Notes under the pieces: model-generated
Told to the model about the DNA's origin: nothing
What the model saw: only the letters and a program-made list of their open reading frames with translations
Databases searched by the model: none
Translations under genes and position numbers: made by a program
Shown here: positions 1-64,000 of the stretch, one piece after another
Layout of the letters: every line of letters starts with the position of its first letter
How positions within the stretch are numbered: position 1 is the first letter of the stretch
Origin: an uncultured Gammaproteobacteria bacterium
GTDB taxonomy: Bacteria > Patescibacteriota > Patescibacteriia > Magasanikbacterales > UBA922
Length of the DNA stretch: 64,000 nucleotides
NCBI GenBank assembly: GCA_965231005.1
Contig: OZ246405.1
Span: 1,095,829 to 1,159,828 of the forward strand
Direction of reading: 5' to 3'

Positions 1-631
1 CACCTGGCCATATAGCCTTTGAAGAACCAAGTGTCCTTAGAATGGTGGTTGCGGCCCAGACAAAAAAGAATAATCCAAAAAACACCAATTGGATAAGCAC
101 TTCACTATCAAATATGCCAGAAAATTCAGATTCAGAAGGTGTATATTCACCTTGTGTTGCTTCAATAATACTTTCAACTCCTTGTTGTATTCCTGAACCA
201 AAATCGCCTTCTTTAAATTTTGGAATGATATCGTTTCGAATAATCACGCCAGAAAGTGCATCTGTTAAATTTCCTTCTAACCCATATCCAACTTCTATTC
301 TCACTTCTCTTTCATTTGGAGCAACTAACAAGAGTACACCATTGTCTAATTTTTTCTTCCCTATCCCCCATGCTTCAAAAAGATCTACAGCATAGTTTTC
401 AATAACATCTTCATTGAGACTATTTACTGTAACAACAGATACTTCTGTAGAATCACTTTCTTCAAATGCAGTAAGCCGATCTTCAATCTCTTGCTCAATG
501 GATTCTGGAATTACTTCGGCAAAATCAGTTACAAATCCAGATGGATTTCCTGGGGAAACAAAAGCAAAAACAGGTGAGCTGACAAGCACACCAAGGAGTG
601 TGACCAGGACACCTGTTTTATAGTTGAACAT
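1..631 (-). CDS. TPM domain-containing secreted protein (3' portion; gene runs off window start)
   Basis: Minus-strand translation from ATG at 629-631 gives MFNYKTGVLVTLLGVLVSSPVFA... (signal peptide) then ...GIGKKKLDNGVLLLVAPNEREV, a typical TPM/phosphatase-domain stretch; classic position downstream of lemA. No stop before window edge. Confidence 0.6.
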   Translation of the reverse strand, partial: MFNYKTGVLVTLLGVLVSSPVFAFVSPGNPSGFVTDFAEVIPESIEQEIEDRLTAFEESDSTEVSVVTVNSLNEDVIENYAVDLFEAWGIGKKKLDNGVLLLVAPNEREVRIEVGYGLEGNLTDALSGVIIRNDIIPKFKEGDFGSGIQQGVESIIEATQGEYTPSESEFSGIFDSEVLIQLVFFGLFFFVWAATTILRTLGSSKAIWPG

Positions 632-633
632 AA

Positions 634-1242
634 TTATTCACCAATGTTGAATTCGACTGCTGGAGCTTTGTCAGCACCAGCTATTGCTTCAAATAATACT
701 TTTTCAGATTCAAGACCAAACATTCCTACTAACCAGCGACCTGGGATTGCCTTTGCTTTAATATTGTATGCTCTTGTTTCATCATTGAATCGCTTTCTTT
801 CAACAGAAATTCTATTTTCTGTTCCTTCCAATTGATTTTGCAATGCTAAGAAATTTTCATTTGACCGAAGTGTTGGATAATTTTCAACTGTTGCAAGCAA
901 TCGTGTCAATGCAGAACTCAATTCTCCTTGAATATTTTGAAATTGTGCAAATGCTTCTGGGTTTGCAAGAATTTCTGGTGTGACGGTAAATTGACCAACT
1001 TTTGCTCGTGCATCAGCAACACCCTGAAACACTGCTCGCTCTTGTGAAGCAATTCCTTCAACTGTTTTTACAAGATTTGGAATTAAGTCGTATCGTCGTT
1101 GGTATTGATTTTCCACTTGTGCCCATGCCGTGTTTACGTTTTCTCCAAGACGAATAAATGAATTAAATGAACTCACGAGCCAAAGTGCAATAAGAACAAT
1201 AACACCAATGACTACGACCCATGTAAGATGTTGTTTCTTCAT
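634..1242 (-). CDS. lemA: LemA family protein (ORF extends to 1293; likely start MKKQHLTW at 1242)
   Basis: N-terminal TM helix followed by LemA-like region (NTAWAQVENQYQRRYDLIPNLV...). Start at 1242 avoids overlap with glyQS. Confidence 0.7.
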   Translation of the reverse strand: MKKQHLTWVVVIGVIVLIALWLVSSFNSFIRLGENVNTAWAQVENQYQRRYDLIPNLVKTVEGIASQERAVFQGVADARAKVGQFTVTPEILANPEAFAQFQNIQGELSSALTRLLATVENYPTLRSNENFLALQNQLEGTENRISVERKRFNDETRAYNIKAKAIPGRWLVGMFGLESEKVLFEAIAGADKAPAVEFNIGE

Positions 1243-1249
1243 ATTATAT

Positions 1250-2611
1250 TTATGTAAAAATACGTTTGTTAATATATGATTGTAATTCAGCAATAGTAAT
1301 GCTTTCTTGCTTCATTGTATCACGATCACGAACTGTGACAACATCTTTTTCAAGCGTGTCATGATCAATAGTAATACACAGTGGTGTTCCAATTTCATCT
1401 TGTCGTCTATAACGTTTTCCAATACTTCCTGTTACATCGAACTCACAACGAAATTGCTTTTGCAATGTTTCAAAAATTTCTTTTGCCTTTTCTGGCATAC
1501 CTTCTTTTTTCATAAGTGGAAGCACGGCAACATGGTATGGTGCCATATGTGGTGCGAACTTCATTACAACACGTTTATCACCATCCACTTCTTCTTCATA
1601 GTATGCACTTATGAGCATAGCAAGAAGTGTTCTGTCCACACCAAAAGTTGGTTCAACAACATGCGGAATGATCTTTCTTTTGTTATCATTTGGATCAGTA
1701 TATTCTAATTTTTGTTTTGAATGTTTTTGATGTTGTTGTAAATCAAAGTCAGTTCTATATGCAAGTCCCCATAATTCTTTCCTTCCAAAAGGAAAATCAA
1801 ACATAACATCTACTGTCTTCTTGGAATAGTGAGATAATTTTTCTTTTGAATGTTCATCTAAGCTTAATTTTGTTGTATCAATTCCAATACTCTCTGCCCA
1901 TTTCATTCTCCACTGCTCCCATTCATCAAAATACTTTTCCCATTCATTTTCCTCAACAAAATATTCTATTTCCATTTGTTCGAATTCAAGTGTTCTGAAA
2001 GTAAAATTTCCTGGAGTAATTTCGTTTCGGAATACTTTTCCAATCTGGGCAATACCAAAAGGAAGACGCATCCGAGTTGAGTCAAGAACATTTTTAAAAT
2101 TTACAAAAATAGCTTGTGCAGTTTCTGGACGAAGATAAATAACATGTTGTCCTTCTTCACCAACAGGAATCTCAAACATCCCACTAAACTGACGAGGTGC
2201 AGTAAGCTCATTTCCATCTGGACTTTTAATTTCCTTTTCTTTTATTATTTTTGCCAATTCATCTAATGGCTTTCCATCAACATCTTCCCCTGTCAATTCT
2301 TCAATAAGATGATCTGCTCTGTATCGTTTATGAGTCACTTTATCTTCAACAAGTGGATCATTGAACGTTTCTACGTGTCCAGATGCTTCCCACACTTTTG
2401 GATTCATAAGAATTGCCCCATCAAGTCCGACCATGTCACTACGTGATTCCACAACCTGCTTCCACCAATCATTTTTAATATTCATTCGTAACTGTGCACC
2501 AAGCGGACCATAATCCCAACTATTTGCCAGTCCACCATAAATATCAGATCCTGGGAAAATAAAACCGCGCCGTTTGCACAGTGAAACAATTGTTTCCATT
2601 GAAACTTCCAT
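1250..2611 (-). CDS. glyQS: glycine--tRNA ligase, dimeric alpha2 type
   Basis: 453 aa; N-terminus ...LCKRRGFIFPGSDIYGGLANSWDYGPLG... and class II aaRS core typical of GlyQS. Confidence 0.85.
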   Translation of the reverse strand: MEVSMETIVSLCKRRGFIFPGSDIYGGLANSWDYGPLGAQLRMNIKNDWWKQVVESRSDMVGLDGAILMNPKVWEASGHVETFNDPLVEDKVTHKRYRADHLIEELTGEDVDGKPLDELAKIIKEKEIKSPDGNELTAPRQFSGMFEIPVGEEGQHVIYLRPETAQAIFVNFKNVLDSTRMRLPFGIAQIGKVFRNEITPGNFTFRTLEFEQMEIEYFVEENEWEKYFDEWEQWRMKWAESIGIDTTKLSLDEHSKEKLSHYSKKTVDVMFDFPFGRKELWGLAYRTDFDLQQHQKHSKQKLEYTDPNDNKRKIIPHVVEPTFGVDRTLLAMLISAYYEEEVDGDKRVVMKFAPHMAPYHVAVLPLMKKEGMPEKAKEIFETLQKQFRCEFDVTGSIGKRYRRQDEIGTPLCITIDHDTLEKDVVTVRDRDTMKQESITIAELQSYINKRIFT

Positions 2612-2618
2612 ATTGGAT

Positions 2619-3170
2619 TTATACTGTTAAAATTTCTTTTTCTTTTTCTTCTCCTATCTTTTTGACTTCTTCATTATAATCCTTGACCATTTTGTCAAGC
2701 GAATCTTGAGATTTATACTTTTGATCTTCAGAAATTTCTTTTTCTTTTTCTGCCTTATCAATTTGTGATCGCACATCTTCACGAATTTTTCTAATACTAA
2801 TTCGACATTCTTCTAATTTTTTGTGCAATACTTTTATCAACTCTTGGCGTCTATCTTGTGTAAGCTCTGGCAATGGTAGTCGAATAAGCTTTCCATCATT
2901 AACAGGATTAATTCCTAAATCAGAATGACGAAGTGCTGTTTCTACATCTTGAATAAGACTCTTATCCCAAGGATCTACATTTAGCGTTTTGGCATCTTCC
3001 ACTGATATTGATGCAACTGCCTTTAGTGGCTGTTTTGCACCATACGCCTCCACAATAATATCCTCGACCAATGCAGGAGTTGCTCTTCCTGTACGCAGGC
3101 TTGCTATTTCGCTTTTTAGATGTTGAATTGACTTACTAAAGTTTTGTTTACTGTCTTCTATAATTTGCAT
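2619..3170 (-). CDS. frr: ribosome recycling factor
   Basis: 183 aa with RRF-like sequence throughout (…LVEDIIVEAYGAKQPLKAVASISVEDAKTLNVDPWDKSLI…). Confidence 0.85.
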   Translation of the reverse strand: MQIIEDSKQNFSKSIQHLKSEIASLRTGRATPALVEDIIVEAYGAKQPLKAVASISVEDAKTLNVDPWDKSLIQDVETALRHSDLGINPVNDGKLIRLPLPELTQDRRQELIKVLHKKLEECRISIRKIREDVRSQIDKAEKEKEISEDQKYKSQDSLDKMVKDYNEEVKKIGEEKEKEILTV

Positions 3171-3193
3171 ATAGGTATCGATGCGCTTATATA

Positions 3194-4291
3194 TTAATTA
3201 CTTGGTGGAATGGTAAAACCAAGGTAAAGAAAGTCCTTTTCAGGGTGTGCCCGAAGTACTGTAGGCACCTGACCTGAAGGTAATTTCTTCGTTGTCCAGT
3301 TTACACCACCATCGATACTTTTGTAAAATGTTGACCTACTAAAGTCCTTTAGTGTAGCTGCATAGTACATTTCTTTGTCATTCCTTGGATTAAGTGCAAA
3401 ACTATAGACATATACCGTTCCTGGAGGGGTAATTAGGTCAAATTTTTGCCATTCATTCCCTGCATTTGTTGAAAAAATAATACCGTATGTTGATAACCAA
3501 TAAACTGTGTTTGGTTTTGAAGGATGGAGAACAAATCCTCTATAATCTAAACCACCTGAAATACTTGAAAGAACATCTGTCAAATTAATCCATGATTGAC
3601 CACCATTGTCACTTCTGTGTAACCCTTCACTTCGCGTTGTAATATACAAACGATCTCTTTGGAATAAGTCTGCCTTTATTTCTACAAGAGAAAAACCAAA
3701 TCGTTGTATTGTTTGCCAGCTCTGTCCCCCATCTGCACTCTGAAGTAAGTCACCATTTGACTGCCCCATATATATTCTATATGGACTAAAATTTTCAAAG
3801 ACAAGTGATACTGCTGTCACACCACCACGGACTTCCCGATAAACTTCTTCATATGTTCGATTACAATCAACACTCTTGAAAATTTGTACACCATTTGAAA
3901 CATAAATGAGACACTTATCTTTTGGATGAACTGCAATTGAATAAACAAACCCATTATTTAGTGGTGCAAAGTCAGGTCGTTGCCATGTTTTTCCATTGTC
4001 ATAGGTATAGTACATTCCTTGTCCACGTGTTCCAACATACATTGTGTTTGGATCTTGTGGATCAGTATATACTCTATAAATATTTATATTTCCAATATTT
4101 TTGATTCCATCTGACTCTGGCAATGATGTAAGATGTGTCCAAGATTCTGCTTTATCTGCAGAAACAAATATTCCAGCTGGACCAGAAGTTACTACACCAC
4201 CACTTCCGTCATCAATACTTAAACAGCCAGCTCCAACAAAAAGTAAAACAGAAATAATAAGGAAAAAACGAGAAAAATTTATTTTAGTCAT
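3194..4291 (-). CDS. secreted BNR/Asp-box repeat beta-propeller protein (Ycf48/sortilin-like)
   Basis: Signal peptide plus at least six S-x-D-x-G-x-(T/S)-W Asp-box motifs (SADKAESW, DNGKTW, SADGGQSW, SDNGGQSW, TNAGNEW, SIDGGVNW). Confidence 0.5.
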   Translation of the reverse strand: MTKINFSRFFLIISVLLFVGAGCLSIDDGSGGVVTSGPAGIFVSADKAESWTHLTSLPESDGIKNIGNINIYRVYTDPQDPNTMYVGTRGQGMYYTYDNGKTWQRPDFAPLNNGFVYSIAVHPKDKCLIYVSNGVQIFKSVDCNRTYEEVYREVRGGVTAVSLVFENFSPYRIYMGQSNGDLLQSADGGQSWQTIQRFGFSLVEIKADLFQRDRLYITTRSEGLHRSDNGGQSWINLTDVLSSISGGLDYRGFVLHPSKPNTVYWLSTYGIIFSTNAGNEWQKFDLITPPGTVYVYSFALNPRNDKEMYYAATLKDFSRSTFYKSIDGGVNWTTKKLPSGQVPTVLRAHPEKDFLYLGFTIPPSN

Positions 4292-4302
4292 AGAAAATTA
4301 AC

Positions 4303-4360
4303 AATTAACAATTAGCAACTAACAATCCCTACTTAGCTTGTTAATTGCTAATTGTTATTT
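4303..4360. repeat. AT-rich inverted repeat (about 23-bp arms, 12-bp loop) of a dispersed family TTGTTAATTGCTAATTGTT
   Basis: aattaacaattagcaactaacaa ... ttgttaattgctaattgttattt are reverse complements with 2 mismatches. Same arm sequence recurs at 45688-45706; related copy at 25919-25960. Confidence 0.5.
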
Positions 4361-4368
4361 GTTTTTTG

Positions 4369-5331
4369 TTAAGGAATACATAACAATATTTGTTCAACCA
4401 AAAGACGTGGATGAACATTTTTTTCAATATAACGCAGTGCTCGCATAATCTGTTTTTCCATTTCAAGCACTTGTTCACGAGTCCAATTTGTTTTAACATT
4501 CACATCATGAATTACAAGATCAGTAATCCCTTGTTGTGAAAACCAAACATCGCGGACAAGGATACGCCAAAGTTGCAACACCGAATACATTTTTGTTCGT
4601 GTTGCGACATGATCTTTTTTGTCTCCAAACAATTCTTCGGCTGTTTTTATTTTATCAAAAAAAGGCATATTTAGAAAGCCGACAAACCGGTCAACTTCTT
4701 TTTGATAAGAAAGGAATGTATCTTCTGATATTGCCCATTGCTGAGCCAGGCCTGGAAGACCTCGTGAATATGCTGCATATGTCTCTGCCTGTTCCTTTTG
4801 AATACCTTGTGCCATGAGAGAAGAGGTGATTTCTGAACGTGACACAGAAAAAAAATATATTACTTGGCATCGAGAAAGAATCGTCGAAGGCAATGCATCT
4901 TCATTTGATGTTGTAAGAAATAGTATAGTTTTTTTTGATGGTTCTTCCAGTGTTTTTAACAGTGCGTTTGCTGCATTCACATTCATCTTTTCAGCTTCTT
5001 CAATAACACCAACTTTGTATCCATTTGGAATAAATGCACTTTTTGAAAAAAAAGCAATAAATGAGCGTAATTGTTCTATAGAAATATTTTTTTTGGTTTT
5101 TCCTGTCTTTTCATCCTGTTCTTGTTTGACTACATAAAAATCTGGAACCGTGTGTAACGCGTCTACTGATGTATCAAATACTGTTCCTGCGACATTATTT
5201 ATAAGCGTCCGCTTCCCAACATGTTCTGGTCCAACCAAACAATATGCATGAGCAAGACGATCATGTTTTATAGCTTGAGAAAAAAACTGTTGAATGGCAC
5301 TATGGCCAATGACTGATGACATAATACTCAT
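4369..5331 (-). CDS. holB: DNA polymerase III subunit delta-prime (AAA+ clamp loader)
   Basis: N-terminal ...AYCLVGPEHVGKRTL... Walker A-like P-loop and clamp-loader-like architecture, 320 aa. Confidence 0.55.
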   Translation of the reverse strand: MSIMSSVIGHSAIQQFFSQAIKHDRLAHAYCLVGPEHVGKRTLINNVAGTVFDTSVDALHTVPDFYVVKQEQDEKTGKTKKNISIEQLRSFIAFFSKSAFIPNGYKVGVIEEAEKMNVNAANALLKTLEEPSKKTILFLTTSNEDALPSTILSRCQVIYFFSVSRSEITSSLMAQGIQKEQAETYAAYSRGLPGLAQQWAISEDTFLSYQKEVDRFVGFLNMPFFDKIKTAEELFGDKKDHVATRTKMYSVLQLWRILVRDVWFSQQGITDLVIHDVNVKTNWTREQVLEMEKQIMRALRYIEKNVHPRLLVEQILLCIP

Positions 5332-5364
5332 AGGATAGCATACTGTTTGTATGCTCTCAATACA

Positions 5365-6471
5365 CTATCCAAGAAGAATAGCTGCGGTTTGTTCCCCACT
5401 TGTTTTCCAAGAAAAATGTTGTAAGCGTGCAGTACCTTTCTCGATCATGGCTAACCTTTTTGACTGATCTTCAAACACACGAAGAATCGCTTGTGCAATA
5501 TCATCAATGTCTAATGCATCAACATATTCTGCTGCACCACCACCAACTTCTTGCAAACTATTCCCCTTTGATGCAATAACTGGCGTCTCACATGCAAATG
5601 CTTCAAGAATTGGCAAACCAAAACCTTCATATAAACTTGGGAAAACAAATGCTGATGCCTCACATAACAATGGAATCACATCTTGTTGTTCAACCCAGCC
5701 AGGATGAATAATATCATCTTTATATCGATGAGATTGAATACAGTCTAAAACATCTTGATATCCATGTCCTGGCTTTCCTACAAGGACGAATTGTAAGTTG
5801 TCCCCAACTTTTGATCGCACAATTTCGAACGCTTGCAACATTCTTTTTGTATTCTTTTTTTCTTCCAACCGTCCAATAGAAAGAAGAAAAGGCTTTGTAA
5901 TATTGTATTTTTCTAAGACTTCACGTGTTTCTTGAACGTCTTTATTTGAATAAGAAATCTGATATCCATGAGGAACTATAGTAATCTGACTGTTCATATG
6001 ATTTGCACACGCTTCAAGTTCTGATTTTGTAAATTGGCTTGGAACAATGACCTTCCACAATCTTTTCACTGCGACCTTGGCAGACCAAAGAGAATACCAT
6101 CGCTCAAACCAGTTATAACTTTTTGGAAATGCCCTTGCAGCAACATCATGAACCATCATGACTGTTTTTTTCGGATGAATTAATGGGAAGACATGGGCAG
6201 GAATAAACAAAATATCTGGACGAGCAAATATCATTTCTAAACTTAGTCGAATCTGTGTCCAAAGCCGTTTTGGTGGCCAGTGAAGAACCTTTGACTCCCA
6301 ATGTTCAGGAAGATCTGCCAGTGTGCCTTGTAGCTTTTCTCGTGAATACAAAACAACATGCACGTGAGAAGGAATTGTCTGTTTTAACTCTTGAATAATA
6401 TGAAAAGCATAAGACTCAACACCGGTTTGTTGTGTTGTATTTGCACGACTTGCGTCTATACCTATGACCAT
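5365..6471 (-). CDS. glycosyltransferase family 4 (GT-B fold)
   Basis: C-terminal EGFGLPILEAFACETPVIAS motif typical of GT4 retaining glycosyltransferases; ORF extends to 6498 but MVIGIDAS start avoids overlap with ribD. Confidence 0.6.
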   Translation of the reverse strand: MVIGIDASRANTTQQTGVESYAFHIIQELKQTIPSHVHVVLYSREKLQGTLADLPEHWESKVLHWPPKRLWTQIRLSLEMIFARPDILFIPAHVFPLIHPKKTVMMVHDVAARAFPKSYNWFERWYSLWSAKVAVKRLWKVIVPSQFTKSELEACANHMNSQITIVPHGYQISYSNKDVQETREVLEKYNITKPFLLSIGRLEEKKNTKRMLQAFEIVRSKVGDNLQFVLVGKPGHGYQDVLDCIQSHRYKDDIIHPGWVEQQDVIPLLCEASAFVFPSLYEGFGLPILEAFACETPVIASKGNSLQEVGGGAAEYVDALDIDDIAQAILRVFEDQSKRLAMIEKGTARLQHFSWKTSGEQTAAILLG

Positions 6472-6475
6472 ACGA

Positions 6476-7588
6476 CTAGTATTCGTTGATAATACCACGA
6501 ACTTTTATATTGTTCCCGATCATCTCAACCTTCATCTGTTTTGTTTTTAATGACTGATCCAAATGTTCAATACCCTGTCCAGCAATTGCTCCTATTGAAT
6601 TTGTACCGCCAATAATTTTAGGAGAAATGTAAAAAAGAAATTCATCGACAACAAGTGGATCTGCAATTGTTTCATCATAAAATGAACCATGTACACCTGC
6701 TCCCCCTTCAACATACAGATGTTGAATATATTCTTTCCCTAAAAATTGAAGTAATTTTTTAATTGAAACTCTTCTATTCCCTAACACTTCTACTCTGAAT
6801 CCTTGTCTTTCAATCATTCTTCTTCGAGATGCTGATGCCTCTTCTGTGCAAATAAGGATTACATGTTTATCACGAAACACTTTTTTCTTAAGATCAAGAC
6901 GAAGATCTGAATCAATAATAACACGTGTAAGATTCTTTTTTGAAAATGAACCATGCGCAGCAAGTTCTGGATCATCTGCTAACACAGTTCCTGACCCAAC
7001 CAACACAGCATCTGCAATACTACGTTCTAGTCGTGCATCTGTTCTTGCCAGCTCGTTTGTAATCCATTTTGAATGTCCTTGTTTTGTTGCAATTTTCCCA
7101 TCAAGACTCATCCCAACCTTGAGACAAACATATGGCAAAGACGTTTGCATCCACTTAATATATGACTGATTTAATGAACGAATACGCTTGTACATTGGAT
7201 GAACAACTGAAACAGTATGAACATGAACACCAGTATTTGACAGTGCGAGAAGTCCTTTACCATTAACACGCTTGTCTGGATCGGTCATTCCAAAGACAAC
7301 ACGTTTAATACCAACAGAAGAAATCAAATCAGTACATGGTGGTGTTCGCCCATAATGCGAACATGGTTCAAGTGTTGTATATAATGTTGATCCTTGCACT
7401 GCGTGCTTCTTTTGAGCAGACTGGATGGCAACTACTTCAGCATGCTTTCCACCAACAGGACGAGTAAATCCTTCACCAATAACCTGGCCATCCTTTACTA
7501 ATACGGCACCAACAATAGGATTTGGAGATGTTGTCCCTATTCCGTTTTCTGCAATTTCAATTGCCCGTTGCATAAACCGTTGATCCAT
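6476..7588 (-). CDS. ribD: bifunctional riboflavin biosynthesis deaminase/reductase
   Basis: CMP/dCMP deaminase zinc motif HAEVVAI...TLEPCSHYGRTPPC followed by RibD C-terminal reductase domain. Confidence 0.8.
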   Translation of the reverse strand: MDQRFMQRAIEIAENGIGTTSPNPIVGAVLVKDGQVIGEGFTRPVGGKHAEVVAIQSAQKKHAVQGSTLYTTLEPCSHYGRTPPCTDLISSVGIKRVVFGMTDPDKRVNGKGLLALSNTGVHVHTVSVVHPMYKRIRSLNQSYIKWMQTSLPYVCLKVGMSLDGKIATKQGHSKWITNELARTDARLERSIADAVLVGSGTVLADDPELAAHGSFSKKNLTRVIIDSDLRLDLKKKVFRDKHVILICTEEASASRRRMIERQGFRVEVLGNRRVSIKKLLQFLGKEYIQHLYVEGGAGVHGSFYDETIADPLVVDEFLFYISPKIIGGTNSIGAIAGQGIEHLDQSLKTKQMKVEMIGNNIKVRGIINEY

Positions 7589-7596
7589 ATGTCCTA

Positions 7597-8802
7597 TTAT
7601 ACTTTTTTTAAAAGGTGCCCCATTTTATTTTTTTTTGTTTTTAGATAGTTACGATTTATATTATTTGGATTGATCTCAATAGGGACTTGTTCCACAATAT
7701 TCAAACCATATCCCTCAATCCCTGAAAGTTTTTTTGGATTGTTTGTCATAAGTCTAATATCACGTAGACCAAGATCAACTAAAATTTGGGCACCGACACC
7801 ATACTCTCTTAAATCGTCTAAAAAGCCCAAACGATTATTTGCTTCCACGGTATCAAGACCCTGTGTACGCTGTAATTCGTATGCCTTAATTTTATTAATT
7901 AAACCAATCCCACGACCTTCTTGTTTCATATATAAAATAACTCCTGAGCCTTGCTGAGCAATAGTTGACATTGCAGACGCTAATTGTGGACCACAATCAC
8001 AGTGGGCAGATCCAAATACATCACCAGTAAGACATTCCGAATGAACACGCACGAGTGTTGATTCTTGAGATATGTCACCTTTTACAAGTGCTATTTGTTC
8101 ACTGTCGTGAAGCAAATCTCTGTAAATACGAACCCCCCATTTTCCTGTTGAAGAATCAATAATTGTGTTTGCTTCTAATGAAATAAATTTTTCAGTTTTA
8201 TGTCGATATGCAATAAGATCTGCAATCGTAATAACAACAAGATTATGCTTTTGGGCAAATGGAATAATATCAGGAACACGCATCATTGAACCGTTGTCAT
8301 GCATAAGTTCACTAATAACAGCACCTTCGCGCAATCCTGCAAGACGACACAAATCTACTGAGGCTTCTGTATGCCCAGCTCGCCACAATACACCACCATG
8401 TTTTGCTCGAAGAGGAAATACATGACCAGGTCGAGAAAGATCTTGTGGCTTTGCATCTGGATGAATAGCATCTAATACTGTTTTTGCTCTATCTTGTGCA
8501 GATATACCTGTACTAATTCCCTTCACAGCCTCGATACTCACAGTAAACGGCGTTTCACGCTTTGATGTATTGTTTGATACCATTGGAGGGAGATTCAGCT
8601 CATCTGCGATTTCATTACTCAAAGACATACATACGATTCCGCCAGTATGACGAATAAAAAATGCCATCTTTTCTGGCGTTATATGCTGAGCCGGTATCAT
8701 AAGATCTCCTTCATTCTCTCTCCTTTCATCATCTAGGATGACAATCATTTCTCCACGCTGAATCGCTGCAATTGCTCGCTCAATTGTATGAAATTTGGAC
8801 AT
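7597..8802 (-). CDS. ribBA: bifunctional 3,4-dihydroxy-2-butanone-4-phosphate synthase / GTP cyclohydrolase II
   Basis: N-terminal DHBP synthase motif ...[13 protein letters not shown]... and C-terminal GTP cyclohydrolase II half; 401 aa. Confidence 0.8.
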
Positions 8803-8809
8803 ACACTAT

Positions 8810-9817
8810 TTACTTAGTCGCCATAATACTTCTCTTATAGTTATCAAGATTTTCCAATGCAACACCTGTTCCTTTTGCAACACACAGCATTGGTTCGTCT
8901 GCAATATAACAAGGAACACCTGTTGCTTGTGCAAATAACTCATCAAGATTTCGCAATTGTGATGAACCCCCTGACATGATAATCCCTTTATCCATAACAT
9001 CGGCAGATAATTCCGGCGGTGTTTCTTGCAAAACTTCTTTTATGGATTCAATAAGTCCATGCAAATCATTTTGCAATGCTTCTGTTGTGTCGTTTGATGT
9101 CACAGTAATTATTTTTGGCAATCCACTTATCATATCTCTTCCTTTTACTTCCATTTTCAAAGGATTGTCCATATACATTGCTGATCCTACTGCAATCTTT
9201 AAATTTTCTGCACTTCTCTCTCCAATAGCCAATCCATATTTTCGTCTGATGTATTCTGAAATTGAAACATCAAATTTATTTCCACCTATACGAACTGATC
9301 CTGATGATACTATTCCACCAAGAGAAATAACAGCAATCTCTGCAGTTCCACCACCAATATCAATAATCATGTGCCCGCTTGCACTTCCAATTGGAATATC
9401 TGCACCAATAGCAGCAACAATTGGTTCTTTAATAATGTATGCAGCACGCGCTCCTGCCATCATTGCCGCATCAATCACTGCACGTCGTTCTGTTGAGGTT
9501 ATTCCTGCAGGAACAGCAACCATAACCTCTGGACGGAAAAGACGAATACCACCAAGTGCTTTATTGATAAAATATCGAAGCATAGCTTCTGTTGTTCTGT
9601 AATTTGCAATCACTCCATCTTTTAACGGACGTTCAGCAACAATAGTATCTGGTGTACGACCAATCATATCTTTTGCTTCTACGCCAACAGCAAGAATCTT
9701 TTTATCATCTCGAGAGATTGCAACAACAGATGGTTCATTAATAACAATACCGCGTTTTGGTACATGAACCAACACGTTTGTTGTCCCTAGGTCAATTGCA
9801 ACTTTTTTTATAATCAT
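8810..9817 (-). CDS. mreB: rod shape-determining actin homolog MreB
   Basis: MIIKKVAIDLGTTNVLVHVPKRGIVINEPSVVAI... canonical MreB N-terminus; 335 aa. Confidence 0.85.
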   Translation of the reverse strand: MIIKKVAIDLGTTNVLVHVPKRGIVINEPSVVAISRDDKKILAVGVEAKDMIGRTPDTIVAERPLKDGVIANYRTTEAMLRYFINKALGGIRLFRPEVMVAVPAGITSTERRAVIDAAMMAGARAAYIIKEPIVAAIGADIPIGSASGHMIIDIGGGTAEIAVISLGGIVSSGSVRIGGNKFDVSISEYIRRKYGLAIGERSAENLKIAVGSAMYMDNPLKMEVKGRDMISGLPKIITVTSNDTTEALQNDLHGLIESIKEVLQETPPELSADVMDKGIIMSGGSSQLRNLDELFAQATGVPCYIADEPMLCVAKGTGVALENLDNYKRSIMATK

Positions 9818-9878
9818 CTAAAAAATTTATGGTACAAGAAAAATAATGATCCTTTGTGCTTCATTTGTTGTTTGTTCA

Positions 9879-11336
9879 TTATTTGAGCTTCACCTGAAAT
9901 ATCCTATCAAGAAGAAGGTCAGAATCGATATTATATACAGTATCTCCCCATTTTTCCTCCTTTTCTGCTGGTGTAGCTGATGTAATAGTTGTATCAAAAT
10001 CAAGGTCAAGCGTCAAACCATGAGCCCCAGTTCCTGCTTGTTTCTGAACAACAAATGTATACATACCCTTTTCAATACGCTTCTGAATGTCTGTAGGAAG
10101 CTTATATACAAATGTAACATCACGTTCCTGCCCTGGTTCGATTGATATAAATGAGCCAAACCAATCCTTTCCACCTTCATGCCCAATATCTACATCATCC
10201 AGTGTCGGCGTTGAATTTTTCTTGCCAATTCCGTGGACAGAAATAAGTTTTGAACCTTTTGGAACAAACACTCTTACATAAGATAAATACCGTGTTGTAC
10301 GCCAGTCAAAAGATCCATTGTGCGTATAATGCATTTGAGCACTGACAATGTATTCTCCATTGTCATTGCGAACCATTGTATATTGCAAATCCCGTTCCAT
10401 TGCATGGTCAGTTTTTAATGCTGCAAGATTCGCATCAACCCAGAGGAGGTAATCATCTTCGGTTTCAATGATTCTTCCTGCCCAGCCTTTTTCATCTATA
10501 AGTTTTTGTAATTCTTTGTTTTCACTTGAAACTAAAATATGTTTTTCGTTTGCGAGTGAAACTAATTCACTGAGAAATGTATCATAGTCAAGAAATGCTT
10601 TTGTTTTTATTTTTTGAAGAAGTGTTCTCATAAACGGTTCTAAAATTTCCTTTCTTCTTTCAAATGGAATACCTTTTTCTCTATACCCATATTCTACTTC
10701 GTACTCTAATTTTTCTGTGATATCTTTTTCAGTAAACGTAATATCAGCAACAGTCACTGGACCAATATGTTTGAGCATACGTTCAATCACTGTTGGTGTA
10801 ATTGCAATAACCGCATCAATGTCTTGTGCTGCAATACCCTCTTCACCTTTGTACAATTCCAATGCCTTTGCTGCAGATGCTACAAAATCTGGAGACCAAT
10901 TTGCATCACGGAAATACCAACGGTCAACACCAAGATGGTCTGTAATAGGCTGTGGTGGCACTGGCTTCCAATCCTTAGGAGTATTGCGGTCAATTGTTTC
11001 TGTACCTTCTACTCTTATAAGATTCATACTTCCCTTATCCATCTGAACAACAGCATAGGATCCAATAAAACCACCACTCGGTCGAAGCTCAGTATTATTT
11101 TGGAATAGTAAAAGATATGTACGAGACTCATCAAAACCAAGAAATTGTGGAACGAGTTTTAAAAAATCACCTGTTGCATCATTTGTATACTGTGTAATCA
11201 AATTTGATGACAAAATACTTTTTACCGAATGATTACTAATATATTGATATATCAATATTGCACCAACAATTGCTGCAAGCAAAAAAATACTAAGAACAAT
11301 TGGCCAGAGTTTTCTTTTTTTTCTTCTCAAAAACAT
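9879..11336 (-). CDS. DUF4012-like membrane-anchored protein
   Basis: N-terminal TM helix; internal ...NTELRPSGGFIGSYAVVQMD... stretch as I recall it from DUF4012 proteins common in small-genome bacteria; sits in glycosyltransferase locus. Confidence 0.45.
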   Translation of the reverse strand: MFLRRKKRKLWPIVLSIFLLAAIVGAILIYQYISNHSVKSILSSNLITQYTNDATGDFLKLVPQFLGFDESRTYLLLFQNNTELRPSGGFIGSYAVVQMDKGSMNLIRVEGTETIDRNTPKDWKPVPPQPITDHLGVDRWYFRDANWSPDFVASAAKALELYKGEEGIAAQDIDAVIAITPTVIERMLKHIGPVTVADITFTEKDITEKLEYEVEYGYREKGIPFERRKEILEPFMRTLLQKIKTKAFLDYDTFLSELVSLANEKHILVSSENKELQKLIDEKGWAGRIIETEDDYLLWVDANLAALKTDHAMERDLQYTMVRNDNGEYIVSAQMHYTHNGSFDWRTTRYLSYVRVFVPKGSKLISVHGIGKKNSTPTLDDVDIGHEGGKDWFGSFISIEPGQERDVTFVYKLPTDIQKRIEKGMYTFVVQKQAGTGAHGLTLDLDFDTTITSATPAEKEEKWGDTVYNIDSDLLLDRIFQVKLK

Positions 11337-11350
11337 AACAAATGTGTTAG

Positions 11351-12856
11351 TTATAAATTGCGTTTCTTTTGAGAAACATTGAATCCTAAATACTTACCAA
11401 ACATAAGATGCGTGACTGCATCGATAGCTGGAATCGCACTCATGAAAATAAGAGTAATTGGGAGAAGCGCCCACTGAAGGAGCATAATAATGTACCTGTG
11501 CGGTGGATGTGAATTTGGTCGTTTGGGAAGGAGTGGGAAACTAAAAAATGCAGAAAGCAACAAACCAAGCATAGATATGAGCATTAAATTCTGCAGCATA
11601 TGTGGTGTGTTAAAAAATAGTGCGGTTTGTTTGATCGCTCCTTCTGCCACCAACATTGGTAACCGACCAAGTACAGTAATCAAAAGAGCAACCACACACC
11701 ATGACCATTTCCCTTCCCATTCAACAAAAACCCATTTTATTTTTTTCCACAATGGAATTGCATTTCCTTTTTTCTTAAATTCCCACAATAAATATGGAAC
11801 ATGTTCAACACCCCATGCCCAACGACGCTGTTGTTTGTACAAATTTTTCATACTTTGTTTCCAAGAATCATCACGGACGGTATCCATTGATACAGGAATA
11901 TACATTGGTGTAACCTCGTACTCTCCATTGTATCGTAAAAGACATTGGTAAAAAATTCGTGAATCTTCGCTAACAATTCTTTTTTCATGAAACCCAGCAT
12001 CAACAATTGCACGAAAACTCATCGAATGAGATGAAAACGTTACAAGAGCATCTTGCCTTGCAAGTGACGTAAACATCCAAAATGTTGTTCCAAATGCCAT
12101 AATCCGAAGTACAGCTGGAGACTCCCACATATTATTGTTGTAGAGCGCAATTGGTTGGAATGAACTTCGTGTTGGATTTGGATGTTTGCAATACAAATAT
12201 GTTAAATAAGAAAAATAGTGCTCATGACATACCGTATCAATATCAAACATCGTACAAATGACGTTATCGTAGTTCCACCCTTTGTTATCAATATATGTTT
12301 TTATTTGTCTTTCAGCATAGTGTAAGTTAGATCCTTTTCCTGGAATTTCTCCTGAAAGACCAACTGGATGACATGTTCCCACTATGTCTGCAAACGAATT
12401 AGGAAACGCCTGTTTTGTTTTTTGCAAAATATCTAGATAATGTTCTTTTGTTTTTTCTTCTCCTGCAATAACAATCATTAACTTACTTCTGTCATATGTT
12501 GCTCGTGCAATACTTTCTATCGCTGTTTTAACCACTGCCCACTCTTCATTATATAATGTAAGAAATACAACATGATGCTTATCTTCCCATGAATCTACCT
12601 CATGAAATAATTTATCTTTCCAATCGATTTTTTTTGCTGTTGCATAACGCCGCCATGCAACATTCAAATAAAAAGAAAAATTAACTACTTTCAATACCCA
12701 ATAAATATCAAAAATAATAATAAAATAAATCATCCAAAGTGGTCGAATGAATGATAATACTATAGACAAAATCAGGGTTAACCAAATGGATAGCCCTGGA
12801 AGAATTTCATATAGTCTGTAACGCTGATAATCAGTAAGCATTAGGCTTGGATACAA
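11351..12856 (-). CDS. membrane-embedded processive family-2 glycosyltransferase (cellulose/chitin-synthase-like)
   Basis: Multiple TM segments, cytoplasmic GT-A region and QQRRWAWG, i.e. the Q(Q/R)xRW motif of processive beta-glycosyltransferases. Confidence 0.6.
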   Translation of the reverse strand: MYPSLMLTDYQRYRLYEILPGLSIWLTLILSIVLSFIRPLWMIYFIIIFDIYWVLKVVNFSFYLNVAWRRYATAKKIDWKDKLFHEVDSWEDKHHVVFLTLYNEEWAVVKTAIESIARATYDRSKLMIVIAGEEKTKEHYLDILQKTKQAFPNSFADIVGTCHPVGLSGEIPGKGSNLHYAERQIKTYIDNKGWNYDNVICTMFDIDTVCHEHYFSYLTYLYCKHPNPTRSSFQPIALYNNNMWESPAVLRIMAFGTTFWMFTSLARQDALVTFSSHSMSFRAIVDAGFHEKRIVSEDSRIFYQCLLRYNGEYEVTPMYIPVSMDTVRDDSWKQSMKNLYKQQRRWAWGVEHVPYLLWEFKKKGNAIPLWKKIKWVFVEWEGKWSWCVVALLITVLGRLPMLVAEGAIKQTALFFNTPHMLQNLMLISMLGLLLSAFFSFPLLPKRPNSHPPHRYIIMLLQWALLPITLIFMSAIPAIDAVTHLMFGKYLGFNVSQKKRNL

Positions 12857-12916
12857 AAAATATTATGCGCCTAATATAGCAGAAAAATTGGGAAATGTCC
12901 ACTTTATAAAAAGAAA

Positions 12917-13726
12917 TTATTTCTTCTTAAATGCGTACACAGGAAACCATGGTGCAGAAGGATCATTCCCATAATGAATCGCTTCTATTTGGAAAAATTC
13001 TTGTGCTTTCTTTTCAAAATCATCCTTTTGCATAACAGACAAAGATGGTTCATCAGTTTCAATAGAAAATGCTTTCATAATGAAATCATAGTCCTTTTGC
13101 TGAATCAAACCTTTTTCTTTTGCCTTATCAATTTCAATTGTTGCATCTCTTAAATCACACATGTTTTCCCCATTACGTTTACAACAATACAAGAACGGCA
13201 ACGTTGTTTCATACAAACTATACTTCCCTTCCCACTCTTTATAATGTCTTTCAAGTGCTTTTTCAAGATCAGTGTCTTCTGTTGGAAACAGCGCTTCTCT
13301 TCCAATAAATAACCCATCGTCTTTTAAATGGTTAACAATGTTTTGAAAAAATTGATCATACTGACTTGTGTGTAAAACACCCGGAACCCAATCACCAAAA
13401 ATAAGATCAAACTGCTTTCCTAAATTCATGGTTAACCAATTGTCTTCATAAAATGTTTCTTCTCCTTTGTGTTCCATTGGTTGTTTGGATAACACATGAA
13501 AAAATTCTTCAGAAAAATCTACAATATGAACATTCATGCCATTTTTATGAAGCATGCTACGAAATTCAACTGTTGAACCCAAAATAAGAACATCAAGTTT
13601 GCCTTCTTTTTTCTTTTCCAGTGCGTACTTTTCAAACCATGCAACTTCACTAGGCCATGGTCGTGCAGGTGCTGGAAGCTCTTTCCAATAATCTGCTTTT
13701 GTTTCTTGCCAATTTGCTTCTGTCAT
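12917..13726 (-). CDS. uncharacterised paralog family member 1 (Rossmann / class I SAM-methyltransferase-like)
   Basis: Shares with 14839-15663, 15665-16507 and 16518-17336 the motifs ARP(x)nW near N-term, hhILGSTxEFR (degenerate MTase motif I position) and DhhhGD (post-II like). Confidence 0.4.
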   Translation of the reverse strand: MTEANWQETKADYWKELPAPARPWPSEVAWFEKYALEKKKEGKLDVLILGSTVEFRSMLHKNGMNVHIVDFSEEFFHVLSKQPMEHKGEETFYEDNWLTMNLGKQFDLIFGDWVPGVLHTSQYDQFFQNIVNHLKDDGLFIGREALFPTEDTDLEKALERHYKEWEGKYSLYETTLPFLYCCKRNGENMCDLRDATIEIDKAKEKGLIQQKDYDFIMKAFSIETDEPSLSVMQKDDFEKKAQEFFQIEAIHYGNDPSAPWFPVYAFKKK

Positions 13727-13730
13727 ATAT

Positions 13731-14837
13731 TTATTCTTTACTACTTAATTTTTTTTCAAGCGATTCTTGTGCTGCACCAGTAATCCACCGAACAACTGAA
13801 GACACTCTCATATTTGCAAAATCATGTGACTCTTGTTTTTTTTCTCGGTCAACACGAGGATTGTTGTATTTCACAACACGAACACGTTCATGTCCAGCAG
13901 CTTGTAAAACCGGTGCAAATTCATCTGCTGCCTTTGGTGAAACATACTCATCTGGATGACCCCCCATAAATGTATCCGGAGTATAAAAGCTTGATTCAAG
14001 ATTTTTGTATGAAGTCCAATCACCAGCATACATTCTTTCTGAGTTTGCTTTCATTTGTTTCATATTTTCAACAGGATCAAGACATTCATGAACACCATTG
14101 TCTTTGATATAACCCAAGTACCCTTTGAATTTTTCGCCTGGCATAACTCCTTCACTATCAAGAGATCCATCTTCTTGGATTCTTCCAACTGCACCAGAGA
14201 GTGATACAACACGAGAAATCTTATCTACTAGTTCTGGATGTGATTTTGATAGATGTTCAAGTGCAGAATAAATATTGTGAACACCCATGGAATGACCAAC
14301 AAGATGAACCTTAGAAAATGCTTCTTGTAATCCAATAATGGCTGTTTCAACTTCATGCCCCCATGCTTCAAAAGAAAATGGTTCACCTAAATGATCTTGC
14401 CCATTTCCCTTTGCCCACTCTTGTTTTTTTGGACAATCAACAAGTCCTACAGCTGCACCACCTTCCATTTTGGTTCCATTGTGTCTAGAACCAAACACTG
14501 TAAATCCTTCTTTTACCAAGGCAGGTGCATACCGTGAATTGAGCCAACGAACTCCTCCACCAGGAACTCCTGGATTTAAAATAACAATCTCTCCATTACT
14601 TTTATCTGCATCTGGTAAATATAATTCACCTTCTATTTCTCTTCCGTCTGCTTCCACTTTTGTCCACACAACGTCTGCTTGGATTGGATCTCCGTTTTCA
14701 TCAACGGTTCTTCCTGATTCAAACGAAGCATCAATATTTACATGATCTCCAAGTTCTTTTAATCTTGCAGTAAGCTCTGGATTTAGTTCAAAAGAGGAAT
14801 CTTTCATCTCTCCTTTTGGTTTTATTTTTTCTGGCAT
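13731..14837 (-). CDS. alpha/beta-hydrolase (lipase/esterase-like)
   Basis: VHLVGHSMGVH nucleophile elbow (G-H-S-M-G); 368 aa; inserted between paralogs 1 and 2. Confidence 0.55.
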   Translation of the reverse strand: MPEKIKPKGEMKDSSFELNPELTARLKELGDHVNIDASFESGRTVDENGDPIQADVVWTKVEADGREIEGELYLPDADKSNGEIVILNPGVPGGGVRWLNSRYAPALVKEGFTVFGSRHNGTKMEGGAAVGLVDCPKKQEWAKGNGQDHLGEPFSFEAWGHEVETAIIGLQEAFSKVHLVGHSMGVHNIYSALEHLSKSHPELVDKISRVVSLSGAVGRIQEDGSLDSEGVMPGEKFKGYLGYIKDNGVHECLDPVENMKQMKANSERMYAGDWTSYKNLESSFYTPDTFMGGHPDEYVSPKAADEFAPVLQAAGHERVRVVKYNNPRVDREKKQESHDFANMRVSSVVRWITGAAQESLEKKLSSKE

Positions 14838-14838
14838 A

Positions 14839-15663
14839 TTATTTCTTTACAAATTTATATACAAAAGAACAATCAGCAAATAATGTATCATCTTGCAGCT
14901 GATCTGCAATAGTAAAGTATTTTTCAATAGCAACACGATCTTCTTCCCAATAACTTCCTCCACCAAGATTCCATGTTTTTCCTTTTGGCAACATATCTAA
15001 AAACCGTTCATAATATTCTTTCATGTTTGGTCGATCTATGTGTTTCTTCAATAGTTCAATAGTATCATCTGTTTTGGATTCACGATTTCTATGTGACAAA
15101 AAATTTAATTCAGAAAAGAAGTCACTGGTAGATTCATTTGAAGGCTCAATCTTTTCGTACTTTGAAATAAGCTCTTCTGGTGTATAAATCTTAGTTTCTG
15201 GAAACATGGTAATAATACGTGTAATGAGTGCGCCTGTTGCTTTGAGTAATCCAGCAATAGCTCCAAAAAGCTCATCTTGTTTATCAAAAGGAATGTTTGC
15301 TCGGATGTGATCACCAAATACTGCATCAAATTCTCCTTTTGGTAATTGTGGATCTAACCAGTTCCCCTGTACCCATGTTTCTCGTTCATGCGATTCTTTC
15401 ATAAGCGAAGACATTGCCTTTGTCATTTCTGTATTTATATCAAGAACAGTAACATGAATATTCGGATAGGTTGCCAACATATCGCGAACTTCTGGAGTTG
15501 AACCAAAAATAACAACCTTTGGCTCAGCAACACCAGCAATAGCTTCATCAAGAAATTGCTTATATTGTGTTACATTTTTTTTAGATGGATGAGGACCTTC
15601 TGTAAATTTTCCCCATGAATCTGCAAACTTTTTCCATGGGTCTGCGTAAATTTCTTTGCTCAT
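14839..15663 (-). CDS. uncharacterised paralog family member 2 (MTase-like)
   Basis: VVIFGSTPEVRDML and DAVFGD motifs aligned with paralogs 1, 3, 4. Confidence 0.4.
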   Translation of the reverse strand: MSKEIYADPWKKFADSWGKFTEGPHPSKKNVTQYKQFLDEAIAGVAEPKVVIFGSTPEVRDMLATYPNIHVTVLDINTEMTKAMSSLMKESHERETWVQGNWLDPQLPKGEFDAVFGDHIRANIPFDKQDELFGAIAGLLKATGALITRIITMFPETKIYTPEELISKYEKIEPSNESTSDFFSELNFLSHRNRESKTDDTIELLKKHIDRPNMKEYYERFLDMLPKGKTWNLGGGSYWEEDRVAIEKYFTIADQLQDDTLFADCSFVYKFVKK

Positions 15664-15664
15664 A

Positions 15665-16507
15665 CTATTTTTTCTTTAGCACGTATGTAGGATAACATTC
15701 AGAATAAAATGGTACATATTCTTGATCAATCCATTTTTCTTCAATGATAAAAAATTGTTCCAACCTTTTTTCAACAAATTCCTCTGGTGGATAAAAGAAT
15801 TCAAACTGAGTTTTATCTTTTCCAAGCAAACGAAACGGTTCAATTTGTTTTTCAGTTATTAACCCATCGTCATATAATTGTTCGACCAACGTAGCACAAT
15901 TTTTTATTGCAAGAACATGTGACTCATTCCGAGGAGTGCTTGCATAAACCATAGGACTAAACACTTTATAAAAAGAATGTTTTTCAAGATCTTCTTTTCT
16001 TTTTGTAACTTCTTCTCTAAGCGTTAGATATTCATATTTTTTTGGAATACCCCAGCACGTATCAATAAAAAGACTATCTCCATGCATGTGTTTTGCAATA
16101 TTTTGCAAATATACTTCGTTGTCCGTGTGAGTCACAATATTAAATGCAGCATCTGTAATAATGAGATCAAACTCTTTACCTAAATCCATTGTACGCCAAT
16201 CATCTTGAATAAATGTTTCCTTCTCAGCATAGTTATCTTTATGCTTCATTGCGCTTGAAAGAATATCATAATTGTCCTTACTAAAATCAACAATTGTCGG
16301 ATGAATTCCAAGATCAATACATACATCTCTAAATTCAGACGTTGATCCTAGAATAAGTAAGGAAAATGCATCGCCTTTTTCTGCGAATGCTTTTTCTATA
16401 TGTCCTTTAACAAATGCCAACCGAGCGGCTGTTGGTCGTGCAGGCGGTTCCCAATACTTTGCCCAACGCTCTGCAAAATCGATTAACCAATTTTTGTCTT
16501 TAGTCAT
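15665..16507 (-). CDS. uncharacterised paralog family member 3 (MTase-like)
   Basis: LLILGSTSEFRDVC, DLIITD motifs; 1-nt spacing to paralog 2. Confidence 0.4.
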   Translation of the reverse strand: MTKDKNWLIDFAERWAKYWEPPARPTAARLAFVKGHIEKAFAEKGDAFSLLILGSTSEFRDVCIDLGIHPTIVDFSKDNYDILSSAMKHKDNYAEKETFIQDDWRTMDLGKEFDLIITDAAFNIVTHTDNEVYLQNIAKHMHGDSLFIDTCWGIPKKYEYLTLREEVTKRKEDLEKHSFYKVFSPMVYASTPRNESHVLAIKNCATLVEQLYDDGLITEKQIEPFRLLGKDKTQFEFFYPPEEFVEKRLEQFFIIEEKWIDQEYVPFYSECYPTYVLKKK

Positions 16508-16517
16508 ATAATAGGAA

Positions 16518-17336
16518 TTATTTTTTTAAAGTAAGTTTTACAATAGGAATATGCTTTGCATACCAATCTTGTCCAATAATGTATGAATCAAGTTTGAAAA
16601 AATCTGAATAACTTTTGGAAAATATTTCTCTTAAGGGAATATTCATTTTGAAATCTCCAAGTGCATTCCAACGTTTTTCAAACTCCTCATATTCGTATTG
16701 AGTGAGTATACCGCTCTTATATGAGTCATGCAATCTTTCCTTACTTGTAGGACAATGCATGGTATCTTCTTCAAAATCATAATCTGACAACAATACTTCA
16801 TACCATACAGATGAAAACGGACTTTTGTCTGAGCGTTCTTCTCTGTACAATTTAAAAATTTCCTCGTGTGACATTTGATTATTATTCTCGCGAAGTGGTG
16901 TTTTCAAAAAAAGAATTGCATTTGAATTACAATGCCCTGCTATTTGAGAAAACATTTGTTTGTGATCTTTTACAGGAGTAACAGTCGTTGCAAGATCACC
17001 TAAAAACACATCAAATGTTTTATCAAAACCACTCATGTCGAGCCAATCTGAAACAATCAAATTATCTTCTGTATCTTTATGTGGTAATGATTCTCGCAGT
17101 CCTAAAAAATTTTCTTTACTATATTCAATACACGCATAGTTGATACCCAACTGCTGACATAAATCTCGATATTCAATTGTAGAACCAAGAATAGCAACTG
17201 CAAGATCACTATGTTCAGATTGCAATGAGAGAAGCTCTTTTTTTAGTAGGTCAATCTCATGAGAAGAAGGACGTGCAGGTGGCAAAAACAAATCCCATTT
17301 TTTTGCTACATCTGTTGTCCATTGGTTTGTTTCCAT
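16518..17336 (-). CDS. uncharacterised paralog family member 4 (MTase-like; ORF extends to 17414, METNQW start more likely)
   Basis: VAILGSTIEYRDLC, DVFLGD motifs; longer N-terminal ORF extension overlaps tsaB-like gene. Confidence 0.4.
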   Translation of the reverse strand: METNQWTTDVAKKWDLFLPPARPSSHEIDLLKKELLSLQSEHSDLAVAILGSTIEYRDLCQQLGINYACIEYSKENFLGLRESLPHKDTEDNLIVSDWLDMSGFDKTFDVFLGDLATTVTPVKDHKQMFSQIAGHCNSNAILFLKTPLRENNNQMSHEEIFKLYREERSDKSPFSSVWYEVLLSDYDFEEDTMHCPTSKERLHDSYKSGILTQYEYEEFEKRWNALGDFKMNIPLREIFSKSYSDFFKLDSYIIGQDWYAKHIPIVKLTLKK

Positions 17337-17349
17337 ATCACTATTTTCA

Positions 17350-17724
17350 TCAACCAATATTTGGCTCACCACTGTATGTAGCTGAAATGTATTTTCCTTC
17401 TTGCTGTGATTCAAACTTTGAAATAAGTTCTTGAGTATTCTTTAGATCATCTGATGAAATTGAGATGACGGGAATCTTATGTATATATACAAATCCATTC
17501 GCGACTGTTGTTGCAATCCGTGTACTTGTGAATCCACCTTCACCAACAACAACGGCAATACCTTGTACATCCTTTTTCTCAATCTTTTGCTCTGTCAAAA
17601 ATTCATCTATATAAAAAAGCAGATCACGATTTTTCGCATCTACTTGTTTTTCAAACACACTCTCTTTGTCGAAGAGAGTAAGCCGGACAATATCTTTTTT
17701 AGATGTATCAATTCCCAAAAACAT
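17350..17724 (-). CDS. tsaB: short TsaB-like protein (tRNA t6A37 system, inactive Kae1 paralog)
   Basis: MFLGIDTS...GIAVVVGEGGFTSTRIATTVANGF matches TsaB/YeaZ N-terminal half; only 124 aa. Confidence 0.45.
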   Translation of the reverse strand: MFLGIDTSKKDIVRLTLFDKESVFEKQVDAKNRDLLFYIDEFLTEQKIEKKDVQGIAVVVGEGGFTSTRIATTVANGFVYIHKIPVISISSDDLKNTQELISKFESQQEGKYISATYSGEPNIG

Positions 17725-17726
17725 AC

Positions 17727-18350
17727 TTAATTTGAAAATTTGTCAACCGCTTTTATATGCTTACCTTCAAACAGTGAAAATAAAAATTTATCAAGCACAT
17801 GTCGTCGGTCAAGAAATTCTTCTGGAGACATAATTGTATACCGGACTTCTGCATTAAAATCCTTTTCATGTTTTCCAATGATCTTTTGAATAGATCGATC
17901 TTTTAAATTTCCAACTAACAAAATATCACTCTTTGCATCGGTCTCACCTGTAAACCGACCTGTAAGGAGAAGGAGGTGAATGTCTCCTCCTTTCTTCTGT
18001 AAATCATCAATCAATTGCTGTTCACCAAGAACTTGCGCTTTCAGAAGAAGCTTGTGCATTTCTGGATAGAGCAATGCTTTTGTATTTAACACATAATATT
18101 TTCTAAGTGTTGACCCCATTGTATTGTCTTCCATCTTTTCTACAGACGTCTTTTTCTTGTCGACTGCTTCTTTTTCTACTTCAAGAATCAAATCACAATC
18201 AAGAAGAATTTTTAATTCTCTGCGAATCGCATTTATTTGTGTATCCAAAAGACGCTGCAGCTCTCGAACATAAAATGCTCTTTCTGGATCTTGATAAAAA
18301 ACCTTTAACAATTTTAGTCTTGTTTTTGAACCAAATAAGTGTTCAAGCAT
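17727..18350 (-). CDS. putative winged-helix DNA-binding protein
   Basis: N-terminal LFGSKTRLKLLKVF...YVRELQRLLDTQINAIRRELKIL resembles HTH/wHTH regulators; rest unassigned. Confidence 0.3.
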   Translation of the reverse strand: MLEHLFGSKTRLKLLKVFYQDPERAFYVRELQRLLDTQINAIRRELKILLDCDLILEVEKEAVDKKKTSVEKMEDNTMGSTLRKYYVLNTKALLYPEMHKLLLKAQVLGEQQLIDDLQKKGGDIHLLLLTGRFTGETDAKSDILLVGNLKDRSIQKIIGKHEKDFNAEVRYTIMSPEEFLDRRHVLDKFLFSLFEGKHIKAVDKFSN

Positions 18351-18484
18351 ATAGCGAATTATCTATTATCTAAAATCAATTATCCAAAATAACGACAAAG
18401 ACAGGCATGATTCCACATTTTTGTTTGGTACTTTAGAATGAAGTGTAGTATAATAATTGGGCTAGAAAAAGTCAAAATTCAGAT

Positions 18485-20728
18485 ATGAGCCATCTTGAGT
18501 TACAAGAATTCTTCGTCGAAGGAGATAGCCAAAAAAAATCCCATGTCCTCCTTCATATAACTGAACCAAGCACACCTAAGGAATTAGAGCGTGGGTATTT
18601 TTTTGCGCTTGCAGAAATTAATAATGGAACATTTGAGCATATTGAGCATCTTCAGAACATGATTGATGATCTTGAATCTGGATTTTATGCAACAGAACAA
18701 GCAACCGGTATTGAAGCGTTTGAATCAACACTGGAATATATAAATAGACGTGGGCACACAATTTTGCAAGGAAAAAATTTGCAAGTTAATTGTCTCATCG
18801 GAATTATCAAAGATAACACGCTTGCATTTTCACACCACGGAGACATGCATGCACTTCTTTTCTACAGAGGTGCAAAAGATACGCAAACAATGGATATTTT
18901 AAAAGATGCAAAAAACGATGCAGGATCTGGACAATTATTTTCATCAATTTTACAAGGAAAATTAAACACTGGTGATTTCTTCTTCATTGGCTCTCCGTAT
19001 GTAGAAGAATTTTTTTCATACGATAGACTCCAAAAAATTATAACAAGTCGTTCTGTAAAGCAAAGTACAGCACATATAGAAAAAGTATTGTCAGATGTGC
19101 ATGCAGAATATTCTTTTGGCGGGATAGTATTCCGTGTTTTAGCAAAACAACAAACACAACTAAAAAAGACAGCTGGAAAAGATGCATCTGCAGCATCGTT
19201 AAACAAGCTCATAGATTCACGCAAAAAAACAGCTGAGACACTTTCTCCACCACTCTTAAAACATCTTACACAGAAAATAAAAGGTTCACGAAACAAGAAA
19301 ACAGAAAGAATACGAAGTAAAAAAAGTGCACCACAGCATAAACCTGAAAGACAGCAAAAAGGAAAAGTTGAAACAAATTACCGGTATAGAGATGACAACA
19401 TGCCTGGACAGTCTTTTCTCAATACACTCCTTATTGGACTTGGTAGGGCTATTGTTGCTGGAGGTGTTGGTGCATACAATCTCATTAAAAAAATATTCAT
19501 GACACTTGCAAAGGGACTTGTTGGATTGTTTATTATTATTACAAATAAAAACAATAGTAGAAATGATGTAATTCAAACAATGCGAAAGACATGGAAAAAG
19601 AAAAAGGGACAATTTGAAGATCTTCCTATGATGAGCAAGATGCTCTTTGTCGCAACAATCATTGCAGGAATCATATTCATCTTAAGTATAGGGGTATTAA
19701 AACTAAAAGAAAACTATCAAGCAAAAACTCAGGCAGACAAAAATCTTGTCCAGGCAGTTATTGATAAAAAGGATGCTGCCGAAGCAAGTCTAATATACAA
19801 TGATCAAGAAAAAGCATTTACTCTTTTGAACGAAGCAAAAGAATTAGTTCAAACACTTCCAACAAATAAGAAAGCAAAACGCGAACAAAAAGAAACACTT
19901 GAAAAACAAATAGAAGATCTCATGATCGCAATAAGAAAACTTGAAATGATCTCACCTCAAGTACTTGTAAATATTACTGAACAATATCCAAATGCAAAAA
20001 CAACTTACATAGCACAAATTGATAATACACTGGTTGCATACGGTCCAAATGATAATAAAACATATAGTGTTGATGCTACGTCTGGTGCGCTTCAGGCAGC
20101 AGACCATGTTGGCGCGATAAAACTTGGAAACGCTACCACACCAAAAGAACAAGATACCATTGTATTCTTAAATAAAGAAAATAGTGTTGCAACATACAAT
20201 AAAAGTACAAAAACAGTCAGTGCAAAAGATATTAGTTTTCCTCTAGAAAATGCTTCAATTGTTGATGGATTTGTCTATAATGTTCGGCTCTATACTGTTG
20301 ATACTACAAACAACCAAATCTACAAGCACAACAAAACACAAACTGGATATGACAGAGGAACAACATGGTTGAAACAAGATGCGGACTTGAGTGATGCAAC
20401 TTCTCTTGCAATTGATGGAGACATTTTTGTCCTCAAGAAAAATGGAGAAATATATAAATTTGCAAAAGGAAACCAAGAATCATTCTCTGTTGCTGGCCTA
20501 GATCCAAAACTTGATTCACCAACAGAGCTATTCGCATACAACGATATTGATTACTTATATATTCTTGAACCAACGCATAAGCGGGTTGTTGTATTAGATA
20601 AAGAAGGAAAATTAGTTAAACAATATTCCTCAGATGCATGGAAAAATCCAACAGGTCTTGTCGTGAAAGAAGCCGGAAATACAATTTATGTCCTTGATGA
20701 CAATAAAATTTATTCATTTTCTCTTTAA
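18485..20728 (+). CDS. large membrane protein with N-terminal PP2C-like region and C-terminal beta-propeller-like repeats
   Basis: Segment CLIGIIKDNTLAFSHHGDMHALLF resembles PP2C ...vGDSRayL region; hydrophobic TM segments around residues 310-410; repetitive NxxY/ W-containing C-terminal blades. Confidence 0.35.
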   Translation: MSHLELQEFFVEGDSQKKSHVLLHITEPSTPKELERGYFFALAEINNGTFEHIEHLQNMIDDLESGFYATEQATGIEAFESTLEYINRRGHTILQGKNLQVNCLIGIIKDNTLAFSHHGDMHALLFYRGAKDTQTMDILKDAKNDAGSGQLFSSILQGKLNTGDFFFIGSPYVEEFFSYDRLQKIITSRSVKQSTAHIEKVLSDVHAEYSFGGIVFRVLAKQQTQLKKTAGKDASAASLNKLIDSRKKTAETLSPPLLKHLTQKIKGSRNKKTERIRSKKSAPQHKPERQQKGKVETNYRYRDDNMPGQSFLNTLLIGLGRAIVAGGVGAYNLIKKIFMTLAKGLVGLFIIITNKNNSRNDVIQTMRKTWKKKKGQFEDLPMMSKMLFVATIIAGIIFILSIGVLKLKENYQAKTQADKNLVQAVIDKKDAAEASLIYNDQEKAFTLLNEAKELVQTLPTNKKAKREQKETLEKQIEDLMIAIRKLEMISPQVLVNITEQYPNAKTTYIAQIDNTLVAYGPNDNKTYSVDATSGALQAADHVGAIKLGNATTPKEQDTIVFLNKENSVATYNKSTKTVSAKDISFPLENASIVDGFVYNVRLYTVDTTNNQIYKHNKTQTGYDRGTTWLKQDADLSDATSLAIDGDIFVLKKNGEIYKFAKGNQESFSVAGLDPKLDSPTELFAYNDIDYLYILEPTHKRVVVLDKEGKLVKQYSSDAWKNPTGLVVKEAGNTIYVLDDNKIYSFSL

Positions 20729-20917
20729 TAAAAAATCCCCCTAAACTTTTATGCTACTTGCTCAAGGTAGTATAAAAAATGAGGAATAGGTGGGATTTTT
20801 TATTTCCATTTGGGTAGCTACGCAGATGTATTCCTCCCTCTGCAAGCAGAAAGGAGGAGATGGAGGGTAACATACCTCATTCAAAATGAATGAAATAGGC
20901 TACACCAGAAAGACACC

Positions 20918-22255
20918 CTACTTTACAACAAATGAAACAGAACCATGATAGTTGTATGTTCCATCTTTCAGACCGACAAAGAAATCAAAAAACCAGTTAC
21001 CTTTCTTGGCACTGTACAGCGCTGGCCAAAAATAGGCTTGTTTCCATCCAGAGGCAAGGTCAATATGATTCCACCCAGTTGTCCATTCCCATTGATATGT
21101 CCCGTTTCGGTATGTTCTAATGCGAAAACGGTGATGTGCCCAGACATTGGTAATTTTCAAAAGAGAAAATACTGTCTCCCCCTCCTTGAATTCGTATGTT
21201 TCTCCGTTACACCAAAAGTTCCAATGTGGGTCTGGTCCACCAATTCCTTTGCACAATTTCACTCCTGAAAAGATGTATGGCTTTTTCGGACCGTCCTTTA
21301 CTTTCACCTCAAACGAGACACTATCGAGATAGTGGTATGATTGCTCATCAAATCCAACAAACAATTTAAACACCCACTTCCCTGCATGCGCATCGAACAA
21401 ACGAGGCCAGAATTGTGCATGTCGCCAACCAGAAATTGAATCAACCTTGTTCCAATCTGTAACATGATACCACTGAAATTTACCGTTCTTGTATGCTTCA
21501 ACTTTGAATCTATGACTGAGCCAGACTTCTTTCAGCGTTGCAAGAACCGTAACATCTGAATGTGGTTCAAATGTTTTTTTAGGATCTTTGCATTTTTGCA
21601 TCCAGTTTGTTTCTTTTCCACCGGCCAACTGTGTGCAGACTGCTGCCCCAACATAGGTGAATAGTGGCGTACTGTGTGCATAAATAAAATCCGAAGGATC
21701 TGTGTATTTATGAATCACGCCACTCTTGTACGAATATCCTGATCCAGGATACTGTTCAGTTGTAGCATCCACTCGAATTTCAAAATGCAGATGTGCTTTT
21801 CCCTTGTATATACCGTTTGCATCACCAATTTCACCAATCTTCTGTCTTTTTTTGACGATACTTCCAGCTTGCACAAACATGTTGCGCAAATGTGCGTACA
21901 GTGAGTTGATGAGACTCCCATTTTTCATCCTGTGATGGATAATGACGACATTCCCCCACTTTCCGTTCATATTCTTGGCAAAGACCACTTTTCCATGACC
22001 GATTGCGAAAACAGGGTCACCCAGGTCAGAACTTCCCCCACCAATACCATTCCAGTCTTCACCGAGATGGTACCCTCCATATGATGTGTTCAGTTCATGA
22101 AATCCCTGCGCGTTGTAGTATCCGACAGGATGCTGACACTGCGTGCCAACAGGAAAACAGAAATCCTCTGCAGTTGGATATTTCTCTTCAGCATCTGTGA
22201 CAGAAGAAATACCCAAGGTAATAAGAGTCGACAATACAATAGTAATGAATCGCAT
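20918..22255 (-). CDS. secreted M23 family metallopeptidase with duplicated C-terminal domain
   Basis: Signal peptide MRFITIVLSTLITLGISS; HxxxD ... HLHFE LytM-type motifs; two about 75-aa internal repeats (…HRFKVEAYKNGKFQWYHVTDWNKVD… / …HRFRIRTYRNGTYQWEWTTGWNHID…). ORF extends to 22300. Confidence 0.7.
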   Translation of the reverse strand: MRFITIVLSTLITLGISSVTDAEEKYPTAEDFCFPVGTQCQHPVGYYNAQGFHELNTSYGGYHLGEDWNGIGGGSSDLGDPVFAIGHGKVVFAKNMNGKWGNVVIIHHRMKNGSLINSLYAHLRNMFVQAGSIVKKRQKIGEIGDANGIYKGKAHLHFEIRVDATTEQYPGSGYSYKSGVIHKYTDPSDFIYAHSTPLFTYVGAAVCTQLAGGKETNWMQKCKDPKKTFEPHSDVTVLATLKEVWLSHRFKVEAYKNGKFQWYHVTDWNKVDSISGWRHAQFWPRLFDAHAGKWVFKLFVGFDEQSYHYLDSVSFEVKVKDGPKKPYIFSGVKLCKGIGGPDPHWNFWCNGETYEFKEGETVFSLLKITNVWAHHRFRIRTYRNGTYQWEWTTGWNHIDLASGWKQAYFWPALYSAKKGNWFFDFFVGLKDGTYNYHGSVSFVVK

Positions 22256-22431
22256 GACCTCTCCTTGCGATCTGTGTTGTAAAAAACATGAGGAGAACAA
22301 TATCTCCCCTCCTTGCCCATGACAGACCCTCCAAACAAGAAACGAAGATAATGAAAGTATGTGAACTGTAAAAAAAATTTATTGAAAGGTCAAATGAATG
22401 AGCAAAAAACGTACAAAATTAAACAAAAACA

Positions 22432-22460
22432 AAAATACCCTCATTTTTTGAGGGTATTTT
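22432..22460. terminator. rho-independent terminator hairpin downstream of rplL
   Basis: aaaataccctca-ttttt-tgagggtatttt, 12-bp perfect stem flanked by A/T runs on both sides. Confidence 0.6.
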
Positions 22461-22475
22461 GTTGATTGAAAACGA

Positions 22476-22928
22476 TTATTTCAATTCTACTTTTCCACCT
22501 GCTTCTTCAATTTGCTTTTTCAATTCTTCTGCTTCTGCTTTTGCAACACCTTCTTTAATTGTTGCAGGAGCTCCGTCTACCAATGCTTTTGCATCTGCAA
22601 GACCAAGACCTGTTGCAGCTTTTACAGCTTTGATAACAGCAATCTTATTGCCACCAACATCTGTAAGTTCAACATTGAATTCTGACTTCTCTTCTGCTGC
22701 ACCAGCGTCTCCACCAGCTGCAGCACCAGGAGCTGCCATCATCATTGCAGGAGCAGCTGCGCTTACTCCAAATTTGTCTTCAAGAATTGAAACCAATTCT
22801 GAAAGATCAAGTACTGACATTTTTTCAATCTCTTCTACAAGAGACTTGAATTTTGCAGGGACTTCTACGTCCTTTTTTTCTTCTTTTGCAGGAGCTTCTG
22901 CTACTGCTGTTGCTTGTTCTTCTGACAT
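22476..22928 (-). CDS. rplL: 50S ribosomal protein L7/L12
   Basis: 150 aa; Ala-rich hinge and C-terminal ...[26 protein letters not shown]...[19 protein letters not shown]. Confidence 0.9.
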
Positions 22929-22937
22929 AGTAATAAT

Positions 22938-23465
22938 TTATGCTTCTGATTTAGAATCTTTAACTGCGTTCAAAACAGTAACCAATCCACGCAAGTTACC
23001 AGCAAGTACATTTACAAATCCAGAAACTGGAGCGTTCAATGTACCTACAAGCTGTCCAAGTAACTGTTGTTTGCTTGGAAGCGCAGAAAGTTGTTTGACC
23101 TTTGCTGCATCAATGAAGTCTCCTTCGAGAACTCCACCAAAAATGGAAACAACTTCGTGGTCTTTTGCAAAGTCTGCAACAACTTGCGCTGCAGCAACTT
23201 CGTCACCCATTCCAAAGAATGTAGCAACACCACCTTCAAATGCTTTTGTGTCAACATCGATATCAACATTTTTTAATGCTTGGCGGATAAGAGTTTTCTT
23301 TGTAGCCAAACATGCAATGTCTTGTTCACGACATTTTGCACGAAGCTCTTCTGTTTCTTGAACAGTAAGACCTTGAAAGTTTGCAAAGACAGCTGATTTT
23401 GCTTCTTTCAGCTGAGTAGTCAAATCTTGAACTTGTTGTTCTTTTTGTAGGCGTGTTTTTGCCAT
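22938..23465 (-). CDS. rplJ: 50S ribosomal protein L10
   Basis: 175 aa; adjacent upstream of rplL in canonical order; L10-like sequence. Confidence 0.85.
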   Translation of the reverse strand: MAKTRLQKEQQVQDLTTQLKEAKSAVFANFQGLTVQETEELRAKCREQDIACLATKKTLIRQALKNVDIDVDTKAFEGGVATFFGMGDEVAAAQVVADFAKDHEVVSIFGGVLEGDFIDAAKVKQLSALPSKQQLLGQLVGTLNAPVSGFVNVLAGNLRGLVTVLNAVKDSKSEA

Positions 23466-23650
23466 AATATTTCAAACAAAAAATCTGTGGATACCACAGA
23501 CATACGAGCTTCTCACGACCTTGAGGTAGTCTTGCGACTACGAGATATGCCTCGGCAGGATATTAAGTCTTTCAACCCCTGCTGTCTTTGGTATATGTTT
23601 GTGCGTACAGTGTAGCAGAGGTGCTTTCTTTTGTCAAGTGTCAACCATAA
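23466..23650 (-). promoter_or_regulatory. rplJ 5' leader / promoter region (possible L10 autoregulatory leader)
   Basis: About 185-nt untranslated region upstream of rplJ with GC-richer, hairpin-forming segments, unusually long for this genome; no covariance check possible. Confidence 0.25.
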
Positions 23651-23709
23651 GGAGTTGCAAATAAGCTTAACCTAGTAATATAATATGACTATTCATTAAG
23701 AATTTAATT

Positions 23710-23940
23710 ATGTGGCAAGAAAAACATAACAAATTAGAAAAAGAGTTTGAGTTTAATAATTTTGTAGAGTCAATCGATTTTCTCAATAAGATAACTCCCC
23801 TTGCAGAAGAAATGAACCATCATCCAGATGTTCTTATTTATGATTATAAAAAAGTCAAAATTTCACTTTCTACACATACTGAAAATAAGGTGACTGAAAA
23901 GGATCATGAACTTGCAAAAAAAATTGATAGATTGGCATAA
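23710..23940 (+). CDS. pterin-4a-carbinolamine dehydratase
   Basis: 76 aa; EEMNHHPDVLIYDYKKVKISLSTH fits the PCD/DCoH signature E-x3-H-H-P-x5-Y...H. Confidence 0.55.
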   Translation: MWQEKHNKLEKEFEFNNFVESIDFLNKITPLAEEMNHHPDVLIYDYKKVKISLSTHTENKVTEKDHELAKKIDRLA

Positions 23941-24006
23941 TCACCTTTACAAAAAGGCTAACTTGTGCTTTACTATGTCTACTATTTTTCAAAATTTTTG
24001 TGCTTT

Positions 24007-25071
24007 ATGAATAGAGAACACATGCGAGGAATTTTTGATCCCAAGGCCGATTCCGCTCTTTCTTTTAAAGAATTGCAAGAAAAAAAAGATCGGTATGGTC
24101 GCTTTGATGCTGCAAAAGAAATTCCTCGAATTACCGAAAATTTTTTTGGTGTTAAACCAAAATCATTTTCTATTCTCGAAGGTACAGAAAACATGATAGA
24201 CCACTTAATTTATGTAGCAACGATTGAAATTGACGAAAAAGAAGAAGAGGTGATTTTGAGAATCAATGCAGACTCACAAAGTAATCCATACATTCATGTT
24301 GAAGAGGCTCTTTTTAAAACCTGGTCTGAAAAAGGTATCGCCTCTCCAAAAATATTTTCTGCTACCACACGCGAGCAATCTGGACTTGAATACGATGTTA
24401 TGGTTATGCAGCGAGTTGGAACAATGAATCTAGAAGAGCATCTTTCAAAACATCCAGAACAAGCAGCTGAATGGGCAAAAAAAAGTGGAATGTTCCTTGC
24501 AAGCATTCACCAAGTTGAAGCTCCAGGATTTGGACATCTAGATTCTTCTGCTGCAAAAGAAGGACATTTAGAAGGACTTGAACCAACATGGAAAGATGCT
24601 GTACTTACACGAACAACTGAAACACTTGAATTCCTAGTTACAGAAGGATTTCTTTCTGAAGAAGAAAAAAAACAAATCGAGGAGCTATTAGATGAATATA
24701 AGGACTTGCTGAATATTGAGAAAGGCGTTACGCTTCATGGAGATTTTCATAATGCAAACATTGTCATTGATGACAAAAAAAATGAAATAGCTTCTGCAGT
24801 TGACCTTTCTCAGACGAAAATTGGAGATCCTATATTTGACCTTGCCTTTTATGCAACCTATTATGATGGAGATAATTTGGAAGCTTTTCTAAATGGATAT
24901 TTTGGAGGTACACACAGACCTGCAGATTTTGATAAAAAAATGGTATTATATGATCTACGAATCCAAATGAGTAAAGCAAAACTACGCAAACGATTTGGAT
25001 ATGATGCAAAAATTCAACGTGCTATTGAACGTATTCACTATGACATCAAACAACTACAACAAGGAATTTGA
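24007..25071 (+). CDS. phosphotransferase family protein (APH/choline-kinase-like kinase fold)
   Basis: HGDFHNANIVIDD Brenner motif and downstream DLS...GDPIFD; ORF extends to 23965. Confidence 0.5.
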   Translation: MNREHMRGIFDPKADSALSFKELQEKKDRYGRFDAAKEIPRITENFFGVKPKSFSILEGTENMIDHLIYVATIEIDEKEEEVILRINADSQSNPYIHVEEALFKTWSEKGIASPKIFSATTREQSGLEYDVMVMQRVGTMNLEEHLSKHPEQAAEWAKKSGMFLASIHQVEAPGFGHLDSSAAKEGHLEGLEPTWKDAVLTRTTETLEFLVTEGFLSEEEKKQIEELLDEYKDLLNIEKGVTLHGDFHNANIVIDDKKNEIASAVDLSQTKIGDPIFDLAFYATYYDGDNLEAFLNGYFGGTHRPADFDKKMVLYDLRIQMSKAKLRKRFGYDAKIQRAIERIHYDIKQLQQGI

Positions 25072-25894
25072 AATCGCAAAAGATATAATTAAAAAAGTGG
25101 GAGCTTTTTTAATTTCCAATCGTAACAACATTACTGTTGTTAATAGAAAAGAAGGTTTTCGATCTTTTGATTTTTCTACAAGTCAAGATCTAGCAGCAGA
25201 AAAGATGATCGTTGATGCAATACACAAAACATTCCCAAACGACCAGATTCTATCAGAAGAGACATTGTTTGAGACTGATATGACTCAAGATCGCTTTTGG
25301 ATTATTGATCCAATTGACGGGACAAAAAGATATGCAAATGGAAGTGATGTTTACTTTGTCTCAATCTCTCTGTGCATAAACCATGTAATTGAATTTTCCG
25401 TAGTGTATAGACCGTCATGTGATGAATTGATTTCAAGCAGAAAAGATCTTGGTGTTACAAAAAATGGTGAAAAAATTATCTTGATGAACAAAGACCAGAA
25501 AATAAAAGACAGTTTGATTCATTTTGGATATCCGCATCATAGGTCAAAACAAGTCACTTCAATTTACCATACAATGAAAGATAAAATACTCCACGCATCA
25601 AGAGATACGCTTCGTTCTGCTTGTGCTGTATTTGACACTGTTGAACTCGCTGCCGGAGCAGCTGGCGCACATATACTTCCTGATACAAAGCTCTGGGATG
25701 CTGCCTTTGGCATTTCATCAGCAAAGGAGCAGGGATTAATAATTTCAGATCCATTTGGAAAACCACTCGATCCATTTAGAACAGTAAATGGAGAATCAAA
25801 CTTTGATGTAATATTTGCCAAACCACAGATCCACAAACCACTTATTGAAATCACGTCAAAATACTTTGAACAACTGAAAGACCTAAAACCTTGA
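25040..25894 (+). CDS. inositol monophosphatase family protein
   Basis: WIIDPIDGTKRY motif; ORF extends to 24995. Confidence 0.6.
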   Translation: MTSNNYNKEFEIAKDIIKKVGAFLISNRNNITVVNRKEGFRSFDFSTSQDLAAEKMIVDAIHKTFPNDQILSEETLFETDMTQDRFWIIDPIDGTKRYANGSDVYFVSISLCINHVIEFSVVYRPSCDELISSRKDLGVTKNGEKIILMNKDQKIKDSLIHFGYPHHRSKQVTSIYHTMKDKILHASRDTLRSACAVFDTVELAAGAAGAHILPDTKLWDAAFGISSAKEQGLIISDPFGKPLDPFRTVNGESNFDVIFAKPQIHKPLIEITSKYFEQLKDLKP

Positions 25895-26021
25895 CGAAAT
25901 GAGAAGAATCTTATATACTCTTCTCGTGTTAATTGTTAATAGTTAACTGTTAACTGTTGTTAATGGCTCGTTTCCGCCTACGTTCATCTCTATGCTTGCT
26001 TCGCTTCGCATAGGTTCACTT

Positions 26022-26083
26022 TGGCGGACACGCGTCTAGTGGTCTGCGGATGACTTCCTTGCGAAACATCCTGGCGACAGTAC
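26022..26083 (+). pseudogene. degenerate partial copy of tRNA-Glu (D-arm and anticodon-arm segments only)
   Basis: Shares gtctagtggt (26034-26043) and catcctggcgacag (26067-26080) with the tRNA-Glu immediately downstream, in same order; no T-arm or acceptor. Confidence 0.35.
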
Positions 26084-26090
26084 AATTTAT

Positions 26091-26165
26091 GGCCCGTTCG
26101 TCTAGTGGTTAGGACACCAGGTTTTCATCCTGGCGACAGGGGTTCGATTCCCCTACGGGCTGCCA
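26091..26165 (+). tRNA. tRNA-Glu (anticodon TTC)
   Basis: 75 nt GGCCCGTTCGTCTAGTGGTTAGGACACCAGGTTTTCATCCTGGCGACAGGGGTTCGATTCCCCTACGGGCTGCCA; 7-bp acceptor stem (one G-U), anticodon stem CCAGG/CCTGG with loop TTTTCAT, T-loop TTCGATT, encoded CCA. Confidence 0.8.
26148..26163. repeat. attL-like 16-bp direct repeat (3' end of tRNA-Glu) ttcccctacgggctgc
   Basis: Exact 16-mer repeated at 32024-32039; 18-mer with 1 mismatch at 32107-32124. Confidence 0.6.
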
Positions 26166-26190
26166 AGAAGGAACAGATAGAACTCTGAGC

Positions 26191-26215
26191 AGCCGCGCAG
26201 CAAAGCGCGGTTTTT
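26191..26215 (+). terminator. terminator-like GC hairpin after tRNA-Glu
   Basis: gccgcgc-agcaaa-gcgcgg followed by ttttt. Confidence 0.4.
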
Positions 26216-26290
26216 GGTTCCAGCTACACTCTTGCTCCCGGTAACCGCACGTTAGAACTCTGGCAGCCGACACCAGACATGCGATCGCCC

Positions 26291-26320
26291 TTGACAAGGT
26301 TGCACAAGGTTGGCTATACT
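26291..26320 (+). promoter_or_regulatory. sigma70-like promoter for island cargo operon
   Basis: TTGACA (26291-26296), 18-nt spacer, TATACT (26315-26320), about 8 nt before ATG at 26328. Confidence 0.5.
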
Positions 26321-26327
26321 TGCGGGC

Positions 26328-28382
26328 ATGAACAACTCTGACACAAATGATTTCATCATGATACAGGATGCGGCAGCATACCTGGACGTGAGCGCGAGCA
26401 CTCTGCGACGTTGGGAGGCAACGGGCAAGCTCGTGCCGGTTCGTCATCCACAGAATAGATACCGCTACTACAAGCGCTCTCAGCTGGAGCCGCTGCGCCT
26501 TGACTACACGCACGCGGAGCTCGAGGAGCCACATCGGCTCTTCTCGACGGCCATCGCGAAGATCGATGGCAACAAGAAGCTGCGTGATCCCCAGCAGGAG
26601 GCGCACAGCCACGTCCGCAAGCATTTCGCGACTTCGGATGCCCCCGCGATCCTGCAGATTCCGGTTGGCTGCGGGAAGACAGGGGTCATGGCCACACTCC
26701 CGTTTGGGGTTGCTAAGGGACGAGTGCTGGTTATCGTGCCAAACACCACGATTCGGGACGGAGTCGCCTCGGCGCTGAACAGTTCTAGTGCCAGGGCGTT
26801 TCTGAGGAAAGCGGAGGTCTTGTCCGACTTCTCGCACGGACCATTCCGGGCGATCCTGGATGGACCGAACGCGAACCTCTCCGACTGCGCAGACAGCCAT
26901 TTCGTCGTGGCGAACATTCAACAGCTGGCAAGTCGCGCTGACAGGTGGTTACCGCAGTTTCCGGACGACTTCTTCGACATGATCTTGGTGGACGAAGGTC
27001 ACCATAACGCCGCTCAGAGTTGGACGAGGGTGTTCGAGCGCTTTCCGAAGGCGAAAGTCGTCAGTCTGACGGCGACACCATTTCGCAGCGATGGGAAGCG
27101 ACTCCTCGGCGAGGTGATCTATCGCTACAGCTATACCCAGGCGATGCTGAAGGGCTACATCAAGCGCCTGCATGCCATCAACGCCTCGCCCCAGGAGATA
27201 TACTTTACCTACCGAGGTGATGAACGTCGCCACACTCTTGAGGAGGTGCTGGCGCTGAGAGAAGAGGCGTGGTTTCGCAGAGGCGTAGCCCTCGCGCCCG
27301 AGTGCAACAGACATATCGTCGATGCCAGCATTCATCGCTGCCTAAAGCTCAGGGAGAAGACCGGCCTCAAGCACCAGGTCATTGCGGCGGCTTGTTCGGT
27401 CGACCATGCACGGCAGGTGGAGGCACTCTACGAGCAGCGTAACTTCTCGACACGCTGCATCCACAGCAAGATGCCGGCGGAGGAGCAGGAGGCAGCGCTC
27501 CTGGCGCTTAGGAGCCGAAAGATCGACTGCATCGTGCAGGTGCAGATGTTGGGTGAAGGATTCGACCACCCCCCACTCTCCGTCGGCGCGATCTTTCGAC
27601 CCTATCGAAGCCTATCGCCGTTTATCCAATTCGTCGGTCGGATCATGAGGGTCGTGCACCAGGGGGACCCGGAGCATCCAGACAACAACGGCTACATCGT
27701 CTCGCATGTTGGACTAAACAACGATACCAACTGGGCCGACTTCCGCGAAATCGACCTCGACGACCAAGCTGAGATCCATCGCTGGCTCACGGAAAGTGAC
27801 ACAGAGTCGAGTGGCTCCGGAGAGGGCGGCCACGGGAGGAGGTTCGACGGTGGGATGGCGGTCGCAGACGAGGTAATCAGCCACTTCATCACACAGTCGT
27901 ATCTCGATCCGAACGACGACCGCGTCCTTGAGACGATTCTCAACCAGAAGATCCCTGGCACTCCATTCACGCTCAGCGCGCTCGTCTCGAAAGACGAGTT
28001 GAAGGCAAGAATGCTCGACGCCCAGAAGGAGCTGGAGCAAGCGCCGGTCCCCATCATTCCGCAACCACAGGACGTCCGCCGCACGACGAGACGCCGGGTC
28101 AATCAGCGATCGCGATCCGTCGCGAAACGGGTTCTTGATGACCTCCACCTCGGACTGCGCGGCCGTGAGGTCTCGAGAGCTGTGGCAGGTGCCGGGGGGA
28201 AGGCCAATCTCGACGCGCTGGTGGTTCTGATGAGCCGCGCAGTGAACGAGTACCTCGGAGTCGAGAAGGGTGGGCGAAGTGAAGTCCCAGGAGGCGCGCT
28301 TCAAGAAGTTTACGATCAGCTTGACGCACTGGGCGACCAAGTCAGGGACGAGGTCGCAGCTTCCATTTCAGAAAATAAGTAA
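26328..28382 (+). CDS. HTH (MerR/excisionase-like) domain fused to SF2 helicase (ResIII/DEAH-like ATPase)
   Basis: N-term IQDAAAYLDVSASTLRRWEATGKL HTH. Helicase motifs: I VGCGKTG, II ILVDEGHH, III SLTATP, V/VI QMLGEGFDHP ... FVGRIMR. ORF listed from 26310, but the -10 lies inside that start. About 230-aa C-terminal extension unassigned. Confidence 0.65.
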   Translation: MNNSDTNDFIMIQDAAAYLDVSASTLRRWEATGKLVPVRHPQNRYRYYKRSQLEPLRLDYTHAELEEPHRLFSTAIAKIDGNKKLRDPQQEAHSHVRKHFATSDAPAILQIPVGCGKTGVMATLPFGVAKGRVLVIVPNTTIRDGVASALNSSSARAFLRKAEVLSDFSHGPFRAILDGPNANLSDCADSHFVVANIQQLASRADRWLPQFPDDFFDMILVDEGHHNAAQSWTRVFERFPKAKVVSLTATPFRSDGKRLLGEVIYRYSYTQAMLKGYIKRLHAINASPQEIYFTYRGDERRHTLEEVLALREEAWFRRGVALAPECNRHIVDASIHRCLKLREKTGLKHQVIAAACSVDHARQVEALYEQRNFSTRCIHSKMPAEEQEAALLALRSRKIDCIVQVQMLGEGFDHPPLSVGAIFRPYRSLSPFIQFVGRIMRVVHQGDPEHPDNNGYIVSHVGLNNDTNWADFREIDLDDQAEIHRWLTESDTESSGSGEGGHGRRFDGGMAVADEVISHFITQSYLDPNDDRVLETILNQKIPGTPFTLSALVSKDELKARMLDAQKELEQAPVPIIPQPQDVRRTTRRRVNQRSRSVAKRVLDDLHLGLRGREVSRAVAGAGGKANLDALVVLMSRAVNEYLGVEKGGRSEVPGGALQEVYDQLDALGDQVRDEVAASISENK

Positions 28383-28388
28383 GAAACT

Positions 28389-28622
28389 ATGCCACAAATA
28401 AAGAATATTGCCCGTTCAGCGACGATTGACACAGCCAAGCGACAACGGTCGTGCAAGCGGTGTCGGGCAACGAAATCGATTGACGCGGGTTCGGACCACT
28501 TGGTGGTCCACGAAGCCCAGCGCGACTTCTACTACTGTCAGCGACACGCTATCGAGATCCTGGACACGGCAATCATTCATTGCCAGACCCTGAAGAAGCA
28601 GCTGGAGGCGGCTGCGATCTAG
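28389..28622 (+). CDS. small hypothetical protein with CxxC ... CxxH pattern (possible zinc ribbon)
   Basis: 77-aa ORF starting 7 nt after helicase stop; SCKRCRATKS ... YYCQRH; could be non-coding shadow in GC-rich DNA. Confidence 0.3.
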   Translation: MPQIKNIARSATIDTAKRQRSCKRCRATKSIDAGSDHLVVHEAQRDFYYCQRHAIEILDTAIIHCQTLKKQLEAAAI

Positions 28623-28663
28623 CTGGTCTTGCTGTGAATCGGCTCCAACGCGCGAAGAATCTT

Positions 28664-30109
28664 ATGACTACCGTCTCGGATTTCTACAACCTCAACCGCA
28701 GCCAGGGTGACCTGGATTTTGTGGACGTCGATATCTACGGCGATGTTCCTGTCTTTCTCGATCCTCGTGCCCTCCGACTACTCCCGACGCAGTGGGCCGA
28801 CCATTGTGTGAGCCTACTCCAGGACTTCTTCACCGTTGTACTGGGGCACATCCAAGCTGGGCGCGACCAGGCGGCTCGTTCATTGCTGGCAGCTCTGCGA
28901 GAGCCGAATGAGACTCATCTTGGGTTGTCCAAGGGCCGCTCTCAGGGCCGCGCGCTCGGCCGCACTTCCGCGTCACATGTGTGGGAGGCCCTGGCCAAGA
29001 GTTCCGCGGCTCGAAGTGGGCTTCTTGTGGACTTGGAGGACACCGTTCTGCTCGTCGAGGGCATTTCTTCGGACATCGTGTCTGACATGGCCACCAACAT
29101 AGTTCGAGGACCACTGATTGAGTACACCCAGGATGTGTGTCGTCAATTCGGAATCCCTCTGGTACCAGGAGTCGCATCGGGACCGTTGTGGAACCCGCAG
29201 ACTGGGCGCTGGGATCAAGCCTTGGTGGAACTACCCAAACCGCCAAGTGGAAGACTGCTGCTGATTCCGAAGGTCATCGTCAGGTACAAGCTCGACTACG
29301 ATGTTGGCGAATACTACCGACACTTCCTGCTCGAGCATCTCAAGATGGTCGAACTGCGGGCGAACTCCGAGCTCGTCGAACTACTCAGAGACGGCCGGCG
29401 CAGGGTCACCAAGAAGAAGCTGATCGAGAAGTACGGCAACTCCAAGGCCGCAGTCGTGCGGCTCACTCAGCGCTACCCACAGATTCTCGAGGACTACCGC
29501 CGTGCAAAGGACCGCGGTGTCTCTCCTCCACTAGAGCACGACACCATCGCCGATCTAACTCGGACACAGGAGCCGCAGTGGGACTCTCTGCTGAACGACG
29601 TTGTCACCAAGAATCCCGGCAGATCCGACGCATCAGCCTACCATGCTGCGGTTGAACGACTGTTGTCGGCATCCTTTTATCCAAACTGGACGAATCCAAG
29701 GAAGGAGGAGCCGCTTCACGACGGCAGGAAGCGGATAGATATTACATACACGAATATGGCCTCGTCGGGGTTCTTCTCTTGGCTGTCGAATCACCATCCT
29801 AGCGGCTCGATCATGGTTGAGTGCAAGAACTACTCGGGTGACCCGGCAAATCCCGAGCTTGATCAGCTGTCAGGACGCTTCTCCCCCAACAGGGGCAAGG
29901 TTGGCTTCCTGGTCTGTCGCTCTGTGCAGAACCGATCCCTATTCGAGCAGCGGTGCAAGGACACCGCCAGCGATGGTCGCGGGTTCATTCTCGTGCTCGA
30001 CGACGATGACCTGAGACTGATTGTCCAATCGAGGAAGGACGGAAATGCCAAGGTCGTTGACCAGATGCTTCACGAACGATTCGATCGGTTGGTTGGACTG
30101 GGGCGATGA
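28664..30109 (+). CDS. hypothetical protein with C-terminal PD-(D/E)xK-like nuclease motif
   Basis: ORF listed from 28580; MTTVSDFYNL start at 28664 avoids overlap. C-terminal RIDITYTN...(13 aa)...IMVECKNYS fits D...ExK restriction-endonuclease-fold signature, followed by Q..GRFS..GFLV. N-terminal about 330 aa unassigned. Confidence 0.45.
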   Translation: MTTVSDFYNLNRSQGDLDFVDVDIYGDVPVFLDPRALRLLPTQWADHCVSLLQDFFTVVLGHIQAGRDQAARSLLAALREPNETHLGLSKGRSQGRALGRTSASHVWEALAKSSAARSGLLVDLEDTVLLVEGISSDIVSDMATNIVRGPLIEYTQDVCRQFGIPLVPGVASGPLWNPQTGRWDQALVELPKPPSGRLLLIPKVIVRYKLDYDVGEYYRHFLLEHLKMVELRANSELVELLRDGRRRVTKKKLIEKYGNSKAAVVRLTQRYPQILEDYRRAKDRGVSPPLEHDTIADLTRTQEPQWDSLLNDVVTKNPGRSDASAYHAAVERLLSASFYPNWTNPRKEEPLHDGRKRIDITYTNMASSGFFSWLSNHHPSGSIMVECKNYSGDPANPELDQLSGRFSPNRGKVGFLVCRSVQNRSLFEQRCKDTASDGRGFILVLDDDDLRLIVQSRKDGNAKVVDQMLHERFDRLVGLGR

Positions 30110-30113
30110 GGGC

Positions 30114-31532
30114 CTACATCCACGTTGGCATGAGAGCAACTTCTAGTTCACCGCCGCTCCGTAGGCCAACGCTGCGAGCAACTGCGACGACTGCTTCCCG
30201 TCGCTTCGTTGCATCGTTGGCTCGCAGCATCTCGTCGATACCCTCAGCGAATTGCAGGAGCTGCGGTGTTTTCGGATCGTCGGCGTCGGGATCTCCACCA
30301 ACCGACTCCATCCACTCCACCATGCGTAGCGCTTCTCTGAGGCCCTGGTGCTCCATGCCGTAGAGCTCCTCGTCGACGTAGCCCTGCGCGTACTCGGTGG
30401 CGAGAGAGCGAAGTCGCTCTTGCAGCGTGCGTCGTTGTCGCCGGAGCTCGGCAACGCGCTCAGCCGATGACTTGTCGCGGTCCCGTTTCTGCTCACGCAA
30501 CTGCTTCTTCAGCTTCCGGATGACGGTCTCGGGGAGCTTCATCTCGAGCAGCTTGTCGACGACGGCTTGGTCAAGCTCGTCCGCCTTCCTCGCGAATCGA
30601 CAGAGCTTCGTGTGGCAGCGGTAGTAGCGGTACTTCTTGCCGCTCTTCTTGCGGTGCTCGGAGCCAACCAGGTTGCCGGCGCAACGCGGACACTTCACCA
30701 GGCCAGAGAGAAGGAACAGGTGTTTGCGCGGCTTGATACCGTGTCCACCACCTCGGACGGCGAAGACCTGCTGTGCGCGGGTGAACAGGTCCTTGGAGAC
30801 GAGAGCCGGGTATGACCCAGGAAAGACACCGACCTTGGTGACCATGAGCCCGTGGTAGAAGGGGTTCTGCAGGATCCTGCACCACTTGGTCGCGGCGATC
30901 TTGTTGCCGTACCTGCTGACCAGGCCCTTGCGGTACATGGCGTCAGCGAGTTCGGGGCTGGTGAGCTTCCCTTCGCTCCACAGCTCGAAGGCCTCGCGGA
31001 CCTTCATGGCCCGCGCCGGGTCGAAGACCAAGCGGCGGTTCTCCCAGAGGTAGCCAACTGGTGCTGGGCCGTTCCACAGGCCCTTCCTGAGCCGCTGCTC
31101 GAGGCTCTTGCGCACTTCGTGCGCCATGTTCGCGCTAGCGAACTCTGCGTTTGCAATCATAATATCTTCTGTAAATTGACCAGCGGGAGAGTCGTCGATG
31201 TGCTCAACAACGGAGTGGACCTTCGCACCGTGCTGTCGCAGCAGCGCGCGGTACACGTTGTACTGGTAGGTCCTGCGAGACAGGCGGTCGATCTTGTGCA
31301 CCAGGATGCCTGTGACGGCCGGGTCCTTCTTGACCCTCGCAATAGCGTCCAGCAAGCCTGGCCTCACGACGTTCTGCTTATAGGCGCTCTCGACGTCGGT
31401 GTAGTTCTCGACGATCTTGAGTCCGTGGTCATGCGCGTAACGCTTCATCGCGTGTAGTTGCGCTGGGATGGACAGCTCTCTGGCTGCCTGCGGGCCGGTA
31501 GAGACCCGCGCATAGGTTACGATATACATAGA
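30114..31532 (-). CDS. large serine recombinase (resolvase-domain integrase)
   Basis: N-term YARVSTGPQ...IPAQL catalytic-Ser resolvase domain (start MSMYIVTYARVST; ORF extends to 31562), recombinase domain, zinc ribbon CPRCAG...YYRCHTKLC, C-terminal coiled coil. Confidence 0.8.
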   Translation of the reverse strand, partial: SMYIVTYARVSTGPQAARELSIPAQLHAMKRYAHDHGLKIVENYTDVESAYKQNVVRPGLLDAIARVKKDPAVTGILVHKIDRLSRRTYQYNVYRALLRQHGAKVHSVVEHIDDSPAGQFTEDIMIANAEFASANMAHEVRKSLEQRLRKGLWNGPAPVGYLWENRRLVFDPARAMKVREAFELWSEGKLTSPELADAMYRKGLVSRYGNKIAATKWCRILQNPFYHGLMVTKVGVFPGSYPALVSKDLFTRAQQVFAVRGGGHGIKPRKHLFLLSGLVKCPRCAGNLVGSEHRKKSGKKYRYYRCHTKLCRFARKADELDQAVVDKLLEMKLPETVIRKLKKQLREQKRDRDKSSAERVAELRRQRRTLQERLRSLATEYAQGYVDEELYGMEHQGLREALRMVEWMESVGGDPDADDPKTPQLLQFAEGIDEMLRANDATKRREAVVAVARSVGLRSGGELEVALMPTWM

Positions 31533-31631
31533 CATTGTCTGGTTAGATGAGTAACCAGCCATCTTGCCAGAATCGCTGTTTTTGTGTAATATGTATCGTA
31601 TCTGAAAGCTGAGGCTCTGAGAGGTATCACA

Positions 31632-31650
31632 ATGAACACACCGTGTTCAT
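31632..31650. promoter_or_regulatory. perfect palindrome ATGAACAC-acc-GTGTTCAT upstream of recombinase gene (operator-like)
   Basis: 8-bp inverted repeat with 3-bp spacer, about 100 nt upstream of recombinase start on its promoter side. Confidence 0.35.
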
Positions 31651-31854
31651 TTGCATACCCCTTCCTGTGGATCGAGCTGTTTCCAGTTCTCTCCACTCGT
31701 CTCGGCTCAGGCACGTCAGCAAAAGACTACGCTGCAAGCAGCAGCGGGCCGTCGCGAGAGAGAGACTTCCGCGGCAGCGCCGGCAATTGATTACCAGTTG
31801 CTGCGTTCAAGCAGTTCCTCAGGAGGGTTCTAAACTCATGCCTACATGCCTGCG

Positions 31855-31891
31855 AAAAAATGAGTTGAGCTTTTGCTCAGCTCATTTTTTT
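31855..31891. terminator. terminator-like hairpin with flanking A/T runs (bidirectional)
   Basis: aaaaaatgagttgagc-tttt-gctcagctcattttttt; 11-bp stem with one G-U. Confidence 0.4.
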
Positions 31892-31900
31892 GTTGCAAGT

Positions 31901-31914
31901 AAGGGGAATCGAAC
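31901..31914. repeat. inverted partial copy of tRNA-Glu T-loop/acceptor core (gttcgattcccctt on minus strand)
   Basis: Reverse complement of aaggggaatcgaac matches tRNA 26142-26154 (gttcgattcccct) 13/13; not a functional tRNA (no T-stem pairing). Confidence 0.3.
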
Positions 31915-32023
31915 TGGGGATGGTAAGGGGCAGCGCCCCTTACATTTCTGGGGGTGACCGAGCGCAAGCGAGGACAAGAGGGGCGGAAGCCCCTATTGGG
32001 AGCGAGAATACGCGACGTGAGAT

Positions 32024-32039
32024 TTCCCCTACGGGCTGC
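32024..32039. repeat. attR-like 16-bp direct repeat of tRNA-Glu 3' end
   Basis: ttcccctacgggctgc identical to 26148-26163. Confidence 0.6.
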
Positions 32040-32106
32040 AGAAAGTAAAAATCCCGAGCTTGCTCGAGGATTTTTATTTTTAAAGCACGGACGGGGAAGA
32101 CACAGT

Positions 32107-32124
32107 ATTCCCCTACGGCCTGCC
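32107..32124. repeat. second att-like copy (attcccctacggcctgcc, 1 mismatch to tRNA 3' end)
   Basis: Matches tRNA 26147-26164 with g->c change; 68 bp after first attR copy. Confidence 0.45.
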
Positions 32125-32175
32125 GGCAGGCAGGGCTGCAGAGATAAAAAAATCCAAATTTATTTGGTTTTTTTA

Positions 32176-32203
32176 TTGACTTTTTCTCAAAAAATAGCAT
32201 AAT
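32176..32203 (+). promoter_or_regulatory. sigma70-like promoter TTGACT-16-CATAAT
   Basis: ttgact (32176-32181), cataat (32198-32203); 10 nt upstream of small ORF 32214-32420. Confidence 0.35.
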
Positions 32204-32213
32204 AGAAGTACCA

Positions 32214-32420
32214 ATGCTCATCCTGGAGGACCTCATGACAAAGACCAAGAAAAAAAAGCCGCCCCCCGGCCAAACTTGGGACCCACACGCACTGTTGCGT
32301 GCACGCCCTCCAGTGGATCCGGAACGAGAGGCGCTAAACAAGCGTCTGCGTGAAGCGATCCCTCGTGGGGCTGCCCAACCCGGCGGCATCATCTGCGACG
32401 AGCGCCCTCCTCAGGAGTAG
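32214..32420 (+). CDS. small Pro/Arg-rich hypothetical ORF (doubtful)
   Basis: 68 aa, no recognisable features; possibly a transcribed non-coding leader. Confidence 0.2.
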   Translation: MLILEDLMTKTKKKKPPPGQTWDPHALLRARPPVDPEREALNKRLREAIPRGAAQPGGIICDERPPQE

Positions 32421-32604
32421 GCGCCCGTACCTGCAATACTTTTGCGACGTTGTTCCCGAGCACCGGGAGCACTCATCGCACTCGCGGTGTACGGGAACAA
32501 CAAAAGAACATCTTATCTAAAGATGTTTTTTTGATTTATAACATTGACAAACCAAACAAAACATGAGATAAATACCCTACTTTCTCTCATCAAGAAAGCC
32601 TGTG

Positions 32605-32761
32605 CTGGGATGGCATAGGAACGCTCTTTCCAAAGGTTGGAACTTCTACTGGGATGGTAGTCGAGAGCTGAAACATTTTTCCCCATGATGAGCATACACG
32701 GGATGTGGATGTGGGGACGGGTGGTGGTTCAATCGAATGGATCACAGTATCTCTGGGATGG
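32605..32761. repeat. three copies of CTGGGATGG (32605, 32649, 32753) plus gggatgtggatgtgggg; iteron-like cluster
   Basis: Exact 9-mer three times within 160 bp in an AT-rich stretch upstream of ORF 32795-33676. Confidence 0.3.
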
Positions 32762-32794
32762 AGATAAGCCTGTAGTTTCACCAAAGAGGATGAC

Positions 32795-33676
32795 ATGTCA
32801 ACCACAACATTGACTTTCAACGAGGCCTGGAGCTCTGGGCCGCAAGTGTGGCTCCTGGAAGAAGGGAATGTCGGTGTCGAGCTGATGTACCTGTGGGCCA
32901 TGGGCCAAGCAACGTCACTGCAAGATCTGGAAGACCGGCTGATTGCCCGCTTCCCGAAAACCTGTCTGCTGATGCGCGACAACCACAAGGCGCTGCTGAA
33001 ATTCTGGACCGAACGGTACAAGCTGACCGCTCCGAGAACGAAGCATCCGCCAGAGGTGATCGAGCGGACACTGGATCGGTTCAAAGAATTGGCACTCGCC
33101 GGAACAAATACAGGGCGTAGGTCTGGTCTTTCGAAGTACTACATGCAAATCCTCAGCAAGGATACATGGGAGGAAAAGCCCCTGAGCTCCATGCATCGGT
33201 CTTCAGGCAAAACCCAATGCCTGGTGCCAGATAGATGGACCAAACGCAAAGTGTTTCACCCTCACTTCACTGCCTCAATGGGCAAACTCGGTGAGGTCGA
33301 TGTGAGGATCGCTCGTATCAGCGGACGAAGGAATCGCAAATTCTGGATCGGATTCTGCTTTGCACAGCGTGATCTGACTGCGCAGAAATGTGCAGAACTC
33401 CAGAAGTTGCCATTCACCCACTGGAGCGAAGCGACCATCCCGAGAACGGTTCTCAAAGTCGATGCTGCATTCGAGCTGATCATGTTCATGCCAGAAACAG
33501 CAATCGAGGCACGTATTCGTCAAACAGTGCGTGCAGTCAACTCGGGCCCCCTTTCTGACAATGCACGCTCTATCAAGTCATCCAAACAAATCGAACTGCT
33601 GCGTCAGATGAGCGACTGGCTCGAGGCGAACGGGATTCCGTGTACGTACCTCGAAGAAAATCGCATTGGGCTGTAG
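32795..33676 (+). CDS. hypothetical protein (293 aa, GC-rich)
   Basis: Long ORF with GC-rich codon usage, RBS-like aagagga 8 nt upstream; no recognisable motif. Confidence 0.4.
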   Translation: MSTTTLTFNEAWSSGPQVWLLEEGNVGVELMYLWAMGQATSLQDLEDRLIARFPKTCLLMRDNHKALLKFWTERYKLTAPRTKHPPEVIERTLDRFKELALAGTNTGRRSGLSKYYMQILSKDTWEEKPLSSMHRSSGKTQCLVPDRWTKRKVFHPHFTASMGKLGEVDVRIARISGRRNRKFWIGFCFAQRDLTAQKCAELQKLPFTHWSEATIPRTVLKVDAAFELIMFMPETAIEARIRQTVRAVNSGPLSDNARSIKSSKQIELLRQMSDWLEANGIPCTYLEENRIGL

Positions 33677-33896
33677 CTCAAAAACTCATCCCCGATACGT
33701 CGGGGGGGCAGGATGAGCCAACAACAGAACTCAAAGGAGATGGACACGACCTGCCCGTGTCCTCCCATACTGTTTCTTTAATAGAGGAAATAGTTAGGAT
33801 AAAAAACTACCACAAGCTGGTGGTTTTTTATTATCAGCAGCTTGCAAAAAAACAGTTTCACCATTATTATAAATCTACCCACACTTAACCAAGGAG

Positions 33897-34574
33897 ATGA
33901 ACGTGAAACATTCAAACGTTCTTTTCATTGCGATGGCTACAGCGTCGGTCATCCTTTTCACATCTTGCACTGGCAAAAAGGAAGCCACCCGGAAAACGGC
34001 AATTGTTGTCGAAACCACCCCAAGACCAAGAAAGCCAAATCCACCTCAACCGCCACCTTCCACTCCAAAATCACCCCAACCTCCACCAATCGACCTCTCG
34101 CAGTACAGGTACATCAAGACCGCCTGCACCACCTGTGGTTGCCCAAGAAGATACCTTGCACGCCAAGGAGATTCAGTGGTGTTGGTGACAGCAGCTGAAC
34201 TCAACAAAAATGCTCTCTGGAAGATCCACACAGGTAGCTTGAGAAGCAGGTCTGGACAATCGATCGCAACAACAGTCTTTGAACACTTTCGAGGCGGCTG
34301 TCTGGATTGGGGCAATGGTGGAACCTTGATCATCAACAGAGGAGGCTGCTTCAGAGCTTCAGGCACTCATTGGTCCCGAAGGACAAGACTCCCCAACCGT
34401 GCTCGAATCGGAGTTCAGGGGGCTGTTGGCTATCGAAGCTTTGGCAGCGGAAGATACGACAAGCACTACCTGGACTTTCAAGGACGTGGAAACTGTCACC
34501 CTTCTTTAATTCACGAAGATCGAGTGAATCGGAATACAGTCGGAGTATTTTGGCTGGTCCGAAAAGAACCATAA
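33897..34574 (+). CDS. lipoprotein with Pro-rich linker (hypothetical)
   Basis: Signal peptide with lipobox-like ILFTSC, then TPRPRKPNPPQPPPSTPKSPQPPP linker; AAGGAG RBS. Confidence 0.45.
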   Translation: MNVKHSNVLFIAMATASVILFTSCTGKKEATRKTAIVVETTPRPRKPNPPQPPPSTPKSPQPPPIDLSQYRYIKTACTTCGCPRRYLARQGDSVVLVTAAELNKNALWKIHTGSLRSRSGQSIATTVFEHFRGGCLDWGNGGTLIINRGGCFRASGTHWSRRTRLPNRARIGVQGAVGYRSFGSGRYDKHYLDFQGRGNCHPSLIHEDRVNRNTVGVFWLVRKEP

Positions 34575-34705
34575 GTAATCACAACAAGAACAACAACCCA
34601 CAACAGCGGCACCCTCCTCGGAGGCTCTGCCGCTTTTCTAATTAAAAAAGCTCCAAACCTGTTCAGATCTAAAGCTTTTTCCCCTTTTTCGTTTTTGCTT
34701 GTGTC

Positions 34706-36958
34706 CTATTTTGCACTCAGGCGGACCCTGCACCTCATTGACCAGATTTCTGCTCCAAAGACACTTCTATCCCTTATCGAAGGTTTTTTTCTTGCACCTA
34801 CGATATGCAGATTCAAAATATTTCCTTGTAGTTTTACATGCCCTCTCGGCGAACGAACTATGCCGAGTCCTTCAATCCAATCAGCCTGTGGAAGTCGTAC
34901 ATGGTCAACAATGCGTATCTTCTTTCCTGGCCTGAAACGGTAAAAACGAAGACTGCCAGCAAGCAGTTCAACAATCAAACGACGGTCAGGAATATATGCA
35001 ATATCCACATTTGCAAGTTCTGCTATAGACCGTGCATCCTTGCTCAACATATATGGAAATCCTAACGACTTCCTCAATGGAACAAAGCGGCCATTTTGAT
35101 ATTCTTGTGCGCCTACTCTAAAACCCCAGTCTTTCGATCGGACAACGTAGTATCCTGATCCTGTACTCCGGCTTGACGCTGGGCCAGTTGTGTCAGTGAA
35201 GAACATGTAGTACCACCTACCAATGTGCACAAGCGATGGCTGGCCTGCGCCATATGGATGGACAAGTGTGTTTCCCTGTTGTCTTTTTTGCCATGCATGT
35301 TGCAATCCCCTTTTTGGTGTGTCGTCAACACTAAAGACTTCGAGAACATTGCTCTTGTTCTTTACGACACCAAAGCCATGAGGATGACGCCCTGCCAGTT
35401 CTTCCCACTTCCCTCCTCTCCAAAGATTCTGTTCTATTGCCTTTACAGCACAGTCAGACCAGTGTTTGTTGCATCCTCGTGGAAATTGATACGTGTTGAA
35501 CAAGTGAACGCCATAACCTTGGAATGTCGCACGTACAAATAATTCAATACGTCCTTCTCCGCCTTTTGCCAAAGCAAGTGGTGGATGGAAACTGCGCACA
35601 GAGCCAGGATGATTTGCCACAGATGTATCAACGATCTTTGACCAGTGTTTGTTTTCAAAACGTTGATTCTTGCTTTGTCTGACTGTCCAAATAGTCCCTG
35701 TTCTGGTCAGTGCGAAGAGATGGGCATATCCTTTCTTACCCTGGATAGCCTGCACGTCGGTAGGTTTGTTTGGTACTTTGATTCTCTGCCAAGGTCTACT
35801 CCACTGCCTAGCCCAGCGACTGCCCGCAGGCCGGTTTCGGACTTTGTAATAGATGTGCCCATTTGTTCCTGTAAGTCCAAACAGAACAATACTATTACTA
35901 TTTCCAGGAGCATCTGGAACAATGCCAGAACAAACACGTGGTGAATGAAAGAAAAGAGCTTTCTGCTTAGGAACTGGGAGCAATCCCTGCCGTAGCATAC
36001 TCTCTTCCCTACCAAAAATCTGACCTGACCAAGTGCCGAACACATACACCTTTCCGTGCGCGTCGCTGTGAGCAACAACATCATGAATCGGAGAACCAAC
36101 AACATTCCAAGCGTCCTTGAACTGAAGCTTCCTTGCATGTCCAGGACTGTATGGATTTTGCCAGTTTGTGTACAGCGTGTTTGTACCCTTCTTGACTGCA
36201 TAGGCTTGGATACGACCATGCGAATGCTGTTTGTCTTGCCATGTTGCGAGTGCAAAATCACTTGCAAAAAAATTCTTTCGGATGTCACCAACATAGTGTG
36301 GACGTCTCTCCCACTTGCCAGATTCATCTCGTTGAAAGTAATGCAAGCGACTGTCTGCACTCAAACTGAATACAGCAACATCTTGCCAGACACGATCGCG
36401 CTGCGGATTGTAATGCTTCATCAGAGTTGCGACAAGTGGTGCATGATGCGTACCACCCAATCCAGCATGCCATGATGTCCACCCACCGTGCCCTTCAATC
36501 GTAGGTTGGTGACCTCGATTGAGAACTCGCTTGAAATGAAGGCTATTCGTTCTTCTTGCAATCCCGATCTTTGTTCCAGGGCCAAAGTTGTATCCACCAT
36601 ATGCCATGATGTATCCGGTCTTGCTAGTCGCAATTACACTCGGGTCACATGTGTGCATCCCGTCAAAGTGGCTCTTACTCGTTCTTTTTGTTGATCCAAA
36701 AACACGAACAGGGTTTGTCCACTTTTGTCCAGCATTCTTCTTGCTAAAACAGATCGCATCACCACTGTTTTCGCAGCACCACCACATTTTCAAGACGTTT
36801 CCGTCCCTCATGATAGTTGGTGCATACTGATATGCGGAAAACGACTTGTGAACTAGGACTGGTTTGTCACAGCCGAGAAGCTGGAAAATAGTCTCAGATT
36901 CCTGTGTCCACCCAAGCTGAGTGCTAAAGAGTATGAACAAAAAAAGTACTCGGTTCAT
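34706..36958 (-). CDS. large secreted hypothetical protein (possible beta-propeller)
   Basis: 749-756 aa; signal peptide MNRVLFLFILFSTQLGW; Trp/Gly-rich repeats; start preceded by AAGGGGGA SD shared with other GC-rich genes. Confidence 0.4.
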   Translation of the reverse strand: MNRVLFLFILFSTQLGWTQESETIFQLLGCDKPVLVHKSFSAYQYAPTIMRDGNVLKMWWCCENSGDAICFSKKNAGQKWTNPVRVFGSTKRTSKSHFDGMHTCDPSVIATSKTGYIMAYGGYNFGPGTKIGIARRTNSLHFKRVLNRGHQPTIEGHGGWTSWHAGLGGTHHAPLVATLMKHYNPQRDRVWQDVAVFSLSADSRLHYFQRDESGKWERRPHYVGDIRKNFFASDFALATWQDKQHSHGRIQAYAVKKGTNTLYTNWQNPYSPGHARKLQFKDAWNVVGSPIHDVVAHSDAHGKVYVFGTWSGQIFGREESMLRQGLLPVPKQKALFFHSPRVCSGIVPDAPGNSNSIVLFGLTGTNGHIYYKVRNRPAGSRWARQWSRPWQRIKVPNKPTDVQAIQGKKGYAHLFALTRTGTIWTVRQSKNQRFENKHWSKIVDTSVANHPGSVRSFHPPLALAKGGEGRIELFVRATFQGYGVHLFNTYQFPRGCNKHWSDCAVKAIEQNLWRGGKWEELAGRHPHGFGVVKNKSNVLEVFSVDDTPKRGLQHAWQKRQQGNTLVHPYGAGQPSLVHIGRWYYMFFTDTTGPASSRSTGSGYYVVRSKDWGFRVGAQEYQNGRFVPLRKSLGFPYMLSKDARSIAELANVDIAYIPDRRLIVELLAGSLRFYRFRPGKKIRIVDHVRLPQADWIEGLGIVRSPRGHVKLQGNILNLHIVGARKKPSIRDRSVFGAEIWSMRCRVRLSAK

Positions 36959-37134
36959 CATGTCCCCCTTTTTCATGAATGACCTTTACACCTTAGCAGA
37001 ACAGAAAGAGAAAATCCAATCTGAAAACTTTATAAAAAATTCATACTTTATTTGTAACAATTTCAATAGATATTCTTCCTTTTTAAAAGAATATCACCCA
37101 ACCAACCGCTCATTCACAATACAAGGGGGAAACC

Positions 37135-40100
37135 ATGAAAACCAGACTGTTCATTGCAGCATGTATTGCGCTGCATATCTGGGGCTGTTCAAACGGCGAA
37201 CACGAAAACGAAGCAGATGCAAAGGCTGACTTTGTCATTGGCGAAACAGCAAAAGGTGCCTGTGACGACAAAGAGCTGCCGAACAATACCAGAACCATCT
37301 TGAGCAAGTACTGCGCGGACTGTCATGGTCCGAACAGCGGGAAGCTCGGTGGATTTGGTACAGTGCTCGATGCAAAGGCAATGACGATTGGCGACAACGC
37401 GCTGGTAAAAGCTGGCAAGGTTGCTGAATCACGTCTGTTTACGAAGCTGAAAGCTGCTGGCGGGAACATGCCACTAAGTGCAGATGATCTGAGCAAGGAC
37501 GAAGTCGACACGCTGCGCGACTGGATTAACTGCGGCGCAGAGAGCTGGGACGAAGAATGCACAAGGAAATTTATTTCCAATGAAGAAATGCACAAGATAA
37601 TGGCAGATGACCTTAGCAGCCTTGCTGCTGAAGAACGGAAGAACATCCGCTATATCACACTCACGCACCTGTACAACGCATGTGTCAACCGAGACCAGCT
37701 GGATATCTATCGAACTGGCATTAGCAAACTCGTAAACAGCCTGAGCTGGACAAAGGGCATTTTCAAACCAGTTCCAGTAGGTAAATTCGGAACGATCTAC
37801 CGAATCAACCTGAGTCTGTATGGTTGGCTTCCAGGACAAACAAGCGAAAAAGGCATGTGGGAGCTCATTGAAAAGGCATATCCATACGGCTTTAAGGTTG
37901 AAAAAGGCATTGACAACGATTTTTCAGAGGTTGTAAGTCAGACCAAAACGAATACACCATACGTGCACGCTGATTGGTTTGCAAACCGTGCTGGAAAACC
38001 TCCACTCTATCACGCCCTGCTGAATCTTCCATTGACTGACACTGAGCTTGAAAAGGACTTCTTGAGTGTCGATGTTTTGTCGAATATCAAAAAGACAGAG
38101 CAAGGCAACAAAAACGCTTCTACGCGAGTAATCCGTGCTGCTGTACAAGATTCTGGTGTTTCAAACCACAACCGCATGATCGAACGTCATAAGTCAAAAT
38201 ATGGCTGGTACTGGAAAAGTTATGACTTTGCTGGCAGTGTTGGCAAGCAAGACCTTGAGCAAAATCCGCTCGGTCCAAACGAGACACCAGTAACTTTCGA
38301 ACATGATGGCGGTGAGATGATTTTCACGCTCCCAAATGGCCTTGATGGCTACTTGGTGACGAATGCTGCAAGTTGCAGGATCGACGTGGCACCAACTGCC
38401 ATTGTTTCTGATCCAAAAAGCCAGGACAAGGCTGTGCGTCCAGGAAGTTCTTGCATGGGCTGCCACTACAAGGGCAAAATTCCAGCTGCGGACTTTGTGC
38501 GTGATTCAATTACGAGCAAGAAGCAACAGTTTATCACCGAACATGGCCAGAAAGCATTTCAGGCGGTTTTGAACCTCTATCCGCCGAAAAAGGAGTTTTC
38601 TGCAGCGATCAATCAAGAGCAACAGGATTTCCTGAAACAGTTGGCGCTTGCTGGCGTTGATCCATCAAAGGATGAACCAGTCTCTGCACTGGCAAATTCG
38701 TTTGAAGATCAACTCGACAAGGTAAAGATCGCAGCAACGCTTGGAATTGATCCCAAGGAAATTGAAAACTTCCTCAAGTTCGACGCTGTAGCAAGTAGCC
38801 TGATCGGCTCAGTGCGTAAAGATGGTGAGACCATCCCACGAGACAAGTTCTGCACATACTTCTCTGCGATTCTGAACCAGAAGAATGGCACGTTCGCTGG
38901 CTACACACCACTGGCAGATGTAAAAGTTTGCCAGCCACCAAAAGACGTTGCTGGCTGTCTCCAAAACGAGTGCCTGAAAGATGCTGACTGCAATAGCAAA
39001 GACGAATGCACTGTTGGGAGCTGCAACATACAAAAAGGATGCGTGTTTACGCCTATTGCGAAGATATGCGATGATGGAAATCAGTGCACCACAGACAAAT
39101 GCATAACTGGAACTCCAAAAAAATGCACACATACACCTACTCCGAATGCAAGCTGCAATGCAGACAACAACGTTTGCACCAAGTTTGACTCGTGTTCGGA
39201 CAGCGGAGTTTGCAAAGCAGGAGAGCAAAAAGTCTGCCCAAAGCCAGTGAATCCATGTGAAAAACAAAAATGCGATTCGAAAATCGGCTGTGCAGTTGAC
39301 ATCTTGCCAAATGGGACAAGCTGCCCAGGTGGTCTTTGCCACTCTGGAAAGTGCGTACTAGCTGCAAAGCAAATAAGTGCAGGAGACCTTTTCACATGTG
39401 CAGTAACACTGAACGACACTGTTGTCTGCTGGGGTCTAAACAAATTTGGTCAGCTGGGAAATGGTTCAAAAGTGCTAAACACCTCAGTACCTGTTCATGT
39501 GAAGGGACTCACCAACGTAGAAAGCGTATCTGCTGGTGTATCACATGCTTGTGCTATTAAAAAGGACAAGACCCTGTGGTGCTGGGGTTTTAACAACTAT
39601 GGTCAACTCTCAGTGGGAAGCAACAAGGGCAGTCCAATACCAGTGAATATTCCATCTATGAAGGTAAATCAAGTTGGGATTGGAAATTCTCATACCTGCG
39701 CGCTAAACACCACCGGCTCTGTATACTGCTGGGGTGACAATTCCTACGGACAACTTGGCACAGATACGAAGGTGCTCAAAAACTCCCATAAGCCTGTCCT
39801 TGCGAGCAGTGGAATCGAACAAATAGCACTTGGTCCTCAACATTCTTGTGCCATTCAGTCTAGTAATGGCGTCTCCTGCTGGGGACGTAATCAATACGGA
39901 CAACTCGGCAATGGAAGTAAGGATGATACTCACATCACCTACAAGTGGAAAAATCTCGCTCTTCCTACATTTATTGATGCTGGATACCTAAATACCTGCG
40001 CAATAAAAAGTAATTCGTCGCTTTACTGTTGGGGAAGCAACATCCATGGAAAACTTGGTGTAGGGAGTACCAAGGCTGGCGAGGTGCTTACTCACGTCCT

Positions 40101-40428
40101 TGCAACCGCAGTTCCTACTGATGTGACAGACGTAAGTATTGGCCGACATCATGTGTGCGTGAAGACCAAAAAGAACAAATTCCATTGCTGGGGAAGCAAC
40201 AAAGATGGACAAGTAGGTTTCAATCCTCAATTCATTCACAAAAAGGAATTCCTCTTCCCACTGGCCATGGGATCTGGTAAACAGATATCGACTCGAAATT
40301 CACATACGTGTGCAATCATGGATGATAAGACGGTAAAGTGCTGGGGATTCAACTCTCTTGGACAAATAGGACACGGGAAAACAGGGGGAAGTGTTATAGG
40401 GCCGGTCCACGTATTGCCTCCGAAGTGA
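37135..40428 (+). CDS. giant lipoprotein: N-terminal CxxCH motif region, Myxococcus-type cysteine-rich repeats, seven C-terminal RCC1 repeats
   Basis: Lipobox IWGCS; YCADCHGP (heme-binding-like CxxCH); CxDGNxCTxDKC-type repeats (CDDGNQCTTDKC etc.); RCC1 blades (…CWGxNxxGQLGxG… seven times). Confidence 0.6.
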   Translation: MKTRLFIAACIALHIWGCSNGEHENEADAKADFVIGETAKGACDDKELPNNTRTILSKYCADCHGPNSGKLGGFGTVLDAKAMTIGDNALVKAGKVAESRLFTKLKAAGGNMPLSADDLSKDEVDTLRDWINCGAESWDEECTRKFISNEEMHKIMADDLSSLAAEERKNIRYITLTHLYNACVNRDQLDIYRTGISKLVNSLSWTKGIFKPVPVGKFGTIYRINLSLYGWLPGQTSEKGMWELIEKAYPYGFKVEKGIDNDFSEVVSQTKTNTPYVHADWFANRAGKPPLYHALLNLPLTDTELEKDFLSVDVLSNIKKTEQGNKNASTRVIRAAVQDSGVSNHNRMIERHKSKYGWYWKSYDFAGSVGKQDLEQNPLGPNETPVTFEHDGGEMIFTLPNGLDGYLVTNAASCRIDVAPTAIVSDPKSQDKAVRPGSSCMGCHYKGKIPAADFVRDSITSKKQQFITEHGQKAFQAVLNLYPPKKEFSAAINQEQQDFLKQLALAGVDPSKDEPVSALANSFEDQLDKVKIAATLGIDPKEIENFLKFDAVASSLIGSVRKDGETIPRDKFCTYFSAILNQKNGTFAGYTPLADVKVCQPPKDVAGCLQNECLKDADCNSKDECTVGSCNIQKGCVFTPIAKICDDGNQCTTDKCITGTPKKCTHTPTPNASCNADNNVCTKFDSCSDSGVCKAGEQKVCPKPVNPCEKQKCDSKIGCAVDILPNGTSCPGGLCHSGKCVLAAKQISAGDLFTCAVTLNDTVVCWGLNKFGQLGNGSKVLNTSVPVHVKGLTNVESVSAGVSHACAIKKDKTLWCWGFNNYGQLSVGSNKGSPIPVNIPSMKVNQVGIGNSHTCALNTTGSVYCWGDNSYGQLGTDTKVLKNSHKPVLASSGIEQIALGPQHSCAIQSSNGVSCWGRNQYGQLGNGSKDDTHITYKWKNLALPTFIDAGYLNTCAIKSNSSLYCWGSNIHGKLGVGSTKAGEVLTHVLATAVPTDVTDVSIGRHHVCVKTKKNKFHCWGSNKDGQVGFNPQFIHKKEFLFPLAMGSGKQISTRNSHTCAIMDDKTVKCWGFNSLGQIGHGKTGGSVIGPVHVLPPK

Positions 40429-40612
40429 AGATCAAGTAGCACACCACGCTCACGCGTTGTGCGCTCAACCAAACGAACGTGGACGACTGTTGCTTTTCGA
40501 AGCGACGGTCGTCCACTTTTTAATTTGATAAAAACTTTATATTCCATAATTGACAAAAATGGAAAAAAGCACTTATAGTTAAACTACAGAACTCAAACCA
40601 AGGGGGAAACCA

Positions 40613-42223
40613 ATGAAGAACGCTGTTCTTTTTACAATCTGCTGCCTACTTTTGACGCTCGGACCGAGCTGCAGCTCAAATAATCCAGTTTGCGACTTGG
40701 GTGATGTTGAGTGCAGAAGCGGTGGAAGGATGTTTTTTTGTAGAGTCTCGACAACTTCCAATGGAAACTTTTGGAAGTTTTCCCACACCTGTTCATCCAA
40801 GAAGTGCAAAAGTGCAACAACGTGCGCACCGAAGTCAACCAAAAAAGACGCAGGATCAACCCAAAAGCAGGACGGAAAAAGCACTGCAAAATACTGCGGT
40901 GACAGCATCTGTGAAACAAACGAAAGCTGCGAAACTTGCCCAAAGGACTGTGGAAAGTGTAAACCAAAATGCGGCGACGGAACATGCAACGGTCAAACAG
41001 AAAATTGCGCTGTCTGCCCACAAGACTGCAAGTGCAAGTCAGGAACCAAATGCAACAAAGCAAAAGGCATTCAAGCCTGCGTCTACGATCCAAAGTGCGG
41101 CAATGGGAAATGCGACGGTCAAACAGAAAACTGTTTCAACTGTTCCAAGGACTGCAAGTGTTCTAGTGGACAAATCTGCAGTCCGAAAAAACAAAGCTGC
41201 GTCAAACCATATTGTGGAGATGGTCTTTGCCGATCTTCTGATGGTGAACGGTGCTACAACTGCGAAGTAGATTGCAAATGCAGCTCGAGCTTGGTCTGCA
41301 GTAAGTCAAAGGGTGGATGCTGCAAACAAAAGACCTGTTCAAGCTATCCCAAAGGAATATGTGGAATCCAGTCAGATGGCTGTGACAGTACCATTTCCTG
41401 TGGATGCCCAAAGAACTATGTCTGTGGTCATAACAAGTGCAAGCTAAACTGTTCAGCACTCTGCAAAAACAAATGCGGTAAGCTGAGCAATGGCTGTAAC
41501 TGCGGCTCTTGTGGATACAACTCACTTTGCATCGGGAATGTTTGTAAATCATGCAAACCACTGTGCACTGGAAAATGCGGGAACTTTCTCGGCTGCAATT
41601 GTAGTATCTACAAAAAGTGTTCAAAGTGGTACCTCTGTGTACAAAACCAGTGCGTCAACTGCCAAGAGCTTTGCCTATTCAAAAACAAGTGGTGTGGTAA
41701 CTTCAGTGCTTGCGGCACCAACAAAAACTGCGTAAACAGCAAGTGCTCAAGTGGATACGTCTGCAAGTCAAACAAATGCACCAAAAAACCACCAGAGTGT
41801 TCGGGCGGTGCAGGCTGTGCCCCAGAAAAACTCTGCTGTGGCGGCAAGTGTAAACTTGCAAAGTTGCAGGACGACTACGGAAAGAACTGGATGTCCGCAA
41901 AGAGTGCATACTACAAGCAGACCATTTCAGGACAACTTTACCCATCCTCTGATGTTGACCTTTTTCAGGTAAAAGCGACTCTCTCTGCAAATGGAAAGAG
42001 CGTAATTCCAATTAAGTTAAAGTTCAACGGACCAGGACTGAACTGCACATTGAAGCGCAAGAAATATGGACCGAATAGTCCAGTAACGTACGCATCGTGC
42101 AACTACGCAAAGGCCTTTACTCCTCAGTGGGGATCAGGAAATGGCTACTACTACTATGTGGAGATTAGGAGCCAAAGCTCTTCTAAAAAAGGCTGCTGGA
42201 CACTGCAGGTCGTGAAAGGATAG
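40613..42223 (+). CDS. secreted cysteine-rich repeat protein with PPC-like C-terminal domain
   Basis: Signal peptide; three tandem about 42-aa repeats CGDGTCNGQTENCAVCPQDCKC / CGNGKCDGQTENCFNCSKDCKC / CGDGLCRSSDGERCYNCEVDCKC; many further CxxC units; C-term …SSDVDLFQVKA… beta-sandwich-like. Confidence 0.55.
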   Translation: MKNAVLFTICCLLLTLGPSCSSNNPVCDLGDVECRSGGRMFFCRVSTTSNGNFWKFSHTCSSKKCKSATTCAPKSTKKDAGSTQKQDGKSTAKYCGDSICETNESCETCPKDCGKCKPKCGDGTCNGQTENCAVCPQDCKCKSGTKCNKAKGIQACVYDPKCGNGKCDGQTENCFNCSKDCKCSSGQICSPKKQSCVKPYCGDGLCRSSDGERCYNCEVDCKCSSSLVCSKSKGGCCKQKTCSSYPKGICGIQSDGCDSTISCGCPKNYVCGHNKCKLNCSALCKNKCGKLSNGCNCGSCGYNSLCIGNVCKSCKPLCTGKCGNFLGCNCSIYKKCSKWYLCVQNQCVNCQELCLFKNKWCGNFSACGTNKNCVNSKCSSGYVCKSNKCTKKPPECSGGAGCAPEKLCCGGKCKLAKLQDDYGKNWMSAKSAYYKQTISGQLYPSSDVDLFQVKATLSANGKSVIPIKLKFNGPGLNCTLKRKKYGPNSPVTYASCNYAKAFTPQWGSGNGYYYYVEIRSQSSSKKGCWTLQVVKG

Positions 42224-42354
42224 ATCGCCCAAAAAATCAAACAAGGAGAAGAAAACACCAACGGTTCTGTCTTGGCAGAGCCAATGGTGTTTTTTCTTGT
42301 CAAAATATAAAAATCAAGGCATACTTGAGTAAGTTATTTTAGTAATTCCAACAT

Positions 42355-42825
42355 ATGGCAATAACAGCAAAGAAAAAAAGACAAGCTGCTGCCCAACGTG
42401 CAGCTCAGCCGAAAAAAATTTCAGAAAAAACAAAAAAATTTAACAAAGATAGTGCAGAAGAATTTTTACAAGCTGCAAGAGATGGACAGCCTTGGAAGCT
42501 CTCTTCAATTTGGCGGGTACGAAACTATTTAAAAAATGGAGGCCTTAACACAAAAGATATTGGAACAACAGAAGATGAACTCAAAGCCTTAAAAGAAAAA
42601 CTCATTAAAGAAGGAACAAAAAAAATGGAACAAGTCAGGCAGAACAAAGACGCAAGCCTTCTGGCAATTCTATCTGTCGATTTAAAAGAAGCAGGATATG
42701 ATCCTGAACTCATAGGGTCAACTGCCGCTGAGATGGATGAACTTAAAAGGGAATTTATTGAGAAAGAAGACAGAGAAAGAGAACAAAGGGAAAAAACAAG
42801 AGAAGGAGGAAGTGCTCGAAGATAA
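42355..42825 (+). CDS. hypothetical charged coiled-coil protein (host-like low GC)
   Basis: 156 aa, Lys/Glu-rich; low-GC codon usage unlike neighbours. Confidence 0.4.
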   Translation: MAITAKKKRQAAAQRAAQPKKISEKTKKFNKDSAEEFLQAARDGQPWKLSSIWRVRNYLKNGGLNTKDIGTTEDELKALKEKLIKEGTKKMEQVRQNKDASLLAILSVDLKEAGYDPELIGSTAAEMDELKREFIEKEDREREQREKTREGGSARR

Positions 42826-42849
42826 TAGAAAAAATACAGTATTGTAATG

Positions 42850-42880
42850 AAAAATCCCTTATTTATAGGGATTTTTTTCT
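42850..42880. terminator. rho-independent terminator
   Basis: aaatccct-tatttat-agggattt followed by ttttt. Confidence 0.5.
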
Positions 42881-42978
42881 TAAAAAGGAAGAAAGACGTT
42901 ATTGACCTTGACAAATCATTCAATTATGCTATAGTTAGCAGTCCACTTTTTGCTCAAAAAAAACCTGAGTTAACAGTA

Positions 42979-42997
42979 TTTTTGGAGTCTCCAAAAA
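42979..42997. promoter_or_regulatory. 19-bp palindrome tttttggag-t-ctccaaaaa (operator-like) upstream of 43138 gene
   Basis: Perfect 9-bp inverted repeat with 1-nt centre, flanked by gttaac on both sides. Confidence 0.3.
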
Positions 42998-43137
42998 CGT
43001 TGTTAACTCATGTTGCCGCTCGGCGATATGGGTCGCTTGCACAGGTTCACTGTGTAGGCATTTGAACACTACAACATAGGATCAGCTACTCCAGTCCTGT
43101 CCGGACTTGGAAAAGCACAGCTTCAAAGGGGGACCTC

Positions 43138-44463
43138 ATGAAGACAATCACCTTGATCGCAGCACTGACCTGCGCAATGATCATGGGCTGTACAGACAGC
43201 AGCAGTGTGGATGGCGACAGCTCGTCGAGTGCGAAGATCGACGGAGGATCAAGCGACGGTCACGTTTTCAACCCAGAAGACAGTGGCACCATCGACCAGA
43301 ACGATGCCGGCGAAAAGCAACCTGACCCGGGCGAATTCAAGTGGCCGTGCAAGGATCATGGCGACTGCGACAGCGGCCTTTGCGTTGACACACGGGGCGG
43401 TATGAAGTGCACCAAGACCTGCGTCAATGAATGTCCTGTTGGCTACGCTTGCAAGATAATCCAAGCGCCGGGTGGTGACAATGTGAATGCCTGTATCGAC
43501 GCGTTTCTGAACCTGTGCAAGCCGTGCACCAAGCACACCGAATGTGGTAAGAACAACAAATGCGTATCATGGGGCAAGGATGGCAGTTTCTGCGGACACT
43601 TGTGCTCGCTGGACAGCCACTGCCTCGCAGGCTACTCATGCCAAGACGCAGTGGACAAGGACGGCAAGGCCCTTGGCAAGCAGTGCAAACCCAAAAACGG
43701 CCAGTGCAAGTGCAGTCAGTTCGCGATCAACAACGAAGCCGAGACCGAGTGCTCGGACAAGGAAAAGTTCGCAAGCTGCAATGGTACGCGCAAGTGCACC
43801 ACTGGCGGTTTGACCGCATGCGACTTCGACAAGAAGGCAGAGCTTTGCAACAACCTTGACGACGATTGCGACGGCCAGACCGACGAAGAGCTGTGCGACG
43901 ACGGCAAGGAGTGCACGGTCGACAAATGCAAAGGCGGCACCTGCAGCAACGCACCCAAGACCGGCGGCTGCCAGTTCTCGAGCAAGTGCTTTACAGGCTA
44001 CTGCTCTGCAGGCGAATGCCTCAAGGGCAAGCTGGTGAAGTGCGACGACGGCAACCCCTGCACAAAGGACTACTGCGACAACAGCACAGGCTGTGAGAAC
44101 AAGCCAGACTCAGGCCAGAAGTGCGACGAAGACGGCAACCAGTGCACCACAGACGTTTGCAAGGACGGCAAGTGCAAGCACATCGGACACAGCAAGAAGT
44201 GCGACGATGACAACAAGTGCACCTTGGACGAAAAGTGCGAGCCGACCAAAGCAACATGCTCGGTGGTCACCAAGTTCAAGAACTGCCAAGACGGCAACGT
44301 CTGCACCGATGACCTGTGCAATCCCAAGACCGGCTGCTACACAACCCCTGCAAAGGATCCGGACGCGGCCAACGGCTGTCCCATCAACTTGCAGAAATGC
44401 CAGAAGAAGGTCTGCGCAGGTGGTGGTATCTGCAGCTCGGCTCCCATTCCTGGCTGCAAGTAG
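43138..44463 (+). CDS. cysteine-rich repeat lipoprotein (Myxococcus-type CxDGNxCTxDxC repeats)
   Basis: Lipobox IMGCT; repeats CDDGKECTVDKC, CDDGNPCTKDYC, CDEDGNQCTTDVC, CDDDNKCTLDEKC, CQDGNVCTDDLC; strongly GC-rich; AAGGGGGA SD. Confidence 0.55.
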   Translation: MKTITLIAALTCAMIMGCTDSSSVDGDSSSSAKIDGGSSDGHVFNPEDSGTIDQNDAGEKQPDPGEFKWPCKDHGDCDSGLCVDTRGGMKCTKTCVNECPVGYACKIIQAPGGDNVNACIDAFLNLCKPCTKHTECGKNNKCVSWGKDGSFCGHLCSLDSHCLAGYSCQDAVDKDGKALGKQCKPKNGQCKCSQFAINNEAETECSDKEKFASCNGTRKCTTGGLTACDFDKKAELCNNLDDDCDGQTDEELCDDGKECTVDKCKGGTCSNAPKTGGCQFSSKCFTGYCSAGECLKGKLVKCDDGNPCTKDYCDNSTGCENKPDSGQKCDEDGNQCTTDVCKDGKCKHIGHSKKCDDDNKCTLDEKCEPTKATCSVVTKFKNCQDGNVCTDDLCNPKTGCYTTPAKDPDAANGCPINLQKCQKKVCAGGGICSSAPIPGCK

Positions 44464-44574
44464 CTTCCCCAAACGATCCTATGTGTAGTGAACCCCACTT
44501 CGACCTGCTGGTCGGGGTGGGGTTCTATCTTTCTTACTCATTTTTTGCTATGATTAGTCAGAAATATAGAAACT

Positions 44575-45585
44575 ATGAATATTCTTGCAATTGAATCATC
44601 TTGCGATGATACATCCGTAGCATTAGTAAACTGTTCTGAAAAAGGAACAGTTATTCTTGCTGAAAAAACTGCAAGCCAAATTGATATTCACAAAAAGTAT
44701 GGTGGTGTTATTCCGGAAATCGCTGGCAGAAAACATGCTGAAGCAATCTTTCCTGTTATTGAAGAAGTAATGAACAATCAAAAAAAGCCAGATGCTATTG
44801 CTGTAACGTCTGGACCAGGTCTTATGACAGGACTTCTTATTGGCGTAGAAGCAGCAAAAATACTTTCCTATCTCTGGAATATTCCACTTATTTCAATAAA
44901 TCATATTGAAGGACATATTTATTCAACACTTCTTGGTGAAGAAAACAAAAAAATAGTATTTCCAGCAATGTGTCTTATTGTAAGTGGTGGACATACAGAG
45001 CTGATCTTAATGAAAGATCATGGTGACTATGAATTAATTGGAAAAACAAGAGATGATGCTGCAGGAGAAGCATTTGATAAAGTTGCAAAACTTCTTGGTA
45101 TGGATTATCCTGGCGGTCCACAAATTTCTAAAAACGCAGAAAAAGGAAATCCAACAGCAATCAACTTCCCTCGCCCAATGATTGATAGTGATGATTTTGA
45201 TTTTAGTTTTGCAGGATTAAAAACAGCAGTTCTCTATCACATGAAAGATAATCCAGATGCCAATGTTGCAGATGTATGTGCAAGTTTTGAACAAGCTGCT
45301 GTTGATGTACTTGTTTCCAAAACTGAAAAGGCAGTAAAAAAGTATAATGCAAAAACACTCATCCTTGGTGGTGGTGTTAGTGCAAACACAAAACTCAAAG
45401 AGTCTTTGCAAACAATAGTTGATGATTCCCAAATTTCTAATTTCCAATTTCCAATTTCTAAGTATGCTATGGACAACGCAGCAATGATTGGTGCTGCAGC
45501 ATATGAACATGCAAAAAAGAAAAATTTTACTCCTTGGAAAGATATTACTGCTGACTCAAACTGGAAAATCTATGAAAAAAATTAA
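44575..45585 (+). CDS. tsaD: tRNA N6-adenosine threonylcarbamoyltransferase
   Basis: MNILAIESSCDDTSVALV... Kae1/TsaD family; 336 aa. Confidence 0.85.
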   Translation: MNILAIESSCDDTSVALVNCSEKGTVILAEKTASQIDIHKKYGGVIPEIAGRKHAEAIFPVIEEVMNNQKKPDAIAVTSGPGLMTGLLIGVEAAKILSYLWNIPLISINHIEGHIYSTLLGEENKKIVFPAMCLIVSGGHTELILMKDHGDYELIGKTRDDAAGEAFDKVAKLLGMDYPGGPQISKNAEKGNPTAINFPRPMIDSDDFDFSFAGLKTAVLYHMKDNPDANVADVCASFEQAAVDVLVSKTEKAVKKYNAKTLILGGGVSANTKLKESLQTIVDDSQISNFQFPISKYAMDNAAMIGAAAYEHAKKKNFTPWKDITADSNWKIYEKN

Positions 45586-45718
45586 CAACTAGCAATTAAC
45601 AATTAACAAACTATGTGGGTACGGTTCCTGTCCAAAATATTTTTAAAAATTTATATAACAAATTCTAGTATAAAGAACCAACAAAAGTTGTTAATTGCTA
45701 ATTGTTTATTGTTAATTG
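45584..45718. repeat. inverted-repeat pair of the TTGTTAATTGCTAATTGTT family flanking about 85-bp AT-rich spacer
   Basis: Left aacaactagcaattaacaa (45584-45602) is reverse complement of right ttgttaattgctaattgtt (45688-45706) with 1 mismatch; right arm near-identical to 4338-4357. Confidence 0.5.
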
Positions 45719-46924
45719 TCATATATGACCAACCACATAGATAAAAGAATTTACCGCCTACTTATTTCACATGGTTTTTATGGTTGCACGAGAATTTTAA
45801 ACAATGTTTTTTTAAGTTTATACATTTGGAACCTCTCAAGTGGATTTCAGCCACTTGCAATTTATTTTTCCTCTTATTTATTTTTTCATAGTCTCTTTTT
45901 TCATCTTTGGGGATATGTTGTAAAACATGGACATACACATATTGTAAGATTAGTAGGACTTGTTGGAATGCTTGGCTTTTATGGATTTTTATTGTTTGTA
46001 AGACAAGATGCAATAAATCATCTTGTACTTCTTGGTCTTCTCCACGGAATCTTTGGATCAATGTACTGGCTTACCTACCACGTGCTTGTTTTTGATAGCA
46101 CTCATACAAAAAATAGAGCAAACTATTTGGGGATGGAAAATGCCATGTCAATCATTGTGAACGTGGCCACTCCGCTGATTGGAGGTTTTCTTGTCACACT
46201 AAATTTATTTGGTCTAGGATATGAAACCGTCTTTGCATTGTCAGGATTAAGTGTTCTTGCTGCAATTATTATTGGATATGTTACTCCACCAAAAACATAT
46301 TGTGGGCACCTTCATATGCGAGAAACATGGAACTTGGTACGAAAAGAAAAAGACCTTTTAAAAGTTTTTGCTGCACAATTTTTTAGTAATGTTGGATACC
46401 GAGGATCTCTTGATAAAATCCTCCTCTTTTTATTGTTCGATGTTTTACAAAAAGAATTTACCCTTGGTGGATGGCTTGCTGTATTTTCTGCAGTCGCAGT
46501 ATTTTCATCTTGGTACATTGGAAAACATTTGTCACCAGACAAATACAGAACTGCAATTATTTACTCAGGAATTCTTATGTTTGCATCGTTCTTTGCTCTC
46601 ATCGGAATACCACATATTGTAACGTATATTACATTTAGTATTGTAAAAGAAGTGCTTACACCATTTATTCGAATTCCACGACAAGTATATGGAAGAAATT
46701 TGATTCACATTTTAAACAATCACAACAAACATCGTATTGAATTCTTTATTATTCGTGAGTGGTTTGGTATTGGATTTGGAAGAATGTTTAGCTACCTCCT
46801 TCTTTTACCCATCGCTACGCTTGATGGACCAAATTTAAAAATTGTTCTTATTTTTATGGCACTCTCTATGGTTGTGGCACCATATATTCTCTCTAGAATA
46901 AAAACTGATTTAAAAACTGTATAA
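45716..46924 (+). CDS. major-facilitator-like polytopic membrane transporter
   Basis: 402 aa, about 12 predicted hydrophobic helices. Confidence 0.4.
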   Translation: MSYMTNHIDKRIYRLLISHGFYGCTRILNNVFLSLYIWNLSSGFQPLAIYFSSYLFFHSLFFHLWGYVVKHGHTHIVRLVGLVGMLGFYGFLLFVRQDAINHLVLLGLLHGIFGSMYWLTYHVLVFDSTHTKNRANYLGMENAMSIIVNVATPLIGGFLVTLNLFGLGYETVFALSGLSVLAAIIIGYVTPPKTYCGHLHMRETWNLVRKEKDLLKVFAAQFFSNVGYRGSLDKILLFLLFDVLQKEFTLGGWLAVFSAVAVFSSWYIGKHLSPDKYRTAIIYSGILMFASFFALIGIPHIVTYITFSIVKEVLTPFIRIPRQVYGRNLIHILNNHNKHRIEFFIIREWFGIGFGRMFSYLLLLPIATLDGPNLKIVLIFMALSMVVAPYILSRIKTDLKTV

Positions 46925-46930
46925 CTTTAC

Positions 46931-46959
46931 TTGACAATACAAAAGCTGCGCGCTAGTAT
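46931..46959 (+). promoter_or_regulatory. sigma70-like promoter TTGACA-17-TAGTAT upstream of prs
   Basis: ttgaca 46931-46936, tagtat 46954-46959; followed by AAGGGGGA SD before ATG 47030. Confidence 0.35.
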
Positions 46960-47029
46960 AGCGATAGTGAACCTTTTCAACCAAGCGGCCTGATTTTGCA
47001 GGCTGCTTTTCATTCCAAGGGGGAAATCC

Positions 47030-48019
47030 ATGAACGGTCTCAAAGTCTTCGGTGGACGAAGCCATCCTGAACTCACTGCGGAAATCGCTGGAATTCTCGA
47101 TGTCCCGGTCGGACGGAGTCGACTGGTTGTATTCAAGAATACGAACCTGCTGTTCCAATCTGAAGAGAATGTCCGCGAGTGCGACGTCTTCTACGTCCAG
47201 TCCTCATGCGAAGGTGTGGACGAAAACGGACACCCCTTCGAGAGCAACATCCTGGCCATGGAGACGCTCATCGCAGTTGATGCACTCAAGAGTGCATCGG
47301 CAGCACGCGTCACAGTCGTCCTTCCCTACTACCCGTACTCACGATCTGATAAGAAGGACAAGCCGCGAATCAGCATCACGGGCCGCCTCTTCGCTGACCT
47401 GCTCCAGACTGCTGGCGCGGACCGTGTCCTGACCATGGATCTACACTCCCCGCAAATCCAAGGATTCTTCCGGATCCCGGTCGATCAACTCATCGCAGCA
47501 CCGATTCTGTGTGATCATCTGAGGACCTGGAACCTCGACAACACCGTACTGGTCGCTGGTGATGCTGGCGAGGCAAAAGAGCTCGGTCGGTTCGCAAACC
47601 GTCTGCACCTCCCCATGGCCGTCGTGGACAAGCGCCGGTTTGGCGATGACGATACTGCGGTCGCCACGAACCTCATCGGAGATGTCAACGGCATGCGAGC
47701 CATCATCGTCGACGATGAAATCGCCACTGGTGGAACCATTGTCGAGGCTGCGCGTTTCCTGATCGACGAAGGAGCAATCGAGGTTGCTGTTGCATCCACG
47801 CACGCAGTCCTTGCGGGCCCTGCCATGAGTCGAATCAACGACAAGGACTCGCCGTTCAGCCGCATGGTGCTGACCAACACCATCCCGATGGGAGACAAGA
47901 GCTCGGACATCATCACGGTCCTGAGTGTTGCGCCCATGTTCGCAGAAGCGATCCGACGAATCCACGATGGCGACTCAGTCAGTGAGCTGCACGACAGCAC
48001 CAACGAACCCAAGGCCTGA
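47030..48019 (+). CDS. prs: ribose-phosphate pyrophosphokinase (GC-rich xenolog)
   Basis: VVFKNTNLLFQSEENVRE..., DLHSPQIQGFF, IIVDDEIATGGTI PRPP-binding motif; GC content visibly far above neighbours. Confidence 0.8.
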   Translation: MNGLKVFGGRSHPELTAEIAGILDVPVGRSRLVVFKNTNLLFQSEENVRECDVFYVQSSCEGVDENGHPFESNILAMETLIAVDALKSASAARVTVVLPYYPYSRSDKKDKPRISITGRLFADLLQTAGADRVLTMDLHSPQIQGFFRIPVDQLIAAPILCDHLRTWNLDNTVLVAGDAGEAKELGRFANRLHLPMAVVDKRRFGDDDTAVATNLIGDVNGMRAIIVDDEIATGGTIVEAARFLIDEGAIEVAVASTHAVLAGPAMSRINDKDSPFSRMVLTNTIPMGDKSSDIITVLSVAPMFAEAIRRIHDGDSVSELHDSTNEPKA

Positions 48020-48101
48020 ACTTCAAGGAACACAAAACCCGCCAGGTTTGCATGTCATTCGACGTGCGAGCCTGGCGGGTCTGCTTTTTTATATAAGAAA
48101 A

Positions 48102-51100
48102 TTATTCGTTCACTCTAGTTCTCCCCTGTCCTATAATTCCTTCCAACTTATTTTTTAAATCTTCTGTCCAATCAACCGACGACTGTGTACGAATCGTATT
48201 CGCTCCAACATTGATAAATACTTTGTATGGACCTGGATGCATGAAAAATAATTCCTTCAAAGCTTGTCCATTATCTTTTAGTTGATCTTTTGTAACTGTT
48301 AATGAAATTGTTTTTTCAGCACCAGGTTTTACTTCTTGCGATGCTTTTTTATATGATGAAAGATGTCGCTTTAATTGTTCAACTGTATCTGTTGACAATC
48401 CATGAACATTTTCAACAAAAATTTTATTGTCACCATCTTCTTTTGGAGTTTTTCCAACAACGCAAACTACTTTTCCTTCTTCCCACATATCTTTTGTTGC
48501 TTCAAATGTTTTTGGGAATACAAGAAGTTCCATTGATCCAGTTTGATCCTGCAGTGTTACAAACATCATTACTTTTCCTTTTTTAGTAATTTTTTTTGTC
48601 AGTTTATCTATTACACCACCAACAACAAGCCACTGATCTCTAGAAAAATCTTCTACATCTGCAAGAGGAACAACAATATCTTCCATAGTCTGCACAAACG
48701 GTGCAAACGGGTGAGATGAAACATATAAACCAAGTAAATCTTTTTCCCAAACTAATTTTTCATCCATTGTTGCGTTTGGTGCAGGATGTAATTTTACTTT
48801 ATTATCAAACGCAATATTTGTTCCTGCAAACAAACTTTCTTGACTACTTTCTTCTTGTTCTTTTCTATGACGAATAAATAACAACATTTGTTCAATATTT
48901 GCAAGAAGTAATCCCCTGTCATGACCAAAACAATCCATTGCTCCTGCACGAATAAGACTTTCCAATGATTTTTTATTTAAATCTTTGTCTCGAACACGCT
49001 CAAGAAGATCTTCCAGATGCTTGTACTGACCATGTTCTTTTCGTTCTCGATAAATAACTTCACAAATATGCTCTCCAACATTTTTAACGGCTGCCAACCC
49101 AAATCGGATACGGCCTGGTTCACCAGGCTTTGATACCATGGCAAAATTTTTAAAACTTTCATTTATGTCTGGAGGAAGCACTTCAATATTCATGCGACGA
49201 CATTCAGACGTAATCGCTGCAATTTTTTCTGCATCACCAGACTCAGCAGCAAGCACAGACGTCATATACTGCACAGGATAGTGCGCTTTCATGTACGCAG
49301 TTTGGTACGCCACAATTCCATAACTTGCTGCATGTGCTTTGTTAAACCCATACGCAGCAAATGGCTCAATAGCATGCCACATTTCATCGACCACAGACTT
49401 TTCCAATTTCCCATGTGTTTTACATCCTTGATAAAACTTTGCTTTTTGCATAGCCATTTCTGCAGGAATCTTTTTTCCCATGGCTTTTCGAAATTTGTCA
49501 GCTTCCATCCAGTCATATCCTGCAAGTTCAATCGCCGTAAGCATAACATCGTCTTGGTACACCAGTAGACCATATGATGCTTCTAAAATATCTTTTAATC
49601 TTGGATCAAAATATTTTATATATTCCGGATGATATTTTCTTCGAATGTATTCTGGAATAGATTCCATTGGACCAGGACGATACAAGGCAACCATGGCCAT
49701 AATGTCTTCGATACGTGTTGGTTTTAACTCTTTAATCCATCGTGTCATTCCTGAGCCAGCAAGTTGAAATACTCCCATGGTTTCACCACGAGAAAGCATT
49801 GCAAATGTTTGTTCATCATCGAGTGGTAAATTATAAATATCAATTTTTTCTCCAGTTGTTTTTTCTACAATTTCAACCGCATTTCCCAAAATAGCAAGAT
49901 TACGAATTCCAAGAAAATCATTTTTAAGCACACCTGCCGTTTCAACTGATTTCATTTCGTACTGTGTTGTAATTCTTTCACCTCCAGATTCACGTTGCAC
50001 GGGCGTAAAATCTGTCAGTGGTGTTGGAGAAATAACAACACCGGCAGCATGAATTGATGTGTGGCGTGCACATCCTTCTACTTTTACTGCTAAGTCAAGA
50101 AGTTTTTTTACATCTGGATTTGTATCATACAATTTTTTCAAATCTGGTTCTTCATTTAATGCCCGATTTATTGTCATTGGAAATCCTTGCGCGCCAACAG
50201 GAATCAACTTTGCAACTTGATCACAGAACGTGTAGGAAAAACTCAACACACGACCAACATCGCGAACACTTGCCCGAGCAGCCATGGTTCCAAATGTAAT
50301 AATTTGTGCAACTTTATCTTTTCCATATTTCTTTGTCACATATTCAATCATTTCATCTCTTCTATCATCGGCAAAATCAGTATCAACATCAGGAGGACTT
50401 GGACGAAATGGATTTAAGAAACGTTCAAACGGAAGTTTAAATCGAATAGGGTCAACTGTTGTAATGCCAAGAACATATGAAACAAGTGATCCTGCTGCAG
50501 ATCCACGAGTACTTTCAACAATTCCATTATCTTTTGCATACTTCACATAGTCTGCAACACAAATAAAGTATGGGGCATATCCTTTTGTTTCAATAATACC
50601 AAGCTCATAATCAAGACGAGTGGTAATTTCTTCTGTAATGTCATCATAATAATTGTTGACCAATGAATACGCTTGTTCACGCAAAAATTCATCATCTGTC
50701 TTTCCTTTTGGAATGTCAACTGGAGCAAAATGCCAATCGTTGAGTGGAATTTGAATATCAATACGATCTGCAATCTTTACTGTATTTTCAATTGCTTCTG
50801 GTACATGACGAAACCGTGACACAATATCTTCTGCTGTATTCAGTGAACGATCAATATGTCTATAATCATCTCTGTCTGTTTGTTGTACCTTCCATCCTTT
50901 TCCAATGCAGAGTAAAATATCTTGTGCGTCAGCATCGTCAGGATTAATATAATGCACATCACGAGAAACAATCATTGGGATTCCTGTTTCTTGAGAAATT
51001 GTAATTAAATCATTATTTACTTTTAATTGTCCCTCAACAGCAGGATGATCTTGAAGTTCAAGATAAAAATAATCTTTTCCAAAAATTTCTTCAAACTCAA

Positions 51101-51578
51101 CTGCTTTCTTTTTTGCCTCTTCATATTTTTCTTGCAAAAGGAGTTGTGGAATTTCTCCTGTGATATTTCCAGAAAATGCAATAATGCCTTTGTGATATTT
51201 TTTAAGAAGGTCACGACCTACACGCGGTCTATCACAAAAAAAACCATCCAAATGACTAATAGAGGTAAGACGCATCAAATTTTGATACCCTTCAAAAGAT
51301 TCAGCAAGAAGAACCAATTGATATAGGCTGTTATCTTTTTCAGGATCTTTATCCAAATGTCCACGAGGACCAAGAAATACTTCTGTTCCAATAATTGGCT
51401 TAATTTCTTCCTTAAGACATTTTTGATAAAATTCAATGGCACCATACATGGCACCTGTATCAGTAAGTGCAAGTGCTTTAAATCCACGTTCTTTTGCAGT
51501 ATCAACAAGACGCTTTACTTTTGTAAGGCCATTTAATAGTGAAAAATGTGAGTGGACATGAAGATGGACAAAATCCAT
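48102..51578 (-). CDS. dnaE: DNA polymerase III alpha subunit
   Basis: PHP domain MDFVHLHVHSHFSLLNGL..., polymerase core and OB fold; ORF extends to 51659. Confidence 0.85.
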   Translation of the reverse strand: MDFVHLHVHSHFSLLNGLTKVKRLVDTAKERGFKALALTDTGAMYGAIEFYQKCLKEEIKPIIGTEVFLGPRGHLDKDPEKDNSLYQLVLLAESFEGYQNLMRLTSISHLDGFFCDRPRVGRDLLKKYHKGIIAFSGNITGEIPQLLLQEKYEEAKKKAVEFEEIFGKDYFYLELQDHPAVEGQLKVNNDLITISQETGIPMIVSRDVHYINPDDADAQDILLCIGKGWKVQQTDRDDYRHIDRSLNTAEDIVSRFRHVPEAIENTVKIADRIDIQIPLNDWHFAPVDIPKGKTDDEFLREQAYSLVNNYYDDITEEITTRLDYELGIIETKGYAPYFICVADYVKYAKDNGIVESTRGSAAGSLVSYVLGITTVDPIRFKLPFERFLNPFRPSPPDVDTDFADDRRDEMIEYVTKKYGKDKVAQIITFGTMAARASVRDVGRVLSFSYTFCDQVAKLIPVGAQGFPMTINRALNEEPDLKKLYDTNPDVKKLLDLAVKVEGCARHTSIHAAGVVISPTPLTDFTPVQRESGGERITTQYEMKSVETAGVLKNDFLGIRNLAILGNAVEIVEKTTGEKIDIYNLPLDDEQTFAMLSRGETMGVFQLAGSGMTRWIKELKPTRIEDIMAMVALYRPGPMESIPEYIRRKYHPEYIKYFDPRLKDILEASYGLLVYQDDVMLTAIELAGYDWMEADKFRKAMGKKIPAEMAMQKAKFYQGCKTHGKLEKSVVDEMWHAIEPFAAYGFNKAHAASYGIVAYQTAYMKAHYPVQYMTSVLAAESGDAEKIAAITSECRRMNIEVLPPDINESFKNFAMVSKPGEPGRIRFGLAAVKNVGEHICEVIYRERKEHGQYKHLEDLLERVRDKDLNKKSLESLIRAGAMDCFGHDRGLLLANIEQMLLFIRHRKEQEESSQESLFAGTNIAFDNKVKLHPAPNATMDEKLVWEKDLLGLYVSSHPFAPFVQTMEDIVVPLADVEDFSRDQWLVVGGVIDKLTKKITKKGKVMMFVTLQDQTGSMELLVFPKTFEATKDMWEEGKVVCVVGKTPKEDGDNKIFVENVHGLSTDTVEQLKRHLSSYKKASQEVKPGAEKTISLTVTKDQLKDNGQALKELFFMHPGPYKVFINVGANTIRTQSSVDWTEDLKNKLEGIIGQGRTRVNE

Positions 51579-51745
51579 ATAAAAAGGCTTTAAATGCTTA
51601 AAAGGCCAAAAAGGCCTTAAAGGCATCCCTCCTATGTGTTTGTTCGAGTATAGTATCACTATTTGTTTTACGCTTCAACTGTTATGAAATTGACTCCAAA
51701 CCCCTTAATCCGATATACTAGTGTAACTATTTTTAACACGTCTAT

Positions 51746-52180
51746 ATGAAGAAAAATTCATTAATCCGAACCATTTATCTATATTTATTTGCAATGATTG
51801 GTCTTATTCTTATTGTGACTGCAACTGTAGATTTTATTGACATGGGACTTAAAGCATATATCTTTACGCAGGCTGAAGAAGAAGACCGACTCTACGAAAA
51901 AATGCCACCTATGGCACCAAGAAAAATTGCGAACATTGCATCTGAAGACAAAACAACTATTGATGGAAAACTTGAACTTACAGAAGAACAGACAGAAGAA
52001 ATTCAAACGTGGCTTGTAGAATACAAACAATGGAAGGAACGAAATGAAAAATTTGACAGAATTACATCTCGCAGACATAGAGACGCATCTCATAATCTTG
52101 CAATGCTCTTTGTTGGTATTCCTTTATACCTCTACCACTGGGCTGTTATTAAAAAAGAAACAAAAAGCATTTTAGGTTAA
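51746..52180 (+). CDS. hypothetical membrane protein
   Basis: Two terminal hydrophobic helices around a charged central region. Confidence 0.3.
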   Translation: MKKNSLIRTIYLYLFAMIGLILIVTATVDFIDMGLKAYIFTQAEEEDRLYEKMPPMAPRKIANIASEDKTTIDGKLELTEEQTEEIQTWLVEYKQWKERNEKFDRITSRRHRDASHNLAMLFVGIPLYLYHWAVIKKETKSILG

Positions 52181-52200
52181 TTAACAATATCATACTATCT

Positions 52201-52893
52201 ATGAAAAAAATAAACATCATTGTCATCTGTCTTTCATTACTCATGTTTGTGGGAGCAGGATGTGCAGGAGACGAACAAATTCAAAAAGAAACAAGTGAAT
52301 TGCCAAAAGATACTTCTGAAATGGTTGAAGATACTCATGAACAAGAAACTGATGAATCACACGATGACGATGAACACGATCCTGAGGAAGACAGTAAAGA
52401 CTCCAACAAAAAAGACAGCACTGTTAGCAATGAAAATACTGAAGGAAAAAAAGAAACTCCAACAGAAACAAAAGCATCTGAACCGATAAAAAAAGTAGAA
52501 GCACCAAAAACTACAGCAGCGCCTGCACAAGAAAATAAGCCAAAGGCTTCAAGCCAAAGGACTGATCCGTCTTCTGGCGGAGACCAACCTTCGGCTGGAA
52601 AAGAAGAGGTAAAGCAGCAAGTAAAAGAGTTTTCAATGACTGCAAAACAATGGGCGTTTGAACCAAAAACAATTACTGTAAATAATGGAGACAAAGTAAA
52701 AATGGTTATTAAAAGTATTGATGTGAATCATGGAATCAGTATTCCTGCATTTGGTATAAGTCAATTCCTCAAACCAGGGCAGACAGAAGTTATCGAATTT
52801 ACAGCTGACAAAGTTGGAACACATAATTTTTTCTGTAATGTGTCTTGCGGATCTGGCCACCCAAACATGAGTGGAAGTTTGATTGTAAAATAA
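52201..52893 (+). CDS. cupredoxin-domain lipoprotein with CuA-like centre (cytochrome oxidase subunit II-like fold)
   Basis: Lipobox FVGAGCA; acidic linker; C-terminal H(668)...FCNVSCGSGHPNMSG resembles CuA ligand pattern C-x-x-x-C-G-x-x-H-x-x-M plus upstream His. Confidence 0.5.
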   Translation: MKKINIIVICLSLLMFVGAGCAGDEQIQKETSELPKDTSEMVEDTHEQETDESHDDDEHDPEEDSKDSNKKDSTVSNENTEGKKETPTETKASEPIKKVEAPKTTAAPAQENKPKASSQRTDPSSGGDQPSAGKEEVKQQVKEFSMTAKQWAFEPKTITVNNGDKVKMVIKSIDVNHGISIPAFGISQFLKPGQTEVIEFTADKVGTHNFFCNVSCGSGHPNMSGSLIVK

Positions 52894-52910
52894 AGAATAA
52901 TCACACAAAC

Positions 52911-52940
52911 AAAAAATCCTCGTTTTTACGAGGATTTTTT
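52911..52940. terminator. rho-independent terminator
   Basis: aaaaaatcctcg-ttttta-cgaggatttttt. Confidence 0.55.
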
Positions 52941-53059
52941 GGTCTCTACTGTCCCACTCTACAGAGAGAAAAAGTAGTGAATGTGGTCCCCCGCGCTGCT
53001 GCGACAGGGAACCAATGGCCCAAGCCAAGAAAAGGAAAGTACGTGTTATTTCACCGACG

Positions 53060-53345
53060 TCTGGTGTATCGATCGTTGCCGGGTAATGACTATTTGAGTG
53101 CGCTACTCCTACCTACTGATGCCGTTTATTAGAACAGGTTGCGGCCAAACAATCCTCAGAGCAAAGGTCTGGCGACCTCCCCTTCCGGACTTGACAAGCT
53201 ACCCATCCCTTACACAGCCCAGGGCTGCGCATCACGTACTGACTCCATCCCCTCCGTAACGGGGCATTCACTGTCGACCAACACCAGTGGCCAACTCTTT
53301 GCCCCAGCTTCGAGCAAAGATACGGTGTTCAAAAAGAATATTTCT
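53060..53345 (-). ncRNA. ffs: candidate SRP RNA (ffs), boundaries approximate
   Basis: Minus strand reads GTCAAGTCCGGAAGG (complement of 53182-53196), 14/15 identical to domain IV consensus GUCAGGUCCGGAAGG with GGAA tetraloop; embedded in a 440-bp GC-rich hairpin-dense intergenic block in an AT-rich genome. Confidence 0.4.
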
Positions 53346-53477
53346 TCCTGTACATCGTATCTCTGCACTACTAGAAATGGAGTATACTTTTCCTAACTAG
53401 ACAAGGCAGTATAACACAAAAAAGCAGTCTTGTCAAGATCTGTACATGAATAATGATAAAATTTAGCTTATGTAAGC

Positions 53478-53501
53478 AAAAAATCCCCTTTCGGGGATTT
53501 T
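53478..53501. terminator. rho-independent terminator (bidirectional)
   Basis: aaaaatcccc-tttc-ggggatttt. Confidence 0.45.
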
Positions 53502-53504
53502 GTA

Positions 53505-53864
53505 TTATTTTTTCTTTTTTGTAGACTTTTTCTTTTTCTTAGATGAACTTCCAGAGCGTTTTTCTAATTCTTCACCAAGCTTTCCCACTACGAACTTTTC
53601 TACCAATCCACCCACAGCGCTGCTCATAAATCCCATTTTACTTGAGACATTATCAATTTTATCTCGAATAAATTGCACTGCTTCTGCAATGAGCTCAAGT
53701 TTGTCTGTAACATTTTCAATAATATCGTTGGCATTCTTTAATACTCGTGCAGCCTGATATAACAACCAGCAAAGAAATACAGTAAACCACACTATGGAAA
53801 GAGATAGAACAATGTAGAGTAGATCTTGAGAAGTATCAAACATACATCCCCCATTCATCAGCAA
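53505..53864 (-). CDS. hypothetical small membrane protein with Lys-rich tail
   Basis: One N-terminal TM helix, C-terminal KKKKKSTKKKK. Confidence 0.3.
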   Translation of the reverse strand: MLMNGGCMFDTSQDLLYIVLSLSIVWFTVFLCWLLYQAARVLKNANDIIENVTDKLELIAEAVQFIRDKIDNVSSKMGFMSSAVGGLVEKFVVGKLGEELEKRSGSSSKKKKKSTKKKK

Positions 53865-53921
53865 ACGCGACAGGCACTGATGATGTTAAAAATTTAGGTA
53901 TAGAAAGTATAGCACAAAATA

Positions 53922-54230
53922 CTATGCAATGCCATGACATGTCTTTAACTGCGTAATTTCTTTGTCATGACGGTCTATCGTTTCACTATGAGCAAATTGT
54001 TTCGCCATTATCCTATTAAAACGATTTTCAAATTTTGTAAACTTTTCACTGTGTTCTGCAACTATTTCTTCTATAGTATCAAGCCTTTCATCAAGGCGAT
54101 CAAACCGCTTGTCTTGTTGAGCAAACCTTTCTTCAATTTTTTTATCTTGCTGAGCAAACCTTTTTTCAATCGCTGTAATGAATATGTTAGTTTGACGATC
54201 CAATATGTTATTTATTTTTTCCTCCTGCAT
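53922..54230 (-). CDS. hypothetical coiled-coil protein with internal repeat
   Basis: IEKRFAQQDKKIEERFAQQDKRFDRLDERLD repeat units. Confidence 0.3.
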   Translation of the reverse strand: MQEEKINNILDRQTNIFITAIEKRFAQQDKKIEERFAQQDKRFDRLDERLDTIEEIVAEHSEKFTKFENRFNRIMAKQFAHSETIDRHDKEITQLKTCHGIA

Positions 54231-54331
54231 AATATTGTATATAAATGAATGAGATTTATACTGTAACTATCAATACTACATCCGTCAAACAAATCATAAA
54301 AAATACCTCAAAATTAAACAATCTGTTTAAT

Positions 54332-56764
54332 CTAGTCCCGAATTTCAGCATCAAATTTTTTCTTCAGTCCATCTTTTATCTTCTTTTCAATCTTATCGAC
54401 GTCACCAGTTTCAAGTGTTTTTTTGTCAGAACGAAATTCAATATGATAGGCAACACTTTTTTTATTATCACCAATTTTTTTGCCTACAAAAACATCAAAC
54501 AGTTCAACATTAACAACTAGCTCATTACTTTTTTTAATTTCATGAACAATATCTGCATGCTGAATTTCTTTTGAAACAAGAAACGCAATATCACGAACCA
54601 TGCTTGGATACATTGGAAGACGAGTGTACCCTGTATTGCTACTCAATAAATCAATAGCAGTGCTAAGATTTATTTGAACCATTGCTACGCGTGAACCGAT
54701 TCCAAATAATTCTTGAACTCCCGGATGCAACTCAGCAATCGTTCCAACCTCTTCGTCCCCAATATTCAAAATTGCATGTCTTCCAGGATGAACAAAAGGT
54801 ACTGTTGGTTTACTTGTAACAATATTTATATCTGCACCACTGTAACCAAGGGCTCCGCGCAATACTTCTGCAAGCGCATGGAATGGTGCATGGTTTCCCT
54901 TTTCCACAAAAACTATTCCCAACAATGTATCTTGCCTAGGCAGTTTTTGTTTTTTATTTGGCTGTGCAGTTTTTCCATCGTCTTCTTTTCGAAATACTTT
55001 TCCAATCTCAAATAGTTTTACAACATCATTGTTATGTTCATTCATTTCCACTTTTTCAAGAAGATTTGGAATAAGATGTCGACGGACATATGGACGATCT
55101 TTTGCTACAGGATTTTCTAACTCAAGATAGTCTTTTATATCAAGACCAATACGATCAATAGTCTGTGCAGATACAAAAGAATAATTCATTGTTTCAACAA
55201 AACCATGTGTATATGCAAGTTGTTCTTTTATTCTTCTTTCAAGAATTCGAACAGGATCAATTGCTGGAGGGACAATTGGAAAGGCTGGTAACACCGGCTC
55301 AATATTGTCATATCCATACATGCGAGCTACTTCTTCGACAACATCTTCTGCAATATGTATATCCTTTGTTGCTCTCCATGTTGGGACAGTAACACGCAGC
55401 ACTCCCCTTTTTGACTTCACACTAAATCCGAGTCGCTCAAGAATTGACACAACTTCTTTTTCTGACATCTTTTCACCAATGCGCTCTTCAATATATTCCA
55501 AAGAAACTTGAATTGGTCCTTGATCTAATGAAAAAGATGATTCATCAACAACATTACTACTTACCGAAGCACCAGAAACAAGTTCCTTGATAAGAGAAAC
55601 TGCTCGTTGCAAAGCTACTTCACAATTATTTGGATCAAGACTTTTTTCAAATCGTGAAGAAGAATCTGTTCTGACCCCCACTGCCACAGAAGTCCTTCTA
55701 ATATTCTTTGCATGAAAATTTGCAGATTCAAGTACGATGCTTACTGTTTCATTTGACACTTCACTATTAGCTCCACCAATCACTCCAGCAAGTGCAATTG
55801 CTTTTTTGTCATCTGCAATAACAAGCATATCTTTTGTAAGCTTTTGTTTTCCTCCATCAAGCGTTTCAATTGTTTCATTCTTTTTTGCAGGACGAACAAT
55901 AATATGATGACCAATCTTTGAAGCATCAAACGCATGCATTGGCTGTCCTGTTTCAAGCATGACATAATTTGTAATATCAACAATATTATTAATTGGTCGA
56001 ACACCAACTGCTTGCAATTTTGCTTGCATCCATGCTGGAGATGGTTCAATCGTGATACCGTCCATTGCAACAGCCATATACCGAGGACAGAGTTCCTTAT
56101 CTTTTACTGATGCAGACAGTTTTACTTTTTTTCCTTGTTTTATTTTTTCTAATTTCAATGGTTGTAATTTTTTTTGATAAAACGCAGCGATTTCTCTTGC
56201 CATACCATAGTGCCCCCACAAATCTGGCCGATGTGTCATTGATTTATTATCTATATCAATAACAACATCATCTTGAGAAAGTGCTTCCATAAGTGGTGTA
56301 CCAATCTCAAATTCCAAACCTGTTAAATCTAAAATTTCTTTTTCTTCTGCTTTTGGAAATAATTCACCGAGACCGATTTCATCTGAAGCACAAATCATGC
56401 CAAAACTTTCTACCCCACGAATTTTTGTTTTTGTTAGTTCCACTGGTTCACCCTCACCATGCCATTTTACTTGTGCACCAATCTTTCCAAGCGCAACATG
56501 CATTCCAATGCGTAAATTTGATCCACCACATACAACCTGCACTTGTTCATTTCCAATGTCAACATGACAAACTTGTAATTTATCTGCATCTGGATGTTTT
56601 TCAATTGTTGCAACCGCACCAACAACAACCTCATCTAACAAATCTCCAAGTGATGAAACACCTTCAACTTCAACTGTTTTCATTGTCAGTTGCTCTGCTA
56701 ACTCTTCTGGTGAAACACCATCCAAGTTTACATAATCTTGTAGCCAATTTTTGCTAAGTAACAT
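54332..56764 (-). CDS. pheT: phenylalanine--tRNA ligase beta subunit
   Basis: 810 aa; N-terminal tRNA-binding domain, B3/B4, B5 and class II-like core; adjacent to pheS. Confidence 0.85.
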   Translation of the reverse strand: MLLSKNWLQDYVNLDGVSPEELAEQLTMKTVEVEGVSSLGDLLDEVVVGAVATIEKHPDADKLQVCHVDIGNEQVQVVCGGSNLRIGMHVALGKIGAQVKWHGEGEPVELTKTKIRGVESFGMICASDEIGLGELFPKAEEKEILDLTGLEFEIGTPLMEALSQDDVVIDIDNKSMTHRPDLWGHYGMAREIAAFYQKKLQPLKLEKIKQGKKVKLSASVKDKELCPRYMAVAMDGITIEPSPAWMQAKLQAVGVRPINNIVDITNYVMLETGQPMHAFDASKIGHHIIVRPAKKNETIETLDGGKQKLTKDMLVIADDKKAIALAGVIGGANSEVSNETVSIVLESANFHAKNIRRTSVAVGVRTDSSSRFEKSLDPNNCEVALQRAVSLIKELVSGASVSSNVVDESSFSLDQGPIQVSLEYIEERIGEKMSEKEVVSILERLGFSVKSKRGVLRVTVPTWRATKDIHIAEDVVEEVARMYGYDNIEPVLPAFPIVPPAIDPVRILERRIKEQLAYTHGFVETMNYSFVSAQTIDRIGLDIKDYLELENPVAKDRPYVRRHLIPNLLEKVEMNEHNNDVVKLFEIGKVFRKEDDGKTAQPNKKQKLPRQDTLLGIVFVEKGNHAPFHALAEVLRGALGYSGADINIVTSKPTVPFVHPGRHAILNIGDEEVGTIAELHPGVQELFGIGSRVAMVQINLSTAIDLLSSNTGYTRLPMYPSMVRDIAFLVSKEIQHADIVHEIKKSNELVVNVELFDVFVGKKIGDNKKSVAYHIEFRSDKKTLETGDVDKIEKKIKDGLKKKFDAEIRD

Positions 56765-56767
56765 AGA

Positions 56768-57781
56768 TTAAAATTGTTTCAAAAATCTCAAATCACCACC
56801 ACGCAAATGGCGAATGTCTTCAATAGCATATTTGAGCATAACTAACCGATCAAATCCAATACCAAATGCAAGCCCCTGATATTCATTTGGATCAAGTCCT
56901 GCTTCTTTTATTACATTTGGATGCATGAGACCGCAGCCAAGCATTTCCATCCATTTTTCACATCCATCTGCATCTGTGTATTTAATATCTAATTCAAATC
57001 CAGGTTCAACAAATGGAAAATATCCAGGTCGCAAACGCACATCCATGTCCTTTCCATAAAAACCACTAATGAGTTCTTTCATAACACCAATAAGATGTGC
57101 AATCGTAATATGTTTGTCTACAATAAGTGCTTCAAATTGTTCAAATGTGTGTTCATGTGTTGCATCCAATGCTTCATTGCGAAATACACGTCCTGGATAT
57201 GCAATCCGAAGTGGTGCACCATATTTTTTCAAATGACGAACCTGCATATTCGAAACATGCGGTCGCATGCACCAGTCTTTGTTACTTCCTTTGATATAAA
57301 AAGTATCCTGACTATCTCTGGCAGGATGATGTGCTGGAATATTAAGCCCTTCAAAACAATAAAAATCACTGTCCAATTCTGGACCATCTTCTATCATAAA
57401 TCCCATGCGACGTGCAACACTTTCCATATGCCACATTGCCTGTGTAATCGGATGAACATGACCATATCCCCTTTTTGGAAACAATGGCTGAGTTACATCG
57501 ATCTTTTCAGTCTCAGCAATTGCATCCCATGCCTGCTTGTCTAACTCCTTTTTCTTTTGTTCAAGACCACCAAGCATGATTTGTTTAATTTCGTTTGCAG
57601 ATTTTCCAATCTCCTTTCTCATATCTTCTGAAAGATCTTTCATTTCTTTCATAACCAAACTCATTTTCCCAGTTTTGCGTGCAAAAAATTCTTGCTCAAG
57701 TTCTTCGAGTACATCAAGAGCACCAACGTCGTCAAGTTTTTGTAAAAATAATTCCTGAAGTTTTTTCAATTCGTCTTTCAT
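56768..57781 (-). CDS. pheS: phenylalanine--tRNA ligase alpha subunit
   Basis: Class II motifs incl. …FPFVEPGFELDI… and C-terminal …GFGIGFDRLVML…; ORF extends to 57814. Confidence 0.85.
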   Translation of the reverse strand: MKDELKKLQELFLQKLDDVGALDVLEELEQEFFARKTGKMSLVMKEMKDLSEDMRKEIGKSANEIKQIMLGGLEQKKKELDKQAWDAIAETEKIDVTQPLFPKRGYGHVHPITQAMWHMESVARRMGFMIEDGPELDSDFYCFEGLNIPAHHPARDSQDTFYIKGSNKDWCMRPHVSNMQVRHLKKYGAPLRIAYPGRVFRNEALDATHEHTFEQFEALIVDKHITIAHLIGVMKELISGFYGKDMDVRLRPGYFPFVEPGFELDIKYTDADGCEKWMEMLGCGLMHPNVIKEAGLDPNEYQGLAFGIGFDRLVMLKYAIEDIRHLRGGDLRFLKQF

Positions 57782-57786
57782 ACATC

Positions 57787-58956
57787 TTAAAACAATCCAG
57801 CAATGTCTCTCCATGTCACAACAATAATGAGTGCCATCAAAAGAAGAAACCCAAGAGTATGAGCTATCTGCTCATATTTCATAGGTACTGGCTTTTTTGT
57901 AATTTTCTCTATTATAACAAATAAGAGCCTGCCTCCGTCAAGCGCAGGAATTGGCAAAATATTTAGTGCTGCAAGACTAAGTGAAATAACCGCACTAATA
58001 TGGATTAAATAATTAAATCCTAACTTTGCACTTTGCCCAACAACATTTGCTATTCCTACTGGACCTGCAACATCAAATAATAGTCCTTGTCCTAAAATAA
58101 GATTTTTGATCAGCAAGAAAAACCCAATAAAAATATTTACAAGCATGATAGACGCTGCTGCAATTCCTTTTGGAATTGCTGTATACCATGGATATCTAAT
58201 AATTCCTGCGTCTGCTAAAACAATACCTAGCCGAGCTGTTTCTTCTCCTTCGAGAATTGTTGGTGTGACAGAAATATCAACCTGTTCTCCTGCTCGGTCA
58301 ATCTGAAGTGATAATTCTTCATTACTATGTTTTTGAACGTAGGCAATCATTTCATCACTATTTTTCACTTCTGTATTATTAATACGCAAAACTTTATCTC
58401 CAAACTGGATTCCAGCAACTTCTGCGGGTGTATCTTGTTGCACTTGCTGAATGGTGACAGCAGGTTCTTGTACAACAACAGCACTCTCATCAATACCACC
58501 TCGAAAATCTGTTGGAAGACCAAACATAAGTCCTACAGCAAGAAGAACAGCAGCAAGAAGATAATTCATTACAACACCAGCAACAAGAACGGCTGAACGT
58601 TTCCCAGCACTGTGATACATAAAACTATCTTTATCTTTTGCATCTTCACCATTCTCCCCTTTGATTTTTACAAACCCACCAAGTGGTAACCAGTTAAACG
58701 AGTAGAGTGTTGTTGGATATTCTTGTTCACGTTTTGCCCCACCGACCGTCTCATTCATCGAACTCTTTCCTTTTCCCCACACCAAGATCCATTTCTTTTT
58801 CTTAGGATCTCTATATATTCCACCCAAACGTGGTGGAAATCCAAGTCCAAATTCATGCACTTTCATGCCATTTTTCCGTGCAACAATAAAATGCCCCCAT
58901 TCGTGGGCAATAACAAGCACAGACAATACCGCCAAAAAAATAATCACTGTGATCAT
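57787..58956 (-). CDS. rseP: RIP site-2 zinc metalloprotease
   Basis: HEWGHFIVA (HExxH) in first TM region, PDZ-like central domain, C-terminal TM segments. Confidence 0.7.
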   Translation of the reverse strand: MITVIIFLAVLSVLVIAHEWGHFIVARKNGMKVHEFGLGFPPRLGGIYRDPKKKKWILVWGKGKSSMNETVGGAKREQEYPTTLYSFNWLPLGGFVKIKGENGEDAKDKDSFMYHSAGKRSAVLVAGVVMNYLLAAVLLAVGLMFGLPTDFRGGIDESAVVVQEPAVTIQQVQQDTPAEVAGIQFGDKVLRINNTEVKNSDEMIAYVQKHSNEELSLQIDRAGEQVDISVTPTILEGEETARLGIVLADAGIIRYPWYTAIPKGIAAASIMLVNIFIGFFLLIKNLILGQGLLFDVAGPVGIANVVGQSAKLGFNYLIHISAVISLSLAALNILPIPALDGGRLLFVIIEKITKKPVPMKYEQIAHTLGFLLLMALIIVVTWRDIAGLF

Positions 58957-59029
58957 AATTGATTTTTGTACCTCCTTATTATAAACTTAATAAATAAAGT
59001 ATCTCACATTTATTTGGTTATTTCAAGCT

Positions 59030-60430
59030 ATGAAAAGACGTGTTGGCCTTGAATTTGAATATCCTGTTATCCGCAAAGACGGCAAACCTGTACTCCAAAA
59101 AGAAATCAATAGATTATTCAATTTTTTTGCGTCCAAAAAATGGACAAAGAAGAAAGATCGATACACAAAGCAGATCATAGGTGTTTACAAAAAAACAAAG
59201 CACGGGACGTTTATGATCGATAATGATGGAAGTCCAGGAATCTTAGAAATAGGCACACCGCCTCACTATGACCTTTTCTCTCTTAAAAAAGAACAGGAAG
59301 GTATTATGAAGCATATCTTTTCTTTTTTAAAAAAAACCCACTCGCTACTTGGGTATGGAGTCAGTCCATTTACTGACCCTCACGATCTGACCATCGCCCC
59401 AAAAGGACATTACCCACACATGGTAACAATTGTAGATGATTTTGAATTATTTAGACCATACTATATTTTATCTTCTACACAAACAAATATTTCTGGATCT
59501 TTGCCAGAATTATTGAAAGCAGCCAATGTATTCTTTGCATTAAGTGGACCACTCGTATCTATTTCTGCAAACATTTCTGTGTACAATGGAAAAATCTTGC
59601 CTTTCAGAGATGCACGCGGAAGTTTTGCAGACAATTTTAAGAAAAAAGTACGCAGGACATACATTGACGCTGTTGGAATTCCAAACAAACCATTTGTATC
59701 TTGGAAAGAATATATGACATTCCTTTTTGATAGACCTGGACACCTTCTTTTAATTGATGGAGAGTTTTATGCAGTACATGATCATAAAACACATTTACTC
59801 GATGCATTGAAAAACAAAAAACCAATTCTTGTACAGCGACTTAAAAAAACAACTGACAAGAAAAAACCTAAGCGAGAAAAAAAGGTACTCAAGATACAAG
59901 ACCTATGGCTCATGCAAGCAATTCTTTGGACAGATATCCGCTTAAAATTTTCATTTAAAGAATCAATAAAAACAGAAGAATTTTTACAAGCACTTGAATC
60001 TGATGAAAAAACATTTGAAACATATTTAAAAAAGAATTTTTCAAATTACTATATAGAAATCAGACCAGTTACAACACAGCCAAAAAATGAACAATATGCA
60101 ATGCCTGCATTTTGCTTGGGACTTATGGAAGAGTTACATAAGGTTGAAAAAATTATTTATAAACACGACTGGACAGTTTGGAAAAAGATGCGTGTCGCTG
60201 GATATAAAAAAGGACTCCAAGCAAAAGTAAAAAACATTGAAGCAAAAAAACTATTAAAAAAACTTCTTGCAATTTCAAAAAAAGGATTGAAAAAAAGAGG
60301 ATATGGAGAAGAAATATTTTTATCTCCCCTATACAAAAGATTAAAACAACAAATTACTCCTTCTGAAAAAGCAGAAAAAATTCTTAGAGAAGAAGGGAAA
60401 GATGCATTTTTGGATTATTTGACACTCTAA
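59030..60430 (+). CDS. hypothetical protein, possibly GCS2-like carboxylate-amine ligase
   Basis: N-terminal VGLEFEYPVI resembles G-x-E-x-E motif of glutamate-cysteine ligase family 2; weak. Confidence 0.3.
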   Translation: MKRRVGLEFEYPVIRKDGKPVLQKEINRLFNFFASKKWTKKKDRYTKQIIGVYKKTKHGTFMIDNDGSPGILEIGTPPHYDLFSLKKEQEGIMKHIFSFLKKTHSLLGYGVSPFTDPHDLTIAPKGHYPHMVTIVDDFELFRPYYILSSTQTNISGSLPELLKAANVFFALSGPLVSISANISVYNGKILPFRDARGSFADNFKKKVRRTYIDAVGIPNKPFVSWKEYMTFLFDRPGHLLLIDGEFYAVHDHKTHLLDALKNKKPILVQRLKKTTDKKKPKREKKVLKIQDLWLMQAILWTDIRLKFSFKESIKTEEFLQALESDEKTFETYLKKNFSNYYIEIRPVTTQPKNEQYAMPAFCLGLMEELHKVEKIIYKHDWTVWKKMRVAGYKKGLQAKVKNIEAKKLLKKLLAISKKGLKKRGYGEEIFLSPLYKRLKQQITPSEKAEKILREEGKDAFLDYLTL

Positions 60431-60517
60431 AATTAAACAAGTTGTTTAATTTTATGCACTTTTTTGAACTTGATTTGACGTACTAAAAAGATAGGCTATA
60501 CTCAAATTGCAAAATAT

Positions 60518-60700
60518 ATGAAAAATATAACACTCAAATTTATTCCAAATTTACGACTCAGAAATGCGGTTGGAAAATTTTTGAATAAACTCTACGAGTA
60601 TAAGACCTTGTGGGACATAAGAAGATCGGAAAAAGAATACGAACGCGGGGAGTATTATTCACTTGAGACTGAGGAAGATTGGGATAGATTATTTGGTTAA
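60518..60700 (+). CDS. putative antitoxin partner of RelE/ParE toxin
   Basis: 60-aa ORF 18 nt upstream of toxin gene; no recognisable family. Confidence 0.3.
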   Translation: MKNITLKFIPNLRLRNAVGKFLNKLYEYKTLWDIRRSEKEYERGEYYSLETEEDWDRLFG

Positions 60701-60717
60701 ACTAAGATCAAGGAGGG

Positions 60718-60978
60718 ATGTATAAGATAGAATATTCAAAACAATTTTTAAGGTTAAGTAAGAAACTACCTAAAAACATTATAGACATAGCAAAACAAAA
60801 AACTATGATGTTGGCAAAAGATCCTTTTCATTCAGCCTTAAAAACTCATAAGTTACACGGTAAATTTAGAAAATATTTTTCATTTTCAATAAATTACGAA
60901 TATAGAATTGTATTCAAATTTGTTGATAAAAAGACATTATTATTTTTAAAAATTGGTAAACACGACATGTATGAGTAA
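60718..60978 (+). CDS. RelE/ParE family type II toxin
   Basis: 86 aa; …HKLHGKFRKYFSFSINYEYRIVFKFVDKKTLLFLKIGKHDMYE matches RelE/ParE C-terminal pattern. Confidence 0.55.
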   Translation: MYKIEYSKQFLRLSKKLPKNIIDIAKQKTMMLAKDPFHSALKTHKLHGKFRKYFSFSINYEYRIVFKFVDKKTLLFLKIGKHDMYE

Positions 60979-61315
60979 CTACACTATTTGGCACAACCCA
61001 CGTTGTACAAAAAGCAGACAAACACTTCAATTATTTAAAGACAATGGAATAGAACCAACTGTTCGATTGTATCTTGAAGACAATCCAACAAAAAAAGAAT
61101 TGCAAGAAGCTACTACCAAGCTTGGAATGCGTCCAATTGAATTTACAAGAAAAAAAGAAGAAGCATTCAAAGAAGCAGGGCTTACAAAAGATAGTAGTGA
61201 CGATGAAGTACTTTCTGCAATGGTGAAATATCCAAAACTTATTGAACGACCAATTGTTATAAAAAATAAAAAAGCAGTTCTTGGAAGACCGCCTGAAAAT
61301 GTGTTAAATCTATAA
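60971..61315 (+). CDS. ArsC/Spx/YffB family protein
   Basis: YTIWHNPRCTKSRQTLQLFKDNGIE… (CxxS/T redox motif region) typical of the ArsC/Spx family; start overlaps toxin stop (ATGAGTAA). Confidence 0.55.
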   Translation: MSNYTIWHNPRCTKSRQTLQLFKDNGIEPTVRLYLEDNPTKKELQEATTKLGMRPIEFTRKKEEAFKEAGLTKDSSDDEVLSAMVKYPKLIERPIVIKNKKAVLGRPPENVLNL

Positions 61316-61316
61316 A

Positions 61317-61344
61317 CAAAAAAAGCGCCTATGCGCTTTTTTTG
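61317..61344. terminator. rho-independent terminator
   Basis: aaaaagcgc-ctat-gcgcttttttt. Confidence 0.55.
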
Positions 61345-61466
61345 ATTACTAGACAAAAAGGTATGTGAGCGAACGAGACGATGATTGTGTTTTTCTCCTT
61401 CTTTGCTCCAGTGACCTTGTGACTTGTGGCGTCAGTGGGCCGTTGTTGTGGAGACGATGGTGGGTG

Positions 61467-61793
61467 TCAGTTCGAGTGCGGGTAGGTGGCCGAGTACTTC
61501 TGGAGCAGATGAGTCACCACTGCGATGAAGAGTGCAGCCATGCCGAAGAGAGCACCGACCACGAAGAAGCCGATGGCCCCCCAGAGCATCCACAGCTCGA
61601 ACGTGTTCGCCGGGACAGCCATGACCCCACAGCCCACATCGACCAGCTCAGCTCCGAGAGCCTCACGGGTCCACTGAGAACCGACCGAGATCGCCACGGC
61701 AAGGGCCGGAATGCCAGCCGTGAAGACCAGCCAGATCTTGACGCTCTTGGGCATGGGCGCTCGCTCGTACGTATCGTTCGTATTTTCGTTCAT
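61467..61793 (-). CDS. small GC-rich membrane protein (hypothetical)
   Basis: MNENTNDTYERAPMPKSVKIWLVFTAGIPALAVAISV…; two to three TM helices; lies in a 450-bp strongly GC-rich islet; plus-strand ORF here is an Arg-rich shadow. Confidence 0.35.
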   Translation of the reverse strand: MNENTNDTYERAPMPKSVKIWLVFTAGIPALAVAISVGSQWTREALGAELVDVGCGVMAVPANTFELWMLWGAIGFFVVGALFGMAALFIAVVTHLLQKYSATYPHSN

Positions 61794-61913
61794 GATTCCC
61801 CCTTGGAAAGATGTTTTTCCGTCGCGGATGCGACAGAGATTCGTTTTCGTTCGCTCAACCTTTTTGTCTAATAGATTGTAATAAACATAGTATAACAAAC
61901 CAATATAACACAA

Positions 61914-61937
61914 AAATCCCTTTTTGTCAAGGGATTT
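61914..61937. terminator. terminator hairpin downstream of phosphoglucomutase gene
   Basis: aaatccctt-tttgtc-aagggattt. Confidence 0.45.
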
Positions 61938-61974
61938 ATGCAAATTTTTTGCTTAAATGAGCCAAATTCCCGTA

Positions 61975-63381
61975 TTATTTCTCTATAAAATTCTTGATTT
62001 CAGTAAGCTTTTCTTCCATAACCCCTTCTTCCCACGCCTCAAGATTCAAACGCAATACTGGCTCAGTATTGCTTTTTCGCGCATTAAACCATCCCCAGTC
62101 AAATTCTAACCACAACCCATCAATATCAACTTGCTTTATTGCATTTGGAGCGTACTTCTCTTTTAGTGCTTCTAACATGCCATCTTTATCTTCTACTTCA
62201 AAATTTATTTCTCCTGAATGAAAATATTTTTGAAGTGGTGATAAAATCTGACTCATTGGTTTGTTTTCTTGAGACAATGTGCGCAACAGATATAGCAAAG
62301 ATAATTCAGTACATTCAATTTTATACATCTCATCAAAATATAAATGCAATGAAAGCTCACCACCAAATACAGCACCATTATCTCTCATCATTTTTTTAAT
62401 ATTAGTATGCCCGACAGGAGTAATGATTGTCTTTGCACCCGCACCTTCCCACATCTCTTTCGCAATCCTACTCAACCGTAGATCATACAACATGGTAGCC
62501 CCTGGATTATTTTTCAACACTTGCTGCCCGATTAATGTTACAACAAATGATCCGTCAATAACCTCGCCTTTTTCATTTACAGCACCAATACGATCTGCAT
62601 CACCGTCGAGTGCAAGACCAAGATCTGCGCCAACCTCTAAAACGTTTGCCTGCAAATCTTTTAATGTTTCTGTTTTTATTGGGTTTGCCTCATGATTTGG
62701 AAAGGTTCCATCTGGTTCAATAAATAAATATTCAACCTCAACCTGAGGTAATGATTTTAAAAGTCTTGGAAATGTTACACCACCCATTCCATTTGCGTTG
62801 TCTATCACTATTTTCATTGGCTTAATTTCCTTTGGGGAAATAAAACTAAAAATCCGCTCTTGATACAAAGGAAACATATCACGTTCTTCCAATCCACCTT
62901 TCTCACCTTCTATTACATCATATGTTTTATTCAAAATTGAATCACGAATTTCTTCCATGCCATTTACTTTTCCAACTGCTAACCCATTTCCCAGACATAA
63001 TTTAAATCCATTGTACTCCGAAGGATTATGACTTGCTGTGACGATAATTCCTCCAACATGTTCTTCTATATGAGCACATGAAAAATTAAATAATGGTGTT
63101 GTACATAAGCCGATGTCTACAACATCTACACCCTGTTCTTGTATTCCTGCAATAACTGCACGAGAAAACGGCATACTTGTCTCTCGCATATCACGACCAA
63201 CAACCATCTTTTTTCCAGTAAAATCCTGTCCTTGTTTGCGCAAAAAATCAACAAAAGCACTTCCAAGTGCATGAGCTAATTCTTCGCTTAATTCAGAATC
63301 TACAAGCCCTCGAATATCATACGATTTAAATATGTGTGATGGAATATCTACCATAGCAAATAAAGTTGAAAAATAAGTCAA
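61975..63381 (-). CDS. phosphoglucomutase/phosphomannomutase family protein
   Basis: GIIVTASHNPSEYNGFK active-site Ser signature; four-domain alpha-D-phosphohexomutase length. Confidence 0.75.
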   Translation of the reverse strand: MTYFSTLFAMVDIPSHIFKSYDIRGLVDSELSEELAHALGSAFVDFLRKQGQDFTGKKMVVGRDMRETSMPFSRAVIAGIQEQGVDVVDIGLCTTPLFNFSCAHIEEHVGGIIVTASHNPSEYNGFKLCLGNGLAVGKVNGMEEIRDSILNKTYDVIEGEKGGLEERDMFPLYQERIFSFISPKEIKPMKIVIDNANGMGGVTFPRLLKSLPQVEVEYLFIEPDGTFPNHEANPIKTETLKDLQANVLEVGADLGLALDGDADRIGAVNEKGEVIDGSFVVTLIGQQVLKNNPGATMLYDLRLSRIAKEMWEGAGAKTIITPVGHTNIKKMMRDNGAVFGGELSLHLYFDEMYKIECTELSLLYLLRTLSQENKPMSQILSPLQKYFHSGEINFEVEDKDGMLEALKEKYAPNAIKQVDIDGLWLEFDWGWFNARKSNTEPVLRLNLEAWEEGVMEEKLTEIKNFIEK

Positions 63382-63544
63382 CCTAGTATATACTGAAACT
63401 AAATCTATGTAAAACTGATCAATTTTAGATCAATATTTTGTGTTTAATAATTGGAAACCAGAAATCAGGGATCAGGGCTTTTTTAACATGCGTTCATTGT
63501 TAAATCCCTGGTTTCCGATTTCTGATTTCTAATCCCTAAATATC

Positions 63545-64000
63545 ATGAATCCAAAGCAATTTCTTGAAAATTTTTCAACCCATTTAAAAAATGTTATTGC
63601 AAAAAGCATTTCAGTTGCTGCAAATTTTCAACATGGCGCGGTTACACCTCTCCATCTTCTTTTAGCTATTTCACAAGAACATGGCTCTGTTGGTTCAGAA
63701 ATATTAAAAAAAATAAACCTTACATCAACACCAATACTCGATGAGCTTTCAACAATTCCAAAACAACCACACCAACTTCAGCAAAGTACAAAGGCAGCAG
63801 TTGCAACACTTCCAGAACTTAGTAAAGAAGCAAAACGTGCTCTTGAAAAAGCTATGCTTTTGGCATACGAGTATGAACATATTCATGTTGGAACAGAACA
63901 TTTACTCGCAGGACTTATCAATGGAAAAAATAAAAAAATTACAAATATATTGGAATCTGAAAAAATAAACCCACAAGAAATACAACAGCAACTAGAAATA
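63545..64000 (+). CDS. Clp ATPase N-terminal domain protein (partial, runs off window end)
   Basis: MNPKQFLENFSTHLKNVIAKSISVAANFQHGAVTPLHLLLAI… and second repeat …AMLLAYEYEHIHVGTEHLLAGLI… = double Clp_N repeat. Confidence 0.5.
   Translation, partial: MNPKQFLENFSTHLKNVIAKSISVAANFQHGAVTPLHLLLAISQEHGSVGSEILKKINLTSTPILDELSTIPKQPHQLQQSTKAAVATLPELSKEAKRALEKAMLLAYEYEHIHVGTEHLLAGLINGKNKKITNILESEKINPQEIQQQLEI

Follow-up and report, generated by a model that had tools for sequence, protein, structure and literature searches.

What does a run of four methyltransferase-like genes, interrupted by a hydrolase gene and followed by a glycosyltransferase gene, do for a candidate phyla radiation (CPR) bacterium? 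The original prediction read positions 9879-17414 of the window, the whole stretch of 64,000 nucleotides analyzed here, as a polysaccharide locus in which duplicated modification enzymes decorate a surface glycan combinatorially. Our analysis leads to another answer. We hold it somewhat likely that the five genes at 12917-17336 form a cytoplasmic small-molecule methylation cassette, made of four anciently duplicated class I SAM-methyltransferase-like enzymes and a serine hydrolase.

Four diverged paralogs in one array

The array is encoded on the minus strand. In coordinate order it comprises P1 (12917-13726, 269 aa, family HMM E 2.1e-99), the hydrolase, P2 (14839-15663, 274 aa), P3 (15665-16507, 280 aa) and P4 (16518-17336, 272 aa, family HMM E 1.6e-95). 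The coordinates of all open reading frames in the predicted series of four minus-strand genes stood, but the start of P4 did not. Its reading frame can be extended to a TTG at 17414, where it then overlaps a tsaB-like gene (17350-17724); METNQW is the start both in homologues and in the ENA gene call, and the ATG at 17336 is most likely the true one. No obvious N-terminal hydrophobic segment was seen in the five cassette proteins when their sequences were judged by eye.

P1-P4 were indeed diverged paralogs, with pairwise BLASTP E-values of 1e-9 to 1e-29 and 23-32% identity, and none of the four resembled the hydrolase in this comparison. Each copy had an ortholog in another genome that was closer than any paralog in its own. 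P1 grouped with L001 11693-12502, L010 9989-10795 and L005 10001-10810, P2 with L001 10838-11689 and L013 2140-2988, and P4 with L001 7764-8573 and L010 11904-12722, while P3 shared 46% identity with its ortholog in Ca. Magasanikbacteria GW2011_GWA2_56_11. From sequence comparison we count both the paralogy and an ancient date of the duplications as established.

The family numbers about 1,700 representatives, and neither Pfam nor NCBIfam has a dedicated model for it. Copy number varied among relatives, as anticipated, from 1 to at least 12, with 8 copies in the syntenic contigs L001/L009 and at least 12 in L018-L021. Fusions occurred as well: P0015 carries six family domains in one polypeptide, P0016 and P0023 carry two, and P0095 joins an HTH, a Ser_hydrolase and a family domain. 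When 130 diverse members were compared with profile models, only the generic Methyltransf_25/11/31/12 matched. In the window, P2 was the most canonical copy (Methyltransf_25 29.7 bits, cut-off 27; Methyltransf_11 24.2 bits, cut-off 21.2). The weak matches of P1 were to Methyltransf_25, Methyltransf_12 and Spermine_synth; the methyltransferase scores of P1 and P3 lay below the Pfam cut-offs, and P4 had no Pfam match at E<=0.1.

A Rossmann-type fold with an alternative motif I

Structure prediction was run on P3. The AlphaFold (AF2) model (pLDDT 94, pTM 0.91) showed a class I Rossmann-type methyltransferase fold, and every Foldseek match in the PDB was a class I SAM methyltransferase; the possibility of a non-Rossmann fold thus falls away. 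A helical cap is inserted between beta-5 and beta-6 of the model, which also has an N-terminal lid helix. The structures closest to the model (CcbJ, PfPMT, MtfA, RebM/AtmM and CypM) are small-molecule, natural-product or peptide methyltransferases, at moderate TM-scores of 0.5-0.6. Profile searches of the PDB returned ToxA (8rdl, 1.3e-6), the best match by sequence, and MM_2633 (3dtn).

The motifs first noticed in the four copies were largely recovered, one of them with a changed meaning. The N-terminal ARP...W element is present as W..A..W......P(A)RP, except that P2 carries GPHP for PARP, and DhhhGD is present as FDxxxGD at beta-4, with T for G in P3. Motif I reads hh(I/V)(L/F)GSTxE(F/Y/V)R in P1-P4, as described. 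Its glycine loop, however, had been called degenerate, and is rather a strictly conserved alternative motif, G-x-T-x-E-x-R, in the 130 members. Among these, G54, T56, R60 and W104 were invariant, and W7, W15, P22, P25, L53, E58, D74 and D114 were conserved in at least 90%. The window copies keep these positions with the exception of P2 (G22, H24, F53) and P4 (E74); the latter has all signature residues, its ribose-binding acid being E, not D. The canonical adenosine/ribose positions are retained: D/E74 after beta-2, D/N103-W104 after beta-3 and F113-D114 at beta-4. In P0122, the L of LGCTFG is where the Pfam Methyltransf_25 match begins, at position 4 of the profile; if no gap is assumed, GxT(x)E would fall on the positions of GxGxG.

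Compared with class I small-molecule methyltransferases (CcbJ 4hh4, PfPMT 3uj6, MtfA 3g2m, CypM 7wzg, ToxA 8rdl and 3iv6), the family shares the seven-stranded Rossmann-type fold, the N-terminal lid helix, the cap between beta-5 and beta-6, the acid after beta-2 and canonical beta-3 and beta-4 motifs. It differs in having the invariant G-x-T-x-E-x-R where generic enzymes have GxGxG, in its own N-terminal W..W..P.RP and invariant W104, in Pfam alignments of the window paralogs that begin past motif I, and in its habit of forming tandem arrays and multi-copy fusions. We take P1-P4, on the model and these motifs, to belong to a distinct, uncharacterised clade of predicted class I (Rossmann-fold) SAM-methyltransferase-like proteins.

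No family member retains glycines 2 and 3 of motif I, and this could mean that the ligand sits in another pose or that the reaction is not a methylation. The fold might then serve a non-methylating SAM reaction or a non-SAM ligand, and the hydrolase or a Cys/Met-type PLP partner would process the resulting C4 amino-acid product, for instance a homoserine lactone or gamma-substituted aminobutyrate. Precedents are azetidine-2-carboxylate synthases, aminocarboxypropyl/aminopropyl transferases and SAM lyase-like chemistry. The replacement of GxGxG in 130/130 members fits this idea, as do the weak Spermine_synth matches and the fact that AzeJ and VioH, class I MT-fold proteins with GxxxG, are close to ToxA-type methyltransferases (PMC11794875); both alternative partners, too, would suit chemistry on a methionine-derived C4 moiety. 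We nevertheless consider it unlikely, since the signatures PFNxxGN and RxxYYxxC of the azetidine-2-carboxylate synthases are absent from P1-P4, across the family the strongest matches (E as low as 1e-13 to 1e-15) are to ordinary methyltransferase domains, and at least 12 diverged copies per array suit acceptor diversity better than one SAM-splitting reaction.

Methylation of a protein, rRNA or tRNA, or a role in a defence/conflict system, appears highly improbable to us. It is true that the array follows a tsaB-like gene near ribosomal-protein genes in the window and two relatives, that PADLOC reported weak mad2 matches to the methyltransferase core, and that a Vibrio member adjoins a TIR-domain protein. 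But the mad2 matches (E 1e-6 to 1e-7) span only the generic core, with none for P4 or the Vibrio member, no family member was found in the viral contigs and plasmids searched, and a nucleic-acid-binding domain is absent. The helical cap, the N-terminal lid and the mostly small-molecule type of the structural neighbours point the same way, and to our knowledge 4-12 diverged tandem copies are not normal for housekeeping RNA methyltransferases.

Recurrent partners and the adjoining glycosyltransferase module

The serine alpha/beta-hydrolase (13731-14837, minus strand, 368 aa) lies between P2 and P1 and carries the expected GHSMG nucleophile elbow. Ser183, Asp296 and His338 were invariant in 6 homologues, and the enzyme appears to be catalytically intact. 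Its Pfam matches were weak and limited to the elbow region, and Foldseek with a low-confidence model returned generic esterases, thioesterases and S9 peptidases. Homologues of the window hydrolase adjoin family members in four other genomes (L010, L011, L012 and L013), and in two further genomes the adjoining enzyme is a different serine hydrolase. The hydrolase is a genuine, conserved partner of the array.

In the 19 genomic contexts compared, three kinds of neighbour recurred: a serine hydrolase (7/19), a Cys/Met-type PLP enzyme (7/19) and a rifampin-phosphotransferase-like protein with a split PPDK_N ATP-grasp (5/19). The family thus shows recurrent genetic coupling to one of the first two, hydrolase or PLP enzyme. 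These two occurred together in 0/19 contexts; for the absence of overlap the hypergeometric probability is 0.016, uncorrected for phylogeny and drawn from a small, phylogenetically non-independent set with partly truncated contigs. Further neighbours were a NAD(P)HX-dehydratase-like kinase and an HD protein which, like the phosphotransferase-like proteins, are enzymes of small-molecule types.

Next to P1 lie two more minus-strand genes, a GT2-like multi-pass membrane glycosyltransferase (11351-12856) and a DUF4012 protein with an N-terminal membrane anchor (9879-11336; Pfam E 3.8e-31). The former has the predicted QxxRW motif as QQRRW and a Glyco_trans_2_3 match below cut-off (E 4.9e-4), with no PDB match by sequence. 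Both had been placed upstream of the array; they are downstream of it in the direction of transcription. According to PMC6744442, the DUF4012 family is enriched among CPR bacteria and Gram-positives. Array and module are tightly packed on one strand (gaps 1-61 bp, with 60 bp between P1 and GT2), and their co-transcription is possible. A candidate sigma-70-type promoter in the P1-GT2 gap (12873-12901, minus strand; TGGACA-17-TATATT with an upstream TG) would, if real, give GT2-DUF4012 a separate transcription start. It is a consensus match at 10/12 positions, and weak evidence because this region is no richer in promoter-like sites than shuffled sequence.

In the glycan reading, GT2 would polymerise a surface glycan that the DUF4012 protein handles, and the four paralogs and the hydrolase would decorate it by methylation, acylation or de-esterification, paralog diversity making the decoration combinatorial. 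The tight, co-directional packing would agree with this, as would the same neighbourhood in Ca. Magasanikbacteria GW2011_GWA2_56_11, the sugar O-methyltransferases (AtmM/RebM type) among the structural neighbours, the acetyl-xylan esterases among the hydrolase fold matches and the link of DUF4012 to a Bifidobacterium EPS cluster. We find it quite improbable all the same. DUF4012 is adjoined by MreB (8810-9817), RibBA (7597-8802) and RibD (6476-7588), and the sole GT4 (5365-6498) lies beyond these and outside 9879-17414, so there is no contiguous polysaccharide locus; sugar-nucleotide, flippase and polymerase genes were not found in the window region either. GT2-DUF4012 was confirmed beside the array in the window and L001/L009, where the array and GT2 have three unrelated genes between them. 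The third contig with this chromosomal site, L028, ends before that point, and the 16 other contexts had no GT2 or DUF4012 near family members. In L027 the cassette lies elsewhere in the chromosome, between a BNR-repeat gene and an RRF gene that are adjacent in the window. GT2 is also far more conserved (73% identity to its L001/L009 ortholog, against 46% for P3), and the partners that recur belong to the PLP, hydrolase and phosphotransferase classes rather than to sugar pathways. With the paralogs scattered in non-glycan contexts among relatives, the association with a glycan did not hold. We judge GT2 and DUF4012 to be an adjacent module outside the cassette, its placement being inherited synteny in one Magasanikbacteria-like CPR lineage, not functional coupling.

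Proposed role and known systems

For the small-molecule methylation cassette we propose that each paralog would bind SAM and methylate its own low-molecular-weight acceptor, or its own position on one acceptor. This substrate class would follow from the structural neighbours (TM 0.5-0.6) and the gene neighbourhood. The partner, an esterase/thioesterase-type hydrolase in the window and a PLP C-S or C-gamma lyase-type enzyme in relatives, would share these substrates; it may unmask a nucleophile (thiol, carboxylate or hydroxyl) for methylation or process the methylated product, and expansion of the array might widen the substrate range. The cassette is a movable unit, probably for small-molecule modification, in a CPR bacterium with a small genome.

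BioC/BioH in biotin synthesis and LCMT-1/PME-1, acting on PP2A, are pairs of methyltransferase and alpha/beta-hydrolase that make and remove methyl esters. As in these, a class I methyltransferase fold is coupled here to a Ser-Asp-His alpha/beta-hydrolase, and fused to it in P0095. In contrast, the family had no matches to BioC, BioH or LCMT models, several paralogs share one hydrolase, and a PLP enzyme replaces the hydrolase in other genomes. MetX-MetW-MetY of methionine biosynthesis combines an alpha/beta-hydrolase-fold homoserine acyltransferase, the methyltransferase-like MetW and a Cys/Met-type PLP sulfhydrylase, MetX and MetY acting together. All three folds (alpha/beta-hydrolase, methyltransferase-like and Cys_Met_Meta_PP) recur around the family; however, neither MetW (PF07021) nor MetX models matched, hydrolase and PLP enzyme never share a context, and 4-12 copies are unlike a core biosynthetic step. 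The azetidine-2-carboxylate synthases AzeJ and VioH, whose homologues occur in Patescibacteria (PMC11794875), resemble the family in combining a class I MT fold with a non-canonical glycine motif and a ToxA-type relationship, but theirs is GxxxG where the family has GxTxE.R, and their FY, PFNxxGN and RxxYYxxC motifs have no counterpart in P1-P4.

Paralogy, fold and motif I

The four methyltransferase-like genes on the minus strand of the window, named P4 (16518-17336), P3 (15665-16507), P2 (14839-15663) and P1 (12917-13726) in the direction of transcription, encode true paralogs, with pairwise BLASTP E values of 1e-9 to 1e-29 and identities of 23-32%. This agrees with the original prediction, and the motifs it listed were found in the paralogs. 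The product of the interposed gene (13731-14837, minus strand), unlike any of P1-P4 in pairwise BLASTP, carried the expected GHSMG elbow of an alpha/beta-hydrolase. The longest open reading frame of P4 begins at a TTG at 17414, overlapping the tsaB-like gene before it; homologues and one public gene call begin instead at the ATG at 17336, for a protein of 272 aa.

An AlphaFold (AF2) model of P3, built from a 17-sequence alignment, reached a pLDDT of 94 and a pTM of 0.91, and its strands and helices follow the order usual for class I methyltransferases. All 50 listed Foldseek matches in the PDB were class I methyltransferases or proteins with that fold (probability 1.0, E down to 8e-11, TM about 0.5-0.6). 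The top match, 3iv6, was deposited as a putative alcohol dehydrogenase; CcbJ, phosphoethanolamine methyltransferase, AtmM, MtfA, CysG, CypM and cyclopropane and mycolic-acid synthases were also among the top matches. Structure prediction, proposed earlier as a check, therefore returned a Rossmann-type fold for P3 and not a non-Rossmann one. A profile search of PDB sequences yielded ToxA (1.3e-6) and other small methyltransferases, in printed alignments that begin after motif I. In Pfam, P2 exceeded the cut-offs for Methyltransf_25 (29.7 bits against 27) and Methyltransf_11 (24.2 against 21.2), P1 and P3 stayed under the methyltransferase cut-offs and P4 had no match; 102 of 130 family members matched Methyltransf_25 at E<=0.01. 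The P3 model further contains an N-terminal lid helix and a helical insertion between beta-5 and beta-6, which would resemble those of small-molecule methyltransferases.

Motif I of P1-P4 reads L-G-S-T-x-E-x-R and retains the first glycine alone. GxGxG was absent from all four paralogs, which do not fit the canonical (E/D)xGxGxG after beta-1. The glycine loop had been called degenerate, a description that conservation contradicts: G54, T56, R60 and W104 were invariant in 130 diverse members, and motif I is therefore a fixed alternative rather than a decayed version. W7, W15, P22, P25, L53, E58, D74 and D114 were at least 90% conserved in the same set, and P1-P4 retain these signature positions except in P2 (G22, H24, F53) and P4 (E74). 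If aligned with no gap, G-x-T-x-E would overlie the positions of G-x-G-x-G; in the family protein P0122 (LGCTFGYR), the first residue of the Pfam Methyltransf_25 match is the L of LGCTFG, aligned with profile position 4. Each of P1-P4 has D74 (replaced by E in P4), D/N103-W104 and F113-D114, at places that fit model strands 71-74, 98-101 and 113-119; the ribose-binding acid after beta-2, the D/N-W after beta-3 and the FD at beta-4 follow the canonical pattern. From motifs and model, binding of SAM by P1-P4 appears plausible but unproven.

A non-methylating SAM reaction, or a ligand other than SAM, is an unlikely alternative for which a precedent exists. The azetidine-type AZE synthases AzeJ and VioH are methyltransferase-fold enzymes whose glycine motif is altered, but a pattern search of P1-P4 for their signatures PFNxxGN and RxxYYxxC (PMC11794875) found neither, and we rejected identity with AZE synthases.

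Distribution, arrays and fusions of the family

When 1.84 billion representatives were searched exhaustively with an HMM, the family defined by the G-x-T-x-E-x-R motif came to 1,705 members at E<=1e-3, of which 329 also passed E<=1e-30. With the window proteins and 130 members as queries, neither Pfam nor NCBIfam yielded a dedicated model, and the few annotated members are named 'class I SAM-dependent methyltransferase' by NCBI. Literature on DUF4012, on methyltransferase arrays in CPR bacteria and on SAM-dependent methyltransferases and cystathionine clusters of Patescibacteria gave no description of the family. The family is present in Ca. Magasanikbacteria and Kerfeldbacteria (CPR), Micrarchaeota (DPANN), a Planctomycetota MAG, two MAGs labelled Gammaproteobacteria, and Vibrio nigripulchritudo. 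In the latter (strain ATCC 27043, L016 4967-7875), a 497-aa TIR_2-domain protein lies immediately upstream of a single member and a PF06821 hydrolase. The pair of a member and a 190-aa hydrolase recurs in the Planctomycetota MAG (L014), beside a trypsin-like peptidase.

Tandem arrays and fusions are a habit of the family. Copy number, which had been suggested for comparison across relatives, varies: four in the window, eight tandem copies in the syntenic Ca. Magasanikbacteria GW2011_GWA2_56_11, and at least 12 copies with 28-68% pairwise identity in the loci L018-L021. This last array (L018/L019 7100-16828, on the 238-kb contig JGI 3300009105 Ga0117905_1000026) opens with a Cys_Met_Meta_PP gene followed by at least 12 consecutive members, a lower bound since the array extends beyond the fetched locus. 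Six domain copies are joined in a single polypeptide of 1,704 aa (P0015) and two each in P0016 (540 aa) and P0023 (574 aa), while in P0095 (550 aa) the family domain is fused to an HTH and a PF06821 serine hydrolase. P0072 and P0111 bear an extra C-terminal region of about 370 aa that has no Pfam match. In a neighbour-joining tree, the paralog phylogeny called for earlier, each window copy grouped with orthologs of other genomes and not with its own paralogs; the duplications are therefore older than these species, with later changes in copy number.

A scan of viral contigs and a plasmid tblastn yielded no members, and an origin from a mobile element or phage was discarded. Between a MAG labelled Gammaproteobacteria (L013 319-1314) and Magasanikiibacteriota (L010 10879-11898), the partner hydrolases were 69% identical; such identity across supposedly different phyla suggests that the contig was mis-binned or that the cassette recently moved by horizontal transfer.

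Gene neighbourhood and partner enzymes

The region has a low GC content (34-38%) and nearly all of its genes lie on the minus strand. In the direction of transcription, an ArsR-like HTH protein (17727-18350) and the short tsaB-like protein (17350-17724) precede P4, P3, P2, the hydrolase and P1, with gaps of 1-10 bp within the P4-P1 block. A gap of 60 bp then leads to a GT2-like membrane protein (11351-12856) and a DUF4012 protein (9879-11336), both on the minus strand and hence downstream of the array, not upstream as predicted. MreB (8810-9817), RibBA (7597-8802) and RibD (6476-7588) come next, with no contiguous sugar-nucleotide, flippase/polymerase or export genes. These three unrelated housekeeping genes separate DUF4012 from the GT4 (5365-6498), which had wrongly been counted into the same locus and is followed by DNA polymerase III delta' (4369-5331), a BNR-repeat protein (3194-4291) and RRF (2619-3170). 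Promoter and terminator sites in the region were no more frequent than in shuffled sequence, and a candidate promoter before the GT2 gene (12873-12901) may serve only as a lead.

Decoration of a surface glycan, as originally predicted, draws on the proximity of the GT2-like protein, in which QQRRW is present and whose L001 ortholog has a precomputed PF13632 match; its own Glyco_trans_2_3 match (E 4.9e-4) reached 20.4 bits, short of the cut-off of 27, and it had no PDB sequence match. We compared 19 distinct contexts of family members: the window and the loci L001, L005, L010-L016, L018, L022-L025 and L027-L030. GT2/DUF4012 homologues occurred in two, the window and the syntenic GW2011_GWA2_56_11 (L001/L009), and in the latter three other genes stand between array and GT2. 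In locus L027 the order is GT4, delta', BNR, PLP enzyme with four copies, RRF; in the window, which shares these flanking genes, BNR directly adjoins RRF without an intervening cassette. The cassette therefore sits at different chromosomal sites in related genomes, and the paralogs are dispersed and not glycan-associated in relatives, contrary to the prediction. Between the window and L001, GT2 was 73% identical and the P3 ortholog 46%, which would fit an accessory cassette that evolves fast next to a conserved envelope module of the housekeeping kind. We thus consider glycan decoration improbable. An easy mis-annotation is hereby corrected: the proximity of GT2-DUF4012 is synteny and no proof of glycan modification.

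Some further features of the window deserve mention. In the 124-aa tsaB-like protein, the match to the TsaD/TsaB fold covers no more than the N-terminal portion of that fold; this short form, also present in relatives (128 aa), may represent a minimal TsaB, and TsaD is encoded at full length at 44575-45585. A 747-aa protein (18485-20728) without a Pfam match neighbours an Rfam L10 leader (23469-23609, minus strand, 65.6 bits), and its position is conserved, with 38% identity in L001/L009 and a 729-aa gene in L028. GC rises from about 36% to about 58% right after tRNA-Glu (26091-26165), the sole tRNA in the window. The block 26091-32000, with a MerR-HTH/ResIII helicase (26310-28382), a 509-aa protein without a Pfam match (28580-30109) and a large serine recombinase (30114-31562, minus strand), looks like a foreign element integrated at a tRNA, or is possibly an assembly chimera. 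The stretch 32000-44500 has 46-50% GC, above the host's 36%, and encodes very large proteins with RCC1 repeats (37135-40428, of 1,097 aa) and with Dictyostelium-type CTDC repeats (43138-44463); it also has several open reading frames without Pfam matches (34706-36976, 40613-42223). Its products may be surface or host-interaction proteins, perhaps of the same acquired region as the block before it.

Among the 19 contexts, a serine hydrolase was present in seven (window, L010, L011, L012, L013, L014, L016). Those of L010-L013 are homologues of the window's hydrolase (30-39% identity), and that of L014 and L016 is a different, 190-aa PF06821 protein. A divergent Cys_Met_Meta_PP PLP enzyme likewise occurred in seven (L001/L009, L005, L018-21, L022, L027, L028, L030). 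The two co-occurred in none, with a hypergeometric probability of 0.016 that is nominal, as kinship is ignored and several contigs are partial. This mutual avoidance suggests alternative suppliers of one step.

In the window's hydrolase, G181-H182-S183-x-G185, Asp296 (DEY) and His338 (ESHD) were invariant across six homologues, and the enzyme is therefore predicted to be active. Its model, from two sequences, had low confidence (pLDDT 63) because the homologue search gave one relative. The Foldseek matches were all alpha/beta-hydrolases of a generic kind (C-C hydrolase MhpC, S-formylglutathione hydrolase/esterase D, YjfP, acylaminoacyl peptidases, acetyl-xylan esterases) and singled out no specific esterase family or substrate class; Pfam matches were under the cut-offs.

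Rifampin-phosphotransferase-like PEP-utilizer proteins (350-515 aa, with a C-terminal PEP-utilizer swivel-His domain) accompanied five of the 19 contexts: L001/L009 (L001 15936-17483), L005 (15240-20810), L011 (8231-10803), L012 (13357-15758) and L029 (66-5659). For L001 15936-17483, the one covered by the PDB-sequence search, the region before the swivel domain matched the part of rifampin phosphotransferase that binds the substrate (5fbs/5hv1, 1e-15), and a separate PPDK_N ATP-grasp gene comes after some of these proteins. They look like split small-molecule phosphotransferases, in up to three repeats beside the methyltransferase-like arrays.

Proposed chemistry and comparison with known systems

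Our preferred reading, held with moderate confidence, is that the cassette forms a cytoplasmic small-molecule modification unit. The paralogs would be SAM-dependent methyltransferases, each with its own acceptor specificity, and the partner, the hydrolase here and the PLP lyase-type enzyme in relatives, would act on the same substrates, either freeing the nucleophile to be methylated or processing the product. Methylation of macromolecules or a role in defence seems very improbable; PADLOC did return mad2 matches, but these were weak and fell on the generic methyltransferase core, and we rejected defence as the main explanation.

A more far-reaching form of the small-molecule reading is possible, if rather doubtful: the GxTxExR clade might be a new SAM-utilising one, arrayed and fused, in a two-step 'release then methylate' pathway with exclusive partners. 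It would comprise arrays reaching at least 12 diverged copies and six-domain fusions in small-genome CPR bacteria, DPANN archaea and sporadically elsewhere, with the first step provided by either a serine hydrolase or a divergent Cys/Met-type PLP lyase, one excluding the other. Alongside rifampin-phosphotransferase-like kinases, such a pathway could scavenge, detoxify or diversify host- or environment-derived small molecules.

CPR (Patescibacteria) genomes, with a size of about 1 Mb, are considered metabolically minimal. Despite its small genome, this lineage spends four to at least 12 genes on one uncharacterised enzyme family, which suggests an important, substrate-diverse chemistry, possibly linked to an episymbiotic lifestyle. 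The invariant motif, the high-confidence model and the clear partners, including a Rosetta-stone fusion, therefore make the family an unusually tractable target for de-orphanisation, and a good one though the glycan story fails.

Known systems offer several likenesses. The LCMT motif LGAGxDTR resembles LGSTPELR here, but none of the 130 members matched Pfam LCMT, and we take this as a possible resemblance. BioC/BioH and LCMT-1/PME-1 pair a methyltransferase with an alpha/beta-hydrolase, and the cassette resembles them in joining a methyltransferase-fold protein to such a hydrolase; MetX/MetW/MetY is a trio of folds, and the same trio is found around the family. Models for BioC, BioH, LCMT (PF04072), MetW (PF07021) and MetX gave no match to the window proteins at E<=0.1 and were not among the families matched by the 130 members at E<=0.01, and membership in BioC/BioH or MetX/MetW/MetY was rejected. 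P1-P4 belong to the class I methyltransferase fold superfamily, whose fold P3 shares and whose canonical motif I all four lack, without a characterised relative; their family is a sharply defined, unstudied clade of this fold, unusual for its arrays and fusions in minimal genomes.

What the first reader, a model, noticed from the sequence alone, without database searches (positions are those of the whole stretch)
26091..32124. tRNA-Glu-anchored GC-rich integrative island bounded by a 16-bp direct repeat
The 16-mer ttcccctacgggctgc forming the 3' end of tRNA-Glu (26148-26163) recurs exactly at 32024-32039, and again with one mismatch at 32107-32124. The enclosed 5.9 kb is visibly far GC-richer than the flanking chromosome. 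It carries its own sigma70-like promoter (26291-26320), a three-gene cargo operon, and a large serine recombinase at the distal end reading inward. This is the architecture of a site-specifically integrated element with attL and attR. Large serine recombinases are less commonly tRNA-targeted than tyrosine integrases, which adds interest.
Basis: partly seen in the sequence, partly recalled or inferred. Interest (0 to 1): 0.75.

Follow-up and report, generated by a model that had tools for sequence, protein, structure and literature searches.

The report
Serine-recombinase island in tRNA-Glu gene
A 5.9-kb piece of foreign, GC-rich DNA carrying likely anti-virus genes sits at the end of a tRNA gene in a tiny-genome (CPR/Patescibacteria) bacterium, and it was probably put there by its own serine recombinase, an enzyme type that rarely targets tRNA genes.

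Summary
tRNA-Glu(UUC) lies at 26091-26165. Its last 16 nt recur exactly at 32024-32039 and with one mismatch at 32108-32123. The 5.86 kb between the first two copies has GC 0.58 and GC3 0.68-0.77. The host has GC 0.35 and GC3 0.17-0.27.

The segment is a discrete integrated element with an intact large serine recombinase (LSR). A near-consensus promoter drives three genes: a MerR-HTH SF2 helicase, a conserved 77-aa partner, and a DUF8370/PDC-M36A protein with a D..ExK nuclease-like motif.

The junctions appear in three assemblies. Syntenic Patescibacteria relatives (Candidatus Magasanikbacteria) have rplJ-tRNA-Glu-tsaD with only 48 nt between tRNA and tsaD, so the site is empty there.

New here: the recombinase belongs to a clade (40-50% identity, in genomes that are Patescibacteria where named) whose members sit tail-to-tail with different tRNA genes. 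That holds for 6 of 8 loci. A conserved GAAC lies 38 nt after the T-arm GTTC.

Corrections: the third repeat is a decayed relic outside the island. The DNA to its right (32.1-44.5 kb) is also non-native, so the right flank is not native chromosome.

Not shown: excision, an empty site in the same species, or cargo function. I rate it a new variant of a known kind, of moderate interest.

The parts
26091..26165 (+). tRNA-Glu(UUC) gene, the integration target. It is intact after integration, and its encoded CCA is completed by island-side bases.
   Evidence: ARAGORN. Rfam RF00005, 64 bits.
26148..26163 (+). attL core: the 16-bp direct repeat TTCCCCTACGGGCTGC, made of the last 15 nt of the tRNA plus 1 nt.
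26164..26212 (+). Island-side arm (P') next to the tRNA. It holds a conserved GAAC at 26180-26183 and a terminator-like hairpin at 26191-26212 that now follows the tRNA.
   Evidence: The hairpin is. GAAC lies exactly 38 nt after the T-arm GTTC in the window, L006, L217 and L001, and in none of about 170 other tRNA contexts. This end is about 75% alike to the L006 element end by eye.
26291..26320 (+). Sigma-70-like promoter of the cargo operon (TTGACA-18-TATACT).
   Evidence: 11 of 12 consensus positions match.
26328..28382 (+). Cargo gene 1: a 684-aa protein with an N-terminal MerR/HTH_17 DNA-binding domain fused to an SF2 helicase (ResIII + Helicase_C).
   Evidence: Pfam. PADLOC gives weak hits to type IV REase, PbeA and mad1. 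PHROG phrog_16 helicase scores 6e-57. It is 57% identical at the protein level to plasmid genes of Mycobacterium, Mesorhizobium and Paracoccus.
28389..28622 (+). Cargo gene 2: a 77-aa Cys-rich protein, the conserved partner of the helicase.
   Evidence: Homologous small ORFs lie directly after the helicase homologues on three plasmids, at 28-37% identity and E from 6e-4 to 2e-7. It has no family hit.
28664..30109 (+). Cargo gene 3: a 481-aa DUF8370 / PADLOC PDC-M36A protein with a C-terminal D359..E386-x-K388 motif (PD-(D/E)xK-like).
   Evidence: PADLOC 6.3e-39. PF28123 is in the precomputed table. PHROG phrog_27295 scores 3.5e-141. A weak Mrr_cat hit has E = 0.056. Neighbours of its homologues are restriction-modification, helicase and LSR genes.
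30114..31562 (-). Large serine recombinase. The longest ORF is 482 aa, and gene callers start it at 31529 or 31535. It is the presumed integrase of the element.
   Evidence: Resolvase 6e-27, Recombinase 1.5e-9 and Zn_ribbon_recom 5.7e-10. The YARVSTGPQ catalytic serine motif is present, and S10, R8, D81, R82 and R85 are conserved across the clade. PHROG phrog_95 integrase scores 6e-76.
31563..32023 (.). Non-coding island end. It lies upstream of the recombinase gene and holds the P arm of the attachment site and a two-way hairpin at 31866-31884.
   Evidence: No credible ORF is present.
32024..32039 (+). attR core: the second exact copy of the 16-mer. It is followed by AT-rich host-type sequence without CCA (CAGAAAG...).
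32040..32107 (+). The host-type flank that followed the tRNA gene before the island came in (B' arm), with a hairpin and T-run terminator at 32053-32068.
   Evidence: Low-GC genomes with the same tRNA end show the same style: C[AG]A followed by a terminator.
32108..32123 (+). Third, degenerate copy (15 of 16). It is a relic of an earlier event at this site and lies outside the island. The G-to-C change would break acceptor pair 3:70. It is followed by the palindrome CCTGCCGGCAGG and a second 'GGGCTGCAGA..TAAAAA + hairpin' unit.
   Evidence: families D9 and D10.

Best explanation
The segment 26164-32039 is a small integrative genetic element. It holds 5,860 bp of element-specific DNA plus one 16-bp core. 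[quoted passage not shown]

The inferred mechanism is as follows. The element's own large serine recombinase recombined an attP on a circular form of the element with an attB. That attB is made of the tRNA's T-arm and acceptor 3' strand plus the downstream flank. The crossover lies inside the 16-bp identity, probably near the discriminator base.

Integration left the tRNA intact. The element supplied the bases that complete an encoded CCA, and also a new terminator. The original downstream flank was displaced to the far end.

The element carries no phage, conjugation or replication genes. Its cargo is a promoter-driven operon of a MerR-HTH SF2 helicase, its conserved 77-aa partner, and a DUF8370/PDC-M36A nuclease-like protein. 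This is most likely an anti-phage or anti-plasmid defence cassette.

The recombinase belongs to a clade whose members sit tail-to-tail with various tRNA genes in small-genome bacteria. Targeting the 3' end of tRNA genes therefore appears to be a property of the clade.

Shown: the anatomy, the foreign composition, absence from relatives, junction reproducibility, and the clade-wide tRNA association. Inferred: that the LSR did the integration, where the crossover lies, whether the element is still mobile, and that the cargo is a defence system.
For: - Exact 16-bp repeat, with 0 of 100 shuffles reaching the observed count, and sharp identity borders.
- Composition: GC 0.58 against 0.35, GC3 0.68-0.77 against 0.17-0.27, tetranucleotide r 0.52 against 0.88-0.94.
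- An intact LSR with all three domains and the catalytic serine.
- At attL the tRNA ends ...GCTG-CCA. At attR the repeat is followed by CAG plus an AT-rich terminator. Low-GC genomes with the same tRNA end, including the closest tRNA (L097, 70 of 72), have the same arrangement.
- Assemblies: the window's host and island proteins have exact copies on an NCBI 1.23-Mb contig, the likely source of the window. ENA contig ERZ930061 covers both junctions and differs by 2 SNPs. The ERZ930065 contig covers the left junction at 100% identity.
- Empty site: Candidatus Magasanikbacteria GCA_002773135.1 has tsaB-x-p729-rplL-rplJ-tRNA-Glu(+)-terminator-tsaD-prs-dnaE, with 48 nt between tRNA and tsaD. GCA_964496615.1 also lacks every island gene between rplJ and tsaD.
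- Clade evidence: relatives at 40-50% identity are separated from the next group (31% identity or less; E-values jump from 8e-69 to 8e-34). A tRNA gene on the opposite strand lies 46-80 nt after the stop codon in L003 (Pro), L006 (a tRNA with a group I intron), L007 (Asn) and L217 (Ala). It lies 1.9 kb away with cargo in between in L001 (Ser), and 4 kb away in the window. Among distant LSRs in IMG/VR the figure is 1 of 38.
- GAAC sits exactly 38 nt after the T-arm GTTC in 4 of 6 of these contexts (GAAG in a fifth) and in none of about 170 other tRNA contexts.
- Cargo: PADLOC PDC-M36A at 6e-39, a conserved D..ExK motif, a weak Mrr_cat hit, and homologues lying beside type I and type III RM genes, an MTase-Mrr fusion and UvrD-like helicases. 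The helicase and 77-aa pair is conserved on plasmids.
Against: - No empty site, attP circle or excision product from the same species could be looked for.
- The relatives with an empty site have a different acceptor stem, so they lack this exact attB.
- No recombination directionality factor was identified.
- The 16-bp identity is long for a serine recombinase. The related elements show no tRNA-end repeat above background.
- No clear dyad symmetry appears in the reconstructed attP.
- The three assemblies come from one project (PRJEB17505) and may be the same population.
- The cargo's defence role rests on HMM similarity to an unvalidated candidate family, on a motif and on gene neighbourhoods. 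No structure could be obtained. The helicase is not a conserved neighbour of DUF8370 genes (0 of 47 loci).
Confidence: 0.82

Rival explanations
1. The mobile or acquired unit is larger than the reader's island. On this view the whole 18.4 kb between tRNA-Glu and tsaD (26164-44500) is one composite island, or a tandem array at one hotspot. The 5.9-kb segment would be its newest module, and region B (32125-44470) an older, partly adapted, recombinase-less module whose att relic is the third repeat.
For: - Region B is also absent from both syntenic relatives.
- Its GC is 0.45-0.57 and its GC3 0.41-0.75, against a host GC of 0.35.
- Its left border is the degenerate third repeat plus a second terminator unit.
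- The tRNA-tsaD interval differs in each of the three genomes compared.
Against: - No fourth repeat marks the right border. The best candidate, at 44465, matches 10 of 16 by eye, and the search with up to 2 mismatches finds only three copies.
- Region B has no recombinase.
- Its tetranucleotide signature is close to the host's (r 0.82-0.87) and unlike the island's (A versus B r = 0.62).
- The exact 16/16 repeat and the sharp GC steps delimit the 5.9 kb as a unit on its own.
Confidence: 0.2
2. The element is a dead remnant. It integrated once but can no longer excise or move, for instance because it lacks a directionality factor or a transfer route. The recombinase gene would then be a passenger on its way to decay, or kept for another role.
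For: No RDF, relaxase, replication or packaging gene was detected. The element is seen in only one population.
Against: - The recombinase ORF is full length with conserved catalytic residues.
- The repeats are identical at 16 of 16, and the composition is wholly unadapted to the host, which argues for a recent arrival.
- RDFs of serine integrases are small and diverse, and cannot be recognised by homology (general knowledge).
Confidence: 0.25
3. The serine recombinase did not insert the island. On this view the DNA entered through another route, such as a tyrosine integrase since lost, or homologous recombination at the conserved tRNA sequence. The recombinase would then be cargo, a resolvase or an invertase.
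For: - A 16-bp tRNA-end repeat is the classic signature of tyrosine integrases (Mageeney 2020; Mycobacterium prophage survey).
- Related LSR elements show no such repeat.
- The 24-nt tRNA end is shared across phyla, so homology-based capture is conceivable.
Against: - No tyrosine recombinase lies in 26-32 kb.
- The protein has the Recombinase and zinc-ribbon domains typical of integrases, not of small resolvases or invertases.
- Six of eight clade members lie in the same orientation relative to a tRNA gene, against 1 of 38 distant LSRs.
- The element-end motif at a fixed distance from the T-arm is conserved.
Confidence: 0.06
4. The island is an assembly chimera, formed by joining contigs from a GC-rich organism and the low-GC host at a shared tRNA sequence.
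For: - The tRNA-Glu 3' half is identical in more than 120 species, including GC-rich Rhodobacteraceae.
- The Logan contig stops at 25923, and one ENA contig stops 800 nt inside the island.
Against: - Both junctions are identical in the NCBI 1.23-Mb contig and in ENA contig ERZ930061. The left junction is also in ERZ930065, a different run.
- A chimera would need two joins, both at a repeat of only 16 nt. By eye that is shorter than the k = 127 suggested by the contig name k127_78539 (inference).
- The contig returns to host synteny (tsaD-prs-dnaE) afterwards.
Confidence: 0.02

Closest known systems
Integrative genetic elements that use large serine recombinases (S-Int IGEs), as catalogued by TIGER/Islander (Mageeney et al. 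2020, PMC7192596)
   Same: Both have a three-domain serine integrase at one end, a short repeat at both ends, foreign composition, and an integration that preserves the target gene. That survey counted 14 of 297 S-Int elements at t(m)RNA genes.
   Different: The survey called tRNA use by S-Ints previously unreported and in need of experimental proof. Here the host is a CPR bacterium, the element is very small (5.9 kb), and a whole clade shows the tRNA association, with several tRNA identities and a shared end motif.
SCC-type cassette chromosomes (SCCmec and its enterococcal counterpart) moved by the CcrAB/CcrC large serine recombinases
   Same: From general knowledge of SCC elements: a small cargo cassette without phage or conjugation genes, inserted by an LSR at the 3' end of a conserved housekeeping gene, bounded by direct repeats of about 15-18 bp, with extra repeat copies marking tandem or relic elements.
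   Different: The target is tRNA-Glu, not rlmH/orfX. There is one recombinase. NCBIfam scores for CcrA, CcrB and CcrC are 53-97 bits against cut-offs of 700-900, so the protein is not a Ccr. The cargo is defence-like rather than resistance genes.
tRNA-anchored genomic islands and satellites with tyrosine integrases (P4-like islands, PICIs, many defence islands)
   Same: Insertion at the 3' end of a tRNA gene, a 16-bp repeat that rebuilds the tRNA, defence-type cargo, and repeated use of one tRNA hotspot.
   Different: The recombinase belongs to the serine family, whose chemistry and site logic differ (short sites with a 2-bp crossover and no arm-type sites). No tyrosine recombinase is present.
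Temperate-phage serine integrases (phiC31, Bxb1, A118, TP901-1)
   Same: The same domain architecture. PDB sequence hits go to the TP901-1 catalytic domain and the A118 recombinase/zinc-ribbon domains. PHROG calls it an integrase.
   Different: Identity to phage integrases is 33% or less. The element has no phage genes. The phage enzymes target ORFs or intergenic sites and share only a few bases between attP and attB (general knowledge), whereas 16 bp are shared here.
PADLOC candidate defence family PDC-M36 (protein A) / Pfam DUF8370
   Same: Cargo gene 3 matches the PDC-M36A model over its full length (6e-39).
   Different: The family is a candidate with no described mechanism. No paper in the searchable library mentions it. 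In this island it is coupled to a helicase and small-protein module that is not its usual neighbour.

Membership tests
Integrative element mobilised by a large serine recombinase | Encodes a serine recombinase with a catalytic resolvase domain plus the Recombinase and zinc-ribbon/coiled-coil C-terminal domains, and an intact catalytic serine | tested here: met
   Pfam Resolvase 6e-27, Recombinase 1.5e-9 and Zn_ribbon_recom 5.7e-10. The YARVST motif is present.
Integrative element mobilised by a large serine recombinase | Bounded by attL and attR that share a core sequence | tested here: met
   An exact 16-bp repeat at 26148-26163 and 32024-32039, beyond chance.
Integrative element mobilised by a large serine recombinase | Absent from the same locus in related genomes (empty site) | tested here: met
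   Two syntenic Patescibacteria relatives lack it. In GCA_002773135.1 tRNA-Glu is 48 nt from tsaD. Caveat: these are other genera with a different acceptor stem, not the same species.
Integrative element mobilised by a large serine recombinase | Excision to a circular form, with attP and attB junctions observable | not testable with these tools
The junction patterns are absent from IMG/VR.
Integrative element mobilised by a large serine recombinase | A recombination directionality factor for excision | tested here: inconclusive
   No family hit for any small ORF. The only small conserved ORF (77 aa) travels with the helicase on plasmids that show no LSR in the stretches examined, so it is unlikely to be the RDF.
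SCC-type cassette chromosome (Ccr recombinases) | The recombinase is a CcrA, CcrB or CcrC orthologue | tested here: not met
   NCBIfam CcrB 97 bits against a cut-off of 900, CcrA 68 against 700, CcrC 53 against 900.
SCC-type cassette chromosome (Ccr recombinases) | Integration at the 3' end of rlmH (orfX) | tested here: not met
   The target is tRNA-Glu.
tRNA-targeting tyrosine-integrase genomic island | A tyrosine (Phage_integrase) recombinase next to the att site | tested here: not met
   No such domain appears in any ORF of 26-32 kb.
Temperate phage or prophage with a serine integrase | Virion, packaging, lysis or phage replication genes | tested here: not met
   There are only four genes. 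Their PHROG hits are helicase, an unknown-function family and integrase.
XisF-type developmentally excised element | The recombinase is a XisF equivalog | tested here: not met
   NCBIfam XisF 98.6 bits against a cut-off of 375.
PADLOC PDC-M36 candidate defence system / DUF8370 | The protein matches the PDC-M36A / DUF8370 profile | tested here: met
   PADLOC PDLC04597 at 6.3e-39, covering 4-458 of 481 aa. PF28123 is in the precomputed annotation.
PADLOC PDC-M36 candidate defence system / DUF8370 | Demonstrated protection against phage | not testable with these tools
   No literature was found. Only neighbourhood evidence is available: RM and helicase genes beside the homologues.

The most novel reading that the evidence does not exclude
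The recombinase represents a clade of large serine integrases that are tRNA-3'-end specialists. They would use the universally conserved T-arm (GTTC) as one outer half-site motif and a matching GAAC on the element as the other. Retargeting from one tRNA to another would then need only small changes around the acceptor strand. With this, minimal GC-rich cassettes could shuttle into CPR/Patescibacteria genomes from unrelated high-GC bacteria, perhaps their hosts or neighbours, by exploiting tRNA ends that are identical across phyla.
Probability: 0.25. Interest if true: 0.75.

Novelty: new variant of a known kind. Interest (0 to 1): 0.55.

Why it matters
Serine integrases are valued genome-engineering tools, and their natural target range matters. 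Use of tRNA genes by this family has so far been only a rare computational call that still needs proof (PMC7192596).

This finding gives a clean case with reconstructable attP and attB sequences. It also points to a clade whose members sit at six different tRNA genes with a shared geometry, which makes the question directly testable with simple plasmid recombination assays.

It further shows that a 1.2-Mb CPR genome can take up a wholly unadapted cassette, with GC3 0.7 against a host GC3 of 0.2. The cassette's helicase module is 57% identical to plasmid genes of Actinomycetota and Alphaproteobacteria. This bears on how these reduced, symbiotic bacteria acquire defence genes and from whom.

Tried and rejected
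- An exact look-up of the 482-aa recombinase found nothing because gene callers use later starts. The 473-aa NCBI version could not be located either.
- A search of GTDB species genomes with the upstream suhB-like protein found no relative. The host lineage is poorly sampled, and every host protein I looked up is alone, or effectively alone, in its 90%-identity cluster.
- I first thought the GC-richer 130 nt upstream of the tRNA, with its partial tRNA copy, might be foreign or an integration scar. I rejected this because the Magasanikbacteria relative has the same kind of partial copy upstream of its tRNA-Glu.
- I looked for tRNA-end repeats around the related recombinases in L001, L003, L006, L007 and L217. 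Nothing exceeded background.
- I looked for dyad symmetry in the reconstructed attP and found nothing convincing.
- I tested whether the helicase and DUF8370 genes form a conserved pair. They do not: 0 of 47 metagenome loci.
- I looked for the island's proteins near tRNA-Glu in 120 species that share the tRNA 3' half, mainly Rhodobacteraceae and Bacteroidota. There were none, so no donor was identified.
- A single-sequence AlphaFold model of the DUF8370 protein was unusable (pLDDT 33). PDB sequence and profile searches found nothing. Hits from the search of protein representatives cannot be used for structure prediction, so no deeper model was possible.
- The attP and attB junction patterns are not in IMG/VR.
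- Literature searches for PRJEB17505, PDC-M36 and DUF8370 returned nothing.

Full report
**1.

ARAGORN finds a single tRNA in the 64-kb window, tRNA-Glu(UUC) at 26091-26165. Rfam confirms it at 64 bits. Its last 16 nt as written in the finding, TTCCCCTACGGGCTGC (26148-26163), recur exactly at 32024-32039 and with one mismatch at 32108-32123. No other match at up to 2 mismatches exists in the window, and none of 100 shuffles gives three matches. Identity between the first two copies is exactly 16 nt with sharp borders.

GC rises from 0.34-0.36 to 0.56-0.61 between 26 and 32 kb. GC3 of the four enclosed genes is 0.68-0.77, against 0.17-0.27 for host genes. The strand-symmetric tetranucleotide profile correlates with the host at r = 0.52, whereas host segments give 0.88-0.94. 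The promoter TTGACA-18-TATACT at 26291-26320 matches 11 of 12 positions.

**2. Anatomy**

Immediately after the tRNA come 27 nt of island DNA and then a terminator-like hairpin at 26191-26212. The promoter follows, and then three closely spaced + strand genes.

- 26328-28382 encodes 684 aa: an N-terminal MerR/HTH_17 domain fused to an SF2 helicase (ResIII 8e-26, Helicase_C 4e-12).
- 28389-28622 encodes 77 aa with no family hit.
- 28664-30109 encodes 481 aa. Local Pfam gives no hit, but it matches PADLOC PDC-M36A at 6e-39. It is listed as PF28123 DUF8370 in a precomputed table and matches PHROG 27295 at 3.5e-141.

On the - strand, 30114-31562 encodes a large serine recombinase (LSR) with Resolvase, Recombinase and Zn_ribbon_recom domains. 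It has the catalytic YARVST motif and matches the PHROG integrase family (6e-76) and the TP901-1 and A118 integrase structures. A 460-nt non-coding stretch separates its start from the second repeat.

At attL the tRNA reads ...GGGCTG-CCA. At attR the repeat is followed by CAGAAAG and an AT-rich hairpin with a T-run. The tRNA gene is therefore intact, and the flank that originally followed it now lies at the far end. Low-GC genomes with the same tRNA end also lack an encoded CCA and have a terminator right after the gene.

**3. It is not an assembly artefact**

Host and island proteins have exact copies on an NCBI contig of 1,232,850 nt. The NCBI copies of the recombinase and helicase differ in length (different start calls), and the 77-aa ORF has no NCBI copy. 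An ENA contig from run ERR2281801 (66,408 nt) matches window 15040-35894 with two substitutions, at 29921 and 30158. The window's DUF8370 protein is the NCBI version. The window is therefore a separate assembly, and both agree on both junctions. A contig from the sister run ERR2281800 matches 15040-26973 at 100% and covers the left junction. All three come from one project, so they may sample one population.

**4. Host and empty site**

TsaD (44575-45585) has its best named relatives in Patescibacteria. At 69% identity it matches PIR74708.1 of Candidatus Magasanikbacteria.

That genome (GCA_002773135.1, locus L135) has the same backbone as the window: tsaB, a 196-aa gene, a 729-aa gene, rplL, rplJ, tRNA-Glu(UUC) on the + strand, a terminator, tsaD, prs, and dnaE on the - strand. 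tblastn confirms the protein matches. There, tsaD starts 48 nt after the tRNA. A second relative (GCA_964496615.1, L134) has rplJ, tRNA-Glu, four NAD and sugar-kinase genes, tsaD and prs. Neither has any homologue of the four island genes.

The island is thus an insertion relative to the lineage's backbone. The caveat is that these are different genera and their tRNA acceptor stem differs, so this exact attB is not present in them.

**5. The recombinase clade is tied to tRNA genes**

In a 5.8-billion-protein search, the recombinase has a distinct set of relatives at 40-50% identity. Those that carry a source name come from Patescibacteria and Candidatus Uhrbacteria. The next group is at 31% identity or less, and E-values jump from 8e-69 to 8e-34. 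I examined seven distinct loci carrying relatives.

- In L003, L006, L007 and L217 a tRNA gene lies on the opposite strand 46-80 nt after the recombinase stop codon. These are tRNA-Pro, a tRNA split by a group I intron (Rfam RF00028), tRNA-Asn and tRNA-Ala.
- In L001 a tRNA-Ser lies in the same orientation 1.9 kb away, with three genes in between. This is the same layout as in the window, where 4 kb of cargo lies between recombinase and tRNA.
- L009 and L218 have no tRNA nearby. L218 looks plasmid-like or conjugative.

As a control, only 1 of 38 distant LSRs (33% identity or less) in IMG/VR has a tRNA within 400 nt downstream.

The recombinase gene, or in L001, L003 and L006 a short stretch around it, is GC-richer than its surroundings in L001, L003, L006 and L009.

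Aligning the tRNA ends plus downstream DNA shows GAAC exactly 38 nt after the T-arm GTTC, which is 17 nt past the discriminator. This holds in the window (26180-26183), L006, L217 and L001, with GAAG in L003. By eye, the window and L006 ends are about 75% alike through the terminator.

GTTC-N34-GAAC is a dyad centred within about 2 nt of the discriminator, at the 3' edge of the 16-bp identity. I infer that the attachment site spans the T-arm, the acceptor 3' strand and about 20 nt of flank, a size typical of serine integrases (general knowledge). I also infer that the universally conserved T-arm supplies one half-site motif. This is a hypothesis and has not been demonstrated.

Unlike the window, the relatives show no tRNA-end repeat above background. 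That fits the 2-bp crossover of this enzyme family, but it leaves their exact borders unknown.

**6. Cargo**

The DUF8370 family is large: 2,052 clusters at 50% identity with E of 1e-3 or better. It has conserved D359, E386 and K388. The C-terminal 161 aa give a weak Mrr_cat hit at E = 0.056.

In 80 metagenome loci with homologues at 49-59% identity, the gene is never next to a window-type helicase (0 of 47 loci with room upstream). It lies beside type I HsdS, type III Res, an MTase-Mrr fusion, UvrD-like helicases and, in three loci, other LSRs. This is the pattern of a stand-alone defence gene.

The helicase is 57% identical in protein, and 67-70% in DNA, to genes on plasmids of Mycobacterium, Mesorhizobium and Paracoccus. 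Each of those is followed by a small ORF homologous to the 77-aa protein. The 77-aa ORF is therefore real, and the helicase-plus-small-protein pair is a mobile module from the gene pool of high-GC bacteria.

A defence role for the operon is the most likely reading, at about 0.5. It is not shown. Structure prediction without an alignment failed, and PDB searches were empty.

**7. The third repeat and the right flank**

The copy at 32108-32123 has a G-to-C change that would break acceptor pair 3:70. It is followed by the palindrome CCTGCCGGCAGG and by a second 'GGGCTGCAGA..TAAAAA + hairpin' unit resembling the one after copy 2. It lies outside the island, 68 nt beyond attR, and is best read as a relic of an earlier event at this tRNA.

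Beyond it, 32.1-44.5 kb encodes secreted Cys-rich and RCC1-repeat proteins. This stretch is absent from both relatives. It has intermediate and mosaic GC3 but a host-like tetranucleotide signature, and it contains no recombinase. It is a separate, older or differently sourced acquisition.

**8. Comparison with known systems**

The element works like an S-Int integrative element. In layout it most resembles SCC-type cassettes: an LSR, the 3' end of a housekeeping gene, repeats of about 16 bp, and relic repeats. It is not a member of that family, since the Ccr scores are far below cut-off and the target differs. It mimics the classic tRNA islands of tyrosine integrases without having one.

Mageeney et al. 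2020 found 4.9% of S-Int elements at t(m)RNA genes. [quoted passage not shown] A Mycobacterium prophage survey likewise finds tRNA sites only for tyrosine integrases.

I found no paper linking serine recombinases with integration in Patescibacteria. One search returned a single paper, on viral ecology in an alpine lake, which I did not read.

**9. Verdict**

The finding is real and correctly interpreted, with corrected borders of 26164-32039. It is a new variant of a known kind: a minimal LSR-driven cassette at a tRNA gene in a CPR genome, belonging to a clade that appears specialised for tRNA 3' ends. Interest is moderate, because the architecture is familiar, while the enzyme-target combination and the clade pattern are unusual and directly testable.

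Noticed in passing
window 32125-44470: A second non-native block lies right of the island. It encodes secreted Cys-rich proteins (Dicty_CTDC repeats), a 1097-aa protein with a cytochrome-c-like N-terminus and RCC1 repeats, and a 756-aa secreted protein. GC is 0.45-0.57 and GC3 is mosaic at 0.23-0.75, but the tetranucleotide signature is host-like (r 0.82-0.87). No recombinase is present. The block is absent from both syntenic relatives.
   Followed up: partly
window 47030-48019 (prs); L135 11125-12126; L134 8387-9337: The ribose-phosphate pyrophosphokinase gene sits at the same syntenic position (tsaD-prs-dnaE) in all three genomes. It is GC-rich in the window (0.57 against 0.35) and in the Magasanikbacteria relative (0.63 against 0.47). 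The three proteins are only 33-45% identical, while the neighbouring TsaD proteins are 64-69% identical. This suggests repeated replacement of prs in place by foreign versions.
   Followed up: partly
window 26033-26043 and 26068-26081; L135 9785-9806: Partial copies of the 5' part of tRNA-Glu lie 10-90 nt upstream of the real gene, ahead of a TACAAT box. In the window these are the D-arm (11 of 11) and CATCCTGGCGACAG (14 of 14). In the relative it is the first 22 nt, exactly. This is a conserved native feature of unknown meaning and is not part of the island.
   Followed up: partly
window 32119-32134: The relic third repeat is interrupted by about 16 nt containing the perfect palindrome CCTGCCGGCAGG. 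If this is removed, the sequence aligns with the copy-2 unit TTCCCCTACGGGCTGCAGA..TAAAAA + hairpin.
   Followed up: no
L001, L003, L006, L009 (recombinase genes at about 10001-11500 of each): The genes of this recombinase clade are GC-richer than the loci around them, by 7-12 points (gene against whole locus). In L001, L003 and L006 the GC-rich stretch extends about 2-3 kb around the gene. The window shows the same pattern, with a 23-point gap (0.58 against 0.35). This is the opposite of the usual AT bias of mobile DNA.
   Followed up: partly
L299 6728-9120; L300 6740-8979; L301 9746-12011: The MerR-helicase plus small-protein pair is a mobile two-gene module on plasmids of Mycobacterium, Mesorhizobium and Paracoccus. 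It lies next to a tyrosine-recombinase trio plus a DNA methyltransferase in one case, and next to an IS6 transposase in another. Its function is undescribed.
   Followed up: partly
window 29921 and 30158; L132 end = window 26973; L133 end = window 25923: The only two differences between the window and the ENA contig over 20.8 kb both lie inside the island. One assembly of the sister run breaks 800 nt inside the island, and the Logan contig breaks just before the tRNA leader. The 77-aa ORF also occurs on a separate 758-nt ENA contig. Together these may hint at population heterogeneity for the island.
   Followed up: no
L006 11535-11810 (- strand): A tRNA gene interrupted by a group I intron (Rfam RF00028, 49.5 bits, just under the gathering score of 50) lies directly downstream of a clade recombinase. 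ARAGORN does not call this tRNA.
   Followed up: partly
window 25927-25958, 45577-45717, 48278-48395: AT-rich TTAATTGTTAA-type repeats, direct and inverted at 72-88% identity, occur just upstream of the tRNA leader, after tsaD and near dnaE. They may be host intergenic signals (families D5 and I1, I2, I5).
   Followed up: no
L167, L170, L187 (metagenome loci): In these three loci the DUF8370 homologue has a homologous 534-546-aa neighbour immediately upstream. The L167 neighbour scanned is an unrelated large serine recombinase. This defence-like gene may therefore often travel on LSR-borne cassettes.
   Followed up: no

Follow-up and report, generated by a model that had tools for sequence, protein, structure and literature searches.

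A helicase gene pair and a PD-(D/E)xK nuclease gene as neighbouring, probably separate cargo modules of a small serine-recombinase island

Introduction

A helicase gene followed at short distance by a nuclease gene on a mobile island raises the question of whether the two encode parts of a single defence system. Positions 26328-30109 of the window, as we call the whole analysed stretch of 64,000 nucleotides, pose this question: Genes for an SF2 helicase, a 77-aa Cys/His-rich protein and a PD-(D/E)xK nuclease follow one another there, and the initial annotation had combined them into a two- or three-gene defence-like module. If true, this reading would amount to a new helicase-nuclease defence system; its failure spares effort on a false lead.

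Results and Discussion

The Locus Lies on a Small Integrative Element

At 26 kb, directly 3' of a tRNA-Glu gene (ARAGORN), the GC content of the window rises from 0.36 to 0.58 (GC profile), and it drops again past 32 kb, such that island DNA of 58% GC is embedded in a host genome of 35% GC. The features of the island and its borders are as follows:

26091..26165, + strand: tRNA-Glu with anticodon TTC, the integration site (ARAGORN)
26147-26164: left copy of the flanking direct repeat, corresponding to the tRNA-Glu 3' end (repeat family D1, 18 nt)
26291..26320, + strand: predicted sigma-70-like promoter, TTGACA-18-TATACT, 11/12 matches (consensus scan)
26328 (ATG) to 28382 (stop), + strand: helicase, 684 aa (ORF call; Pfam)
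28389-28622, + strand: 77-aa Cys/His-rich protein, starting 7 bp past the helicase stop (ORF call)
28664 (ATG) to 30109 (stop), + strand: nuclease, 481 aa (ORF call; the alternative start TTG 28580 gives 509 aa)
30114..31562, - strand: large serine recombinase, 482 aa, convergent with the nuclease gene (Pfam Resolvase, Recombinase, Zn_ribbon_recom)
32023-32040, + strand: partial copy of the tRNA-Glu 3' end, 16/18 matches (repeat family D1)
32107-32124, + strand: partial copy of the tRNA-Glu 3' end, 17/18 matches (repeat family D1)

The recombinase combines a Resolvase catalytic domain (PF00239, 6e-27), a Recombinase domain (PF07508, 1.5e-9) and a zinc ribbon (PF13408, 5.7e-10), as is characteristic of large serine recombinases, and matches the phrog_95 integrase at 6e-76; it is presumed to be the integrase of the element. 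The partial tRNA-Glu copies within 32023..32124 are candidate right-hand attachment-site scars at the right island border. GC step, tRNA-Glu, direct repeats and serine recombinase together confirm the proposed status of the genes as mobile-island cargo. Positions 26328-30109 would constitute the cargo of an integrative element of ~5.9 kb that carries a large serine recombinase and whose insertion site is the tRNA-Glu 3' end. The island genes include no methyltransferase, again in line with the initial annotation.

Within the cargo, all three genes point the same way and are separated by 7 and 41 bp, a single strong promoter is predicted upstream, and the window sequence holds no predicted terminator between them. 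For this reason, the three genes are probably co-transcribed here. Helicase and 77-aa protein are probably translationally coupled. The predicted promoter ends 7 nt 5' of the ATG at 26328, so that the mRNA may have little or no leader. It is this arrangement that speaks for a dedicated three-gene defence system, in which the helicase would sense foreign DNA or translocate on it and then hand it over to the nuclease as in Hachiman; the lack of a methyltransferase in the island and the fact that the three genes are the sole cargo of a small element point in the same direction. The co-transcription layout counts against reading the genes as two independent modules.

The Helicase Carries an N-Terminal HTH and a Conserved Tail

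All sequence motifs, ORFs and domain features of the initial annotation were recovered by ORF calling, motif positions and Pfam. In the helicase, Pfam identifies MerR/HTH_17 at residues 18-60 (3.6e-9), ResIII at 89-259 (8e-26) and Helicase_C at 350-448 (4e-12), in the numbering of the 690-aa ORF with start codon TTG 26310, which lies 6 residues ahead of the ATG at 26328. The motifs VGCGKTG (residue 113, with K117 as the Walker A lysine), DEGHH (222), LTATP (247), QMLGEGFDHP (406) and FVGRIMR (435) are present, and motifs I, II, III, V and VI as well as both RecA-like domains place the protein in SF2. The C-terminal tail of ~215 aa has no Pfam match, and profile searches relate the HTH to excisionase/MerR/IS607-type models. 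By these matches the protein is a complete SF2 core of the RadD/XPB/type-I-R-like kind, fused to an N-terminal MerR/excisionase-type HTH and a conserved tail; the HTH may serve to target the motor to DNA.

A profile search against the PDB returned RadD (4e-21), followed by 7clg (deposited as "Putative helicase", 953 aa; 3e-16; presumably SauUSI) and then by a type I R subunit and XPB; the best PADLOC matches are the cores of mREase_IV, PbeA and REase_I. With RadD, XPB and the motor subunits of type I and type IV (SauUSI-like) restriction enzymes the helicase thus shares the SF2 ResIII/Helicase_C core; it differs in that it has no nuclease domain, starts with the MerR/excisionase HTH, ends in a unique conserved tail, and is paired with a small Cys/His-rich protein. 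Since RadD is the best match in both PDB and NCBIfam, and JGI annotations of relatives read "DNA repair protein RadD", one might take the gene for this housekeeping DNA-repair helicase. However, the match covers the helicase core only, the score against NCBIfam NF053632 is 83.4 bits at an equivalog cut-off of 720, the gene belongs to the high-GC island rather than to the low-GC genome around it, and the family occurs on plasmids, on prophage-like contigs and in variable contexts. We rejected the RadD identity on the grounds of score and mobile context, and consider it extremely improbable.

Full-length homologues with 57-66% identity and conserved architecture are found in many phyla. The protein search gave 3,950 matches at E<=0.001, of which only the listed full-length ones certainly belong to the same family; cultured-phage records contain only distant helicase cores of <=27% identity. 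A literature search combining HTH_17, ResIII and defence returned no paper, and a broader search on MerR, helicase and anti-phage terms returned nothing on this helicase family.

The 77-aa Protein Is the Partner of the Helicase

The small protein contains a CKRC motif at residues 22-25, with C22, C25, C53 and several histidines, and matches nothing in Pfam, PADLOC, PHROG or NCBIfam. Because a homology search retrieved only the protein itself, which reflects a limit of the word index, we built a family HMM from 48 neighbours found by clustering. With this model, a homologue was detected directly downstream of the helicase gene and on the same strand in 72 of the 75 helicase loci with enough space to contain it (median gap 17 bp), and in none of 100 nuclease loci; the closest nuclease homologue is preceded by an 85-aa ORF, but this does not encode the small protein. 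The 77-aa protein is consequently a conserved partner of the helicase and not of the nuclease, and the only real partner among the cargo. It would act as an obligate cofactor or regulator of the helicase. No named PADLOC 2.0 model matches the pair.

Helicase and Nuclease Do Not Travel Together

From each collection we surveyed the 80 loci of highest similarity, considering ORFs of at least 50-60 aa. Among the 80 genomes with the closest nuclease relatives, 78 have no helicase match within ~7 kb of the nuclease gene; the only match in each of the remaining two is a distant SF2 core (22-25% identity) at more than 4.5 kb from it. Nor does the nuclease have a conserved neighbour of any other kind, no further gene family being common to more than 6 of these 80 loci. 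The reciprocal comparison gives the same picture: The nuclease is found in 0 of the 80 metagenome loci of the closest helicase relatives, the pairing is absent from 35 viral-contig loci, and the single closest homologues of helicase and nuclease each lack the respective other gene.

As helicase and nuclease do not occur together elsewhere in the surveyed loci, they most likely do not represent one new helicase-nuclease defence system. The initial annotation had named co-occurrence beforehand as a check that might refute it, and no conserved co-occurrence was found; its central claim of a joint system is thereby largely refuted. Comparison with named systems adds to this. The five island proteins match neither the Hachiman models (HamA, a DUF1837 nuclease, and HamB, an SF2 helicase) nor the Gabija models GajA and GajB in PADLOC at E<=0.01, in agreement with the mismatch noted initially. 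Gabija differs in both components, GajB being a UvrD-like SF1 helicase and GajA an ATPase-TOPRIM/OLD nuclease, whereas the proteins analysed here are an SF2 ResIII/Helicase_C helicase and a PD-(D/E)xK nuclease; moreover, the genes of Hachiman and Gabija form conserved pairs, and helicase and nuclease here do not. A dedicated three-gene system is hence, despite the compact layout in the window, very unlikely.

Instead, we propose two independent, widely distributed modules, one of which would consist of the helicase and the 77-aa protein (module A) and the other of the solitary nuclease (module B). It is likely that these are separate, widespread and uncharacterised modules that are neighbours only in this island.

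The Helicase Pair Occurs in Variable, Often Mobile Contexts

A nuclease was also considered as the usual gene after the small ORF and rejected in this role, the downstream genes being diverse: TIR/TPR, N6_Mtase, HipA, kinase, DUF2779 and SduA_C proteins are encoded at this position. In 29 of 60 helicase loci a same-strand gene starts less than 400 bp past the small ORF, and some of these genes encode known effector-type domains (TIR_2, SduA_C, DUF2779, HipA_C, Phosphoesterase). One other locus (L167/L168) parallels the window in layout: Helicase and small ORF are followed 5 bp on by a gene for a different protein of ~485 aa (DUF2779), and then by a serine recombinase gene. It may be a hint that the pair cooperates at times with whichever gene follows it. 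The layout also counts against strict independence of the modules.

These contexts could mean that the helicase pair is a generic motor or sensor cassette with a swappable downstream effector, DUF8370 (the nuclease family) in the window and DUF2779, SduA_C, TIR or HipA elsewhere. Against this, the next gene lies on the opposite strand in 30 of the 60 loci, from which it follows that the pair commonly stands alone; the downstream genes mostly are complete self-sufficient systems or unrelated (N6_Mtase, kinase, transposase HTH), and DUF8370 is solitary across the 80 surveyed genomes. We regard a generic cassette as decidedly unlikely. A similarly low probability attaches to the view that the pair is an undescribed, widespread two-gene defence or conflict system that may co-opt a downstream effector, with DUF8370 as the executioner here and a three-gene unit that would be functional without being evolutionarily fixed.

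The genes flanking the helicase pair include CBASS cyclases, TIR-pAgo, a type I MTase and Vsr, and the closest helicase homologue sits between a type III R-M system and AbiGi. Recombinases recur as well: A large serine recombinase is encoded divergently upstream in 7 of 80 helicase loci, and on plasmids the pair lies beside a small serine recombinase gene or directly after two tyrosine recombinase genes and a transposase gene. Together with the excisionase/MerR/IS607-type HTH and the shared 5.9 kb element with its serine recombinase in the window, this would suit a role in the service of the element itself, i.e., in excision control, replication or post-excision transfer, in which case the HTH would bind element DNA. 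Most loci, however, have no adjacent recombinase, in Hoeflea the pair adjoins housekeeping genes, and where recombinases are present they differ in type (large serine, small serine, tyrosine), a diversity better suited to cargo than to a dedicated accessory factor. To our knowledge, no SF2 ResIII-type helicase serves such elements as initiator or directionality factor, and we consider service to the element unlikely. As a module of its own, the helicase pair would rather act in the conflict between host and mobile elements, in defence or a related role.

The Nuclease Belongs to a Named Family and Behaves as a Single-Gene Unit

The restriction-endonuclease-like motif recognized at the C-terminus proved to be part of a genuine PD-(D/E)xK domain: RIDITYTN starts at residue 357 and IMVECKNYS at 383, and among 199 homologues D359 is kept in 197, E386 in all 199 and K388 in 197. 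The conserved D...(D/E)-x-K residues on a restriction-endonuclease-like alpha/beta core place the domain in this superfamily, and its fold is FokI/Mrr-like and not TOPRIM; catalysis is predicted. The protein aligns with PADLOC PDC-M36A (PDLC04597; E 5.8e-39) from residue 31 to 486, numbered on the 509-aa ORF from TTG 28580, covering profile positions 7-434 of 457, and further matches PDLC04598 (E 2.1e-13) and phrog_27295 (E 4e-141). In the precomputed Pfam annotation, the identical protein and each of the 120 homologues listed carry the label DUF8370 (PF28123). Contrary to the expectation of an undescribed system, the nuclease is a member of the named family DUF8370/PDC-M36A/phrog_27295. PADLOC "PDC" entries are, as far as we know, untested candidates; a literature search on PDC-M36, DUF8370, PF28123 and phrog_27295 yielded no paper, and we found no experiment or publication that ties either the helicase or the nuclease family to defence.

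PDC-M36 models other than A match none of the flanking proteins (helicase, small ORF, recombinase, ORF 32795-33676), nor is such a model among the 25 families listed for 150 neighbours in other genomes. Given that there is neither a flanking match to a further PDC-M36 model nor a conserved neighbour in 80 genomes, the nuclease behaves as a single-gene unit. Its neighbours elsewhere include MADS, AriA, RmrA, Cas1 and type I MTase genes, and the closest homologue adjoins DndB. On a B. mycoides plasmid, the nuclease gene is flanked on one side by adjacent genes for a TOPRIM-domain protein and a UvrD helicase (Gabija-like by annotation), and on the other by genes for an integrase, an AAA ATPase and a McrC-family protein. 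Cultured-phage records contain no nuclease homologue.

The N-terminal domain (residues 1-333) has no relative among solved structures and no match to known reader domains; it carries invariant residues of its own (D21, D27, E83, H85, E125, D126, D137 and D141), most of them charged, and also occurs alone or joined to other C-termini. In a sequence-profile search of the PDB, the nuclease family gave nothing significant. Sequence identity to the FokI-type cleavage domain of type IIS enzymes and to the modification-dependent restriction enzymes MspJI and AspBHI is only 6-14%, and the N-domain resembles none of the recognition domains of these enzymes. FokI cuts as a dimer, and by analogy the cleavage domain of the nuclease would cut DNA probably as a dimer, while the N-domain may recognize the target, be it DNA or a signal. 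With a specificity domain, a cleavage domain and no methyltransferase, the architecture is compatible with type IV restriction enzymes. Shedu, in which a solitary PD-(D/E)xK nuclease likewise bears a regulatory or sensing domain at its N-terminus and has no methyltransferase beside it, offers a plausible functional analogy, although the nuclease of the island does not match the SduA (DUF4263) profile. Because there is no partner methyltransferase, discrimination by the nuclease would be type-IV-like or Shedu-like and not based on host methylation.

Conclusion

The pair of helicase and Cys/His-rich protein is well defined and very widespread, we found no paper on it, and its frequent occurrence in defence-rich or mobile contexts makes it a concrete candidate for testing. 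DUF8370/PDC-M36A is now structurally characterized: It is a solitary nuclease whose FokI-like cleavage domain is joined to an N-domain that bears an invariant charged site of its own. The island itself illustrates how small serine-recombinase elements can carry stacked defence-type cargo between genomes of very different composition, here 58% versus 35% GC.

A Foreign Element at tRNA-Glu

Between 26 and 32 kb of the window, the GC profile rises from about 0.36 to 0.58–0.61, with the step beginning immediately past a tRNA-Glu gene, and this region is clearly foreign DNA. The ORF listing and repeat comparison yield the following features:

26091–26165, tRNA-Glu, left edge of the island
26328 (ATG)–28382, HTH-SF2 helicase, 684 aa
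28389–28622, small ORF with a CKRC motif, 77 aa
28664 (ATG)–30109, nuclease, 481 aa
30114–31562, minus strand, large serine recombinase, 482 aa
32023–32040, repeat of the final 18 nt of the tRNA-Glu 3′-end, 16/18 matches
32107–32124, repeat of the same 18 nt, 17/18 matches

Together, the GC jump, the tRNA-Glu, the 18-nt repeats and the serine recombinase define an integrative element of about 5.9 kb with the helicase, small ORF and nuclease genes as its only cargo. The initial annotation had described these ORFs and their motifs as island cargo, and both the ORFs with their motif positions and the island itself are borne out.

Several further observations concern the surroundings. A 14-nt stretch at 26067–26080 exactly repeats 26126–26139 and belongs to a degenerate partial tRNA copy 5′ of the tRNA-Glu (26030–26090), while the T-arm recurs as an inverted 13-nt copy at 31902–31914; both may be traces of past integration or excision events. 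A second block, of intermediate GC content (46–54%, 32125–42225), abuts the island and may represent another insertion at this tRNA-Glu. The large proteins encoded there have no assigned function; one of them (1097 aa) combines RCC1/WD40-like repeats with a cytochrome-c-like domain. Farther away, the gene of the housekeeping enzyme ribose-phosphate pyrophosphokinase (Prs, 47030–48019; Pfam Pribosyltran_N, 4.5e-36) has 57% GC versus about 35% for the genome and appears to have been gained horizontally. Two more ORFs of 57% GC lie isolated in low-GC surroundings: one encodes a secreted-looking protein with Dicty_CTDC repeats (43138–44463), and the other, of 168 aa and devoid of a Pfam match, may be spurious (61365–61871).

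Helicase and Nuclease Do Not Travel Together

The helicase, small ORF and nuclease had been read as one candidate undescribed defense system, an interpretation that a comparison of loci does not support. Of 80 nuclease loci from 80 species, with flanks of up to 7 kb each, 78 give no helicase hit; the other two contain only a distant SF2 core (22–25% identity) more than 4.5 kb off, and the HTH, the tail and the small ORF of the helicase module occur in none of the 80. ORF clustering of these flanks revealed no family common to more than six loci. Conversely, the nuclease is found in none of 80 metagenome helicase loci, and the two are never paired on IMG/VR viral contigs (15 nuclease and 20 helicase loci). 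At 66% identity, the helicase homologue most similar to that of the window lies 3′ of a type III R-M system and 5′ of AbiGi; the most similar nuclease homologue, at 61%, lies 5′ of DndB. Among the loci compared, only the contig studied here has both genes, and no terminator is predicted between its three cargo genes.

The Helicase and Its Small Partner

The helicase carries the motifs VGCGKTG, DEGHH, LTATP, QMLGEGFDHP and FVGRIMR at residues 113, 222, 247, 406 and 435. In agreement with the initial annotation, Pfam assigns MerR/HTH_17, ResIII and Helicase_C domains and leaves the last ~215 residues without a match; the protein has no nuclease domain. The nearest relatives of its core are RadD, type I R subunits, XPB and PDB 7clg, an entry deposited as ‘Putative helicase’ which we take to be SauUSI, a type IV enzyme. 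An identity as RadD was rejected, the score being far below the equivalog threshold (83 versus 720 bits). A strong putative σ70-like promoter (TTGACA-18-TATACT, within 26291–26330) ends 7 nt 5′ of ATG 26328, a spacing which implies that the mRNA would be leaderless or nearly so. NCBI places the start of its product (P0121, 674 aa) 10 codons downstream, at MIQDAA.

Immediately 3′ of the helicase, on the same strand and at a median gap of 17 bp, helicase loci contain an ORF of ~78 aa. It was clustered by BLAST in 48 loci, detected by HMM in 72 of the 75 loci with space for a small ORF, and is also present in plasmid and genome examples, while 100 nuclease loci contain none. The helicase and small-protein genes hence constitute a conserved pair. 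Most small proteins have the signature R-x-C…H…Y-C-x-x-C as well as a C-terminal helix; since the cysteines are missing from some members, zinc binding is likely, judged from these motifs, but not universal. No named PADLOC 2.0 model matches the pair, and we found no paper on it.

The gene following the small ORF is variable: in 29 of 60 loci it lies no more than 400 bp away on the same strand, in 30 on the opposite strand, and the encoded domains comprise TIR/TPR, N6_Mtase, HipA_C, Pkinase, Phosphoesterase, DUF2779 and SduA_C. One locus, represented by L167 (10001–16310) and L168 (5575–11884), mirrors the window: the HTH-helicase and small ORF are followed 5 bp on by a gene for a 485-aa DUF2779 protein, two short ORFs and a convergent large serine recombinase. 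Only this layout hints that effectors encoded downstream might be recruited by the pair. Beyond the recombinase come another serine recombinase and a type I R-M system.

The Nuclease Family

The nuclease contains RIDITYTN (residue 357) and IMVECKNYS (residue 383). Its AlphaFold2 model, computed from a 22-sequence alignment, has a mean pLDDT of 83.8 and a pTM of 0.83, and among 199 homologues D359, E386 and K388 are conserved in 197, 199 and 197, respectively. By modelled fold and residue conservation it is a PD-(D/E)xK protein, as had been proposed. As a family it is not undescribed: PADLOC candidate PDC-M36A matches nearly its full length (E 5.8e-39), phrog_27295 matches with E 4e-141, and an identical database protein is labelled Pfam PF28123 (DUF8370). 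We found no paper naming any of these. A protein database search gave 3,585 matches at E ≤ 0.001.

The N-domain (28664–29662) has no solved structural relative, which upholds its presumed novelty. It has ten near-invariant charged residues of its own (D21, D27, E83, H85, E125, D126, D137, D141, N145 and R148), any one of which is found in 192 or more of the 199 homologues, and an invariant loop, EPNETHLGLS..G...G, is modelled at low confidence and left unplaced. This conservation suggests a second catalytic or ligand-binding site. The N-domain alone retrieved 1,297 cluster representatives (50% identity level), many of them N-domain-only proteins of ~280–350 aa and a few much longer. One such protein (318 aa, 30% identity; CDS 2500–3456) is encoded by one of only two annotated genes on the 4,560-bp B. 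cereus plasmid pMRY14-0100_7; small Bacillus, Rhodococcus and Prescottella plasmids carry similar ones, and the domain may serve some DNA function connected with plasmids.

Genomic Context and Proposed Mechanism

Elsewhere, the nuclease family neighbors MADS components, AriA, RmrA, Cas1 and type I methyltransferases. Its gene on plasmid p419 of B. mycoides is flanked on one side by adjacent TOPRIM-domain and UvrD-helicase genes, Gabija-like by annotation, and on the other by integrase, AAA ATPase and McrC-family genes. The helicase pair neighbors CBASS cyclases, TIR-pAgo, a type I MTase and Vsr, and in Hoeflea housekeeping genes; a large serine recombinase lies divergently upstream of the helicase in 7 of 80 loci, and on plasmids the pair can adjoin a small serine recombinase or two tyrosine recombinases with a transposase. 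These contexts characterize both families as mobile, patchily distributed cassettes, often in defense-rich regions, which is circumstantial support, not proof, for a role in defense or element conflict.

Related arrangements were also seen. On Mycobacterium sp. SMC-4 plasmid pSMC-4_1 (3085–12196), two tyrosine recombinases and a ‘transposase’, resembling a recombinase-in-trio, precede the pair on the same strand; the pair faces a 945-aa DNA methyltransferase gene convergent with it. DUF8370 homologues (49–54% identity) occur in three candidate-phyla-radiation MAGs (Parcubacteria, Paceibacterota, Saccharibacteria), two of them (L021, L022) near large serine recombinases with 24–27% identity to that of the window, echoing its element.

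Most plausibly, the nuclease would act as a single-chain restriction-like endonuclease, in which the N-domain recognizes the target and a FokI-like domain cuts the DNA, probably upon dimerization by analogy with FokI, which dimerizes ahead of cleavage. As no methyltransferase is present, discrimination of self from non-self would be type-IV-like or Shedu-like. The helicase is most plausibly an ATP-driven DNA translocase that would be targeted by its HTH and depend on an obligate small partner.

As a whole, the earlier reading is partly supported: the cargo is indeed neither Hachiman nor Gabija, and the most novel part of the island is the conserved helicase/small-protein pair.
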